Shown here one piece after another: positions 1 to 64,000 of a stretch of DNA of 64,000 nt; within the stretch, counting starts at the first letter, position 1, and every line of letters starts with the position of its first letter. The stretch is from Octopus vulgaris. Taxonomy: Eukaryota. The stretch covers positions 4,526,001-4,590,000 of the forward strand of contig OX597843.1 in NCBI GenBank assembly GCA_951406725.2, written 5' to 3'. The notes below the pieces were generated by a model. The model saw only the letters and a list, made by a program, of their open reading frames with translations. It searched no databases and had not been told where the DNA came from. The position numbers were made by a program, and so were the translations under genes.

Positions 1-3000
1 CCAAATTAGGGTTATAGTCAAATTTTTGAGCCTCCGCATGGGTGTTGAAAAGCACACCCACCATTGTGTACCTCACACCCCAGTGGATAAACCTAAAATT
101 TGGCTACTGCCACGAACTTTTTTGCTGGCTCATGCAGCTGGTTTGCTTCTTGAATTATTTCGACCAACATCCTCGGTCGAAATTGATTCTTACATAGTAA
201 AGTTTTCAATTATACTCCCTAAAAACAGTCAAATTTGAGAAGGCAATAAACAGAACAACTTTTGTTGGATCCATTTTTACGAGTCTTTCCACTCCTTTGA
301 TGTCACTCATCTAAATTTTATCAGTGATTCTCAGATGCGCCATGTGGGGTCTCAATTTTTGGTTAAATATTTATAAAAATGTCGATGATGAGGATTAGAG
401 GAAAGAGGCAAAGAAAGAAATGAAATATTATGGACAAATTTATGTGGTTACTTAGCAACATTTCATATTCTGTATAAAATAATAAACAGTCAAATTTGAG
501 AAGGCAATAAACAGAACAACTTTTGTTGGATCCTTTTTTATTAATTTTTTAACTCCTTCGATATCATTCATCCAAATTTTCTCAGTGTTTCTCGTATGCA
601 CCATGTGGGATCTGGATTGTCTTTTATGAGCATCTGAACTCCTTCAATGTCACTGATCAAAATTTTCTCTGTGATTCATTGAAAAGAAAGTTTATTTCTT
701 TTGAATCTTAAACACTAGCAGTTGTCCTCTGATGTTTGAGATTTGGTTGGGTAGAGAGATGCCAAGGTCCTAAGACACTGCTGATTGAGTCCATAAGGTG
801 AAAATTGCTTTTGACCTGACACAATCAGCCGCCGTTGTGTACCTTGCACCCCAGTGGATAAACCTAAAATTTGGCAGGTATCCTACCAACTCGTTTTCTA
901 TATCAAAATTGCTTTTGACCCTACCCAATCAAACGCTGGCCAAATTTTTACATTTAAGAGCCTTGCATGGTCACCACCCAGACCCCAAAAGATGGGTATC
1001 TTCTATCCATTCGGTTTCTATTCCGGGTGACAGCCCACACCCTCAGGCGCTTGTCAATTTTTGCCCACCATAGGTGGGGAGAAACCAAATTAGGGTTATA
1101 GTCAAATTTTTGAGCCTCCGCAGGGGTGTCGAAAAGCACACCCACCGTTGTGTACCTCGCACCCCAGTGGATAAACCTAAAATTTGGCTACTGCCGCGAA
1201 CTTTTTTGCTGGCTCATCCAGCTGGTTTGCTTCTTGAATTATTTCGACCAACATACTCGGTCAAAATTGATTCTTACATTGTAAAGTTTTCAATTATACT
1301 CCCTAAAAACAGTCAAATTTGAGGAGGCAATAAACAACAACTTTTGTTGGATCCTTTTTTATTAAATTTTTAACCCCTTCAATGTCATCCATCCAAATTT
1401 TCTCAGTGATTCTCGTATGCGCCATGTGGGATCTGGATTGTCTTTTATGAGCGTCTGAACTCCTTCGATGTCTGCAGAGCCAAGCCTTTACGAATCAGTA
1501 CCAATTACACCCCCTTGCCTTCCGGACCGGCTAGGAGACATGATTTTCTCATAGTCATTCAGGAGGGGCTAGAAGGCTTGTAGACTGTCCAGCTTGGTCT
1601 CTGTAGCAACCATCACATGCATATCGTGTGATCTGAGGTCGTCGAGGAAACAAGCTTTTTTTTTTGCTTGCTCATGCAGCTGGTTTGCTTCTTGAATTAT
1701 TTCGACCAACATACTCGGTCGAAATTGATTCTCACATAATAAAGTTTTCAATTATACTCCCTAAAAACGGTCAAATTTGAGAAGGCAATAAACAGAACAA
1801 CTTTTGTTGGATCCATTTTTACGAGTCTTTCCACTCCTTTGATGTCACTCATCTAAATTTTATCAGTGATTCTCAGATGTGCCATGTGGGATCTCAATTT
1901 TTGGTTAAATATTTATAAAAATGTCAATGATGAGGATTAGAGGAAAGAGGCAAAGAAAGAAATGAAATATTATGGACAAATTTATGTGGTTACTTAGCAA
2001 CATTTCATATTCTGTATAAAATAATAAACAGTCAAATTTGAGAAGGCAATAAACAGAACAACTTTTGTTGGATCCTTACTTATTAATTTTTTAACTCCTT
2101 CGATGTCATTCATCCAAATTTTCTCAGTGTTTCTCGTATGCGCCATGTGGGATCTGGATTGTCTTTTATGAGTGTCTGAACTCCTTCGATGGCTGCAGAG
2201 CCAAGCCTTTACGAATCAGTACCAATTACACCCCCTTGCCTTCCGGACCGGCTAGGAGACATGATTTTCTCATAGTCATTCAGGAGGGGCTAGAAGGCTT
2301 GTAGACTGTCCAGCTTGGTCTCTGTAGCAACCATCACATGCATATCGTGTGATCTGAGGTCGTCGAGGAAACAAGCTTTTTTTTCTGCTGGCTCATGCAG
2401 CTGGTTTGCTTCTTGAATTATTTCGACCAACATACTCGGTCGAAATTGATTCTTACATAGTAAAGTTTTCAATTATACTCCCTAAAAACAGTCAAATTTG
2501 AGAAGGCAATAAACAGAACAACTTTTGTTGGATCCATTTTTACGAGTCTTTCCACTCCTTTGATGTCACTCATCTAAATTTTATCAGTGATTCTCAGATG
2601 CGCCATGTGGGGTCTCAATTTTTGGTTAAATATTTATAAAAATGTCGATGATGAGGATTAGAGGAAAGAGGCAAAGAAAGAAATGAAATATTATGGACAA
2701 ATTTATGTGGTTACTTAGCAACATTTCATATTCTGTATAAAATAATAAACAGTCAAATTTGAGAAGGCAATAAACAGAACAACTTTTGTTGGATCCTTTT
2801 TTATTAATTTTTTAACTCCTTCGATATCATTCATCCAAATTTTCTCAGTGTTTCTCGTATGCACCATGTGGGATCTGGATTCTCTTTTATGAGCGTCTGA
2901 ACTCCTTCGATGTCACTCATTAAAATTTTCTCTGTGATTCATTGAAAAGAAAGTTCATTTCTTCTTTGAATCTTAAACACTAGCAGTTGTCCTCTGATGT

Positions 3001-6000
3001 TTGAGATTTGGTTGGGTAGAGAGATGCCAAGGTCCTAAGACACTGCTGATTGAGTCCATAAGGTGAAAATTGCTTTTGACCTGACACAATCAGCCGCCGT
3101 TGTGTACCTTGCACCCCAGTGAATAAACCTAAAATTTGGCAGGTATCCTACCAACTCGTTTTCTATATCAAAATTGCTTTTGACCCTACCCAATCAAACG
3201 CTGGCCAAATTTTTACATTTAAGAGCCTTGCATGGTCACCACCCAGACCCCAAAAGATGGGTATCTTCTATCCATTCGGTTTCTATTCCGGGTGACAGCC
3301 CACACCCTCAGGCGCTTGTCAATTTTTGCCCACCATAGGTGGGGAGAAACCAAATTAGGGTTATAGTCAAATTTTTGAGCCTCCGCAGGGGTGTCGAAAA
3401 GCACACCCACCGTTGTGTACCTCGCACCCCAGTGGATAAACCTAAAATTTGGCTACTGCCGCGAACTTTTTTGCTGGCTCATCCAGCTGGTTTGCTTCTT
3501 GAATTATTTCGACCAACATACTCGGTCAAAATTGATTCTTACATTGTAAAGTTTTCAATTATACTCCCTAAAAACAGTCAAATTTGAGGAGGCAATAAAC
3601 AACAACTTTTGTTGGATCCTTTTTTATTAAATTTTTAACCCCTTCAATGTCATCCATCCAAATTTTCTCAGTGATTCTCGTATGCGCCATGTGGGATCTG
3701 GATTGTCTTTTATGAGCGTCTGAACTCCTTCGATGTCTGCAGAGCCAAGCCTTTACGAATCAGTACCAATTACACCCCCTTGCCTTCCGGACCGGCTAGG
3801 AGACATGATTTTCTCATAGTCATTCAGGAGGGGCTAGAAGGCTTGTAGACTGTCCAGCTTGGTCTCTGTAGCAACCATCACATGCATATCGTGTGATCTG
3901 AGGTCGTCGAGGAAACAAGCTTTTTTTTTTGCTTGCTCATGCAGCTGGTTTGCTTCTTGAATTATTTCGACCAACATACTCGGTCGAAATTGATTCTCAC
4001 ATAATAAAGTTTTCAATTATACTCCCTAAAAACGGTCAAATTTGAGAAGGCAATAAACAGAACAACTTTTGTTGGATCCATTTTTACGAGTCTTTCCACT
4101 CCTTTGATGTCACTCATCTAAATTTTATCAGTGATTCTCAGATGTGCCATGTGGGATCTCAATTTTTGGTTAAATATTTATAAAAATGTCAATGATGAGG
4201 ATTAGAGGAAAGAGGCAAAGAAAGAAATGAAATATTATGGACAAATTTATGTGGTTACTTAGCAACATTTCATATTCTGTATAAAATAATAAACAGTCAA
4301 ATTTGAGAAGGCAATAAACAGAACAACTTTTGTTGGATCCTTACTTATTAATTTTTTAACTCCTTCGATGTCATTCATCCAAATTTTCTCAGTGTTTCTC
4401 GTATGCGCCATGTGGGATCTGGATTGTCTTTTATGAGTGTCTGAACTCCTTCGATGGCTGCAGAGCCAAGCCTTTACGAATCAGTACCAATTACACCCCC
4501 TTGCCTTCCGGACCGGCTAGGAGACATGATTTTCTCATAGTATTCAGGAGGGGCTAGTCTGAACTCCTTTCGATGCTGCGAGCTGAGCCTACGATCAGAC
4601 CACTACACTCCCTTGGACCGGCTAGAGACATGATTTTCTCATAGTCATTCGGGCGAAGGCTTGTAGACTGTCCAGCTTGGTCTCTGTAGCAACCATCACA
4701 TGCATATCGTGTGATCTGAGGTCGTCGAGGAAACAAGCTTTTTTTTTTTTGCTGGCTCATGCAGCTGGTTTGCTTCTTGAATTATTTCGACCAACATACT
4801 CGGTCGAAATTGATTCTTACATAGTAAAGTTTTGAATTATACTCCCTAAAAACAGTCAAATTTGAGAAGGCAATAAACAGAACAACTTTTGTTGGATCCA
4901 TTTTTACGAGTCTTTCCACTCCTTTGATGTCACTCATCTAAATTTTATCAGTGATTCTCAGATGCGCCATGTGGGGTCTCAATTTTTGGTTAAATATTTA
5001 TAAAAATGTTGATGATGAGGATTAGAGGAAAGAGGCAAAGAAAGAAATGAAATATTATGGACAAATTTATGTGGTTACTTAGCAACATTTCATATTCTGT
5101 ATAAAATAATAAACAGTCAAATTTGAGAAGGCAATAAACAGAACAACTTTTGTTGGATCCTTTTTTATTAATTTTTTAACTCCTTCGATATCATTCATCC
5201 AAATTTTCTCAGTGTTTCTCGTATGCACCATGTGGGATCTGGATTCTCTTTTATGAGCGTCTGAACTCCTTCGATGTCACTCATTAAAATTTTCTCTGTG
5301 ATTCATTGAAAAGAAAGTTTATTTCTTTTGAATCTTAAACACTAGCAGTTGTCCTCTGATGTTTGAGATTTGGTTGGGTAGAGAGATGCCAAGGTCCTAA
5401 GACACTGCTGATTGAGTCCATAAGGTGAAAATTGCTTTTGACCTGACACAATCAGCCGCCGTTGTGTACCTTGCACCCCAGTGGATAAACCTAAAATTTG
5501 GCAGGTATCCTACCAACTCGTTTTCTATATCAAAATTGCTTTTGACCCTACCCAATCAAACGCTGGCCAAATTTTTACATTTAAGAGCCTTGCATGGTCA
5601 CCACCCAGACCCCAAAAGATGGGTATCTTCTATCCATTCAGTTTCTATTCCGGGTGACAGCCCACACCCTCAGGCGCTTGTCAATTTTTGCCCACCATAG
5701 GTGGGGAGAAACCAAATTAGGGTTAGAGTCAAATTTTGAGCCTCCGCAGGGGTGTCAAAAAGCACACCCACCGTTGTGTACCTCACACCCCAGTGGATAA
5801 ACCTAAAATTTGGCTACTGCTGCGAACTTTTTGCTGGCTCATCCAGCTGGTTTGCTTCTTGAATTATTTCGACCAACATACTCGGTCAAAATTGATTCTT
5901 ACATTGTAAAGTTTTCAATTATACTCCCTAAAAACAGTCAAATTTGAGAAGGCAATAAACAGAACAACTTTTGTTGGATCCTTTTTTATTAAATTTTTAA

Positions 6001-6689
6001 CCCCTTTGATGTCATTCATCCAAATTCTATCAGTTATTCTCGTATGCGCCATGTGGGATCTCAATTTTTGGTTAAATATTTAAAAAATGTCAATAAAGAG
6101 AACAACTTACTTTTGTTGGATCCATTCTTATTATATTTCTAACCCCTTCGATGTCACCATTCCTAATTTTCTCAGTGATACTCGTATGCGCCATGTGGGA
6201 TCTGGATTGTCTTTTATGAGCGTCTGAACTACTTCGATGTCTTCAGAGCCAAGCCTTTACGAATCAGTACCAATTACACCCCCTTGCCTTCCGGACCGGC
6301 TAGGAGACATGATTTTCTCATAGTCATTCAGGAGGGGCTAGAAGGCTTGTAGACTGTCCAGCTTGGTCTCTGTAGCAACCATCACATGCATATCGTGTGA
6401 TCTGAGGTCGTCGAGGAAACAAGCTTTTTTTTTTTTTTGCTGGCTCATGCAGCTGGTTTGCTTCTTGAATTATTTCGACCAACATACTCGGTCAAAATTG
6501 AGTCTTACTTAGTAAAGTTTTCAATTATACTCCCTAAAAACAGTCAAATTTGAGAAGGCAATAAACAGAACAACTTTTGTTGGATCCTTTTTTATTAATT
6601 TTTCCACTCCTTTGATGTCATTCATCCAAATTTGTCTTTTATGAGCGTCTGAACTACTTCGATGGCTGCAGAGCCAAGCCTTTACGTAT

Positions 6690-7045
6690 CAGTACCAATT
6701 ACACCCCCTTGCCTTCCGGACCGGCTAGGAGACATGATTTTCTCATAGTCATTCAGGAGGGGCTAGAAGGCTTGTAGACTGTCCAGCTTGGTCTCTGTAG
6801 CAACCATCGCATGTAGATTGTGTTATCTGAGGTTGTCCAGGAAAGAAACTTGCTTCCACTTCGAGCTCAGACCACGCACATTCAAACACCCAAGGTTAAG
6901 TGCAGTCATTTAAAACAAAAGAAATGCAAGGGTTCTACTTACTCTTTGACTTTTTCTATTTCTGGCGGCACATCCGTGACTGTGATTTTCGAAGTTCTCT
7001 TTCCTGAGTAAGTCGGGAGCAGAACTACTTCTGCCAACTTCACTG
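6690..7045 (-). mobile_element. Non-LTR retrotransposon fragment (ORF1 piece plus ORF2 APE endonuclease start, L1/Tx1-like), repeated in the array
   Basis: The minus strand reads VVLLPTYSGKRTSKITVTDVPPEI, then LNLGCLNVRGL...MVATETKLD, the NVRGL and xETK motifs of APE endonucleases. Other copies lie at about 10,000-10,440 and 11,320-11,545. Confidence 0.7.
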
Positions 7046-7395
7046 TCCTTGTTGAATCCATTCTTATCATATTTTCAACCCCTTTCATGTCACCCATCCA
7101 AAATTTTCTCAGTGATTCTCGTATGCACCCTGTGGGATCTGGATTGTCTTTTATGAAAATTTCAGCTCCTTCGATGTCACCCATCCAAATTTTATCAGTG
7201 ATTCTCGTATGCGCCATGTGGGGTCTCAATTTTTGGTTAAATATTTATAAAAATGTCAATGATGAGGATTAGAGGAAAGAGGCAAAGAAAGAAATGAAAT
7301 ATTATGGAAAAATTTATGTGGTTACTTAGCAACATTTCATATTGTGTATAAAATAATAAACAGTCAAATTTGAGAAGGCAATAAACAGAACAACT

Positions 7396-9010
7396 GGCAC
7401 TGTCATGCTTTTAGTTGTCAGGAGGAAAGTAGAAAAAGTGTGACGTCACTTGTCCACCTTCGTTTCTTTCCGTAGAATTTATCAAATTAAAAAACGCAAA
7501 GTTTATCAAAAACGCGTGTAAATATATCAAATTAATAAACGCAAATTATTTAGAATGTAAAAATATAATTTTCAACAGAGAGAATTTATCAAAATATAAA
7601 ACAAATGAAGCTTGAAGTTAAGTTTAAAAATAAATGTGATACTTATGCTCTGTAGATACTTATACTCTCTAAGGTCTCAGACACATTGATATAGCTGTCG
7701 AATTTGCTCCAATAACTTTCCGAATATATCGTCCTTAAATTCATAACGCCACATGAATTCGATGAGATGGGTCTGAAGTAAATTTCGGGCTGTTCCATTT
7801 TCTCTTTTGTTGCGATTCTTTACATGTTTCCATAAACAGTCTATGTGGTTGGTTTTGGCAAATGTTACCGGATCAACAAAATTTATTGAATGATTCACGG
7901 TCAAATGCCTGTATCCTAGCTGATTGAGCGTATTATACTAACGCCAGAGGTCGGAAATTATGGTTGTACCAGGCAATATACGGTCTTGTATAATTTGTAA
8001 AAGGGTATCCGCTCTCCGATCTTCCACTGCCACTAATAAACATCTTCTGGTATCTCTTATGATAATCTCTTTCTAAAGCGCCAAATACCCACTGCGTTTT
8101 AACCCGATGGCCAACATTATATTTCTTTCTAACAAACGCGCTTTCGTCTATCTCTACAATTCGGTTCGGCCCTCCGAGCTTAATGTTTTGTGCAACATAA
8201 TATTCTGCACATATATCACGGCAAAAATTCCTCCAATCTGTTACGGCTACATTTGCTATATGACATTCCTGTCCTATTCCCTTGGCTAAATCTTCTTTTG
8301 CCCAATAATGCAATATATCTATAATTTGTTGACACTTCAATTTACTATTTTCTAAAAATGTTCCTTTTCTAACTGAAACGGTTTTCCTACAAGGCCTTCC
8401 ACATGGCCATATTACTTCATCCGACAAATTTTTTTCCGCTATTTCACTCATGCTACCTCCACACAATATACATATTTTCTGGGTATTCAAAAGGCCATGT
8501 CTCTTAAGCCAATTAATGCTATCTGCTGCTGTAGCCGTGGCGATGGCAATATCGCGGTGATTAATTCCTTTTAGACTTGGATATGCAGAAGCCATATTGA
8601 AAATTTTTTGGCACGTGTTGATATCAAAGAGAAGAACTTTCAAACTTTGAATTACGCGCGGTTTCAGTGGTGGTAGTGGTGGTCAGTGGTCATTCTGATT
8701 GGTGTATGTGATCACGGTGGTGGGGGTGGGGGTGGTCATTTGTGCAGATTTCGTGTGATTTCTTTTTTAAAAACAATAATGAATAATGCAAGAATATATT
8801 TATTTATAAAGTTTAAACAGAACATGGAATGAAATGTATTTATTTATAAACTTTAAACTGAACTTCAATTGTTTTATAAACCTAACAGCGTGGTGGTAGG
8901 TAAATAAACGGAGTAAATTAACGAAGGTATAAACTTGACGATGGAAATACACGAAGTTGACTTCTGATTTTTCTACTTTCACTTCAGACGACTAAAGGCA
9001 TGACAGTGCC
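7396..9010 (-). mobile_element. Merlin (IS1595/ISXO2-like) DNA transposon, full length
   Basis: TIRs GGCACTGTCATGCTTTTAGTTGTC (7396) and GACGACTAAAGGCATGACAGTGCC (ends 9010). Flanks GAACAACT/AAACAACT form a 7/8 match to an 8-bp TSD. Transposase inside. Confidence 0.93.
7677..8643 (-). pseudogene. Merlin/IS1595-family DDE transposase, frameshifted
   Basis: N-terminal Cys zinc ribbon, IVEIDESAFVRKKYNVGHRVKTQWVFGALER, and TVNHSINFVDP...TNHIDCLWKHVK, split over ORFs 7933-8643 and 7677-7904. Confidence 0.9.
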
Positions 9011-10439
9011 AAACAACTTACTATTGTTCGATCCTTTTTTATTAAATCTTTAACCCCTTCGATGTCACCCATCCCAAATTTTCTCAGTGATTCTCATATG
9101 CACCATGTGGCATCTGGATTGTCTTTTATGAGCATTTGAAATCCTTCGATGTCACCCATCGAAAATTTTCTCTCATTCTCGTATGCGCCATGTGGGATCT
9201 CAATTTTTGGTTAAATATTTATAAAAATGTCGATGATGAGGATTTGAGGAAAAAGGCGAAGAAAGAAATGAAATATTATGGACAAATTTATGTGGTTACT
9301 TAGCAACATTTCATATTGTGTATAAAATAATAAACAGTCAAATTTGAGAAGGCAATAAACAGAACAATTTTTGTTGGATCCTTACTTATTAATTTTTTAA
9401 CTCCTTCGATGTCACCCATCCACATTTTCTCAGTGATACTCGTATGCACCATGTGGGATCTGTATTGTCTCTTATGAGCGTCTGAACTCCTTCGATGTCT
9501 GCAGAGCCAAGCCTTTACGAATCAGTACCAATTACACCCCCTTGCCTTCCGGACCGGCTAGGAGACATGATTTTCTCATAGTCATTCAGGAGGGGCGAGA
9601 AGGCTTGTAGACTGTCCAGCTTGGTCTCTGTAGCAACCATCGCATGCATATCGTGTGATCTGAGGTCGTCGAGGAAACAAGCTTTTTTTTTTTTGCTGGC
9701 TCATGCAGCTGGTTTGCTTCTTGAATTATTTCGACCAACATACTCGGTCGAAATTGATTCTTACATTGTAAAGTTTTCAATTATACTCCCTAAAAACAGT
9801 CAAATTTGAGAAGGCAATAAACAGAACAACTTTTGTTGGATCCTTACTTATTAATTTTTTAACTCCTTCGATGTCACCCATCCACATTTTCTCAGTGATA
9901 CTCGTATGCACCATGTGGGATCTGTATTGTCTCTTATGAGCGTCTGAACTCTTCGATGTCTGCAGAGCCAAGCCTTTACGAATCAGTACCAATTACACCC
10001 CCTTGCCTTCCGGACCGGCTAGGAGACATGATTTTCTCATAGTCATTCAGGAGGGGCGAGAAGGCTTGTAGACTGTCCAGCTTGGTCTCTGTAGCAACCA
10101 TCACATGTAGATTGTGTTATCTGAGGTTGTCCAGGAAATAAGCTTGCTTCCATTTCGAGCTCAGACCACTTACATTCAAACACCCAAGGTTAAGTGCAGT
10201 CATATAAAACAAAAGAAATGCAAGGGTTCTACCTACTCTTGACTTATTTTATTTCTGGTAGAATATCCGTGACTATGATTTTCGAAGTTCTCTTTCCTAA
10301 GTAAGTCGGGAGCAGAACTACTTCTGCCGACTTCAATGTCCTTGTTGAATGTTCCCTAGCTTTTTCTTTGCTAGGGAAACGCACCTCTACAATGCCGAAG
10401 CGACTACCCTTCGTTATGTAACTTGTTTGTTGCCATATC

Positions 10440-10690
10440 AGCCTCAAGCATTTTTGGATTGCTTCCCTCAGTACAAAATCGATTTTTTTATTCTTGACAG
10501 TTTTTCTATCACAGCTTTTTTCCTCAACAGTTCTCGTAGCAGTGCAAACAGCTGCAAACCTATTTTCAGGCAATGTTTATATACCTTGTAGCTCACTCCA
10601 TTGTTCCCTGGTGAACTTTTTGCTCTTGCTTTTCTTATGAACTCATCCATTTCTTTCCGTTTGATGTCACTCAAATCAAATGGTACTCTT
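10440..10690 (-). mobile_element. Reverse-transcriptase N-terminal fragment of an R2/HERO-like non-LTR element
   Basis: FIRKARAKSSPGNNGVSYKVYKHC resembles the RT region-0 motif SSPGxNGVxY. Confidence 0.6.
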
Positions 10691-11190
10691 CTGGCGGCAC
10701 TTCTGCAATCTTGACCCAGGACGTCCTCTGTCCCATATAGGTCAGCAGAAGTACCACCTCCTTAGTTTTTAGGGGACTCACGGAATTCCCGCAGGCCACC
10801 TCTTCCCCCGAGGAGCTGTTCTCCTTCCCATGTATGTTGGGAGCAACACCACATCCTTTGTTTTTAGATGACTCACTGAGTGCTCGTGCGCTTTTCGTTC
10901 GTCTTGAATCTGGCCTTTATTGTTCCATATGCCCGGCCCCTCACTATGCATTTTATATCTTTCCATATAGGGACCAGGTATTTTTCTATTTCACATTCAC
11001 ACTTTTCGAAGTGCTTAAATTTTTTTGATGAAAGATGGTACGTTTTGTAAACGACTGTCCTCTTCATATTTTCAACACTAGGGGAGGGTGAGATCTTTAT
11101 ATCCCCACCCTCCTCTTTCATTCTCTGGAAAAGCTCAAAGAGCTTCTCTGTTTCAATCATAATACCTCTTGAAGACACAGCGGCTACTGC
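10690..11190 (-). mobile_element. LINE ORF1-like fragment, same family as the 6.9-kb piece
   Basis: LKTKDVVLLPTYMGRRTA and the upstream KRTVVYKTY...LVPIWKDIKCIVRG are paralogous to VVLLPTYLGKRTSKI. Confidence 0.55.
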
Positions 11191-11984
11191 CGCAAACTTT
11201 TTTGCTGGCTCGTCCAGCTGGTTTGCTTCTTGAATTATTTCGACCAACATACTCGGTCAAAATTGAATTCTTACATTGTAAAGTTTTCAATTATACTCCC
11301 TAAAAACAGTCAAATTTTTAGGTCGTCGAGGAAAGAAACTTGCTTCCACTTTGAGCTCAGACCACGCACATTCAAACACCCAAGGTTAAGTGCAGTCATT
11401 TAAAACAAAAGAAATGCAAGGGTTCTACCTACTCTTTGACTTTTTTTAATTTCTGGTGGAATATCCGTGACTGTGATTTTCGAAGTTCTCTTTCCTAAGT
11501 AAGTCGGGAGCAGAACTACTTCTGCCAACTTCACTGTCCTTTTTGAATCCATTCTTATTATATTTTTAACCCCTTTGATGTCATCCATCCAAAGTTACTC
11601 TAATTTTCGCATGTGCTATGTGGGATCTGGATTGTCTTTTATTAAATTTTCCACTCCTTTAATGTCATTCATCCAAATTTTCTCAGTGATTCTCGGATGC
11701 GCCATGTGGGATCTCAATTTTTGGTTAAATATTTATAAAAATGTCGATGATGAGGATTAGAGGAAAGAGGCAAAGAAAGAAATGAAATATTATGGACAAA
11801 TATATCTGGTTACTTAGCAACATTTCATATTGTGTATAAAATAATAAATAGTCAAATTTGAGAAGGCAATAAACAGAACAACTTACTATTGTTGGATCCA
11901 TTCTTATTAAATCTTTAACTCCTTCAATGTCACTCATCCAAATTTTGTCAGTGATTCTCGTGTGTGCGCCATGTGGAAATATGA

Positions 11985-12900
11985 CTCATGGCTGCCTCAT
12001 CCCAAATGTTAAGGTTGCCCTCATTGAGAAGATTCCCCATGGCTGAGCCACGACTAACATTGCAAGTTGGATTTCCCTTTTTGGTCAAGTCTGGTGGTCA
12101 CTTGAAGGCTGAGTGTGCCGTACGACCGCCATGCAGTAGAGTTGCTGCAATGCTGCTGGATGCAACCGCTATGGCAATCCAATTTTCCTGGCGAATTTTT
12201 GTCGAGCAGGAGGTTCATGAGAAAAGCTTTTCCATTTCCGCCAGGAACATCCAAGAAAAACGAAGTCGTCCTTCGTTAGAATTACCACTGTTGAGGATCT
12301 TGTTGTATGCAATTCTCTGTACTTCCAAAAGTCTAGGCTCATCCTGAGCAACCTGTGCTGCCATTTCTTGCGTGTTGTAGCTCTCAACTCTCGCATGTAC
12401 TCAGCAGTCAAAGCATTTGGAATGTCCCACGGAGTCGGCAAACCGAAATCTGAGGACGCCAATACCTCCCATAGTTTGCAGTCGCGATTCCAAATCGAGG
12501 AGGGCTTTTTTGTAGAAGACTTTATTGGGGTCAAATGCAGGCATTGGATCCTAGGCTTGAAATCTTCGGAGACAGTCTTCGGACCAACTATCTTTAACCC
12601 TTTAATGTTCGCATTATTCTGCCAAAATTTATGCTTTTTCATCCACACTGTTTTGAACTAATCATGCATCATCTTGTAGCTATGAGATTTTGATGAGGTA
12701 GCTATTAATTTTTAAGATGATATTGTAGGGTTGGTGTGAGAGACCAGATCTGGCCAGTTTGAACATAAAACGGGTAGAATATTTTTGGCCAGATATGGCT
12801 GGTTTAAATGCTAAAGGGTTAAATGTCTCCCACAAAAGAAGAGGGTCAGACGTATTACTGAATAATAGCAAGATGAGACAAGAGCCTTCTTCTAACAGTT
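11985..12900 (-). mobile_element. Helitron RepHel (PIF1-like helicase) relic
   Basis: Motifs SDPLLLWETFKDSWSED (after removing a MITE), DFGLPTP, LDVPGGNGKAFLMNLLL (Walker A region), IAVASSSIAATLLHGGRTAHSAFK and IWDEAAMSH, across frameshifts. Confidence 0.88.
12598..12818. mobile_element. piggyBac-type MITE inserted in the Helitron
   Basis: TTAA|CCCTTTA...TAAAGGG|TTAA. Removing it restores the Helitron reading frame. Confidence 0.85.
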
Positions 12901-13099
12901 ATGGTTGATATTTATGAAGTACTTGTCTCATTGAAGTCTGCACAGAGCTCCAACGATGTCTTTCTCCTGTTTCTGAGCAACTGATGGATGATAGATCTGT
13001 CTTCACGAAGAGATGTAACCTTTTTTTCCTTCATATTTTTTTGTATCGTCTTCACATCTTTTGTCCCCTGAAGTGCTTGAAAGTCGTTGGCACCACACA

Positions 13100-13385
13100 T
13101 CATCATCATCATTATCATCATCATCATTTAACGTCCGCTTTCCATGCTAGCATGGGTTGGACGGTTCGACCGGGGTCTAGGGAGCCAGGGGCTGCTCCAG
13201 GCTCCAGTCTGATCTGGCAGAGTTTCTACACCTGGATGCCCTTCCTAACGCCAATCACTCCGCGAGTGTAGTGGGTGCTTTTTACGTGCCACCTGCACAG
13301 AAGCCAGTCGAGGCGGCGCTGGCATCGACCACGTTCAGATGGTGCTTTTTATGTGTCACCGGCACAGGTATCACAACTACTGTTT
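13100..13385 (-). mobile_element. SINE or RTE-tail repeat (AGGAAGGGCATCCAG core, (GAT)n tail)
   Basis: Same family at about 29,255-29,540, 32,005-32,290, 40,030-40,180 and 58,936-59,285. Confidence 0.7.
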
Positions 13386-13625
13386 CCATTGATATTTGGT
13401 TGGAGAATATTTCGTCTTCTGAGCAATTTGCCTTTGAGAAATTCCATCTTCATGATGAGCTTATGATTTGACCTCACTCACACACATTCAACTCCCCTGT
13501 TTTAGCCATTTTACTGTTTATTAATTGTATCTACGGCGTATTTCAGCATAAAACTCTGAAATAATCAGGGAAACATGAGTTAATTTTAGACGTTGGTCTT
13601 ACTCATAATTAGTTGCGATTTTCTT

Positions 13626-14026
13626 TCTCTTTTACTGGTTTCAGTCATTTGACTGCGGCCATGCTGGAGCACCGCCTTTAGTCGAGCAAATCGACCCCGG
13701 GACTTATTCTTTGTAAGCCCAGTACTTATTCTATTGGTCTCTTTTGCTGAACCGCTAAGTGACGGGGACGTAAGCACACCAGCATCGGTTGTCAAGCAAT
13801 GCTAGGGGGACAAACACAGACACACAAACACACACACACATACGTATATATATACATATATACGACAGGCTTCTTTCAGTTTCCGTCTACCAAATCCACT
13901 CACAAGGCATTGGTCGGCCCGGGGCTATAGCAGAAGACACTCGCCCAAGATGCCACGCAGTGGGACTGAACCCGGAACCATGTGGTTGGTTAGCAAGCTA
14001 CTTACCACACAGCCACTCCTGCGCCT
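13626..14026 (-). mobile_element. tRNA-derived CORE-type SINE (family A)
   Basis: Minus-strand head GGCGCAGGAGTGGCTGTGTGG (A box), GGTTCAGTCCC (B box) and a CTTGGGCAAGT-like core. Other copies at about 14,335-14,719, 16,932-17,516, 19,150-19,500, 31,146-31,458, 33,132-33,432, 44,545-44,862, 53,298-53,660 (+), 59,941-60,331 and 62,928-63,310. Confidence 0.9.
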
Positions 14027-14513
14027 ATATATACAGTATAGTATAAAAATGGTAATTGATTCTAAGGGATGGTCATCCAGATATCAAAACTACTGTATAT
14101 TGTGAAATATACCACAATCTACCACGTGCATGAGTTTCATTAACACTGAGATAGCAGAACCCCAAAACATTGGGTTGGCCTAATACTTTTGGCCAAGGCT
14201 GTATGTATGTAGCTATATAAGAACACAGATGGGTTGAGATTCACTATAGCTGTTTCGAACACATTATTTATTTTTTTGGTGACCAAATCACTTATATCCT
14301 GAAAAAAAACTGTTTTTTTCTACATGAATACTCTTACTCTTTACTCTTTTACTTGTTGCAGTCATTTGACTGTGGCCATGCTGGAGCACCGCCTTTAGTC
14401 GAGCACATCGACCCCAGGACTTATTCTCTTTTTTTTCATTTGCCAAACCGCTAAGTTACTGGGACGTAAACACACCAGCATCTGTTGGGGGGACAGACAC
14501 ACATACATATATA

Positions 14514-14546
<33 letters not shown>

Positions 14547-14718
14547 GCATATATACGACGGGATTCTTTCAGTCTCCGTCTACCAAATCCACTCACAAGG
14601 CATTGGTCGGCCCGAGGCTATAGCAGAAGACACTTGCCCAAGGTGCCACACAGTGGGGCTGAACCCGGAACCATGTGGTTGGTAAGCAAGCTACTTACCA
14701 CACAGCCACTCCTGCACC

Positions 14719-14756
<38 letters not shown>

Positions 14757-15162
14757 ATTTCACATTGCTGTAAATATGTACATATGCTCTCGTCAGCATA
14801 TATATGTCTTCTTTTTATTTTTTGTAAATGATTTGAACAAATTTTTATTGTTAAATTACCTTTGAGAGAAGGCATCATTGTCACTACATCTGCTTTGATC
14901 TCTCTTCTCTCCTGCACACCTCACAGACATACACCTGTTTTCATTCCTTGGTATTATTAATTTTCAGACATGGATTGAAACATTTTTCATAACTCTTGTT
15001 TAAAAATTTCAAAATATATGTAATTTTTTTTTCTTGAATAAAAATGTACCAACAACAAATACTTTGTCCAAAAGACTTTTTTTTAATGTACCCAAGTCTG
15101 TTCCCCGTTTTTTTAGGAGCAGGTAACCACAAGATGCACACCAGGTATTCCAGTCATTTAAG

Positions 15163-15920
15163 GAGGCGAGCTGGCAGAAACGTTGGCACGCCGGGCAAAA
15201 TGCTTAGCGGTATTTCGTCTGCATTACGTTGTGAGTTCAAATTCCGCCGAGGTTCACCTTACTTTACATCCTTTCGGGGTCGATAAATTAAGTACCAGTT
15301 ATGCACTGGGGTCGAGGTAATCGACTTAGTACCTATGTCTGTCCTTGTTTGTCTCCTCTGTGTTTAGCCCCTTGTGGGTAATAAAGAAATAGGTATTTTG
15401 TCTGCCATTACGTTCTGAGTTCAAATTCCGCCGAGGTCGACTTTGCCTTTCATCCTTTCGGGGTCGATAAATTAAGTACCAATTACGCACTGGGGTCGAT
15501 ATGATCGACTTAATCCCTTTGTCTGTCCTTTGTCTCCTCTGTGTTTAGCCCCTTGTAGGTAATAAAGAAATAGGTCTTTCATCCTTTCGGGGTCGATAAA
15601 TTAACCCTTTAGTGTTCAGATTATTCAATCAAACATAATGCCTATTGATTCCCATTGATTTGAATTAATCATGCATTATCTCATATCTTCAAGATCTTGA
15701 TGGTGTAATTACTTAATGTAGAATAACATTGTAGGGTAGGTGTGAGGGCCTGGATCTGGTCAGTTTGAACATAAAACAGATTAAATATTTTGGCCGGTTT
15801 AAATACGAAAGGGTTAAGTACCAGTTACGCACTGGGGGTCGATATAATCGACTTAATACCTATGTCTGTCCTTGTTTGTCTCCTCTGTGTTTAGCCCCTT
15901 GTGGGTAATAAAGAAATAGG
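15163..15920 (+). mobile_element. tRNA-derived SINE family B (Meta-domain-like core), tandem multimer
   Basis: Head GGCGAGCTGGCAGAAACG...GAGTTCAAATTCC, with core GCCTTTCATCCTTTCGGGGTCGATAAATTAAGTACC repeated about every 185 bp. Other copies at about 21,260-21,630 (-), 40,880-41,097 (-), 50,646-50,815, 57,654-58,062 and 60,613-61,130. Confidence 0.85.
15605..15813. mobile_element. piggyBac-type MITE nested in SINE B
   Basis: It splits the SINE core GATAAA-TTAA-GTACC with a duplicated TTAA (15,601-04 and 15,814-17). Same family as 12,598-12,818. Confidence 0.85.
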
Positions 15921-17519
15921 TATTCCATTCATTTTCCAGCTCAAAGAGGCGAGCCTTGTTCTATGCTCGGGTCAACGCATAGCACATAACCCCCACTATC
16001 AGCAGCGGGGCCCAACAGCGTATGCTAATTTACCCCCCGCCGCATCATGCTGGTTCTGTACCCCTTTGAACAACATGAAATTCACTCATCTGTGTATGAA
16101 GACTCCAAGATTTAATTTACCAAAGCCTATTCCTCATAGGAGGGGGTGGCCACAACAAGACACACCAGGCATTTCGTTCATTTCCCAGCTCAAAGATGTG
16201 AGCCCCATCCTATGCTCGAGTCCAGACAGGGAGCACAACCCCGAATATCCCCTGTGGGGCCTGACAGTATATGCTGGTTTACCCTCTCCACATCATGCTG
16301 GTCCCGTACCCCTTTGAGCAGCTTCAAAATTCACTCATCCACCCACAAACACTCTCCAAGCTTTCCTATCCTTCATAAACTCTCTTTCCTCTCTCACTCT
16401 TTCATTCTTTTACTTGTTTCAGTCATTTGACTGTAGCCATGCTGGAGCACTGCCTTTAAGGGTATTTTTTTAGTTGAAGAAATCAACCTCAGGGCTTATT
16501 CTTTGTAAACCTAGTACTTATTCTACCAGTCCATGTTGCTGAACTGCTAAGTTACAGGGATGTAAGCACACCAACATCGATCATCAAGTGATGGTGAGGG
16601 TACAAACACACACACACCAAAGCTTTCCTCACTCCATCTATCCACCCATCCACACAAACTGAGATCTGTCTCTGGTTCCGCTGCCCACCACTTCAGCCCT
16701 CTTCACCCTCCTTACCATCTGCTCCTCATCCATCCTCTCCATGTGGCCAACCACCTCAACATTCATCAATCCATTTTGGTTGTTAGTTTTCCTCTCATTC
16801 CTGCTCACCTTCGCACCTCCTCATTCCTCATCCTGTCCATCCGTGCCACACCAACCAGAGCCCTCAGACACCTCATCTCAAACACATCTCGTCGGCCCTT
16901 TTCTACCTCTCTCCGCCCCCACATCTCTCTCTACTCTTTTTACTTGTTTCAGTCATTTGACTGTGGCCATGCTGGAGCACCACCTTTGGTCGAGCAAATC
17001 GACCCCGGGACTTATTCGTTGTAAGCCCAGTACTTATTCTATCGGTCTCTTTTGCCGAACCGCTAAGTGACGGGGATGTAAACACACCAGCATCGGTTGT
17101 CAAGCAATGCTAGGGGGACAAACACCGACGCACAAACACACACATACATATATATACGACGGGCTTCTTTCAGTTTCCGTCTACCAAATCCACTCACAAG
17201 GCATTGGTCGGCCCGGGGCTATAGTAGAAGACATGTGCCCAAGGTGCCACGCAGTGGGACTGAACCCGGAACGATTGTGGTTGGTTTGCAAGCTACTTAC
17301 CACACAGCCACTCCTGCGCCTATATATATATATACACACAAACATTCATATATACGACGGGCTTCTTTCAGTTTCCGTCTACCAAATCCACTCACAAGGC
17401 ATTGGTCGGCCCGGGGCTATAGCAGAAGACACTTGCCCAAGGTGCCACGCAGTGGGACTGAACCCGGAACCATGTGGTTGGTTAGCAAGCTACTTACCAC
17501 ACAGCTGCTCCTGCGCCAC

Positions 17520-17830
17520 ATCTCTGCACCATTTAACATTGTCAGCACAATCACTCCCTCATACACACCTGTTTTTGCTTTCATAATCAACCCTTTATCC
17601 CTCAGCATACCTTTCACAACACCAAGTACCTTACTCCCCTCCCTCACCCTCTACATCCCACTTCCTCAGCCAACCCCTCATCCACCGCCACAAGTGATCC
17701 CAGATACTCAAAAACACCCACCTCCTCCAACATCTCACCATTTATACCCACCTCCATCCTACCTGCCATTCCATCTCTTGAACATCTCCTCACCTTCTTC
17801 AATCTCATGCGGACGTCCTGTGTATAGTTC
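17520..17830 (-). mobile_element. RTE-clade LINE RT C-terminal fragment
   Basis: INGEMLEEVGVFEYLGSLV and KAKTGVYEGVIVLTMLNGAEMW. Confidence 0.75.
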
Positions 17831-18559
17831 TGCAAATTATATTTTGCTATGACGATCATACTGATGAGTTGCGGATAATTGCGGAAGTGGTAACAATGAA
17901 ACCAGGTTTGTGATTAATCTGTATATTTTGTATCTTTTCATTTTTCTTGCTTATTCATGTTCTGGCGTTTGCTAAATTTTCTTGAGAACATTCCTTTCTT
18001 AGTGGTAAGACCATAGGGGTTCGCTTCTAGCATAATGGATGTCCACTTACAGGTCATCCCTCTTATTTGTATGTAATATAATTTTTCTGATTCTTCAGAT
18101 TTTTCAATATGCTAGACCACTAGTTTTAAATTGATATTAATCAAATTAATATTCAATTTTTCATCTTTATTCATCATCATTTAGCGTCCGCTTTCCATGC
18201 TAGCATGTATATATATAATTATTGTATATATATAATTATTATTTGAGGGAATAAAATCCAAACTTACAAGGAAAAAGAATTCAATTTAGAAATAGTAAAT
18301 CAAATTTCACACAATATAATATATATATAAAAAATTAGAAAAAAACACCTTTTATCAATTCAAAATGAACAATTAAATTACACCATCTAGAAAATTACAT
18401 ATTATAGAAAAGTTAAAATTAAAATACACACATATATATATGTGGGTGTCTTCTACTATTGCACTGGGCCGACCAAAGCCTTGTGAATGGATTTGAAAAG
18501 AATGAAGACATCAGTATATAGAAATGTATGAGGGGCTGTGATGAATCAGAAGCGCTGAG

Positions 18560-18785
18560 AACTGAGCCCTTGCTTGATTGCAGCAGATTTGTGATGGGTA
18601 GTAAAATTAAAAGAAGGGTCTTTAACGAGTATGTCCTACAAGTGATGATTTGTGGCTGTGAAACATTGGCTCTTAGCACTGTCATTGTGAATGCCCTCAT
18701 TGTGGCCCAACGCAAAATGGAACGATTCATGCTCGACATCACATCGCGGGACGAGGAAACCAACGCCTGGATGGGAGTAAAAATT
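18560..18785 (+). mobile_element. RTE-clade LINE fragment
   Basis: KIKRRVFNEYVLQVMICGCETLAL...AQRKMERFMLDIT. Confidence 0.7.
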
Positions 18786-19669
18786 TAGGAGTAAAATTTG
18801 GTCAGCATTGTTGTTGTTGAGAAGATCCAAAACAGTCAGGTGAGTTATTTTCTCTTTTTTCAATAATTTTTTCCTCAACTTTCATCCGATCTTTTCGGTT
18901 TGAACGGCAGTTTTTTCTAGCAGCGTCATATGAAATTGTCACCCATAATTATGACTCTAGTATCGATCTATTGCATTTCAATCTGTTTCAGGGTTAGATG
19001 ATGTTGCATCTCTGATATCTGTGGATGGATATTGATGAGTATGGGTCTGTTTTCAAGTGTAATTCTGAAGAATTTGAAGGGACAAATTTACCTTATCTTA
19101 GCTTTCTCGTTGTCCCAATCAGATTTGTCTGTTATGTGTTCAAAGGGAATACTCTTTTACTTGTTTCAGTCATTTGACTGCGACCAAGCTGGAGCACCGC
19201 CTTTAGTCAAGCAAATCGACCCCGGGACTTATTCTATTGGTCGCTTTTGCCGAACCGCTAAGTGACAGGGACATAAACACACCAGCGTCGGTTGTCAAGC
19301 AATGCTAGGGGGACAAACACATACACACACACATATATATATACACATATACGACAGGCTTCTTTCAGTTTCCGTCTACCAAATCCACTCACAAGGCTTT
19401 GGTCGGCCCAAGGCTTTAGTAGAAGACACTTGTCCAAGGTGCCACGCAGTGGAACTGAACCCATGTGTTTGGTAAACAAGCTACTTACCACACAGCCACT
19501 GGCAATAATTTTCCGAAATCTGAGACATAGTGTATCTAGGACTACATTATCTAATGTGCCTCCCTTGTTACAAAGCATTAGTCCTGGGATCGATTTGCTC
19601 GACTAAAGGCGGTGCTCCAGCATGGCTGCAGTCAGATGACTGAATCAAGTAAAAGAGTAAAAAGAGTAT

Positions 19670-20720
19670 GCCTGAACATAAGATAGGATGGTCGCAACTG
19701 GAACGGCTTTGATCTGGGGCTAAAGAACAAGGAAGGGCACGTCAGATAATGTAGTCTTCGATACACTATGCCTGAATAAAAAACAGGAATTAGTGCATCT
19801 TTGATGATAGGTCTGCTGGATCAAGGCTGACCAGGGGTTAAACAACAAGGAAAGAGACATTAGATAATGTAGTCCTAGGTACACTATGTCTGAATGAATA
19901 AAAAACGAACTGGGGGCATCTTTGATCACAGGTCTGCTGGATCAGGACTGACCTGGGGCTAAACAAAAACAATAGGACACATTGGATAATGTAGTCCTAG
20001 ATACACTATGCCGGAATAAAAGACAGGATGGTCACAGCTGGAACGTCTTTGATCATAGGTCTGTCTGGATCAGGACTGACCTGGGGCTAAACAACAAGGA
20101 AGGACACATTAGATAATGTAGTCCTAGATACACTATGTCTGAATAAAAGACGGGATGGTCACAGCTGGAACATCTTTGATCATAGGTCTACTGGATCAGG
20201 ACTGACCTGGGGCTAAACAACAAGGAAGGACACATTAGATAATGTAGTCCTAGATAGACTATGCCTGAATAAAAGACAGGGATGATCACGGCTGGTACAT
20301 CTTTGATCATAGGTCAGTCTGGATCACGACTGACCTGGGGCTAAACAACAAGGAAGGACACATTAGATAATGTAGTCCTAGATACACTATGTCTGAATAA
20401 AAGACAGGATGGTCACAGCTGGAACATCTTTGATCATAGGTCTGTCTGGATCAGGACTGACCTGGGGCTAAACAACAAGGAAGGACACATTAGATAATGT
20501 AGTCCTAGATACACTCTGCCTGAATAAAAGACAGGATGGTCACAGCTGGAACATCTTTGATCATAGGTCTGTCTGGATCAGGACTGACCTGGGGCTAAAC
20601 AGCAAGGAAGGACACATTAGATAATGTAGTCCTAGATACACTATGCCTGAAAAGAAAAACAAGGCTGGGAATAGAAGGAAGGTACATTAGATAATTTATC
20701 CCTAGATACACTGTGCCTGA
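19670..20720 (+). repeat. Minisatellite of about 126 bp, about 8 units
   Basis: CACATTAGATAATGTAGTCCTAGATACACTATG...CTGGGGCTAAACAACAAGG recurs near 19,860, 19,982, 20,109, 20,235, 20,364, 20,490 and 20,617. Confidence 0.9.
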
Positions 20721-22409
20721 ATTAGGAGGAGATGTTCGTGGCTGGAACGTCGTTGGTCTGTCATAGATGAAAGATGGATTATGTGGGCGAAATAACAATA
20801 TTTTAAGCAAAAGATGCGAAAGACGGATAAAGCAGCATCCCCGATGCGAACCCCCCACCTCTCTGTCTCTCTCTCTCCTTGCTCCCTTCTTCTCCATCCG
20901 TTCCCATTGTCTCCTTTCTCCTGTGTCGTGGTTTGAGTGTGACAGCGGCTTAGGGACTTCTGTCCACTTGAGTGAACACTCAGAGCCGGCCGAGTGACAC
21001 TTTCGCCTCATTATCAGAGCAGAAAAATCTGCGCGTGCGGGAGCGGAGGGAGGACAATCCCTTTGTGTGAATAGCGAAATTGCTAACGGTGTCGCGTGTA
21101 ATTTATACCTCGTTTACTCAAATGTCCGGACACCTTAAATTAAACCGGTGTCAGTGATACGTTTATAATTTAGTTGTAAAATTCCTTCTCTTCTATCTTT
21201 CTGTCTGTCCGGAGTTTGCCCCTTTTTATATACAGGCTGTCTATAAATTATTTTTGCATTTATCGACACCAAAGGGATGAAAGGCAAAGTCGACCTCGGC
21301 GGAATTTGAACTCAGAACGTAACGGCAGACGAAATACCTATTTCTTTACTACCCACAAGGGTCCAAACACAGAGAGGACAAACAAGGACAGACAAAAGGA
21401 TTAAGTCGATTACATCGACCCCAGTGTGTAACTGGTACTTAATTTATCGACCCCGAAAGGATGAAAGGCAAAGTCGACCTCGTCAGAATTTGAACTCAGA
21501 ACGTAACGGCAGACGAAATACCTATTTCTTTGCTACCCACAAGGGGCTATACACAGAGAGGAGAAACAAGGACAGACAAACGGTATAAGTCGATTATATC
21601 GACCCCAGTGCATAACTGGTACTTATTTAATCTGCTCACAAGGCTTTGATCGATTCGGGGCTATAACAGAAAACACTTCCATGAAGTGGAATTGAACCCG
21701 GATACATGCAGATGGGAAGCAGCCTTCTTACCACACAGCTACGCCTGCTAAGTTATCCTCCTTTTTCATTTTTTTTCTAAGTGGAAACTGAAAGAAGCCC
21801 ATCGTATTTTGTGCGTGTGTGTGTATCTCACGACCGCCAATATTGGCGTGTTTATGACCAGGTAACTTAGCAGTTCGGCAAAAGAGACCGATAAAAGTGC
21901 CTTCTACTGACCTTGAGTGTATTTGGTAGATGGAAACTGAAAGAAGCCCGTCGTATATTGTGTGTGTGTGTCTCACCACCGCTCGACAGCCAATATTGGT
22001 GTGTTTATGACCAGGTAACTTAGCAGTTCGGCAAAAGAGACCGATAAAAGTGCCTTCTAGGGCTGATCAAAGCCTTGAGTGGATTTGGTAGATAGAAACT
22101 GAAAGAAGCCCTTCGTATATTGTGTGTGTGTCTCACCACCGCTTGACAGCCAATATTGGCGTGTTTATGACCAGGTAACTTAGCAGTTCGGCAAAAGATG
22201 CCGATAAAATAATTACTAGTCTTAAAAGAAAGTACAAGTCCTGGGGTCGATAAATTTGACTAAAAAAAAGGTTCATGGCCCCAATTCAGTAATTGAAACG
22301 GCTGAAAGATAGACACACGTGCGCACATTATCTCGTCTCTTGTCCAAGACCGAATGTCGGATTTGGAAATGGGAGAGGAAAGTCCGAGAGGAGATGGGAG
22401 GGTAAAGTG

Positions 22410-22995
22410 TGAACCAGTGTGTGTGTGTGTATAGGTGTCTGTGCGTGTGTGTGTGTATAGGTGTCTGTGCGTGTGTGTGTGTGTGTGTGTGTATGTGAGA
22501 GTGTCGGGTTTTTTTCCCCCTGCTGTATTGAAGTTGTGTGCGTGTGTATATATATATATGAATAGTGTTTGTGTGTGTGTGAATATGAGAGAAGTTTGTG
22601 CGTGTATATGTATGTTGAGATTGTGCGTGTGTGTGTTGTGTTTCGTTTTGGTTATGTGTTTGTGAAAATGGGTGTGATTATGAGAGAGAGTGTATATGTA
22701 TGAGTGTATATATATATATATAGTGTTTGTATGTATATATAAATAGTGTTTGTATGTGTGTATATATATATATATAAATAGTGTTTGTATGTGTGTATAG
22801 TGTTTGTATGTGTGTGTGTATATATAAATAGTGTTTATATGTGTGTGTATATATAGTGTTTGTATGTGTGTGTATATATAAATAGTGTTTGTATGTGTGT
22901 ATAGTGTTTGTGTGTGTGTATATAAATAGTGTTTGTTTGTGTGTGTGAATATGAGATAAGTTTGTGTGATGTTTTATATCGTATGTTTGTGCGTG

Positions 22996-23028
<33 letters not shown>

Positions 23029-23931
23029 TGAGATTGTGTGTGGAAAGATCGTTATTGTGTGAACATGGGTGTGATTATGAGAGAGAGTGTGTATATGTGT
23101 GTTGTGTTGCGTGTGTATATATTAAGGTTGTGTGTAGGTGTGTGAATGAGAGTTGCACGTGTATATTGTAGTGTGTGTGTGTGTATACATTGTGCTTGTG
23201 AGTGAATGTGTTTTATTGTATTGCGTGTGTATATATATATATATATTGAAGTCGTGCGTGTATATGAGAGAATGATGAATTGTGTTGTACGTGTGTGTGT
23301 ATATGTTGAGAGTATGTATGTGTGAGAGAGAGTGTATAGTGTTTCCTGTTGTGTGTGATCATAAGTGTGTATATGAGAGAGAAAGTGTGTATATATGTAA
23401 ATGTTGTGTGTCTATATATTAAAGTTGTGTGTAGGGTGTGTATAGGCTATTTATATGTGAGAGTGTGTGTGAGTATATATTGTTTTGTGGTGTTTGTATG
23501 TGAACATGAAGTGTGTATATAAGAGAGAATGTATGTGTTTGTTACGTGTGTGTATATATATATGTCGTATTTTGCCTGAGTGGATGTGTGTGTGTCGTTG
23601 TTTGTGTATATATGCTGCTCTGTGTATGTGTGTGTGCGCGCGCGTGTGTATGCATGTAAGGGAGAGTGTGGTCATTGTTGTGAGTGAAGGCGTGAATGTG
23701 TATGTGAGTGAAGAAGTGAGTGTGTGTGTGAGTATTGTCGCTCTCGATTGAGTGTGGCCGTTCCTAAGTGAGTGTGTGTCTGCATAGTGTATATGCTGTA
23801 TGTGTGAGTGAGTGCGTGCGTGCGTTTGTGAGCGCGTGCACGTATCTGTGGAGTTGAGTGCGCGTTAGTGAGTGAGTGTGTCTGCCTGTGTGAGTGTACG
23901 CATGAGTGTATATATATATATATCAGGATGC

Positions 23932-23970
<39 letters not shown>

Positions 23971-25100
23971 TGCATGGAAGTATGTAGTGTGTGCATGTGT
24001 AGCAATATTGTTTTGAAACTGCCATGCTACACATGTATATACATATATATACATATATATATATATATATCCTTTAAAATGTTTTAGCCCGAAGGCCGCG
24101 GCCATGCTGGGGCACCACCACTGTATATGAATGTATGTTTGTGTATATTGCATGTATGTATATTTGTATAAAAGTATGTATGCATGAATATATATTCATA
24201 CATGTGCGTATACATGCATGTATATATATGCATGGAAGTATGTATGCATGTATATACATATATATATATATATATATAAATCCTTTAAAATGTTTGCATG
24301 AATGTATATACATATATATACATATATATATATATAAATCCTTTAAAATGTTTTAGCCCGAAGGCCGCGGCCATGCTGGGGCACCACCACTGTATATGAA
24401 TGTATGTTTGTGTATATTGCATGTATGTATATTTGTATAAAAGTATGTATGCATGAATATATATTCATACATGTGCGTATACATGCATGTATATATATGC
24501 ATGGAAGTATGTATGCATGTATATACATATATATATATATATATATAAATCCTTTAAAATGTTTGCATGAATATATATATATTCATATACATACATACAT
24601 GCATGCATGCGTGTGTGTTTTTTTTTGTATGAATACGTGTGTATATATCTTTGTATAACTGAAAATATATATATATTTAAGTCGTTTAAAAGTCCATAAG
24701 TCAGGAAAATGATGCACTCGTGTATCTGTGAATAAAGTGGTTGTGATAGATATATAATACTTATCTATAGATAAGTAGGTAGGTAGATAGATGGATAGAT
24801 AGATAGGTAGGTAGATAGATGGATAGATAGGTAGGTAGACAGACGAGAGACAGACAGATAGATAGATAGACAGATAGATGGATAGAGAGACAGACAGAGA
24901 TTTATAGATAGGTAGGTAGATAGATGGATAGAAAGATAGATAGACAGACAGATAGGTAGATAGATAGATAGACAGACAGATAAATAGATGGATAGGTAGG
25001 TAGGTAGATAGATATGTGTGTGAATGGATGAATGAGTGTTTATGTATTGCTGTTGTTACTATTCGATGAAAGTGAGTGAGAGAGTGACAGACAGACAGAC
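22410..25100. repeat. Low-complexity (TG)n/(TA)n/(GATA)n tract containing a 269-bp tandem duplication (about 24,060-24,600)
   Basis: Directly visible. Duplicated ORFs sit at 24,135 and 24,404. Confidence 0.9.
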
Positions 25101-25260
25101 AGAGTGAAAGAGTGTCAGCGCACGAGTGTGGTGAGTTGAGTGTGGCAAGCGGAGGGAGAGTGGAGTTTGTCATTATTCCGGACACTCCAACACGCCACGG
25201 AGAGGGAGAAAGAGCGGTTCTCCCTTTACAAGCGGCCGGTGGTGGACATCATCAACGACG

Positions 25261-25657
25261 ATGCCACAGCGGCGGAACACGACGGCAGTGACCGTGAAAG
25301 AAGAGGAACTCAGGGGTTACCTGCACGACATCGCAGACTTCAGACGGGGCAGAATCATAAGGAAAGGCCGGGAGGTGAAGAACGACATTGTGTACGTGGA
25401 GAAAGGCAACGACGGCTTCCTGTCGGACCGCGTTCGAATCCGTCCAACGGCGGTCACGGCCGCCACCACCACCACCACGTCCACCGCTGCCGCCTCTTAC
25501 AACAATAATAGCAGCAATGATAATGGCAGTAGGGTCCAGCCGTGGGCCCACTTGCAGAAACTAGGTCGGCGCATCTGGGTAGCCAAAGAGATCCTTATGT
25601 GTAGCGGTCAAATGAACTGTGAAAGGGAGTGCGGTGGAATGGGGCGGTGCAGAGACG
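25261..25657 (+). CDS. Orphan gene X, coding exon 1
   Basis: GC-rich ORF from ACGATGC, ending at donor G|GTGAGT (25,658), phase 1. The true start could lie further upstream. Confidence 0.78.
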
Positions 25658-26289
25658 GTGAGTGGAATCGCTTTGTTTCACTTTCGTTATTCCCTTCTTT
25701 TTCACTTTCTTTCTTGTCACCCTTTTTTCATTATTCTTTTTCCCCCACCCTTCCCTTTTTTCTTTATATCTTCTGTCCTTCCTTTATCTCTTATCTTCTT
25801 CGTTTTCGTTTTCTTTTCTTTGTATCTTCCCCGTCCGTCCGTCTTCCTATCGTCAGCCTCTTTCAATTATTCCTTGGTTCATTCACTTCGTCTGGTTTGT
25901 TTATTTTGATTTCACTATCGCTGGAGCCAACAACGACGATGATGTTTGTTGTTGATGATGCTGGCAGCAATGATGAAGATGACGATGATGGTGATAGCCA
26001 CATTGAATATAATAACGAGAAAAGATAATAATGATAATAATAACGGTGATGGTAATCAAGATGATAGTGACAATTATGATGCTAATTACGATAGTGATGC
26101 TGACGCCGATAAAGATGCTAATATTTAGAGCCAGGTTAGCTGAGATCCAGCAGCAGCCCTGGATTCAAAGACATCGTTCAGACTATGGACAATCCTATTA
26201 TTCCGTTTCTTTGCTTTCTTTTACCAGACACAGCCAAACCCATCTTGCTCTACATTTATCATTCAATTTGACCCCCTTTGTTGATGTTT

Positions 26290-27165
26290 AGCCCCTGGTC
26301 AGCTTAGATCCAGCGGAGCCATGATTTAAAACATGTCCCAGTTGCGACCATCCCGTCTTTTATTCAGGCACAGTGTATCTAGGGCTACATTATCTAACGT
26401 GTCCTTCCTTGTTGTTGTTTAGCCCCAGGTCAGTCCTGATCCAGGCAGACCTATGATCAAAGATGCTCCAACTGTGACCATCCTGTCTTTTATTCAGGCA
26501 TAGTGTATCTAGGGCTACATTATCTAATGTGTCCTTCCTTGTTGTTGTTTAGCCCCAGGTCAGTCCTGATCCAGACAGACCTATGATCAAAGATGCTCCA
26601 ACTCTGTGACCATCCTGTCTTTTATCCATGCATAGTGTACCTAGGACTACATTATCTAATGTGTCCTTTTTGTTGTTGTTTAGCCCCTGGTCAGTCCTGA
26701 TCCAGTCCTGATCCAGTAGACCTATGATCAAAGATGCCCCAACTGTGACCATCCCGTCTTTTATTCATGCATAGTGTATCTAGGGCTACATTATCTAATG
26801 TGTCCCCCTTGTTGTTTAGCCCCTGGTCACCTTTGATCCAGCAGAGCTATGATTTAAAGGATTTTCCAGTTGCGACCATCCCATCTTTATTCATGCATAG
26901 TGTACCTAGGACTACATTATCTAATGTGTCCCCCTTGTTGTTTAGCCCCTAGTCCGCTTAGATCCAGCAGAACTATGATTGAATAGATGTTCCAGTTGTG
27001 GCCATCCTGTCTTTTATTCAGGCATAGTGTACCTAGGACTACATTATCTAATGTGTTCTTCCTTGTTATTGTTTAGCCCCTGGTCAGCTTAGATCCAGCA
27101 GAGGTATGATTTAAAAGATGTTCCAGTTGTGGCCATCCTGTCTTTTATTCAGGCATAGTGTACCT
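26290..27165 (-). repeat. Second array of the 126-bp unit, inverted relative to 19.7-20.7 kb
   Basis: About 6-7 units of TAGTGTATCTAGGGCTACATTATCTAATGTG...TTTAGCCCCAGG. Confidence 0.88.
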
Positions 27166-27274
27166 TGATTTTAGTTTTGTATACGTGATTTTGATTGTTG
27201 CTATATGTGTGCAGTCGCACTGCACAGAGTTCTGTTCTGTTTGTGGCACGACGTTTTCAGCGTGGATTTTAGTT

Positions 27275-27440
27275 CTTGTCTTGTCTTGAGACAGCATCCA
27301 CCCGGGGTGGGTTGAGCTGGCTTTATTCATCCTCAATGCTGCATCTCTCACAAACGCCGACCAGGCCTGGCGATTTGAGGCCAACGACCGCGTGATCTCC
27401 AACCACTCCTTATTCCAGCGGCGAACACCGTAGACATGGG
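27275..27440 (-). mobile_element. 3' end of an RTE-type LINE
   Basis: LASNRQAWSAFVRDA...STHPG followed by an (ACAAG)n-like tail. Confidence 0.55.
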
Positions 27441-28779
27441 TAGGCCTAGGTTGGGTTCCAGATCAGCCAGGTTTTTCGTTGTCCACCACATTGCTTTCGA
27501 CAACCCTGAAGGGGAGCTGGGGCAATTGCTTCGGAGATGAATTCTCCTTCAGATATTCCTCATGTTGATTTTAATTAGTCCAGAATATAGCAACTCGCTG
27601 CATAAAAATGTTATTGTGTTGAAGTTTGGTTTTGCTTACAATTTAGCACTTTTTGTATTGTATATTGCTGCATTTTTAGTTGCTTAAAACCTTTTAAACT
27701 TTGCTATTCGAGTTTGGGTTTATAACAGTAAATATTTTTAGAAAACCCAATGTTTTTTGGTCTAATGATGAAAGTGCTAAATAATAATAATAATCTTAAT
27801 TATAATATACATCAGATATTTAGGCTTTTAATTAACTTTATTTCTGTAGTAAGGGAATTTATGCAGGTCGTTCCCTGTTCGTATATTTCTTCCTGGACGG
27901 AAATTCCAGATACAAGGATGTGGGGAAAGTGGTTTTGTAGATTAAATCAAAGACGAAAACAATTTTGCGCCTGTCACTGCCACCAACGACAATAGTAACA
28001 CCATCGTCACCACCACTAACAAATTTTAAAGTTTTGTTTAGTAAGTGTTATTTCCTATTGGCTTTTTTCTAGTAATCAACAGAAATGATAATTATTCCTT
28101 TCAGACCTTGACATTAATGTTTTGAAACTGAGGCCTATTTTCCATGACATTTCAGAGAGATTCAGTATGGAGGTGCTCAAGCAGAAATATCAGGAAGGGC
28201 ACCCAGCCATAACAAAAACATGCCAAAACAGGGGAATTTGGGGCAGTTCTCTTGCCAGCTCTTTTTTTAGGGCTGGGTACCCACATTACAAAGTGGACTG
28301 GGTGCTTTTTTTACACGGCACCAACACCAGTGAGGTTTGCTTTGGCATGGTTTCTACAATTAGGGATCCTTCCTAATGCTAACGACTTTACAGAGTGGGC
28401 TGGGAGCATTTAACGTGGCACCAGAGAGGTCTACTTTGGCATGGCTTTTATAACTGGACACCCTTCCTAATGCCACCCACTTTCCAGAGTGGACTGGTTA
28501 CTTTTTACATGGTACCAGCACCAGAGGTCTACTTTGGCAATAGGGCTTTTACAGCTGGATGCCCTTCCTAATGCTGGCACTTTTACAAAGAGGACTGGGT
28601 GCTTTTTATGTGGCCCCAGCACTAGTGAGGTCTGCTTTGGCATAGCTTTTAAGTATGAACACCTTTTCTAAGATGAACCCTTTTTTTTGCAGAGCGATCT
28701 GGGTGCTTTTTGCATGGTGTCTGTACCCATGTGGTCTGCCTGTTACCATTGGCAGGCTGGATCATCATCATTGTTTAAC

Positions 28780-31125
28780 CTGGTTGAAACCACCTCTGGC
28801 TCTGTAGTACAAATGTCTTGTTTTCATAAGTTTTGAATTAAAATCTTCCACCAAACCTTCGTCACAATTTATGTTCCTAACACTAGCTGAATGATAACTA
28901 AGTTATTTTACTAAATTCTTTGTTATATTTAAAATAATTGAAAGAAACACAGAGCATCTCAACAGAAACATGGTAACAAAAGGGTTAAGATATATAATAG
29001 AGAAACAATTCTTAACCCTTTTGATACCAACCTGGTTGAAACCGCTTCTGGCTCTGAGTACAAATGTCATGTTTTCAAAAGTTCTGAATTAAAATCTTCC
29101 ACCAAACCTTAGTCACAATTTATGTTCCTAACACTAGCTTAATGATAACTAAGTTATTTTATTAAATTCTTTGTTATATTTAAAATAATTGAAAGAAACA
29201 CAGATCATCTCAACAGAAATATGGTGACAAAGGGTTAATGTTTGCTTTCCATGCTAGCATGGGTTGGACGGTTCGACTGGGGAAGCCAGGAGGCTGCACC
29301 AGGCAATGTTTCTACAGCTGGATGCCCTTCCTAACACCAACCACTCCGTGAGTGTAGTGGGTGCTTTTTACGTGCTACCTGCACAGGTGCCAGGCGAGGC
29401 TGGCAACGGTCGGATTGGCGCATTTTACATGCCAACGGCACGGAAGCCAGTCGAGGCGGCGCTGGCATCGGCCACGAGTTGGATAGTGCTTTTTACGTAC
29501 CACCAGTCCAGGGGTCCTGGCATCTGCCGGGTGCCAGTCATAGGATTGGTTCATTTCGATTTCTTGTATATTTCTGTTTTTCTCTTTTCCACAGATTGCC
29601 TGAAGAAAGATGAAAAACGAGCGAAAAGTGGCCATCGTTGTTCGTTCCGTGTCAACATGCGGATGTACCTCCACAACATTGGCAACTGGGAGGTCGACGT
29701 GACGGGAAGGCACGTACCCCCAAATGTCAATTGGGTCCCGCCCAAAAAGAACCTCGTCAACAGGGTCAAGGTAAGTCACACTTAAATTACACAATCAAGA
29801 AAACTCCAACTTTCAGTATGTCCAATTCGCTCAGACCTCTAGAAATCACAGCCACGTCTCCCTCAAATCGAACTCTGTTGCCTTAAGGGAGGGTCACGTG
29901 TAGTAATCTATTACTCGTTTCAGTCATTAGATTGTGGCCATGCTGGAGCACCACCTTCAAGGGTTTTTAGTTGAATAAAATCTACCCTAGGGCTTATGGT
30001 ATTATTCAAACGCCTGGCACTTATTCCATCAGTCACCTTTGCCGAACTACTAAGTTATAGGGATGTAAAGACACTAACACCAGTTGTCAAGTGGTATAAA
30101 CACTAACACAAAGACACAATTTACAGATATATATATATTTTATTAAAAAGCTGCAAAGACATTACTTGGAGTTTCACGTTTCCTTTCATCCTTTTGATAC
30201 CAACCTGGCTGAAACCACCTCTGGCTCTGTAGTACAAATGTCTTGTTTTCAAAAGTTTTGAATTAAAATCTTCCACCAAACCTTAGTCACAATTTATGTT
30301 CTTAACACTAGCTTAATGATAACTAAGTTATTTTACTAAATTCTTTGTTATATTTAAAAGTAATTGAAAGAAACACAGAGCATCTCAACAGAAATATGGT
30401 AACAAAAGGGTTAAGATATATAATAGAGAAACAATTCTTAACCCTTTTGATACCAACCTGGTTGAAACCACCTCTGGCTCTGTAGTACAAATGTCTTGTT
30501 TTCATAAGTTTTGAATTAAAATCTTCCACCAAACCTTAGTCACAATTTATGTTCCTAACACTAGCTTAATGATAACTAAGTTATTTTACTAAATTCTTTG
30601 TTATATTTAAAGTAATTGAAAGAAATACAGAGCATCTCAACAGAAGAAATATGGTAATAAAAGGGTTTAGATATATAATAGAGAAACAATTCTTAACCCT
30701 TTTGATACCAACCTGGTTGAAACCACCTCTGGCTCTGTAGTACAAATGTCTTGTTTTCATAAGTTTTGAATTATAATCTTCCCCCAAACCTTAGTCACAA
30801 TTTATGTTCCTAACACTAGCTTAATGATAACTAAGTTATTTTACTAAATTCTTTGTTATATTTAAAAGTAATTGAAAGAAACACAGAGCATCTCAACAGA
30901 AGAAATATGGTAACAAAAGGGTTAAGATATATAATAGAGAAACAATTCTTAACCCTTTTGATACCAACCTGGTTGAAACCACCTCTGGCTCTGTAGTACA
31001 AATGTCTTGTTTTCAAAAGTTCTGAATTAAAATCTTCCACCAAACCTTAGTCACAATTTATGTTCCTAACACTAGCTTAATGATAACTAAGTTATTTTAC
31101 TAAATTCTTTCTTATATTTAAAGAA
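28780..31125. repeat. Tandemly amplified piggyBac-like MITE (about 254-bp period) in two blocks, 28,780-29,238 and 30,190-31,125
   Basis: TTAA-CCCTTTTGATACCA...TGGTAACAAAAGGG-TTAA units joined by a constant spacer GATATATAATAGAGAAACAATTC. Confidence 0.82.
29595..29770 (+). CDS. Orphan gene X, coding exon 2
   Basis: Polypyrimidine tract plus CAG acceptor, and donor AAG|GTAAGT. Phase 1 in and phase 0 out fit both neighbouring exons. Encodes DCLKKDEKRAKSGHRCSFRVNMRMYLHNIGNWEVDVTGRHVPP. Confidence 0.85.
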
Positions 31126-33556
31126 ATACTCACCCAAAACCTATATACTCTTTTACTTGTTTCAGTCATTTGACTGCAGCACCACCTTTAGTCAAGCAAA
31201 TCGACCCCAGGACTTATTCTTTGTAAGCCTGGTACTTATTCTATCGGTCTCTTTTGCCAAGCCACTAAGTAACGGGGACATAAACACACCTGCATCGGGG
31301 GACAAACGCATATATACAACGGGCTTCTTTCAGTCTACCAAATCCACTCACTAGGCTATAGTAGAAAACACTTGCTCACGGTGCCACGCAGTGGGACTGA
31401 ACCCGGGACCATGTGGTTGGTAAGCAAGCTACTTACCACACAGCCACTCCTGCGCCTATATATACATTTAACAAGAGCTGGCAAGCCTGAGAACTGCCCC
31501 AAGTTCCACTGTTGTTTCATGGCTATCATCCTTTCGGGGGTGATAAATTAAGTACCAGTGAAACACTGGGGGGGTCGATGTAATCGACTTATCCCCTTCC
31601 CCAAAATAGCTGCCTTTGTGGCACAATCGTTAGCATGCCAGGTAAAATGGTTAGCAGTATTTTGAGTTCAAATTCCGCCAAGGTCAGCTTTGCCTTTCAG
31701 GGTCGAAATAAGCACTGGGGTCAATGTATTTGACTATACTCCTTCCCCCAAAATTTTCAGGGCCTTGTGCTTTGAGTAGAAATTATTATGGCAGAATCGT
31801 TAGCACACCTGGTGAAATGCTTTGTGGTATTTCATCTGCCTTTATGTTCCGAGTTCACCTTTCATAAATTAAGTTCCAGTTGAGTATTGTGGTCGAAGTG
31901 GTTGGCTGTCTCACTCCCCACAAAATCCAGGCCTTGTACCTAGAGTAGAAAAGATTATAATTATTGTTTCAATGTAAGCCCTTGTGGCCAATAAATGAAT
32001 TATAATCATCATTGTTTAACGTCCGCTTTCCATGCTGGCATGGGTTGGAAGATTTGACTGAGGTCTGGCGAACCAGGCTCCAATCTGATCTGGCAGACTT
32101 TCTACAGCCCTTCCCAATGCCAACCACTCTGAGAGTGTAGCGGGTGCTCCTATGTGCCACCGGCATGAGGGCCAGTCAGGTGGTACTGGCAATGATCACG
32201 CTTGAATGGTGCTTTTTACTTGCCACCAGCACGGAAGCCAGTTTGTTGCTCTGGCAACGATCACACTTGGATGGTGGTCTTAGCACAGATGCCAGTCATT
32301 GAATTTGATTTCAAATTCTGCAGAGGTCGACTTTGCCTTTCATGGGTCAATTAAATAAGTACCAGTTATACACTGGAGTCGATGTAATCAACTTAATTTC
32401 TTTGTCTGTCCCCTGTGGGTAATAAAGAAATAAATTATTCTCATCATCAAGGCAGCAAACCGACAGAACTGTTGGCAATTTGGATAAGTTTGAGTTTCCT
32501 TTCCTTGTTCAACATAACCGACTTTCTCTCAAAACCTGTTGGCCTTGTTCCAAACTTTGAAACGATTATCGGTTTCAAATTATGGTACAAGGCCAAAGTT
32601 GATTACAACATCCCCCAGTATTTCACTGTCACTTAATTTGTCGATTCCAAAAGGATGAACGGCAAAGACGACCTCAGTAGAATTTGAACAAATGATGCTA
32701 AGCATTTTGTCTGACATAGTAACAACTCTGTCAGCTCACCCACCTTATTTAAAACCATTATTATTCAGTAGTCTTACTTCTTTAGCGTGCTTTCACTTTA
32801 CTACCGAGCGCAGCTCTGTGATGCTCTTCTGGTTACTGTATTGAAAGTGTTTTGCATAGGATGTGGGCAGTGCTAGTTTCTGTCTGAAGTTCTTTCTTAT
32901 CATACCTAATGTTCCTACTATAATGGGAATTGTTTCTGTTTTTAGGCTCTACATTCGAGTTACCTCATCATTCAGTAGTCTAATCTTCATCACATGCTTT
33001 CACTACACTACTGACCGCAGCTCTGTGTGCCTTGGTGCTATAAATTTTACTGTATTGACCTTCTCTCTATACATATATCTTTTTGTCTCTCCCTTTCCTT
33101 CTCTCTACATATGTTTTATACGCACCTGCGCCCTCTTTTACTTGTTTCAGTCAGTTAACTGCAGCACCACCTTCAATCGAGCAACTCGACCCTGGGACTT
33201 ATTCTTTGTAAGCCCAGTACTTATTTTATCGGTCTCTTTTACCGAACCGCTAAGTAACGGGGACAAATACAGACACACATATACGACGGGCTTCTTTCAG
33301 TTTCCGTCTACCAAATCCACTCACAACGCATTGGTCGGCCCGGGGCTATAGCAGAAGACACTTGCTCAAGGTGCCACGCAGTGGGACTGAACCATATGGT
33401 TGGTAACAAAGCTACTTACCACTCCTGCGCCTATATAAAAAGTTACATGGTCAGTATGGGGCTCGAACCCACGACGTTCTAACCGGCCTTCGTTACAATA
33501 ATTTCATCATCGTTATTTTTTTATATCGATAAAATTGTTTTTTTCCTTAATTACAG

Positions 33557-34759
33557 ACAAGCACAACGAGAAAGAATGACAAGCCATCCCAGTGCGACAC
33601 CATTGCATCTTCCAAAACCATTGACCACACTAGCAGAGACAAAAGCTACGTTGATAAAAACTCTTCAAATTGCATCGGCTGGGCTTATTCCACTAACAAC
33701 AATAATAATCATGCTTTTCCATCTCTGTATGGTACTGCATCAATCATTGCCGTCCCTAATCTCAACCAATTCCACCAGGTCGAGGACCAAGCTCTGGATC
33801 TTACACAGAACCACAGAAACTTTATGCCTGGCAACGGATCTACCAAAGAATCTCTTCTCTCTGCTGACAAATTCCTTAGTAAGAAACAATTTCCTGTTAT
33901 TCCAAAAGTTGAACAGACAGAATTGTCAAACGAAGGTCGCTCAGAGAAAGCGAACAAAATTCTTTCTTTTGTGAAAGACGCTGTAAAACTTTCTGATGAC
34001 AATATGGAAGCTTTTGTGATTGTTTCAACAGCGCCGGACCAGTTTTCATTCTGGGGTTCTTCGCAATTCGTTAATAAATTCAAATCTTCCGAGCCTTTAG
34101 TTCCATACCACCCAGTAAAGTGCCGCGACTCTCTGGAAGCCGACCAAAGTTTGTTGACTTCGACGAGAACAACAGCAGCAATACCTACAACAAAAATGAT
34201 GAGAGAAACTGTATCAAATAAAATGAACCAATCGCATTTGATAAGAAGCGAACATGAAAGAAAACAGGGGCAGCAATTCTCAGGTAAAAAGCAGAACTGT
34301 TTAAAGATCCCTTCGCCATATTCTTTCAAGCATTCGGCACTCTTCCTGACAAATTTACTGCACAAACGGAACGCAACAACTGCAGGTGCTGTCGTACAAG
34401 TCCCAGGTTTTAATGCAACAAAGAATCCAAACAAACACAAGACGAAAGCCTTCAAAAGGAAGCCGTCCACCCAAGACACGGACATCAATGACAGCCGAGA
34501 AAAGGTTACGTCTAAATGCAACGGGGAAGAGCTTCATGACCGTCGGGATGTTGACAGCGAGGAGGGTGATGAAGAGGCGCCGAAGGAGAACGTTGTCATC
34601 ACTCTCATGCAGAAAGAGCGAAGCCAGGCACTTCTGCGGATTTTGAAGTCGAGGAGGAACAAGGCAGGGAAGAATTTCAAATTTGGAGCAAATGTGCAAA
34701 ACGGGTTGACTAGAGATGTAAATCCTGGTAAAATTAAAAATATATCTCTTGTTGAGTAA
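33557..34759 (+). CDS. Orphan gene X, coding exon 3 (terminal); joined CDS 1776 bp, 591 aa
   Basis: TTACAG acceptor, then an open phase-0 frame of 1203 bp that includes ORF 33,824-34,759. AATAAA signals near 35.0 and 35.2 kb. Confidence 0.82.
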   Translation, partial: TSTTRKNDKPSQCDTIASSKTIDHTSRDKSYVDKNSSNCIGWAYSTNNNNNHAFPSLYGTASIIAVPNLNQFHQVEDQALDLTQNHRNFMPGNGSTKESLLSADKFLSKKQFPVIPKVEQTELSNEGRSEKANKILSFVKDAVKLSDDNMEAFVIVSTAPDQFSFWGSSQFVNKFKSSEPLVPYHPVKCRDSLEADQSLLTSTRTTAAIPTTKMMRETVSNKMNQSHLIRSEHERKQGQQFSGKKQNCLKIPSPYSFKHSALFLTNLLHKRNATTAGAVVQVPGFNATKNPNKHKTKAFKRKPSTQDTDINDSREKVTSKCNGEELHDRRDVDSEEGDEEAPKENVVITLMQKERSQALLRILKSRRNKAGKNFKFGANVQNGLTRDVNPGKIKNISLVE

Positions 34760-37409
34760 ACACTGCTTGGCCACATGCTGTCATCTGCAGGGATAACGAG
34801 TGTGTGTGTGTATGTATTACATTTTACAATAACATATGTATGTCAGAGGTGTTTAAACCCTCTAAGGGAGAGATGTATTCAGAGGCACTCCCAGTAAGTA
34901 TGATCCTTGTTATACGGTAGACAGCAGCAGGTGTTTTAAAAGGTACACCATACATTTTCTAAGCAATGAAGTCATCCATAACTTGTAGTAAGCAACATTT
35001 ATCAAAATAAAAGTATTCAGAACACAGTAACAAAACTTTGCAAACATATTTACATTCCCATATAACAGGTAAGGACATCATTGTATTACGGATAGGTTTG
35101 TTCGACTCGGTGCTGCTAGCTTAATTGCGCACGAATTGTACTTATATATATATTATTATAAAATACACGGCTTTACTTTGAGATTACCAACATTTGCAAA
35201 TAAAATACAGACAGGAATTTTAGTGCTCCAAGTGAGCTATATTCAGCTTAATAACCACACTCAAAAATATATATTCTTCTTCGTAAATAGCTAAATCTTT
35301 TCAGTCATTTGACTGTGGCCATGCTGGACTGCTGCGTTTAGTCGACCCCAGGACTTATTCTATCAATTTCTTTTGCCGAAACGCTAAGTTACCGGGATGT
35401 AAACATATATACACACACAACAGGCTTTTGTCTACCAAATCCACTCACAAGGCTATAGTAGAAGACACTTGCCAGACCATAAAATACGCTTCAACACACA
35501 AAGAATCTTGCAAACAAAATATATACACACACATATATATTAGATTGTCAAGAAAGTTCTTGTGGTTTTGAACCTTTAGAAATAAACACCACAGTTTTGC
35601 CATGATCCCTTTCTATTGACCAATGCTGGCTGTTGTTGTCAGAGTTTCTTATGCAATTCATCCATTTGCCGACAGTACTTCTCCACTTGGATCCAAAAAG
35701 CTGTGATCCATGAGACCACCAAACAGTCACCATGACCTTCTGTTAAGGCAAGTGCTGTGGAGCTTTGTCAGCATCCAACCACTTAGCTGACTGTCACAAT
35801 CTGGTCGTTCTTGTTACATAAAAGAAGGGAAGACAACACTTCAAAACAGCATTTTGTTTTGGTTGTTATTTAACACATGTGGTGGAAATCAGGCCAAACG
35901 CATCATTGATATCGCAAGCTGTTTCAGCAGCATTTTGGCCTAGCTAGGACAGGAATAAGAAAATTGTGCACATTATTCGAAAAGAGTAACAAATTCCACA
36001 AGAACTTTCTTGACAGCTTAATACACACACTTTAAAATTTCCATGTATCTATGATTTTAATTCAAAACAAGACACATGTACTACTGAGCCAGAGGTGGTA
36101 TCAAAAGGGTTAAGAATTGTTTCTCCACTGTATAGTTTAAACCTTCTGTTACCCTATTCCTGCTATATGTTTACTATCAATCAATTTTAAATATAACAAA
36201 GAATTTCAGCTAGTGTTAGGAACAGAAATTGTGACTAAGGTTTAGTGGAAGATTTTATATTCGGAACTGTTGAAAGCAAGACATTTGTAGTACAGGGCTG
36301 GGTTGGTAATGAAAGGGTTAAGGTGCATACACCTCTACATGACTTCAAAGACACACACAGCACATTTTCTACCTCACATCATCCTATAATGATTGTTTGT
36401 CCTTAATTAACTTTACAAGATATTCCTTATAAGTTGTTGTCATCATCAATAAGGCAGCATGCTAGCAGACAAAATGCTTACTGGTATTCCGTCTGTTGCT
36501 ATACCACCAAGGCCAATTTTGCCTTTCAGGGGTCAATAAATTAAGTACTAATGAAACACCAGGGTTGGTTTAATCAACTCTACCTCTCCCCCAAATTTCA
36601 GGCCTTGTACCTATATTAAAAATGATTATTATTACTTCTATTAAGGTGGCAAAATAATTAGCACACCAGGTGAATGCTAAGTGGCATTTCTTCCTTACTT
36701 TAAATTCTGAGTTCAAATTCCTCAAAGGTTAACATTGCCTATCATCCCGATAAATTAGGTACCAACCAAGAACAGGGATCAATGTGGACTACCCTCCCCT
36801 CCACAAATTCCAGGCCTTGTGCCTATATTAGAAAGGATTATTATCATTAAGATGGGAAACATTAGCAAACCAGGCAAAATGTTAAAGATGGACGAAATGA
36901 CACTTAAGTTCTGAGTTCAAATCCCATCGAGGTCAATAAATTAAGTACCAGAGTTGATGTAATCAGCAATTCCCCTGCCATAATTATTATATATTGATTT
37001 ATTAATGTTAGTTAATTAGCCTTTGATTCACTGCTGAAGACACCTCCCTGTCAACGATATCTCTCAGTCCACCACCCCTTCCATCAATACGACCTCTCAC
37101 ATTTCTACAACATTGAAATTCATCTCTGCCACATCAGCCCCTGTTCCGTTTCTTTAGTGCCTGAGTGTGGAGGAGGAGAAGATATTGCAGACTGACAGCA
37201 TCATTGTCCACTGTGACAGATTGAATGATTTTGAAATAAAAAAAGAGGAAATATTTTGTTGTTGTTGTTTTTACATTTGCCATGACCACCTTGGTTAATA
37301 TTCCCTTAGTGTAAATTTAGCAGAGTCTGGATTGTTGCAAGCATTAAGGACACATCCTTGACTTGCGGATAATTCATTCACTTCCTCCCATCAATCTTCT
37401 AGGATTAGC

Positions 37410-38540
37410 AAATATATATGGCGCGGATGAACCAGAGCCCCGCAAATGTCCATCAGGTAAAGAAAATGATTGCACTAGGAGCTAGTATAAGAGTTACCCT
37501 AAAAGGCCACACGTTTAAGAATAAAATATATGACCAGGGGGCAGCCATCAGCGTTAGTATCGCTGGTGATGTGGCCAACCTTTTCACGGTATGGTGGGAC
37601 AGAAGGCTTAAGGAACGCCTAACACCATACTCGTGAACATGTACTCTTGCTATGTTGATGATATCAACATAGTGGTAAAGGCACCCCCACAAGAGAGTAC
37701 TGTTGATATAACAATAGAAACTAATACTATGGAGAGCATTCCAGCAAATAGCTAACTCCATCCACCAGAGTATTAAGGTAACAATAGACTACCAGTACTA
37801 GACACTGAACTCTCGCTAGAAATTGTGAATAATAAAACCCAGATCCTTTATTCATACTATGGCCTCAAAATACTTGATCCACCGGAACTCAGCCAAATTC
37901 AATATTTTTATGGCAGACCTCATCAGAATAATGAGAAATGTGTCACGCATATGCAAGCCTACAGAATTAAAGAGACACATACATTATTTCATTCATCGCA
38001 TGCAGTTCTCAGGTTACAGCCATAAAGAAAGGGTCAGAGTATACAAAGGAGCCATAAAGAAATTTGATAATATATTATGTAATGATAGGAATGGGATTTG
38101 CCCACTCTATAGAAAGGACAAGAAAGAAAATAGGGGAGGCCACCTCTTGGTATGATCGCCATAAATACCAGAGTGTCATGTTCGTTGACACCACCCCTGG
38201 AGGTGAACTGGCATACCACTTTAGAAGGACCCTAGACAAGCTAAGGATTAAGGTTGTTGAAAAGCCAGGCAATAAGACAACGACATACGTAGGGAAAACG
38301 GCAACAAGCATAGGAGAGCGGGTAAATGGACATTGGAGACAACTCAAGGAAGGTAAAGGCTCATCGATTCTGTACCAACACGGGGGATCAGTCAACAACA
38401 TAGAAGTTAAAATATTCTCCACACATAGAACAGATGCAACAATCAGACAAATTACAGAAGCTACACACATAATAGAAGATGAACCTAGCCTGAATAGGAA
38501 ACTGCAATGGAACACTAGCACCCACCACAACATATGACGA
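37410..38540 (+). mobile_element. Decayed Penelope-like element (RT plus GIY-YIG endonuclease)
   Basis: Motifs SIAGDVANLF, YVDDI, ASKYLIHRNSA, RMQFSGYS and YVGKTATSIGERVNGH...EATHIIEDEPSLN. Duplicated at about 49,000-49,835 (+) and 45,670-45,885 (-). Confidence 0.85.
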
Positions 38541-40229
38541 TAGAGGATCCCCACAAACTGGTTACAATATAAACAAAACCGAAAACATAATAGATAAAAT
38601 AGACAGAAAATTAAACAGATATATAATTTTTTTTTGATTTATTATTATTACTAGTATTGTTGTTATACATACGGATGTAAACACATGAACGAGAGATATA
38701 AGCATGCGCAAATGAAGACATACAAAATGGCTGACGGTTAGTAAGGAGAGACACAAATAAGAAAACAAAGGACCACTGATGCGGTCACAGGAGTGTGACG
38801 AAAGAACTCTGGCCGAAATAAGATTAATGTAAAAAATAACACTGAAGCAAAGTATACACACAGAAATATATAGTGCGTGTGTTTTTATTGGCTAAACTGG
38901 CAAAATGACCATTCCGAAATATAGCAATATATATACCCTGTGGCACAAGTTGACCAAAATTGAGAGTATGATGGAAGAAGCCTTGCTCCTCCTTCCATAG
39001 CAGACAAAAATTGATATCAGACCATGTTAACATCAAAAAGGTGCTTTTTTTTTTCTATAAAAATCCCTATTTTTTTACTGCTGTGTCTCCATTTTTTGGT
39101 ATATTTTAACCAGAAAACTGTTCATTTAAAGAGAATAATAAGCTACATAATGCAAATTTTTTACTTTTCAAAAATTCCAATTCTAAAGGGTCAAAACAAA
39201 CCCGAGCAATACTACTAGTATATACAGAAAATAGAAACTACATGTGGAAATGCACAGTAACGATAGATATATACAATTAGATGACGTTTGAATTTTAAAG
39301 AAAAAAACCTGTCTCTAGAAGGGCTGTTCACAAAAAGTGTGTCAGTAATTATCTAGACTTACAATATTGCCCATTTCACCGTTTTCCCGAAAAACGTATC
39401 TTCTCAAATTTCTTTAAGAAAATTACTCTCCCCAGACACAATAATATGCTTCAACACACGAATTCATATAAACTTTATATTATAAAGAATCTTGCAAGCC
39501 AAATCCCAAAACGGAAGATATAAGTGTAGTCTGGAAATATGGGGATTACATGAGGTTGTATGACATAGCCTTGATACTAAATCAAAAGGCAAACTTGAAT
39601 TTCCTTGGTAACCGTTTTTGTCTTTCTTCATAAAATGCACACTTTTCAATGACTGAATCACAAGACACACACACAACATTTTAAGTATCCTTTCTAGTTT
39701 ACACCGTTTCTCTGCTATTTCAGAATATTCCAGATGGCTTGGCATTAAAGGACATTTTTACTCTGGATCCATCGACCATTTACCAAGTCTAAAGGAAAAT
39801 TGTACACAGAACAAATTTTACCCTGTTTGTATTAATCTTTGGTAATTTGCAATGGAATATTTCATTTAATTGGCATTACGTAGTAAAACTTCTCTACTTC
39901 ACTGTCTTGAATGCACTGAAGATGATATCGCGTTCTCATGAAAGTTGGATAATGATGGACATTGCAGCATCTTCGGATATTGACGAAGATCACAGTTGAT
40001 GATAATAACACAGAATCACTGTTAGGAATCATCATCATCGTTTAACGTCCGCTTTCCATGCTAGCTTGGGTTGGACGATTCAACCGAGGGCTGGCGAACC
40101 TGATGGCTGCACCAGGCTCCAATATTGATCTGGCAGAGTTTCTACAGCTGGATGCCCTTCCTAACGCCAACCACTCCGAGAAATAGAAAAGGGAAAAATT
40201 GAAAAGCATCTTTATATTTCGGTGAGAGA

Positions 40230-40816
<587 letters not shown>

Positions 40817-41601
40817 CTCTGCCCTGTTCATCACTCATTTCCCTCCACTCACCTGCCAATTGACTCTCACACTCCTGCAAACCTATTTCTTTACTACCCA
40901 CAAGGGGCTAAACACAGAGGGGACAGACAAACGGATTAAGTCGATTACAGTGTGTAACTGGTACTTATTTAATCCACCCCGAAAGGTTGTAAGGCAAAAT
41001 CAACCTCGGCGGAATTTGAACCCAGAACGTAGCACCAGACGAAATACCGCTAAGCATTTCGCCCAGCGTGCTAACGTTCCTGACAGCTCGCCACCTTAAT
41101 TCTTTCTCAATATTCAAAGGGCTGGGGTCAATAAAATAAGTACCAGTTGACCACCGGGGTCAAAAAAAAAAATTAGGCGTAGGAGTGGCTGTGCCTACCA
41201 ACCACATGGTTCCGGATTTGGTAGATGGAAACTCAAAGAAGCCCGTCGTATATGTATATCTGTATTTTTGTCCCACCCCCAAAGTTCGTTTCTCGTTGTG
41301 TTCAACGTTTTTTTGATGTCTTGTACCCATATATGCCTGTATATGTACATATTTACGTAGGTATGTATGTATATATTTATATGTGTGGTTTTTAGGGGAG
41401 TCTGGATGCAAAGGCATTCTGCTTTGAATAGAAGCGAAAGCAAAACTGGGTTGAAGAAAAATAACCCATTTTGAGACAAAAAGTTAAAGAATGTTGTGAG
41501 AATAATGGTAGAATGTCTAAAAGCGACGAAGGACAACCTTGAATTTTTCTTCTTTTTTTTTTTTTAAACTTAAATATCTCTTAATTTCACAATTTTTCAG
41601 T

Positions 41602-41766
41602 GGCGGCAAGCTGGCCCGGTCGTTTAGCGCGTCGGACGGAATTGCTTAGTTGTATTTCGTCCGCCGTGACGTCCTGGGGAGGTTCGCTTCCCCGGGACGT
41701 CTTTGCGGTCGGAGTACTTCTGAGCATTTTCGTTTGGCGCGCTAATTGGCAAGCTCGTCGCCTTTT
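41602..41766 (+). ncRNA. Putative Pol III-transcribed long-hairpin ncRNA, copy 1
   Basis: End-to-end rod fold with 10 G-U pairs and a UUCG loop. A-box-like TGGCCCGGTCG, B-box-like GGTTCGCTTCC, TAAATA at -31, and TTTT right after the closing base pair. Confidence 0.7.
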
Positions 41767-41838
41767 CGATCCCCTTTTGCATTTGACCTAGTTTAATCTG
41801 ACCCAGTTTATCGACTCCCAAATCGATAATGACTAAGA

Positions 41839-42103
41839 GGAAGTGACGTCAGGGACAGTGCCGGAAACTGAAACAAACATTTATTGGAAGGAAGTCTGTT
41901 GCTCGCAGAACTTCGTGTTTGGTACACCTCTCATGGAACTTTACCTTTTAATTATGTTTTTAAGTAGAAGTCTGTCTTGTATTGGTGGCAGAGACGGAGC
42001 CAGAGAGTTTAACAAATAGTGAAGAAAGGAAAATATATATATATTTGGTTGTCAATGGGCAACCTGTGGCCTGACGAGGACTCCCAACGAAAAGTTATGA
42101 GGT
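41839..42103 (+). promoter_or_regulatory. ETS-CRE promoter with putative non-coding first exon (duplicate arm)
   Basis: GGAAGTGACGTCA (41,839-51), CCGGAAA, and donor AG|GTAAGG at 42,102. Confidence 0.5.
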
Positions 42104-42149
42104 AAGGCCATTACGTTTTATTGCGCATACATACACATTAATACTATTA

Positions 42150-42470
42150 TTGTATACAGTGCTCAGGTGCCCCACAACTTGTCAAAAGTGCGTATAAAGT
42201 ATATGTAGAAATGTCTGGGAAGTGAACAGTGTATGAGTCAGATAGATGCTTGCTTGTGTGTATTGAGGGGAGGAGAAGATCAGGTGTAGTGTTGGCGAAT
42301 CTCAGAAAGCATGGAAGTTTTGAAGGATGCAGTGCTCCGACAATTAACAACTGATGCCGGCAGTTTGTTCCATGCTTCAGCAACTTTTAGCATGAAAAAA
42401 TGTTTGCGAAGGTCATGGAAAGAGCTGTGCTACTTCCTGACTTTGTAAAACATGTCCACGGGTGTTGGAC
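42150..42470 (-). mobile_element. CR1-type LINE 3' end; mirror copy at about 55,780-56,095
   Basis: RKHFF.LKVAEAWNKLPASVV-like terminal motif. Confidence 0.65.
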
Positions 42471-42496
42471 ATATATATATATATGTGTGTGTATAT

Positions 42497-42737
42497 CAGT
42501 GCTTTTCAAACTTTTTGCTGGAGCGGAACCCCAAGGAAACATTCCACTGGCTCGAGGAACCCCAAGGAAACATTCCACTGGCTCGAGGAACCCCAAGGAA
42601 ACATTCCACTGGCCCGAGGAACCCCTGTGCAATAATTTAATAGACTTATGCACACATATCTGCACGGGAGAATTAAAAATTACTGCCGATTTTAGCAGTT
42701 TTGTAACTTCTTGCGGAACCCTGGTTGAAAACCACTG
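42497..42737. mobile_element. hAT-like MITE with an internal 29-bp tandem repeat
   Basis: CAGTGCTTTTCAA...TTGAAAACCACTG termini. Related copies at about 46,965-47,117 and 55,575-55,754. Confidence 0.65.
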
Positions 42738-43725
42738 ATATATATATATACACACAAACATATACACTAATAAGGTTTATTTATATGAATATGTGGAGGT
42801 GTATGTATAAATAGCTTTAGATATAAATATCTAATTATACCAGTTTATCATTTTGGTGTTACTCCATTTTCTTCTTAGCAATAATCTCTATTCATTCATT
42901 CTAAACACTAATTGAAGCACCCATAAGGAACCCACACGTGTTTTTGGATATTTATAACTACCTGTACGTGTATATCTTGGTGGATTAAAATTTATCTAAA
43001 CATTAACACGACATGTCTGTCCCATAAGAGCCAGAATAACTCCCCATTGTAACTTTTAATAAACTCATGGTTTTTAGGTTAAAATTTCACAACTTAAATC
43101 TCTCTCTATATAAAACTGAAGTTGTCTGTGTGTGGCAGCCTTCAACTAACACTATCTTCTCTGAGGCCCTGTGGCGCAGGTTGACCAAAATTGAGAGTAT
43201 GATAGAAGAAGGCTTGCTCTACCTTCCGTAGAAGAAAAAATTCAAATCGGACCATGTTAGCACCAAAAACTATTTACATCAAAAAGGTGCTTTTTTTTTC
43301 CTTTGAAAATCCCTATTTTTTGCCTGCTGTGTCGTCATTTTTCGGTGTACATTAACCAGAAAAATGTTCACTTAAAGAGTGGTAGAATTTGTCAAAATAA
43401 AACATCTTTTTCTCTTGGCTTTATTGAGAAAATTCTATAATTGACAGCAACGATATAGCCGTTAAGTGGTCACTGGACGTGCTAGAAATAGCAGCCGAAT
43501 ATAAGGAACCTCCAAATTTTGAGGGCTTAAAATTTGGGAAAAAGAGATTATTTTAAAATAATTTCTTTGTAACTAAACACTTTTAAACTTCGTATACTGG
43601 TAGATTGTGTTTATAAAACATCTTTTTCTCTTGGCTTTATTGAGAAAATTCTATAGTTTGTAAGATATTTGTTGGTTTTTCTTCTTCTTCAATTTCTATA
43701 CAAGCATATATATACAAACTGAAAG

Positions 43726-44068
43726 GGCAATGTTTCGTTTGTAGTAGCACACGTTTCCGTAGATTTCCGTAAAAAATGTAAACACTGAATTGGCCATACA
43801 TATACACCGAGTAAAAAAATTCCAGTTATCTCTCTCTTTCACACATTACTCTCTCTTCTAACAGAAGCACTTCACTTACACAACATACTGCCTCCCACAC
43901 CCCCATCAAACACACACACGGGGACTTCAAAAAGAAATTCCATCGTCATACAATCGCTTCCTCTTAGTCTCTTTCGCTCTCATTACTTCAAATATTCCCG
44001 CAAAGCCACATGTAAAAAAAATATAAGTATTTTACGGAAACGTGTGCTACTACAAACGAAACGTTGCC
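43726..44068. mobile_element. TIR MITE present only in the left arm of the inverted duplication
   Basis: 36-bp TIR GGCAATGTTTCGTTTGTAGTAGCACACGTTTCCGTA. Its interior is related to 62,265-62,701. Confidence 0.75.
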
Positions 44069-45885
44069 AAATGAAGATATACATACATGCACATCAACAC
44101 ACAATATTGTCATAGCAACCGTTTACACAGATATCTGACATCATTGGCTGAAATGGAAAAGCGGTAGTGACGTCAGGTGACCGAGCCTGAAAAACCATTC
44201 TTTGCTTCGGGGTTCGATCCCAGTCTCCCGTACCCACCGAGGGACCTGAATTTTTTTTCTGTTTGTTTCAATAAGGAACAAGTAGTTCTTTCTCTTCTTA
44301 TCTGTCGATGTCCTGACACAGCCAAGGAGGCATTTTCCTAGGTGAGGCCATAACATTAATATTCAAGAACCTGTCCCGGTTTCTTTCCTTTTTCCCATTT
44401 TATAAAGATCCTACATTCCAAAGCATGAAATTCGCATTTTATAATTCATCTTTTGGCGAACCTTCGGTATAGGTACCGGAAGTGGCTTTGTTTACATTTC
44501 TGAAGATAACAGAAACCCTTTTCTCCCACCCCCAACTCCTTATATACTCTTTTACTTGTTTCAGTCATTTGACTGCGGCCATGCTGGAGCACCGCCTTTA
44601 ATCGAGCAACTCGACCCCGGGACTTATTCTTTTGTAAGCCCAGTACTTATTCTATCGGTCGCTTTTTTTCCAAAACCGCTAAGTAACGGGACATAAACAC
44701 ACCAGCATCGGTTGTCAAGCAATGCTAGGGGGAAACACAGACACATATATACGACAGGCTTCTTTCAGTTTCCGTCTACCAAATCCACTCACAAGGCATT
44801 GGTCGGCCCGGGGCTATAGCAGAAGACACTTGCCCAAGGTGCCATGCAGTGGGACTGAACCATGTTCATTGGACGGAGGGGGTTGTTTTGCTCGTATATA
44901 TATATATGTCATAATTTAGAAGAAACAGTAAGAAGTTGTCATGGTATTCAGAGTCTCAAATGTCAAAGCTATGTAGGGGTCATTCAAAGCAACGATTAGT
45001 AAATCTACAAAACCAGTATGCCTTTGAATCTCTTTAACAATAACGACTTTCATTCCCACCTCAGTTCATCTGATTGTATACATCTATCGTTCTGTGCAGT
45101 TTCCTCTTATTTCCCCTTGCATTTCCACATGTAGTTTCTATATAAACTAGCAGTATCGATCGGGTTTGTTTTGACCCTTTAGAATTGGAATTTTTGAAAA
45201 GTAAAAATTTTGCATTATGTAGCTTGTTATTCTCTTTAAGTGAACATTTTTCTGGTTGAAATACACCGAAAAATGGCGACACAGCAGTCAAAAAATAGTG
45301 ATTTTTATAGGAAAAAAAAAAGCACCTTTTTGATGTTAACAAGGTCCAATTTGAGTTTTTGTCTTCTATGGGAGGAAGAGCAAGGCTTCTTCCATCATAC
45401 TCTGAATTTTGGACGACTTGTGCCACAGGGTATATATTGCTATATTTCGGAATGGTCATTTTGCCAATAAAAGCACACGCACCATATATTTGGTGTTACA
45501 TTGCAGTGTTATTTTTTATATTAATCTTATTTCGGCCAGAGTTCTTTCGTCACACTCTTGTGACCACATCAGTGGTCCTTTGTTTTCTTGTGTGTCTCTC
45601 GTTCATGTGTTTACATCCGTATGTATAACATCCGTATGTATAACAACAATAAATTATATATTTGTTTATATTGTAACCAGTCTGTGGGGATCCTCTACCA
45701 TCATATGTTGTGGTGGGTGCTAGTGTTCCATTGCAGTTTGCTATTCAGGCCAGGTTCATCTTCTATTATGTGTGTAGAATATTTTAATTTCTATGTTGTT
45801 GACTGATCCCCCGTGTTGGTACAGAATCGATGAGCCTTTACCTTCCTTGAGTTGTCTCCAATGTCCATTTATCCACTCTTCTATG

Positions 45886-48800
45886 AACATTAACACATCG
45901 GTTGTCAAGCAATGCTAGGAGGAGAAACACACACGCATATATGCTACGGGCTTCATTCAGTTTCCATCTACCGAATCCACTCACAAGGCTATAGTAGAAG
46001 ACACGTGCCATGCGGTTGGTAAACAAGCTACTTACCACTCCTATATATATATACACTTAACAAGAGCTGGCAAGTCAGAGAACTGCCCCAAGTTCCATTG
46101 TTGTTTTGGCAGGTTTTCTTATGGCTTCCATCATTTCGGGGGTGATAAATTAAGTACTAGTGAAACAGTTGAGTCGAATTATCCCCCAAAATAGCTGCCC
46201 TTGCAGCAGAATTATTAGCATGCCAGGTGAAATGGTTAGCAGTGTTCATACTCCACCAAGGTCAGCTTTGCTCCCCATCCTCTTTGGGTCAATGAAATCG
46301 ACTATCCCCCCAAATTTTCAGGGCCTTGTGCTTAGAGTAGGAATCATTATTATAGCAGCAAGCTGGCAGAATTTTGTAACTCACCACACAATCCAGGCCT
46401 TGTACCTAGAGTAGAAAGGTTTATAATAATATTATTGCCCTAATGTAATTTTAAATAAGCCCTTGTAGCCAATAAACAAATTAATTATTATTAATGTTGC
46501 AAGATCAGAGACTGCTGAGGTTGACGAAGATAAACACCAGTGAAACATTGGGGTTGATGTAATTGAGTAGACCCTGTCGTTTCTATAGCTGGGTGCTCAA
46601 TGATGCCAATCATTGACTGACATAGTAACCTCACCCACCTTATTTAAAACTATTACTACTATTCAGTAGCCTGCTTTCACTATACTACCGAGCGCAGCTC
46701 TGTGTATGTACTGTGATGCTCCTTTGGTTACTGTATTGAAAGTGTTTTGCGTAGGATGTGGGCAGTGCTAGTTTCTGTTACGTATTTGTCTGAAGTTCTT
46801 TCTTATCAAACCTAATGTCCTTACTATAATGGGAATTGTTTCTGTATTTAGGCTCTACATTCAAGTTACCTCAGCAGTCTTACCTTTATCACATGCTTTC
46901 ACTATACTACTGACCGCAGCTCTGTGTACATTGGTGCTATAAACTTTACTGTATAGACCTCCTCTCGGTGGGTTTTCAACCAGTACAGTCCGGAGGTTTT
47001 GCAAGAAGCTGCTAAAATCAGCAGTGCATAAGACTATTAAATTATTGCACAGGGGTTCCTCGTGCCAGTGGAATGTTTCCTTGGGGTTCCGCTCCAGCAA
47101 AACGTTTGAAAAGCACTGATATATAATCTTGTTTCTCTCTCTCTCCATATCCATTTTTCTCTCTACATATGTTTTATACGCACAATAATTTCATCAACAA
47201 CAACATCTTTTTATATGAATAAAATTGTTTTATTCCATTTTATTTAATTACAGAAAGGATGACAAGCCATCCCAGTGCGACACCATTGTATCTTCTAAAA
47301 CCATCGACCACCTTTAGTTCCACACCACCCAGTGAAGTGCTGCAACTCTCTGGAAGCCGACCAAAGTTTGTTGATTTCGACGACAGCAATACCTACAACA
47401 AAAATGAGAGAAACTGTATCAAATAAAATGAACCAATCGTATGTGTTTGCTTGACTTGGTGTTGCTAGCTGAATTGCGCTAATATAAGTTCTGTACATAA
47501 GTGTATATATACATACTATTATAAAATACACGGCTTTATTTTGAGATTACCAACATTCGCAAATAAAATAGACAGGAGTATTAGTGAGCTATGTTCCGCT
47601 TAATAACCACACTCAAAATCAAATATATATATCCTTCTCCATCATAAATAGCTAGATCTTTTCAGTCATTTGGCGATGCTGGAGCACTGCTTTTAGTCAA
47701 CCCCAGGTCTTATTCTATCGGTCTCTTTTGCCGAAACGTTAAGTTACCAGGGACGTAAACACAAAAGGCTATAGTAGAAGACACTTGCCGGACCATAAAA
47801 TACACTTCAACATACAAAGAATCTTGCAAACCAAATACACATATATATTGACAGCCTAATACATACACACTTTGAAATTTTCATGTATCCATCATTACAA
47901 TTCAAAACAAGAGCTTTGTACTACTGAGCCAGAGGTGGTATCAAAAGGGTTAAGAACTGTTTTGCTACTGTATATTTTAAACCTTCTGTTACCCTATCCC
48001 TGCTGAGATGCTCTGTGTTTCTTTCAATTACAACAAAGAATTTAGTAAAATAACTTGGTTATCATTCAGCAAGTGTTAGGAACATAAATTGCGACTAAGG
48101 TTTGGTGGAAGATTTTAATTTGGAACTTTTGAAAACAAGACATTTGTAGTGCTGGGCTGGGTTGGTAATGAAGGGGTTAAGGTGCATACACCTCTACATG
48201 ACTTCAAAGACACACACAGCACCCTATAATGATTGTTTGTCCTCAATTATCTTTACAAAACATTTATTATAAGTTGTTATCATCACCAATAAGGCAGCAG
48301 ACAAAATGCTTACTGGTACTGCAATACCACCAAGGGGTCAATAAATTAAGTGCTAATGAAACACTAGGGTAGTTTTCAATCTATTCTACCCCAAGTTTTA
48401 GGCTTTGTATCTATATTGAAAAGGATTATTATCATTAGCACACCAGGTGAATGCTAAGTGGCATTTCTTCCTATCCTGAGTTCAAATTCCTCAAAGGTCA
48501 ACATTGCCTTTCATCCCGATAGATTAGGTACCAGCCAAGAACGGGGATCAATGTGATCGACTACCCTCCACTCCACGTGCCTATATTGGAAAGGATTATT
48601 ACCATTAAGATGGGAAACATTAGCAAACCACGCAAAAATGTTAAGTGTCATTTCATCCATCTTTAAGTTCTGATCCCCTGCCATAATTATTATATATTGA
48701 TTTATCAATGTTAGTCAATTAGCCTTTGATTCACTGCTGAAGGCTTGGACCTATTTCTCTAACACCACCACAAGTCATTTCTACAACATCGAAATTCATC

Positions 48801-51122
48801 TCTGCCACTGTTCTGTTTCTTTAGTGGAGGAGAAGATATTGTAACAGACGAAATGATTTTGAAATGAATAAAGCAAATAAATGAAAGAGGAAACATTTTG
48901 TTGTTGTTACTACATTCGCTATGTCCACCTTAGTTAGTCTTCCCTTAATGTAAATTTAGCAGAGTCTGGATTGTTGCAATCTATACTAGTGAACATCTAA
49001 TCTCACTATGTTGATATCAACATAGTGGTAAAGGCACCCCTACAAAAGAGTACTGTTGATATAGTAATAGAAACTAATACTATGGAGAGCAGTAAGGTCA
49101 CAATAGACTACCAGTACTAGACACAGAACTCTGGCTAGAAATTGTGAATAATAAAACCCAAATCCTTCATTCGTACTATGCCAAACCCTTGGCCTCAAAA
49201 TACTTGATCCACCGGAACTCAGACCTTGTCAGAATAATGAGAAATGTGTCTCACATGTGAGAGCCTACAGAGACACATATCATACCTAATTCACTGCATG
49301 CAGTTCTCAGCCATATCGAAACTTGATAATTCACTATGTAATGGGATTTTCCCACTCTATAGAAAGGACAAAAAAGGTAAGGCCACCTCTTGGTATGATC
49401 ACCAGAGTGTCATGTTCGTTGACACCACCCCTGTAGGTGAACTGGCATACTGCCTTAGAAGGACCCTAGACAAACTTAAGCTAAGGATGTTGAAAAGCCA
49501 GGCAACCCTATCAAATCTATAATTAGTAGAACCCCCTGTACAGATAAGTACTGTATGTAGATTTAGCCCACAAACAAACTGTAAAGCCAGAAATGTAGTA
49601 TAAGATGTATAGAGGGACGATGCAGTAACAAGATGACATACGTAGGGGAAACGGCAAGAAGCATAGGAGAGTGGATAAATGACATTGGAGACAACTCAAG
49701 GAAGGTAAAAGTTTATCAATTCTGTACCAACACGCCACACAGAAGATCAATCATAGAAATTAAAATATTGTCCACAGATGCAACAATCAGACAAATTACA
49801 GAAGCTACACACATAATAGAAAATAAACCTAGCCTTTGGCCGAAATAAGATTAATGTAAAAAATAACACCAAATATATAGTGCGTGTGTTTTTATTGGCA
49901 AAATGACCATTCCGAAATATAGCAATATATACTGTGGCACAAGTTGACCAAAATTGAGAGTATGATGGAAGAAGGCTTGCTCTTCCTTCCGTAGAAGATA
50001 AAATTCAAAAATTCCAGTTCTAAAGGGTCGAAACAAACCCGAGCAACACTGCTAGTATATATGTGGAAATGTAAGGGGAAGTAAAAAGAAACTGCAAAGT
50101 AACAATAGATATATACACAATTAGATGAACTGAGGTAGGAATAAGAATCATTATTGTGAATTGTTAAAGAGATTCAAAAGCATTCTGGTTTTGTAAATTT
50201 ACTAATCCTTGCTTTGAATGCAGACCCCTATATAACAATAAATAGAGGAATATTTATATAGGTTATAATCTAGAAGAAACAGGGAAAGGTTGTTGTAGTA
50301 TTCAACAGGCCGATAGGCCTCCCCTTTGAGAAACACTGATTTAACCTAAATCTGAGACACCACCAGCAAAAGAAATAAAGATAGACGTTCTTTTCTATTC
50401 CAAAGAAAAACGATTTTATTCGCACAAATATGCAACCGAAGAGTTTAAAGTACCAGTAATGATTAGGCTGTTGACTTGGAGAACACAAACATGGTTTAAC
50501 CAGTAAGCGTGGAAGGAAAGAAACGTGCCTTTAAGCAGTACAAGAACAGCAAAAAATGGAAGGTGCAGTTATGTACAGGTTGACGGAAGAAAAGCAGGAC
50601 AAAAACGGCTTTATCGATTGCATTCTCACCTGGTATCTATATATCAAAGGCGGTGGACTGGCAGAAACATTAGCACGCCGGGCGAAATGCTTAGCAGTAT
50701 TTCGTCTGCGTTACGTTGTGAGTTCAAATTCCGCCGAGGTCAACTTTGCCTTTCAAGGTCGATAAAATCGACTTAATACCTATGTCTGTCCTTGTGGGTA
50801 ATGAAGAAATAGGTATCTACATATCAAATTTGAGCGCAATCAGATGGAGGATGCCCGAGATCCTAGAAGACACACACACACATGGATTTTATATAATAGA
50901 TTTGTATATATTTATATGCTTGTGTTTGTACCTTTGAAGGTGCAGGAAGAAAAGCAAGACATATGATTCTTTTCATGCATCAAATAGATTTCCCCCATGA
51001 TTTTAGAATGTTATCTCTAGTAATGGCGTTTGATTTTGAAAGAAAGAAAGCCCAGAAAAAAACCTGTCTCTAGAAGGGCTGTTCACAAAAAGTGTGTCAG
51101 AAATTATCTAGACTTACAATGA
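45886..51122 (+). repeat. Deletion-eroded direct duplicate of about 31,250-39,366
   Basis: Colinear anchors: 46,057/31,468, 46,690/32,805, 47,250/33,550, 49,020/37,668 and 51,060/39,305. Confidence 0.88.
47245..47440 (+). pseudogene. Truncated copy of gene X exon 3
   Basis: The acceptor and ATGACAAGCCATCCCAGTGCGACACC are fused directly to the 34,095-34,232 segment. Most of the exon is deleted. Confidence 0.85.
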
Positions 51123-51188
51123 AATATCAAAACTTTCATAGATATTCATTGTTATACAAAGTGTTTCATCCAATGACTTCTGATATCG

Positions 51189-52460
51189 TTATTCTCCTGT
51201 ATGATTGGATATGTGTGTAGCCAATTGTGCTTTCTGAGAGAATGATTTACCACAGATATCACACTGATAGGGCTTCTCCCCTGTATGAATACGTTTGTGC
51301 CTAGATAAGGTACCTCCATCGGAGAAAGATTTTCCACAGGCATCGCAATCATATGGTTTCTCTCCTGTGTGAATACGCTTGTGTCTGGTCAAGGTGCCTC
51401 CGTCGGAGAACGATTTGCCGCAGATGTCACAGTGATATGGTTTCTCACCTGTATGAATACGTTTGTGTGTCGTTAAGTTGCCACTTACGGAGAACAATTT
51501 TCCGCAGATGTCACACTGATATTGTTTCTCTCCTGAGTGAGTGTGTTTGTGTTTAACCAAGGAATTGCTCCGAGAGAAGGATTTAGCACAAATGTTACAT
51601 TGATACGGCTTTTCTCCCGTATGGAGGTGTCTGTGAGCCGTTAAGGAATCATTCCTTGAGAATGACTCCCCACAGATATTACAATGGTATGGCTTCTCAC
51701 CTGTATGAATGCGAACATGCTTAGTCAAGCGTGAAGTTTCAGTGAACGATTTGCCACAGATATCACACTGATACGGTTTCTCTCCAGTGTGACTGTATCT
51801 ATGAGTGATTAAAGAATCATTTCGGGAGAAAGATTTACCACAGGTATCACAACGATGCGGTTTTTCACCTGTATGAGTTTGCATATGCTTAGTCAAGGGA
51901 TCAGCTTCGGAGAATGATTTCCCACAGGTATCACAACGATATGGCTTCTCACCTGTATGAATGCGTTTGTGTCTATTTAAGTGACTGTTATCAGAAAATG
52001 ATTTACTACAGATGTCACAGTGATACGGCTTCTCACCTGTATGGGTGCGTTTGTGTTTAGTCAAGGGACCAGTTTCTGAGAAGGATTTCCCACAGATATC
52101 GCAATAATGTGGTTTCTCCCCTGTATGAATGAGTTTGTGTACAGTTAGGGAGTTATTTCGAGTGAATGATTTTCCACATATATCACAGTGAAATGGTTTT
52201 TCTCCTGTATGTGTGTGTCTGTGTGTCACAAGTGCACCTTTTTGAGAGAATGATTTACCACAGATATCACAACGATATGGCTTCTCTCCTGTGTGAATAC
52301 ATCTGTGAGTGGCAAGGGTATCTTTCTGAGAATATGACTTTTTACAAATATCACATTGGTAAGATGCATCACATATGTCAATTGGCATTTCATCACTAAA
52401 ACCAGTCCTTTTAAATTCCAATCCACATTCAACATTATCATCACACGATTCACATTCCAT
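51189..52460 (-). CDS. C2H2 zinc-finger protein, 14 tandem fingers, 423 aa
   Basis: Intact ORF with CxxC-x12-HxxxH fingers and TGEKPY linkers. Upstream acceptor TTTCAG at 52,788. Confidence 0.95.
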
Positions 52461-53850
52461 AATTTTCCTTTGTAATCCAAGTGTAATCAGAATAAAATAT
52501 CCAACATATTCCAGACAGCAAAGAAGAGAAATGATTTACATTGGACAGATACGTGTCCTCATATTGTTTGTCGACACATATCCATCTACAGAATTCCTTC
52601 TCCCTAAAATATATAGAACAGAACTGGAGAAATTTTGCAAATAGTCTCAGCCAGACGAAATATTCCACAGGAATTCTACCAAAAACTTATATAAACAAGG
52701 TGAAGTCTGTTTTGTGTAAGAATTTTCCTTTAAGCTTGGTAAATGGTTAGGGTAAAAATATCCTTTAACACCATACCATCGGGAATTCTGAAATTACAGA
52801 GAAACAGTGTAAACTAGAGGGGATACTTAAAACAGAAGGAGGGAGGTGTCAGTCTATTCAACTAGCTCCCACCCCCCGAAATTGCTGGCCTTGTGCCAAA
52901 ATTTGAAAGCAATATTACTTAGTACAACTTTAAACGAAGTCTTCATATTTACAGACTACACCAACCCCTTCGTATTTTGCTAAGGAGGAGCAAGGGTGGT
53001 CTCTTAAATTACGTATAGCTCCTACTTGATTCAGCCCGTCGTATATACATGTGTGTGTGTGTCTTACTATCGCTTGTCAACCGGTGTTGGTGTGTTTACG
53101 TCCCTGAGGCTTAGCAGTTCAGCAAAGAGAGCGATAGAATAAATACTAGGCTTTAAAAAAAGGTCAATTTATTCAACTTAAAACTTCACCAAGATGGTGC
53201 CCCAGCATGGCCGCAATCTAATAACCGAAAGAAATAAAATATGAACGTAACTTCGGTATAGGTACCGGATACATTTCAAGAAAGTTTTTATTTTAATAGG
53301 CGCAGGGGTGGCTGTGTGGTAAGTAGCTTGTTTACCAACCACATGGTTCCGGGTTCAGTCCCACTGCGTGGCATCTTGGGCAAGTGTCTTCTGCTATAGC
53401 CTCGGGCCAACTAGAGCCTTATGAGTGGATTTGGTAGACGGAAACTGAAAGAAGCCTGTCGTATATATGTTTGTCCCCCTAGCAATGCTTGACAACCGAT
53501 GCTGGTGTGTTTACGTCCCCGTCACTTAGCGGTTCGGCAAAAGAGACCGATAGAATAAGTACTGGGCTTACAAAAGAATAAGTCCCGGGGTCGATTTGCT
53601 CGACTAAAGGCGGTGCTCCAGCATGGCCGCAGTCAAAATGACTGAAACAAGTAAAAGAGTATATAAGGGGGTGGGAGAAAAGGGTTTCTGTTATCTTCAG
53701 AAATGTAAACAAAGCCACTTTCCGGTACCTATACCGAAGGATCGCCAAAAGAGGAATTATAAAATGCGAATTTCATGCTTTGGAATGTAGGATCTTTATA
53801 AAATGGGAAAGAAACCGGGACAGGTTCTTGAATATTAATGTTATGGCCTC

Positions 53851-54105
53851 ACCTAGAAAAATGCCTCCTTGGCTGTGTCAGGACAACCAGTTCCTTATTC
53901 AAACAGACAGAAAAAAATCAGGTCCCTCGGTGGGTACGGGAGACTGGGATCGAACCCCGAATGTTTCCTACCGCCGAAGAAAAGAATAGTTCTTCAGGCG
54001 CAGGCTCGGTCACTGGTCGCCTGACGTCACTACCGCTTTTCCATTTCAGCCAATGATATCAAAGAATCAACGTCAGATATCTGTGTAAACGGTTGCTATG
54101 ACAAT
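53851..54105 (-). promoter_or_regulatory. Promoter and putative non-coding exon 1 of the 14-finger gene
   Basis: RFX-like GTTGCTATGACAAT (54,092-105), CCAAT (54,050), TGACGTCA (54,022-29), and donor AG|GTGAGG at 53,852. Confidence 0.55.
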
Positions 54106-54871
54106 ATTGTGTGTGTATGCATTTCTTGATTTTGTTTTCAGTTTGTATATTACATATATGTGTGCTTGTATGTATATTTGTGTAAGTAAGTATAATGTAT
54201 AGAAATTGAATTCACCTCAATAGACGTCATTGATTGGTTGAAATTGCAGAAAAAAAACCAACAAATATCTTACAAACCATAGAATTTTCTCAATAAAGCC
54301 AAGAGAAAAAGATGTTTTATAAACACATTCTACCAGTATATGAAGTTTAAAAGTGTTTAGTTAACTAGAAATTATTTTTAAAAACTGCCTGTCAAACCGA
54401 AAAGAACTTAGTATTATAATCTCTTACAGAACCTTTTCCCCAAAATTTGGGGGTTCCTTATATACGTTAAAATAGGGTAATTCGAGATATTCGGCTGCTA
54501 TTTCTAGCACGTCCAGTGACCACTTAGCGGCTATATCGTTGCCTTGTTGCTGTCAATTATAGAATTTTCTCAATAAAGCCAAGAGAAAAAGATGTTTTAT
54601 AAACACATTCTACCAGTATAGGAAGTTTGAAAGTGGACATTATTTTAAAAACTGCTGTTCAAACCGAAAAGATCCTATGTATGTGTTTATATCTATTTTT
54701 GTGTATACACATTCATATACATACATACACAAAAAAATACATTAATAAGCAATTAAACCGGAAAAAATTTGAAATAAGATTTTACTGAAGGAATATGCTA
54801 GATATGTTTCGATACATGTATCGCTTGGGAAAGGAAATCAATTATATGTTGTACTGTAATTATATCAGGGC

Positions 54872-55221
54872 ACTAGCAATATTGCTCGGGTTTGTTTTCT
54901 TTTCTACCCTTTAGAATAGGAATTTTCGTAAAGTAAAAATTTGGCATTATGTAGCTTGTTCTCTGGTTGAAATACACTGAAAAATGGAGTTACAGCAGTC
55001 AAAAAATAGGGATTTTCAAAGGAAAAAAAGCACCTGTTTGATATAAATAGTTTTTGGTGTTAACATGGTCTGGTTTGAATTTTATCTTCTACGGAAGGAA
55101 GAGCAAGCCTTCTTCTATCATACTCTCAATTTTGGTCAACTTGCCCCACAGGGTCTCGGAGGAGATAGTGTTAGTTGAAGGCTGCCATACACAGACAACT
55201 TCAGCTTTATATAGAGAGAGA
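54872..55221 (-). mobile_element. Probable non-autonomous Helitron-like repeat
   Basis: 5' TC(TC)n-TATATAAA start and 3' CTAG end. Related pieces at about 38,940-39,219, 43,100-43,380 and 45,148-45,430. Confidence 0.45.
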
Positions 55222-56156
55222 TTTAAGTTGTAAAATTTTAACCTAAAAACCATGAGTTTATTAAAAGTTACAATGGGGAGTTATTCTGGCTCTTATGGGA
55301 CAGACATGTCGTGTTAATGTTTAGATAAATTTTAATCCACCAAGATATACACGTACAGGTAGTTATAAATATCCAGACACACGTGTAGGTTCCTTATGGT
55401 TGCTTCAATTAGTGTTTAGAATGAATGAATAGAGATTATTGCTAAGAAGAAAACGGAGTAACACCCCAATGATAAACTGGTATAATTAGATATTTATATC
55501 TAAAGCTATTTATACATACACCTTCACATATTTATATAAATAAACCTTATTAGTGTATATATATATATACACACCAGTGGTTTTCAGCCAGGGTTCCGCA
55601 AGAAGTTACAAAACTGCTAAAATCGGCAGTAATTTTTAAGTCTCCTGTGCAGATATGTGTGCATAAGTCTATTAAATTAATTGCACAGGGGTTCCTCGAG
55701 CCAGTGGAATGTTTCCTTGGGGTTCCGCTCCAGCAAAAAGTTTTAAAAGCACTGATATACACACACATATATATGTCCAACACCCGTGGACATGTTTTAC
55801 AAAGTGAGGAAGTAGCACAGCTCTTTCCATGACCTTCGCAAACATTTTTTTCATGCTAAAAGTTGCTGAAGCATGGAACAAACTGCCGGCATCAGTTGTC
55901 GGAGCACTGCATCCTACAAAATTTCCTGAGATTCGCCAACACTACACCTGATCTTCTCCTCCCCTCCATACACACAAGCAAGCATCTATCTGACTCATAC
56001 ACTGTTCACTTCCCAGACATTTCTACACCACTGCATATATTTTATACGCACTTTTGACAAGCTATGGGGCACCTGAGCACTGTATACAACAATTTCATTA
56101 ATATAATTATTATATATGTGTGTGTGTATGTATGCGCAATAAAACGTAATGGCCTT

Positions 56157-56431
56157 ACCTCGTAACTTTTCGTTGGGAGTCCTCGTCAGAAAACTTCAGC
56201 AGGCCACAGGTTGCCCATTGACAACCAAATATATATATTTTCCTTTCTTCACTATTTGTTAAATTCGCAGGCTCCGTCTCTGACATCAATACAAGACAGA
56301 CTTCTACTTAAAAACATAATTAAAGGTAAAGTTCCATGAGAGGTGTACCAAACACGAAGTTCTGCGAGCAACAGACTTCCTTCCAATAAATGTTTGTTTC
56401 AGTTTTCGGCACTGACCCTGACGTCACTTCC
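56157..56431 (-). promoter_or_regulatory. ETS-CRE promoter with putative non-coding first exon, pointing toward the 14-finger gene
   Basis: TGACGTCACTTCC at 56,419-31, and a minus-strand donor GTAAGG at 56,158. Confidence 0.5.
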
Positions 56432-56503
56432 TCTTAGTCATTATCGATTTGGGGGTGGATAAACGGGGTCAGATGAAACTAGGTCAAATGCAAAAGGGGA
56501 TCG

Positions 56504-56668
56504 AAAAGGCGACGAGCTTGCCAATTAGCGCGCCAAACGAAAATGCTCAGAAGTACTCCGACCGCAAAGACGTCCCGGGGAAGCGAACCTCCCCAGGACG
56601 TCACGGCGGACGAAATACAACTAAGCAATTCCGTCCGACGCGCTAAACGACCGGGCCAGCTTGCCGCC
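56504..56668 (-). ncRNA. Putative Pol III long-hairpin ncRNA, copy 2
   Basis: Exact reverse complement of 41,602-41,766 by eye. Confidence 0.7.
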
Positions 56669-58105
56669 ACTGAAAAATTGTGAAATTAAGAGATATTTAA
56701 GTTTAAAAAAAAAAAAAAAAGAAGAAAAATTCAAGGTTGTCCTTCGTCGCTTTTAGACATTCTACCATTATTCTCACAACATTCTTTAACTTTTTGTCTC
56801 AAAATGGGTTATTTTTCTTCAACCCAGTTTTGCTTTCGCTTCTATTCAAAGCAGAATACTTTTGCATCCAGACTCCCCTAAAAACCACACATATATAATA
56901 TACATACCCACGTAAATATGTACATATACATGCATATATGGGTACTAGACATCAACAAAACGTTGAATACAATGAGAAACGAACTTTTTTTTGGGGGGGG
57001 GGACAAAAAATACAGATATACGACGGGCTTCTTTGAGTTTCCGTCTACCAAATCCATTCGCAAGATTTTGGTGCCATGCAATGGGACTGAACCCAGAATC
57101 ATGTGGTTGGGAGGCAAGCTTCTTTGCCATACAGTCACGCCTGCACCACACACACAACAGCCATGCCTGCGTCACACATGCAGCAGGCTTCTTTCAGTTT
57201 CCGTCTACCAAATCCACTCACAAGGCATTGGTCGGCCTGAGGCTATAGCAGAAGACACTTGCCCAAGGTGCCACGCAGTGGGACTGAACCCGGAACCATG
57301 TGGTTGGTAAGCAAGCTACTTACCACACAGCCACTCCTGTTTAATATATATTCTTTATTGCCCACAAGAGGCTAAACAAAAAGAGGACAATGATTTATTT
57401 ACTTTCTTTAAAAAATTCTTTTATTTTATTCTGTAAAATCAACTCATTTGCATACGCGCAAGTCGTTGTAGGATCGACTACTTACGCGCACCAGGTCCAG
57501 TCTTCGCTAGTAGTACCCGATTGGCCTCCTACTCTGAAATTTCAGGCATTGTACCTAGAGCAGAAAAGGGATAAGTCAATTACATTGACCCCAGTGGTCA
57601 ACTGGTACTTATTTTCTTGACCCCAGCGCCCTTTAAATATTGAGAAAGAATTAAGGCGGCGAGCTGGCGGACACGTTAGCACAACGGGCGAAATGCTTAG
57701 CAGTATTTCGTCTGCAGCTACGTTCTGGGTTCAAATTCCTCCGAGGTCGACTTTGCCTTTCATCCTTTCGGGGTCGATAAATTAAGTACCAGTTACGCAC
57801 TGGGGTGGATGTGATTGACTTAATCCCTCAGTCTGTCCTTGTTTGTCCCCTCTGTATTTAGCCCCTTGTGGGTAGTAAAGAAATGTGAATTTCGTTTGCC
57901 GCTACGTTCCGAGTTAAAATTCCTCCGAGGTCGACTTTGCCTTTCAACCTTTCGGGGTCGATAAATTAAGTACCAGTTGTGCACTGGGGTCGATGTAATC
58001 GACTTACTCCGTTTGTTTGTCCCCTCAGTGTTTAGCCCCTTGTGGGTAGTAAAGAAATAGGTTTGCAGGAGTGTGAGAGTCAATTGAGTGATGAACAGGG
58101 CAGAG

Positions 58106-58881
58106 TCACTCGGGTTGAGTATGAGTGAAGTTATGTTTAGTCAAGTGTGCTCTTTGAGAGAACGATTTGCCACAGGTATGACAAACATAGGGTTTTTTCT
58201 CCTGTGTGAATACGTTGGTGAGTAGTTAACTGATCGTGGAGAGAGAAAGATTTGTCGCAGGTGTCACAGTGGTATGGCTTCTCACCTGTATGAATACGTA
58301 TGTGAATTGTCAAGCTACCTGTTTGAGTGAACGACTTGCCACAGATGTCACAACGATATGGTTTCTCTCCAGCATGAATATGTTTGTGCTTCGTCAGAGC
58401 GCTTCCATTCGAGAATGATTTACCACAGGTGTTGCACAGGTAGGGTTTCTCGTCGCTGTGAATTCGGTTGTGAGTCGTCAGGTTGCCACTCCGCGAAAAC
58501 GATTTTCCACAGATGTCACAGTCGTACGGTTTCTCTCCTGTATGAATGCGCCTGTGAGCCGTTAAGTTACCACTTAGAGTGAACGACTTACCACAGATGT
58601 CACAGTGATAGGGCTTCTCTCCTGTATGAATACGTTTGTGTTTCGTCAAGTGATTATTTTGAAAGAACGAAGTACCACAAATACCACAGCGATATGGTTT
58701 CTCTCCTGTATGAGTACGTTTGTGAATAGAGAGGCTATCTTTGCGAGAAAATGACTTTTTGCAAACATCACAAGGATATGCTGTTTTCCTTGTATCTTTC
58801 GACATCTCGTCAACAAAATTAATCCTTTTAAGGCTCTGATTTACATTTAATATTGTCCTCACACAATTCACTTTCCATCAT
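58106..58881 (-). CDS. C2H2 zinc-finger gene, 8 fingers, with two single-base insertions (pseudogene or sequencing error)
   Basis: Family-type start [12 protein letters not shown]. An extra T (CCTTAAAAGG, about 58,830) and an extra A (GAAAAAACCC, about 58,195) relative to the paralog. The 776-bp span equals 258 codons plus 2 bases. Confidence 0.8.
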
Positions 58882-61242
58882 TTTCCGTCTCTCACCGAAA
58901 TATAAAGATGCTTTTCAATTTCTCCTTTTTCTATTTCTCGGAGTGGTTGGCGTTAGGAAGGGCATCCGGCTGTAGAAACTCTGTCAGATCAGATTGGATC
59001 CTGGTGCAGCCATCTGGTTTGTCAGACCTCAGTCAAATCATCCAACCCATGCTAGCGTGGAAAGCGGACCTTAAACGATGATGATATATATATGTTGCCA
59101 CTACCACCAGACTGGCCCTTTTACTGGTGGCACCTTAAAATCACCCACTACACTCTCGGAGTGGTTGGCGTTAGGAAGGGCATCCAACTGTAGAAACTCT
59201 TCCAGATCAAGATTGGAGCCTGGTGCAGTCAAATCGTCCAACCCATGCTAGTATGAAAAGTGGACGTTAAACGACGATGATGATTCCTAAGTGATTCTGT
59301 GCTATTATCATCAACTGTGATCTTCGTCAATATCCGAAGATGCTGCAAGCTCCGTCATTATCCAAGTTTCATGAGAATACGATATCATCTTCAGTGCATT
59401 CAAGACAGTGAAGTAGAGAAGTTTTACTAAACAATGCCAATTAAATGAAATATTCCATTGCAATTTACCAAAGATTAATACAAACAGGGTAAAATTTGTT
59501 CCGTGTACAATTTTCCTTTAGACTTGGTAAATGGTCGATGAATCCAGAGTAAAAATGTCCTTTAATGCCAAGCCATCTGGAATAGCAGAGAAACAGTATA
59601 TACTAGAGAGGATACTTAAAATGTTGTGTGTTTTGTTTCAGTCATTGAAAAGTGTGCATTTTATGAAGAAAGACAAAAACGGTTACCAAGGAAATTCAAG
59701 TTTGCCTTTCGATTTGGTATTAAGGTTATGTCATACAACCTCGTGTAATTTCCAGACTACACCTATATATTTCGTTTTTGGGATTTGGCTTGCAAGATTC
59801 TTTATATGAATTTGTGTGTTGAAGCAAATTTTATTGTGTCTGGGGAGAGTCATTTTCTTAAAGAAATTTGAGAAGATACGTTTTCGGGATGACCGGGAAA
59901 ACGGTGTGGCCCCGGTTCGCGCACTCATGACTAGTTGATACTCTCTCTTTACTTGTTTCAGTCATTTGACTGCGGCCATGCTAGAGCACCGCCTTTAATC
60001 GAGCAACTCGACCCCGGGACTTATTCTTTGTAAGCCCAGTACTTATTATATCGGTCTCTTTTGCCGAACCGCTAGGTTACGGGGACATAAACACACCAGC
60101 ATCGGTTGTCAAGCAATGCTAGGGGGACACACACAAACATATACGCGCACACACATATATATATATACGACGGGCTTCTTTCAGTTTCCGTCTACCAAAT
60201 CCACTCACAAAGCTTTGGTCGGCCCGAGGCTACAGTAGAAGACACTTGCCCAAGGTGCCACGCAGTGGGACTGAACCCGGAACCATGTGGTTGGTAAGCA
60301 AGCTACTTACCACACAGCCACTCCTGTGCCTGGTAACATTACATTGATGAACAAAGAAAAGATGGTTCAATGATACAAAGGGAAAAAAAAACAGCAGGTA
60401 ATAATAATAAAACGAAGCATACCTTTCTATAAATGCTTGTACGAAAACCTGTCACAGGTTTTATAAGGAAAATGAATGACTTTCCATGTTAATAGTAAAA
60501 CGGCAAAAAACAAGGCGGGAATTGAACTGGATTGTCATTGATCAACTGATGAAACCTGGTAACATAGCAACGGTGGGAGGGGCATGGTCAAATATCTCTG
60601 GGTGTCAAAGGTCAGGCGAGCTGGCAGAAACGTTAGCACGGCGGGCGAAATGCTTAGCGGTATTTCGTCTGGCGCTACGTTCTGAGTTCAAATTCCGCCG
60701 AGGTCGACTTTGCCTTTCATCCTTTCGGGGTCGATAAATTAAGTACCAGTTATGCACTGGGGTCGATGTAATCGACTTAATCCGTCTGTTTGTCCCCTCT
60801 GTGTTTGGACCCTTGTGGCTAGTAAAGAAATAGGTATTTTGTCTGTTTTTACGTTCTGGGTTCAAATTCCACCGAGGTCGACTTTGCCTTTCATCCTTTC
60901 GGGGGTCGATAAATTAAGTACTTGTTATGCACTGGGGTCAATGTAATCGACTTAATCCCTTTGTCTGTCCTTTCTGTGTTTAACCCCTTTTGGGTAGTAA
61001 AGAAATAGGTATTTCGTCTGCCGTTACGTTGTGAGTTCAAATTCCGCCAAGGTCGACTTTGCCTTTCATTCTTTCGGGGTCGATAAATTAAGTACCAGTT
61101 ACGCACTGGAGTCGATGTAATCGAATCACGCCCTCTCCCACAAATTGTTGGCTTTCTACTAAAATTTCAAACCATTCTATATTAAAACACGGTTTCAGTT
61201 TGTGGAAGTTGTTTCCCTTTACGGATCTATTTCCTAAATTCT

Positions 61243-61256
61243 CCGCTAGAGGGCGG
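61243..61256 (+). promoter_or_regulatory. CTCF-like motif between divergent ZNF genes
   Basis: CCGCTAGAGGGCGG matches the CTCF core CC(A/G)(C/G)(C/T)AG(A/G)(G/T)GGC. Confidence 0.45.
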
Positions 61257-61573
61257 TGCATAATGGCAAGAATCGTTCCAAAGTTCTTCCCTTTCAGTTT
61301 CTTTTTCCTCTGTTCCAGGGGTTCGCCCCATTTTACAAATATGTCAGGTATCCCAGAAATATAATACGAAGCATAATCATGTTTTATATGAAAGAAGCGT
61401 CATTTGGTACATCGATGGCTGTCGGTGGAAGTTGTACATTTCATTGACCTCGTCGAGTCCGACCTTTGACCTTATAAGGTCATCCCACATCGTACACCCT
61501 CAGCAACGATAGGTAAGTATCATAGTTTTATGGTATTATAAGTAAATATTGTAATATACGGAATCGGGCGATC

Positions 61574-61772
61574 CTTCGGTATAGGTACCGGAAGTGGCTT
61601 TGTTTACATTTCTGAAGCCATATCACTGTGATATCTGTGGTAAATCATTCTCCCAAAACGGTGAGGTCACCATTCACAACCCTTTTCTCCCACCCCTAAC
61701 CCCCCATATATATATGTATATATATATATATATAAACACTTTCTTGAAATGTATCCGGTACCTATACCGAAG
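61574..61772. mobile_element. MITE with 19-bp TIR CTTCGGTATAGGTACCGGA; another copy at 53,251-53,739 carries a SINE
   Basis: Both TIRs are visible in both copies. Confidence 0.7.
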
Positions 61773-61879
61773 TTCCTCCTGGTATTAGATTACTTATGGC
61801 CATGGATGTCGGGTAAGGACCGAATGAGTACGATCTCATATACAAGCGATGTTGGTGGGGGACAAACACAGACACACAC

Positions 61880-62167
61880 AAACCATCAGATGTTGTTACA
61901 CATCGCTGGTCACAATGCGTTCGCATTGTCTTAGCCTTCGAATGACGCCACCCCGCTGGCTAAGCGAGCAGGCCAACAGAAGAAAGAGTGAGAGAAAGTT
62001 GTGGCGAAAGAGTACAGCAGGGATCGCCACCACCCACTGCTGGAGCATCGTGGGGCTTTTAAGTGTTTTCGCTCAATAAACACTCACAACGCCCGGTCTG
62101 GGAATCGAAACCGCGATCCTACGATCGCGAGTCCTCTGCCCTAACCACTGGGCCATTGCGCCTCCAC
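61880..62167 (-). mobile_element. tRNA-derived SINE family C
   Basis: Head GGAGGCGCAATGGCCCAGTGGTTAGGG (A box) and GTTTCGATTCC (B box), followed by a non-tRNA body. Confidence 0.75.
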
Positions 62168-62264
62168 TATATATATACATATATATACGACGGGCTTCTT
62201 TCAGTTTCCGTCTACCAAATCCACTCACAAGGCTTTCGTTTTATGTGGCACCATCACCCATACC

Positions 62265-62701
62265 GGCAATCTTTCGTCTCTAGTAGACCTTTCCGCCGAT
62301 TTCCGTAAAAAAAATTTTTTTTTTTTTACATATGGGCTTGCGGGAACTTTTGAAGTAATGAGAGCGAAAGAGACTAAGAGAAAGCCATTGTATGACGAGG
62401 GAAGTTCTTTTGAAGTTACCGAAGCATTGATGTACATGTGTGTGTGTGTTTGATGGGGTGTGGGAGACAGACAGTATGTTGTGTAAGTGAAGTGCTTCTG
62501 TTAGTGTGTGCGAAGAGACAGAGAGAGTAATGTGTGAAAGAAAGAGATAACTGAAATTTTTTACTCGGTGTATATGTGTATGTATGCATGTATGTGTATA
62601 TGTATGTATATTACTTCAAAAGTTCCCGCAAGCCCATATGTAAAAAAAAAAATTTTTTTACGGAAATCGATGGAAAGGTCTACTAGAGACGAAAGATCAC
62701 C
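62265..62701. mobile_element. MITE with TIRs of about 90 bp and an 8-bp TSD (Merlin-like)
   Basis: CCCATACC on both sides (62,257-64 and 62,702-09), with GG...CC termini. Confidence 0.8.
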
Positions 62702-63411
62702 CCCATACCTTTTTACATGGCCCCTTCACCAGTGCTTCTTGAATGTTGGGTATATTTCTACAATTTATCTGTACTAAAACAAATTTCCCTTATTGCATCT
62801 TTGCTCTTTACACACCTTCCATACCTTATACTGCTGTCTCTTCTTTATTTCAGAATATTTGATAAAATCAGCATCAAAGAATCAATATTTATCAAGTTTT
62901 AAAGACTGAAGGAAGAAATATCCTATTTACTCTTTTACTTGTTTCAGTCATTTGACTGCGGCCATGCTGGAGCACCGCCTTTAGTCGAGCAAATTGACGC
63001 CGGGACTTATTCTTTGTAAGCCCAGTACTTATTCTATCAGTCTCTTTTGCCGAACTGCTAAGTGACGGGGACGTAAACACACCAGCATCTGTTGTCAAGC
63101 AATGCTAGGGGAACAAACACAGACACACACACATACATATATATATATATACGACAGGCTTCTTTCAGTTTCCGTCTACCAAATCCACTCACAAGGCATT
63201 GGTCGGCCCGGGACTATAGCAGAAGACACTTGCCCAAGATGCCACGCAGTGGGACTGAACCCGGAACCATGTGGTTGGTTAGCAAGCTACTTACCACACA
63301 GCCACTGCGCATATTTATGTAAGTTTTTGGTGGAATTACTGTGAAATGATTCTTCTGAACTCAAATTGATATTTTGTCTGAAATGGCTGCTGTGTGATTT
63401 TTACATTTTAA

Positions 63412-64000
<589 letters not shown>

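What the first reader, a model, noticed from the sequence alone, without database searches (positions are those of the whole stretch)
41602..41766. Candidate novel Pol III gene for a 161-nt rod-shaped hairpin RNA
Seen: 41,602 pairs with 41,762. The stretch 41,624-41,745 pairs in unbroken register (about 59 positions, no bulges), topped by a 15-bp stem and a G(UUCG)C tetraloop. By hand count the non-Watson-Crick positions are 10 G-U, several U-U, one G-A and one A-C. A neutrally decaying DNA palindrome should give G-U and A-C about equally, so 10:1 points to selection on a + strand RNA. Also seen: an A-box-like motif at +11, a B-box-like GGTTCGCTTCC that forms the apical loop, TAAATA at -31, and TTTT right after the last paired base. 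Known: this layout resembles vault RNA, adenovirus VA RNA and BC1-type Pol III genes, but I do not recognise the sequence as any known family. Inference: a lineage-specific dsRNA-like ncRNA, such as a Dicer substrate or a decoy for ADAR or dsRNA sensors. Caveats: there is an internal T4 at 41,727-30 and the B box has one mismatch.
Basis: partly seen in the sequence, partly recalled or inferred. Interest (0 to 1): 0.9.

Follow-up and report, generated by a model that had tools for sequence, protein, structure and literature searches.

The report
Octopus SINE-derived double-stranded RNA genes
Two opposed copies of a common jumping element fused into a long hairpin that now sits in 12 copies on one chromosome and has changed fast while keeping its base pairing, so it is likely a new small-RNA gene family, predicted to be read by RNA polymerase III and to act as a double-stranded decoy for RNA-binding proteins.

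Summary
The hairpin is real (-111.4 kcal/mol, z -13.8; opposite strand -73.7) and matches no Rfam family. It is not a lone gene: 12 copies lie on contig C30 in two subfamilies about 78% alike. Both arms are heads of an abundant tRNA-type SINE, one inverted; seven longer ancestral-type copies on six contigs show the fusion. After loss of the centre, the C30 copies took 18-24 substitutions in a 54-pair core yet kept 47-49 pairs (random placement keeps 36-40), lost most A-C mismatches and show 7 Watson-Crick double changes. Four copies are identical in the hairpin while 35 of 226 upstream sites vary. This points to selection on the + strand RNA. Best reading: a snaR/BC200-kind exapted SINE RNA family, likely Pol III, working as a duplex ligand for dsRNA-binding proteins; SINE silencing is unlikely. 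New variant of a known kind.

The parts
41602..41766 (+). Rod-shaped hairpin RNA gene candidate, subfamily A (161 nt plus T4)
   Evidence: 12 copies on C30
41602..41678 (+). 5' arm: head of a dispersed tRNA-type SINE, sense
   Evidence: alignment with dispersed copies
41691..41762 (-). 3' arm: second SINE head, inverted; its own promoter boxes are decayed
   Evidence: minus-strand box scores at most 5.7 (A) and 4.9 (B) bits in C30 copies
41612..41622 (+). A-box-like element inherited from the SINE; invariant A replaced by G
   Evidence: 6.7 bits against 12.4-16.1 for tRNA genes and 3.9-5.5 for 8 SINE copies scored
41681..41691 (+). B-box-like element at the apex; GGTTCG kept in all 12 copies, the A58-equivalent is C or T
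   Evidence: (12.1 bits subfamily A, 14.4 subfamily B; tRNA 13.5-17.7; SINE 8.5-13.0)
41571..41576 (+). TATA-like element at about -31 in all 12 copies
   Evidence: a tandem U6 array of this genome has TATA at about -30
41763..41766 (+). T4 after the last pair (predicted terminator; the A-rich insertion site of the inverted SINE)
   Evidence: 11 of 11 complete C30 copies and 6 of 7 long forms; AA precedes 32 of 42 dispersed SINE heads, AAAA 2 of 42
41775..41778 (+). Second T4, 10-20 nt after the first, in the 11 complete C30 copies; in the long forms the next T4 lies about 37 nt on
41727..41730 (+). Internal T4, only in subfamily A (8 of 12 copies); possible early stop
41370..41601 (+). Upstream flank shared by C30 copies and long forms (shows DNA-level duplication); T13 tract at 41553-41565
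41826..42110 (+). Promoter-like module (AP-1-, ETS- and CRE-like motifs, names recalled) with a splice-donor-like site at 42102; found only beside hairpin copies
   Evidence: (9 of 9 matches on C30 next to copies)
56504..56668 (-). Second, identical copy inside an inverted duplication (about 39.4-44.9 kb against 53.3-59.9 kb)

Best explanation
The element is a 12-copy family of hairpins built from two opposed SINE heads, likely transcribed by RNA polymerase III into a 155-165-nt RNA that would act by its shape, as an imperfect duplex bound by a dsRNA-binding protein (ADAR, an ILF3/Staufen-type protein or a RIG-I/PKR-type sensor) and so damping it. Shown: origin from an inverted SINE pair joined at a palindrome inside the SINE, loss of the centre, spread by DNA duplication on C30, fast divergence with pairing kept, near-identity among paralogues. 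Inferred: RNA-level selection on the + strand (about 0.85). Inferred, untested: Pol III transcription from a hybrid promoter (TATA at -31, weak A box, apical B box, T4 stop, active Pol II-type module nearby; about 0.65). Predicted only: the decoy role.
For: Arms align to dispersed SINE heads; 7 long forms keep both heads and the centre. In the 54-pair core the 5 C30 copies simulated keep 47-49 pairs after 19-24 substitutions; random placement gives 36-40 (at most 8 of 10,000 draws reach it); A-C count 0-1 against 5-7 expected; the 2 long forms simulated match chance. 7 Watson-Crick double changes, three with a G-U intermediate seen in other copies; most lie 1-3 nt from G-U or mismatched pairs that stayed uncorrected. 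Arms are 16-29% from long forms while the upstream flank is 4-14% (p 0.018 to 4e-7 for 4 C30 copies, 0.46 and 1 for 2 long forms). L001-L004: 0 of 161 hairpin sites vary, 35 of 226 upstream (p 2e-9). Strand energy gap 23-40 kcal/mol in C30 copies, 5-21 in long forms. + strand B box kept, - strand boxes decayed, second T4 gained. Sequence diverges between subfamilies while shape stays, and complementarity to the parent SINE has eroded, which suits a shape-reading partner. One RIG-I C-terminal domain is encoded in the genome. Precedents: snaR (PMC3045588) and nc886 (PMC10498592), passages read.
Against: No discrete transcript shown. Putative RNA contigs of three runs (RNA only by the tool's guess) extend past the T4 by 46-307 nt, and two begin at least 23 nt upstream of +1, so they are not this product. 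Both boxes lack an invariant A; subfamily A has an internal T4. Single-sided G-U:A-C events are 12:3 in C30 (p 0.035) but 12:7 in long forms, and the two do not differ (Fisher p 0.45). The long-form control has little power (5-6 substitutions). The register of subfamily B was set by hand with one gap and leans to pairing. Pairs with double changes within C30 alone are 6, reached by 27 of 500 shuffles. With all four B copies the hairpin is no more conserved than the flank (13 of 154 against 13 of 122). Identity among paralogues can come from gene conversion. No binding partner is indicated by any datum.
Confidence: 0.4

Rival explanations
1. The hairpin is under RNA selection but inside a longer Pol II transcript, for example at the 5' end of the first exon that ends at the donor-like site 42102.
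For: Putative RNA contigs cover hairpin and downstream module in one piece (41579-42073, 41614-41946); module and donor-like site are conserved and occur only beside copies; TATA at -31 could serve Pol II; a 14-finger zinc-finger frame lies 4 kb downstream of copy 2.
Against: The module lies about 900 nt further off behind L010 and was not found within reach of L006, L009, L012; unpaired GGTTCG and two T4 runs are kept; contigs carry no strand and could be divergent antisense RNA primed at the A13 tract.
Confidence: 0.18
2. A Pol III precursor cut by Dicer-1 into a non-canonical microRNA, as reported for snaR-A.
For: Terminal stem with 3' U overhang and long stem; snaR-A precedent (PMC8127991, search listing only); Dicer-1 is kept in molluscs (PMC11114477, passages).
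Against: The first 22 nt differ at many positions between subfamilies A and B, so no shared seed; a 7-nt internal loop lies at +16 to +22; no Rfam microRNA reaches its gathering score.
Confidence: 0.17
3. No RNA function: a DNA palindrome kept paired by arm-to-arm repair or template switching and homogenised by gene conversion, perhaps useful only as a TFIIIC site or cruciform next to a promoter.
For: Palindromes mutate and self-correct (recalled); four clustered changes in L010-L012 create a perfect 5-bp helix, as templated copying would; L006 joins an A-type hairpin to a B-type downstream flank, so conversion occurs; G-U:A-C contrast with long forms is not significant.
Against: DNA repair should remove G-T and A-C alike, yet A-C fell to 0-1 in complete copies while 7-11 G-U stayed in the core; ancestral G-U pairs persisted beside corrected pairs; long forms with a longer palindrome show no double changes (0 in 6 copies, few substitutions).
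Confidence: 0.15
4. A hairpin source of endogenous siRNAs that silence the parent SINE family.
For: The 3' arm is antisense to the SINE head; with G-U allowed, 8 of 56 21-nt windows of L001 still pair with at least a quarter of 91 SINE heads at 2 or fewer non-pairs.
Against: 0 of 54 and 0 of 55 such windows in subfamily B against 46-47 of 74 in long forms; no window within 2 exact mismatches of any head; molluscs are reported to lack Dicer-2 and siRNA Argonautes (PMC11114477, abstract and passages).
Confidence: 0.05

Closest known systems
Primate snaR genes (small NF90-associated RNAs)
   Same: SINE-derived through internal deletions, structured, multi-copy, clustered on one chromosome by DNA duplication, internal A/B boxes, lineage-restricted, fast evolving (PMC3045588, passages; PMC10498592, passages).
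   Different: snaR comes from one Alu monomer, is about 117 nt and ends in oligo-A then oligo-U; this comes from two opposed tRNA-type SINE heads, gives an about 65-pair rod and has no oligo-A; no homology; partner unknown.
BC200 / BC1
   Same: Pol III RNA gene exapted from a SINE-type element with internal plus external promoter parts (BC200: PMC10498592 passages; BC1 recalled).
   Different: Single-copy genes with A-rich and unique 3' domains; here 12 copies, wholly duplex.
nc886 and adenovirus VA RNA
   Same: Pol III-type imperfect duplex with terminal stem and 3' U tail that damps a dsRNA sensor (nc886: PMC10498592 passages; VA RNA recalled): the proposed way of working.
   Different: No sequence relation; no branched central domain; binding untested.
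Inverted SINE pairs (IRAlu) in Pol II transcripts
   Same: Duplex formed by two opposed SINE copies.
   Different: Those are usually passive and decay; here the pair was trimmed, amplified and kept paired through many changes.
Parent tRNA-type octopus SINE (OK/OR group of Ohshima and Okada 1994, seen as a reference title only)
   Same: Both arms are its 5' 75 nt.
   Different: No SINE body or tail on either arm; which named family it is was not established.

Membership tests
Exapted SINE-derived Pol III RNA gene (snaR/BC200 kind) | Descent from a SINE | tested here: met
Exapted SINE-derived Pol III RNA gene (snaR/BC200 kind) | A box, B box and oligo-T stop on the transcribed strand | tested here: inconclusive
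   B box 12.1-14.4 bits, A box 2.0-6.7 bits, both lacking an invariant A; T4 twice; internal T4 in subfamily A. The tRNA set may include pseudogenes.
Exapted SINE-derived Pol III RNA gene (snaR/BC200 kind) | Constraint beyond neutral SINE decay | tested here: met
Exapted SINE-derived Pol III RNA gene (snaR/BC200 kind) | Discrete Pol III transcript, Pol III occupancy | not testable with these tools
   only unstranded contigs were available
snaR | Alu (7SL) ancestry and 3' oligo-A tract | tested here: not met
   tRNA-type SINE heads, no A tract
snaR | NF90/ILF3 binding | not testable with these tools
   needs a pulldown
Vault RNA (RF00006) | Match to the covariance model, about 90-100 nt panhandle | tested here: not met
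   no match in the window; the model matches 16 other places, none on C30
MITE | Hundreds of dispersed copies with unrelated flanks and target-site duplications | tested here: not met
   12 copies on one contig sharing 130-450 nt of upstream flank
Canonical microRNA precursor | Match to a known family; conserved seed; defined mature and star reads | tested here: inconclusive
   Rfam best 15.9 bits against a gathering score of 61; ends differ between subfamilies; reads and MirGeneDB not available
Hairpin endo-siRNA locus (Drosophila hpRNA kind) | Maintained complementarity to a target | tested here: not met
   tested for the parent SINE only; other targets not tested
nc886 / VA RNA-like sensor decoy | Binding and inhibition of a dsRNA sensor | not testable with these tools
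   a RIG-I-type domain exists in the genome; binding untested

The most novel reading that the evidence does not exclude
A host-encoded VA-RNA-like decoy born de novo in octopus from two opposed SINE heads and driven by selection into a stable duplex that titrates ADAR or an innate dsRNA sensor, giving cephalopods a dosage dial (12 gene copies) on RNA editing or self-dsRNA tolerance, with every step of its birth still readable in the genome.
Probability: 0.15. Interest if true: 0.92.

Novelty: new variant of a known kind. Interest (0 to 1): 0.68.

Why it matters
If expressed, this is a lineage-specific Pol III RNA family in an invertebrate, of a kind so far described mainly in mammals, with a new route of birth (an inverted SINE pair turned into one duplex gene). 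Ancestral forms, intermediates and two derived subfamilies coexist in one genome, so the gain of RNA structure constraint can be read pair by pair. An abundant duplex RNA matters in an animal group known for heavy A-to-I editing and reported to lack the siRNA pathway. One northern blot and one ChIP-PCR would test it.

Tried and rejected
Rfam: 0 matches at gathering score in the window, 5 weak chance matches by E-value near the element; one tRNA in 110 kb around the copies. Sequencing runs: no RNA holder listed on record; 20 of 24 rows hold the stretch, under two organism labels. In one search three runs guessed to be RNA have no cover at 41388-41570 where the DNA run has; a repeat skip at 41539-41577 blurs the left end, so this is not used as evidence. 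No A-to-G differences were listed inside the hairpin, but contigs drop rare variants. Read evidence for subfamily B and for copy 2 was not obtained, so that question stays open. An ADAR imprint through retroposition was rejected: G-U-forming changes are both A-to-G and C-to-T, and copies share flanks. A U6-type upstream promoter was not found: the octamer-like element at -78 of some U6 genes lies downstream (+231 to +295) in 4 of 12 copies and not at -78 in any. Whether the apical motif descends from the SINE B box or from the palindrome centre could not be decided. Literature: six searches (listings and abstract starts) showed no description of this family; supplements of PMC9699675 were searched only in part (24,410 characters, the PDF not searched), so an annotated octopus microRNA here is not excluded. 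Earlier scan notes: nothing.

Full report
Observation. The fold is as described: -111.4 kcal/mol, z -13.8, 0 of 200 shuffles as stable, one register from 41624 to 41745, a 15-bp apical stem with a UUCG loop, 10 G-U pairs. The opposite strand gives -73.7. No Rfam family reaches its gathering score in the window and the E-value search gives 5 chance-level matches. The motifs are at the stated places. The genome has 2.8 Gb in 227 contigs; that it is an octopus is my inference.

Copy number. A DNA search gave 12 near-full matches, all on C30 between 0.3 and 7.0 Mb: eight at 92-100% (subfamily A, one 3'-truncated) and four at 78% (subfamily B); the other 28 of 40 scored matches cover only the 5' 75 nt. 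A search from subfamily B and a tight apex pattern (12 matches, control 0) gave the same 12. One copy is in this window at 56504-56668, inside an inverted duplication of 85-93% BLAST identity. Copies share their upstream flank, so they spread by DNA duplication, not as a MITE or by retroposition.

Origin. The 5' arm aligns with the head of an abundant dispersed SINE with A and B boxes. Seven further loci on C21 (two), C23, C26, C27, C28 and C30, most with the same upstream flank, hold a longer form: SINE head, the short palindrome that lies inside the SINE just after its B box, then a second head in reverse. The C30 family lost about 27 nt of the centre and 4 nt of the 3' arm. The T4 after the last pair is the A-rich site in front of the inverted SINE (AA before 32 of 42 dispersed heads, AAAA before 2 of 42). 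The promoter-like layout is therefore mostly inherited, and 4 of the 10 G-U pairs of the fold were already present: the long-form majority has 8 G-U and 3 A-C in 75 positions (p 0.23).

Selection on the duplex. Against the long-form majority, the eight distinct C30 copies carry 18-24 substitutions in the 54-pair core. The five simulated keep 47-49 pairs; the same number of random substitutions keeps 36-40, and at most 8 of 10,000 draws reach the observed value; A-C mismatches are 0-1 against 5-7 expected. Two long forms simulated (5-6 substitutions, little power) match chance. Seven Watson-Crick pairs changed on both sides and stayed Watson-Crick, two more became G-U; three went G-C or U-A through a G-U state that other copies still show. 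Most such changes sit 1-3 nt from uncorrected G-U or mismatched pairs, and ancestral G-U pairs persisted, which long-tract arm-to-arm conversion would not leave. The arms moved 16-29% from the long forms while the upstream flank moved 4-14%; long forms show no such excess. Among L001-L004 none of 161 hairpin sites varies against 35 of 226 upstream (p 2e-9); L010-L012 3 of 154 against 12 of 126 (p 0.007); with L009 included the contrast vanishes. Limits: single-sided G-U:A-C events are 12:3 (p 0.035) but the long forms give 12:7 and the two do not differ (p 0.45); positions 7-8, 16-21 and the apex were left out of that count; the subfamily B register was set by hand with one gap; on the model-fitted alignment 95% of cells pair and 2 of 500 shuffles reach the covariation score, but 27 of 500 reach the 6 doubly changed pairs; subfamily A was chosen because it folds well, and A and B share a stem branch.

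Which polymerase. With matrices from this genome's tRNA genes (29 genes, 5 distinct A and 13 distinct B boxes, some perhaps pseudogenes), the + strand B box scores 12.1 (A) and 14.4 (B) bits, at or above the SINE (8.5-13.0) and near tRNAs (13.5-17.7); the A box is weak (2.0-6.7), like the SINE's; the minus-strand boxes decayed. GGTTCG is invariant although its TTCG is unpaired and forms a tetraloop only in subfamily A. A TATA-like element stays at about -31, as in a U6 array of this genome; all 11 complete copies keep T4 and gained a second T4 close behind; T4 is the first T run behind 9 of 30 tRNA matches. Against: both boxes lack an invariant A and subfamily A has an internal T4. Downstream, the ancestral third SINE was replaced in most copies by motif-rich modules: an ETS/CRE-like module with a donor-like site, found only beside copies (9 of 9 matches), or an octamer-like element identical to the one at -78 of the U6 array (4 copies). 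In human cells active Pol III genes lie in Pol II promoter or enhancer chromatin bound by ETS1, JUN and FOS (PMC3896398, passages), so this is compatible, not proof.

Expression. No holder is on record as RNA. Contigs of three runs guessed to be RNA cover 41578-41812, 41579-42073 and 41614-41946; two carry the downstream alleles of copy 2. They pass the T4, so they reflect a longer or antisense transcript near the module, not the predicted product. Such libraries are poorly suited to a short, unpolyadenylated, very stable RNA (general knowledge), so this neither shows nor excludes it.

Function. Sequence changed between subfamilies while a rod of 4-20-bp helices with G-U pairs and small symmetric loops stayed, which fits a partner that reads shape. 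Antisense capacity to the parent SINE eroded (0 of 54-55 windows in B, 7-8 of 56-57 in A, 46-47 of 74 in long forms), and molluscs are reported to lack Dicer-2 and siRNA Argonautes while having an interferon-like system (PMC11114477, abstract and passages). I therefore favour a ligand or decoy for a dsRNA-binding protein, as nc886 is for PKR and snaR binds NF90 (PMC10498592, PMC3045588, passages); a RIG-I-type domain is present in the genome. This last step is prediction only.

Comparison and verdict. It works like, and arose like, snaR or BC200 but is homologous to neither; it is not vault RNA (the vault model matches 16 other places, none on C30), not a MITE and not a recognised microRNA. 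Six literature searches showed no description, with the supplement gap noted under Tried and rejected. Verdict: real feature; RNA-level selection about 0.85; Pol III gene family about 0.65; decoy mechanism 0.4 overall; new variant of a known kind; interest 0.68.

Noticed in passing
G000 C8:17,845,131-17,845,639 and 17,900,033-17,900,539, C8:49,747,988, C4:15,615,042 and others (L159-L166): The Rfam vault model gives 16 matches over its gathering score; the 10 printed are about 90-nt panhandles with a shared 5' box, most followed by T runs, and the five on C8 have TATA near -30. Candidate octopus vault RNA family; one paper search listed nothing on mollusc vault RNA.
   Followed up: partly
window 40203-40697 (+), 51189-52535 (-), 58137-58877 (-), 63673-63987 (+): C2H2 zinc-finger arrays (4, 14, 7 and 4 fingers by pattern); the 14-finger frame may be the coding exon of the transcript that starts at the module behind copy 2.
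   Followed up: partly
window about 39,400-44,900 against 53,300-59,900: Inverted segmental duplication of 85-93% identity carrying zinc-finger frame, hairpin and promoter-like module.
   Followed up: partly
L100-L103 (G000 C1:139.42 Mb): Tandem U6 array with an octamer-like element at -78 and TATA at about -30; similar elements at -76 in L093 and L095. Could be the proximal promoter element of this lineage.
   Followed up: no
L148, L150-L154: Several tRNA-Lys-like matches carry T in place of the invariant T-loop A, possibly retrocopies with misreading at the modified base (interpretation recalled).
   Followed up: no
L090 5530-6159 (-): MYND-finger exon, nervy/ETO-like by recall, 7-10 kb from two subfamily B copies.
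   Followed up: no
window 33551-34759 (+): 402-aa open frame without a Pfam match.
   Followed up: no
window 37829-38537 (+): Two frames that look like broken reverse-transcriptase tail and GIY-YIG pieces of a Penelope-type element (recalled likeness; no Pfam match).
   Followed up: no
window 1-12,000: Complex tandem array with nested periods of about 721, 1544 and 2265 nt built from an 86-92-nt unit.
   Followed up: no
L082 7150-7224: A tRNA-Met gene 1.6 kb upstream of copy L006, on the opposite strand.
   Followed up: no

What the first reader, a model, noticed from the sequence alone, without database searches (positions are those of the whole stretch)
41602..41691. The hairpin's 5' arm is homologous to the head of the abundant SINE family B
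Seen: GGCGGCAAGCTGGCCCGGTCGTTTAGCGCGTCGGACGGAATTGCTTAGTTGTATTTCGTCCGCCGTGACGTCCTG aligns almost without gaps to SINE heads such as 57,655 (GGCGGCGAGCTGGCGGACACGTTAGCACAACGGGCGAAATGCTTAGCAGTATTTCGTCTGCAGCTACGTTCTG) and 60,615, at roughly 70-75% by eye. The SINE body is replaced by an antisense arm. Inference: either an exapted SINE folded back on itself (compare BC1/BC200) or the source RNA of the SINE. Its 3' arm is antisense to SINE transcripts, so it could yield SINE-targeting small RNAs. Its position inside a C2H2-ZNF cluster suggests a combined protein and RNA transposon-control locus, which is speculative.
Basis: partly seen in the sequence, partly recalled or inferred. Interest (0 to 1): 0.72.

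Follow-up and report, generated by a model that had tools for sequence, protein, structure and literature searches.

The report
SINE-born fold-back hairpin RNA gene
The front end of a common jumping repeat was copied back onto itself, giving a 165-base rod-shaped RNA that looks preserved by selection and may be a new small RNA gene, though its expression and job are not yet shown.

Summary
Observation confirmed. 41602-41766 folds as a 65-pair rod (-111 kcal/mol, z -12.4). Its 5' arm is 74% identical to the SINE head at 57655 (E 1e-6; above 1000 of 1000 shuffles). Both arms descend from a SINE head, folded back at the B box. Changes private to one arm are strand-biased: 10 give G·U pairs, 1 gives A·C (control about even, p 0.006). 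A second copy in an inverted duplication (56668-56504) shows 0 substitutions over 379 nt including 186 nt upstream, against 4.5% in flanks. Public contigs suggest a small paralogue family, not a high-copy repeat. The layout is Pol III-like (A box +11, B box +80, T4 at the stem's foot), but a discrete RNA was not shown: two low-depth RNA-guess contigs run past its ends, and an internal T4 exists. Best reading: an exapted, snaR/VA-like structured RNA acting through double-stranded shape. New variant of a known kind.

The parts
41602..41766 (+). 165-nt fold-back hairpin, candidate Pol III RNA gene (copy 1)
   Evidence: 65 pairs (38 GC, 17 AU, 10 GU), MFE -111.4, z -12.4; minus strand only -73.7
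41602..41678 (+). 5' arm, SINE-head homologue that keeps the head's internal stem
   Evidence: 74% to 57655; folds the same internal stem as SINE heads when alone
41612..41622 (+). A-box-like motif at +11
   Evidence: 2 mismatches to a recalled consensus, same position as in the SINE; weak on its own, since 4 other sites in 41481-41800 match as well
41681..41691 (+). B-box-like motif at +80; its UUCG is the apical loop (41683-41686)
   Evidence: 1 mismatch (C for the usually invariant A); only such site in 41481-41800, 12 sites of this quality in the whole window
41687..41762 (+). 3' arm, mirror of a SINE head replacing SINE body and tail
   Evidence: 47/71 to SINE majority when reversed; 12 private changes, all 8 transitions being C>U or A>G on the RNA strand
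41763..41766 (+). T4 run at the foot of the stem, candidate terminator; second T4 at 41775-41778
   Evidence: mirrors the AA-rich 5' flank of SINE copies
41727..41730 (+). internal T4 in the 3' arm, possible early stop
   Evidence: a 129-nt product would fold at -71.9
41416..41601 (+). invariant upstream block, candidate external promoter (TATA-like at -30, GGACAACCTT at -71)
   Evidence: 0 substitutions in 186 nt between copies; shared by several diverged contigs, one of which keeps the -71 motif amid other letters
56504..56668 (-). copy 2, identical hairpin in the inverted segmental duplication
   Evidence: 100% over 166 nt; duplication 39.4-44.9 kb vs 59.9-53.3 kb, blocks 78-93%
41839..41851 (+). 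ETS/CRE-like motif downstream, likely promoter of a neighbouring spliced transcript
   Evidence: exact also at 56431 (-); motif name recalled
42000..42101 (+). exon-like piece ending at a splice donor, neighbour transcript
   Evidence: X1 contigs stop at the donor or continue into letters found at 47389 (-) behind an acceptor
57655..57830 (+). reference full SINE copy
60615..60785 (+). reference full SINE copy
40314..40870 (+). upstream C2H2 zinc-finger exon (frameshifted), duplicated with the hairpin
   Evidence: paralogue at 58118-58793 (-)

Best explanation
An exapted small RNA gene. Origin (inferred): one SINE head was copied back on itself at its T-loop/B box, probably by a template switch, which replaced the SINE body with a mirror of the head; the mirrored A-rich 5' flank supplied a T4 stop. 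Since then selection has kept the rod-shaped RNA fold, not complementarity to SINEs (strand-biased G·U drift: shown; selection: inferred). The gene spread to a few copies by segmental duplication with its upstream block (two copies shown; a few more suggested). It is probably read by Pol III from +1 to the T4, using internal A/B boxes helped by upstream elements (inferred). The product is a 65-pair, A-poor rod with a paired 5' end, a short 3' U overhang and a 4-nt loop. It most likely works through its shape, as a ligand or decoy for double-stranded-RNA-binding proteins, as snaR-A does with NF90, with some Dicer cutting from the base possible (inferred by analogy only).
For: Fold z -12.4. Arm-private transitions 10 wobble-type vs 1 A·C-type, against 21:28 in 7 SINE copies, one-sided p 0.006; the other internal mismatches are mostly U·U. 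0 substitutions in 379 nt (41416-41794) between copies, the longest such run in the aligned 39.4-43.4 kb part (next 143), background 103/2266. In two DNA-like runs under other organism codes, contigs over the hairpin have 0 other letters (X17 95 nt; X18 129 and 81 nt) while flank contigs come in several versions with up to 27 other letters in 332 nt. A variant 3' end in X18 changes 2 stem positions, both keeping the pair if its 5' partner is unchanged (G·U to G-C; U-A to U·G), and listed indels at 41617 and 41621 lie in the unpaired bulge. A box, B box and T4 fall at +11, +80 and the stem's foot. A content 19/165 vs 15/77 and 18/77 on the two strands of a SINE head. Precedent: snaR, Alu-derived, Pol III, spread by segmental duplication (PMC3045588 abstract and passages).
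Against: No discrete RNA shown: the two RNA-guess contigs (X1 41578-41812, depth 5.6; X9 41614-41946, depth 3.3) run past +1 or past the T4, and contigs cannot show ends, strand or level. An internal T4 could stop Pol III early, and the B box lacks its usual A. The invariant tract could be gene conversion between inverted repeats 15 kb apart. The organisms behind X17 and X18 have flank contigs about 98% alike to the window, so this is shallow conservation. No pair with changes on both sides among hairpin copies was available. The binding partner is untested.
Confidence: 0.5

Rival explanations
1. The fold is selected as RNA but inside a longer Pol II transcript: a 5' leader of the spliced transcript that starts just downstream, or an exon entered by the acceptor-like site just before +1, where it serves as an editing or processing substrate.
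For: Both RNA-guess contigs extend beyond the hairpin; a spliced exon lies about 230 nt downstream with an ETS/CRE-like motif between; the 50 nt before +1 look like a pyrimidine tract ending in CAG.
Against: The stem starts at the SINE's own +1 and ends at a T4; the promoter-like motif lies downstream of the hairpin, so that transcript should start after it; X1 holds unspliced letters upstream of the acceptor.
Confidence: 0.2
2. A chance template-switch product or a DNA-level element (TFIIIC-bound promoter or boundary) kept identical by gene conversion or recent duplication; the RNA fold has no function.
For: Template switching makes whole hairpins in one step (10.1101/2023.04.19.537475 abstract); inverted copies 15 kb apart favour conversion; the invariant tract includes 186 nt that are not hairpin; only close relatives were seen.
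Against: A double-stranded element has no reason for a 10:1 strand bias towards G·U; 15 arm-private changes accumulated yet the rod survived; the tract's ends bracket a promoter-plus-gene-sized unit.
Confidence: 0.17
3. One reading: the 3' arm yields small RNAs that silence SINE transcripts, alongside the zinc-finger genes.
For: The 3' arm can still pair with whole SINE RNA at -75 to -91 kcal/mol because its changes are wobble-type; one 3'-arm seed is present in 5 of 11 copies.
Against: Self-pairing is stronger (-109); every 3'-arm 21-mer has 5-10 non-Watson-Crick positions to the best of 11 copies, whereas 5'-arm 21-mers get down to 2; the 3' arm is the one that drifted (12 vs 3 private changes); endo-siRNA proteins reported lost in Trochozoa (PMC11114477 abstract) and no endo-siRNA evidence in molluscs (PMC12479628 passages).
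Confidence: 0.07
4. The hairpin is the source RNA from which the SINE arose.
For: 7 well-supported sites are shared by both arms and differ from today's SINE majority; 2 of them turn wobble pairs of the head's internal stem into Watson-Crick pairs, so the donor may be older than the young copies; 2 of the older copies share one such letter.
Against: The 3' arm is a mirror of a head that already existed; the SINE keeps a more tRNA-like B box and runs on into a body that the hairpin lacks. These facts fit an old SINE subfamily as donor.
Confidence: 0.03
5. A high-copy mobile fold-back variant (MITE-like or SINE subfamily).
For: Inverted-repeat shape; several versions in public contigs.
Against: Both copies share kilobases of flank; no target-site duplication or tail is visible; contig depth over the 3' arm is about 3-7 times that of the downstream flank, against more than 1200 where SINE contigs pile up (a rough hint only, the tool gives no copy number).
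Confidence: 0.03

Closest known systems
snaR-A family (PMC3045588; abstract and passages read)
   Same: SINE-derived, Pol III A/B boxes, highly structured short RNA, spread by segmental duplication rather than retrotransposition, conserved flanks.
   Different: snaR comes from Alu/7SL by indels and is ~117 nt in apes; this comes from a tRNA-type SINE head by a whole-head fold-back, is 165 nt, and binding and expression are untested.
BC1 / BC200 / G22 (passage in PMC3045588; otherwise recalled)
   Same: A single retroposon copy exapted as a small RNA gene with needed upstream sequence.
   Different: Those keep a SINE domain plus A-rich and unique tails (recalled) and BC1 seeded a SINE (recalled); here there is no A-rich tail and the head is locked by its own mirror.
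Adenovirus VA RNA and Pol III shRNA (recalled)
   Same: About 160 nt, internal Pol III promoter, paired 5' end with short 3' U overhang, long imperfect duplex.
   Different: Host-encoded and SINE-born; a simple rod without a central domain; no exact match of the apex in viral contigs.
Drosophila hairpin RNAs (hpRNA; recalled)
   Same: Long G·U-rich fold-back made by inverted duplication of its ancestor.
   Different: hpRNAs are Pol II transcripts cut by Dicer-2 for AGO2; that machinery is reported lost in Trochozoa (PMC11114477).
Repeat-derived and template-switch miRNA hairpins (PMC3059204 listing only; 10.1101/2023.04.19.537475 abstract)
   Same: Hairpin born from a repeat in one step; can expand by segmental duplication.
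   Different: 65 pairs and a 4-nt loop against the preferred ~35 bp and >=10-nt loop; appears to bring its own Pol III promoter.
Octopus tRNA-derived SINEs OK/OR1/OR2 (OR1 named a CORE-SINE in PMC4824008 passage; original 1994 paper not read)
   Same: The window's SINE looks like this kind (recalled resemblance; no call confirms family or taxon).
   Different: The hairpin has no CORE body and no tail.

Membership tests
Window SINE family (as a mobile member) | Head homologous to the family head | tested here: met
   74%, E 1e-6, 0 of 1000 shuffles
Window SINE family (as a mobile member) | Body and tail after the B box | tested here: not met
   replaced by the mirror arm
Window SINE family (as a mobile member) | Dispersed copies with unrelated flanks | tested here: not met
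   both window copies share kilobases of flank; genome-wide count not possible
SINE-derived Pol III RNA genes (snaR/BC1 kind) | Retroposon ancestry | tested here: met
SINE-derived Pol III RNA genes (snaR/BC1 kind) | A box, B box, T-run terminator | tested here: inconclusive
   present at the expected places but degenerate, with an internal T4; consensus motifs recalled
SINE-derived Pol III RNA genes (snaR/BC1 kind) | Discrete Pol III transcript | tested here: inconclusive
   only contigs were available; two low-depth RNA-guess contigs overrun the ends
SINE-derived Pol III RNA genes (snaR/BC1 kind) | Low copy, conserved with its flank, spread by segmental duplication | tested here: met
   low copy rests on the window and on contig depth only
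snaR family proper | Alu/7SL descent in primates | tested here: not met
   descends from the window's SINE; no Rfam match at gathering score, 5 sub-threshold matches at E 2.4-8.8
snaR family proper | Binds NF90 | not testable with these tools
   needs RNA pull-down
tRNA | Cloverleaf recognised by tRNA models | tested here: not met
Canonical pri-miRNA | ~35-bp stem, apical loop >=10 nt | tested here: not met
   65 pairs, 4-nt loop; criterion from 10.1101/2023.04.19.537475
Canonical pri-miRNA | Mature and star reads with 2-nt overhangs | not testable with these tools
   no raw small-RNA run was offered
hpRNA / endo-siRNA locus | G·U-rich long fold-back | tested here: met
   10 G·U of 65 pairs
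hpRNA / endo-siRNA locus | Near-perfect guide match to its target | tested here: not met
   >=5 non-Watson-Crick positions in all 59 3'-arm 21-mers against 11 SINE copies
hpRNA / endo-siRNA locus | Dicer-2/siAGO pathway in the host | not testable with these tools
   no genome held; literature reports loss in Trochozoa, relevant only if the taxon guess holds
MITE | Terminal inverted repeats kept at DNA level, target-site duplication, many copies | tested here: not met
   arms ~70% alike with strand-biased wobble; no duplication seen

The most novel reading that the evidence does not exclude
A host-encoded, SINE-born counterpart of viral VA RNA: an abundant Pol III rod, poor in adenosines so that it binds ADAR or Dicer without being heavily edited, which tunes the very high A-to-I editing or dsRNA sensing of a cephalopod that lacks an endo-siRNA pathway.
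Probability: 0.12. Interest if true: 0.88.

Novelty: new variant of a known kind. Interest (0 to 1): 0.57.

Why it matters
Exapted SINE-derived Pol III RNAs are known mostly from mammals (BC1, BC200, snaR). A case in what appears to be an octopus, built in one step by folding a SINE head at its B box so that promoter, duplex and terminator all come from the repeat, would show a short route from repeat to small RNA gene. A long self-made duplex in an animal group with heavy A-to-I editing and no dedicated siRNA pathway raises a directly testable question: which protein reads it. Existing small-RNA and total-RNA data could answer the first step.

Tried and rejected
No whole genome is held, so no genome-wide copy count. 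Rfam at gathering score: 0 in the window; at E<=10, 5 chance-level matches around the hairpin and 0 on a SINE head. ARAGORN 0. Exact apex pattern: 0 in metagenome contigs and 0 in viral contigs. Run search: no RNA holder listed; 20 of 24 rows hold part of the stretch, 7 studies, 4 organism codes; shares of 0.35-0.43 first looked like 'hairpin only', but X9 at 0.39 proved to cover 41614-41946, so that reading was dropped; only 4 of the 24 runs were laid. No cover at 41270-41548 in X1 and X9 is not used as evidence, though AATAAA sites lie between the zinc-finger exon and the hairpin in both copies, which makes a ZNF 3' UTR reading less likely. No A>G listed in the hairpin in the two RNA-guess runs: uninformative, contigs drop rare variants. 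The zinc-finger search confirmed C2H2 arrays but did not name the taxon (best 120 of 5452 at 36-57% identity). Earlier findings: nothing in 3 look-ups. Older SINE copies were aligned to date the donor: inconclusive. A covariance model was not built: two identical sequences give no covariation. Supplements: PMC9699675 files 1 and 3 searched (little text, no hit for a 10-nt 5' motif), file 2 not searched, and its miRNA sequences are held at MirGeneDB, which I could not see; SINEBase supplements unavailable, so the SINE's family name is unconfirmed.

Full report
Observation. The quoted letters stand at 41602. The stretch 41602-41766 folds as one rod of 65 pairs (38 G-C, 17 A-U, 10 G·U) with a 4-nt apical loop, MFE -111.4 kcal/mol, z -12.4, 0 of 200 shuffles as stable. 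In a scan of 3192 windows on both strands the six best folds all overlap this element or its twin. The 5' arm aligns to SINE heads at 74-80% (best E 1.3e-6) and beats 1000 of 1000 shuffles against each of three copies. No tRNA model recognises either the hairpin or a SINE head, so the likeness is to the SINE and not to tRNA in general. The window is animal DNA with C2H2 zinc-finger exons. That it is an octopus and that the SINE is of the OR1/CORE kind is my recollection of such repeats; no call confirms it.

Anatomy and origin. Both arms align to the SINE head: 56/75 for the 5' arm, 47/71 for the mirrored 3' arm, against a column-majority of 7 full and 6 head-truncated window copies. Of the compared columns 44 agree in all three, 8 are shared by both arms against the SINE (one of these at a poorly resolved column), 12 are private to the 3' arm, 3 private to the 5' arm, 4 differ in all. 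The turn of the hairpin is the B-box/T-loop itself, and the mirror runs to the head's first base and into its A-rich flank, which read backwards is the T4. The 5' arm still forms the SINE head's internal stem, and five of the 3'-arm changes break that stem in the mirrored reading, so they arose in the 3' arm. The simplest history is a single fold-back of one, possibly old, SINE head; template switching can make such hairpins in one event (10.1101/2023.04.19.537475, abstract and opening text). This makes the hairpin a derivative or sister of the SINE, not its source. Alignment with older copies did not date the donor.

Signs of selection on an RNA fold. Of 11 arm-private transitions, 10 are C>U or A>G on the plus strand and 1 gives A·C; SINE copies show 21 against 28, and a one-sided binomial test gives p 0.006. 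Nine of the 10 are G·U pairs in the model and one sits in a 3x3 loop. The remaining internal mismatches are mostly U·U, and the minus strand folds at only -73.7. The element was noticed because it folds, which inflates pairing, but that does not explain the strand bias, which agrees with the SINE's sense and the T4. A second copy at 56668-56504 lies in an inverted duplication. Between the copies there is no substitution from 41416 to 41794 (379 nt; a T-run differs in length), against 103 in 2266 in flanks; the next longest clean run is 143 nt. Gene conversion could do this too.

Public runs. Of 24 listed runs 20 hold part of the stretch, under 4 organism codes and 7 studies; I laid 4, all contigs. 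In the two large DNA-like runs, contigs over the hairpin have no other letters (X17 41643-41737; X18 41608-41736 and 41708-41788), while flanks come in several versions, from about 98% to about 91% alike. The upstream block 41394-41518 also recurs in diverged versions, and one loose end keeps the -71 motif amid other letters. X18 holds a variant hairpin (7 other letters, 1 gap) and a variant 3' end in which both stem changes keep a pair if the 5' partner is unchanged, which I could not check; listed single-base deletions fall in the unpaired bulge. Depth over the 3' arm is 52-60 (X17) and 83-156 (X18), against 16-24 in the downstream flank and more than 1200 where SINE contigs pile up. The tool warns that this is no copy number; I read it only as a few copies rather than thousands. 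The tables were cut (24, 16, 38 and 157 rows not shown), so variants may be missed, and the organisms are close relatives, so deep conservation is untested.

Expression. Not shown. X1 and X9 are RNA only by guess. X1 has a contig at 41578-41812 (depth 5.6) that starts at the upstream T-run, which could be oligo-dT priming of an opposite-strand RNA; X9 has one at 41614-41946 (depth 3.3) carrying copy-2 letters and ending at the next T4/T5 tract. Neither marks a 165-nt RNA. The promoter layout is suggestive: A-box-like at +11 (2 mismatches, weak), B-box-like at +80 (1 mismatch, at the usually invariant A), TATA-like at -30, T4 at +162 (consensus motifs recalled). An internal T4 at 41727 could give a 129-nt form. 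A spliced transcript begins just downstream: an ETS/CRE-like motif at 41839 and an exon ending at a donor at 42101, joined in X1 to letters found at 47389 on the minus strand. That keeps a Pol II reading alive.

Function. All 59 21-mers of that arm have 5 to 10 non-Watson-Crick positions to the best site among 11 copies, while 5'-arm 21-mers reach 2 against antisense copies; the arm pairs with SINE RNA at -75 to -91 but with its own partner at -109. The arm drifted in the way that keeps the rod, not the target match. If the taxon guess is right, the endo-siRNA proteins are reported lost (PMC11114477, abstract) and no endo-siRNAs were seen in molluscs (PMC12479628, passages). I therefore favour action by shape: an A-poor duplex (19 A in 165) with a paired 5' end and short U overhang, a ligand or decoy for dsRNA-binding proteins, perhaps trimmed by the miRNA Dicer from the base. 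This last step is analogy, not result.

Comparison and novelty. It works most like snaR (SINE-derived, Pol III, structured, spread by segmental duplication; PMC3045588 abstract and passages) and, in shape, like VA RNA or an shRNA (recalled). It is not a member of snaR, tRNA, canonical miRNA, hpRNA or MITE families on the features tested. Eight full-text searches (listings seen, and passages of PMC4758252, PMC4824008, PMC3531059, PMC9699675) showed no description of such an element in cephalopods; the library lacks most subscription papers, including the 1994 octopus SINE paper, and MirGeneDB precursors and one supplement of PMC9699675 were not seen. Verdict: a real, probably selected, SINE-derived fold-back; about 0.75 that the RNA fold is functional, 0.5 that it is a discrete Pol III gene acting by shape; new variant of a known kind; interest 0.57.

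Noticed in passing
44163-44221 (+), 54034-53946 (-), 33469 (-): The only three perfect B-box motifs in the window; the first two are duplicates and lie just after a CRE-like motif. No tRNA is called there, so they may be TFIIIC sites or another degenerate Pol III unit.
   Followed up: no
42000-42101 (+) / about 56260-56160 (-) and 47392 onward (-): A spliced transcript seems to start just downstream of hairpin copy 2; its next exon is antisense to a paralogue of the 402-codon open frame at 33551-34759 (+).
   Followed up: partly
15163-15861, 21254-21717, 57655-58010, 60615-61135: SINE copies form short tandem arrays in which a full head is followed by units that lack the first ~47 nt and share another leader.
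   Followed up: no
40203-40870 (+) and 58118-58877 (-): The two duplicated zinc-finger exons next to the hairpins both end in frameshifts, while the hairpin between them stayed invariant; 51189-52535 (-) is an open 448-codon zinc-finger frame.
   Followed up: partly
41394-41518: In X17 this upstream block has higher contig depth (89-155) than the hairpin's 3' arm (52-60); it may be shared with more diverged hairpin genes or other units.
   Followed up: no
118-6061: Tandem segmental repeats of about 2.2 kb at 97-99% identity.
   Followed up: no
7933-8682 (-): Open frame of 249 codons that looks like a DDE-type transposase fragment (resemblance recalled, not searched).
   Followed up: no
42525-42625: Three head-to-tail 31-nt units in copy 1, one unit in copy 2.
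   Followed up: no
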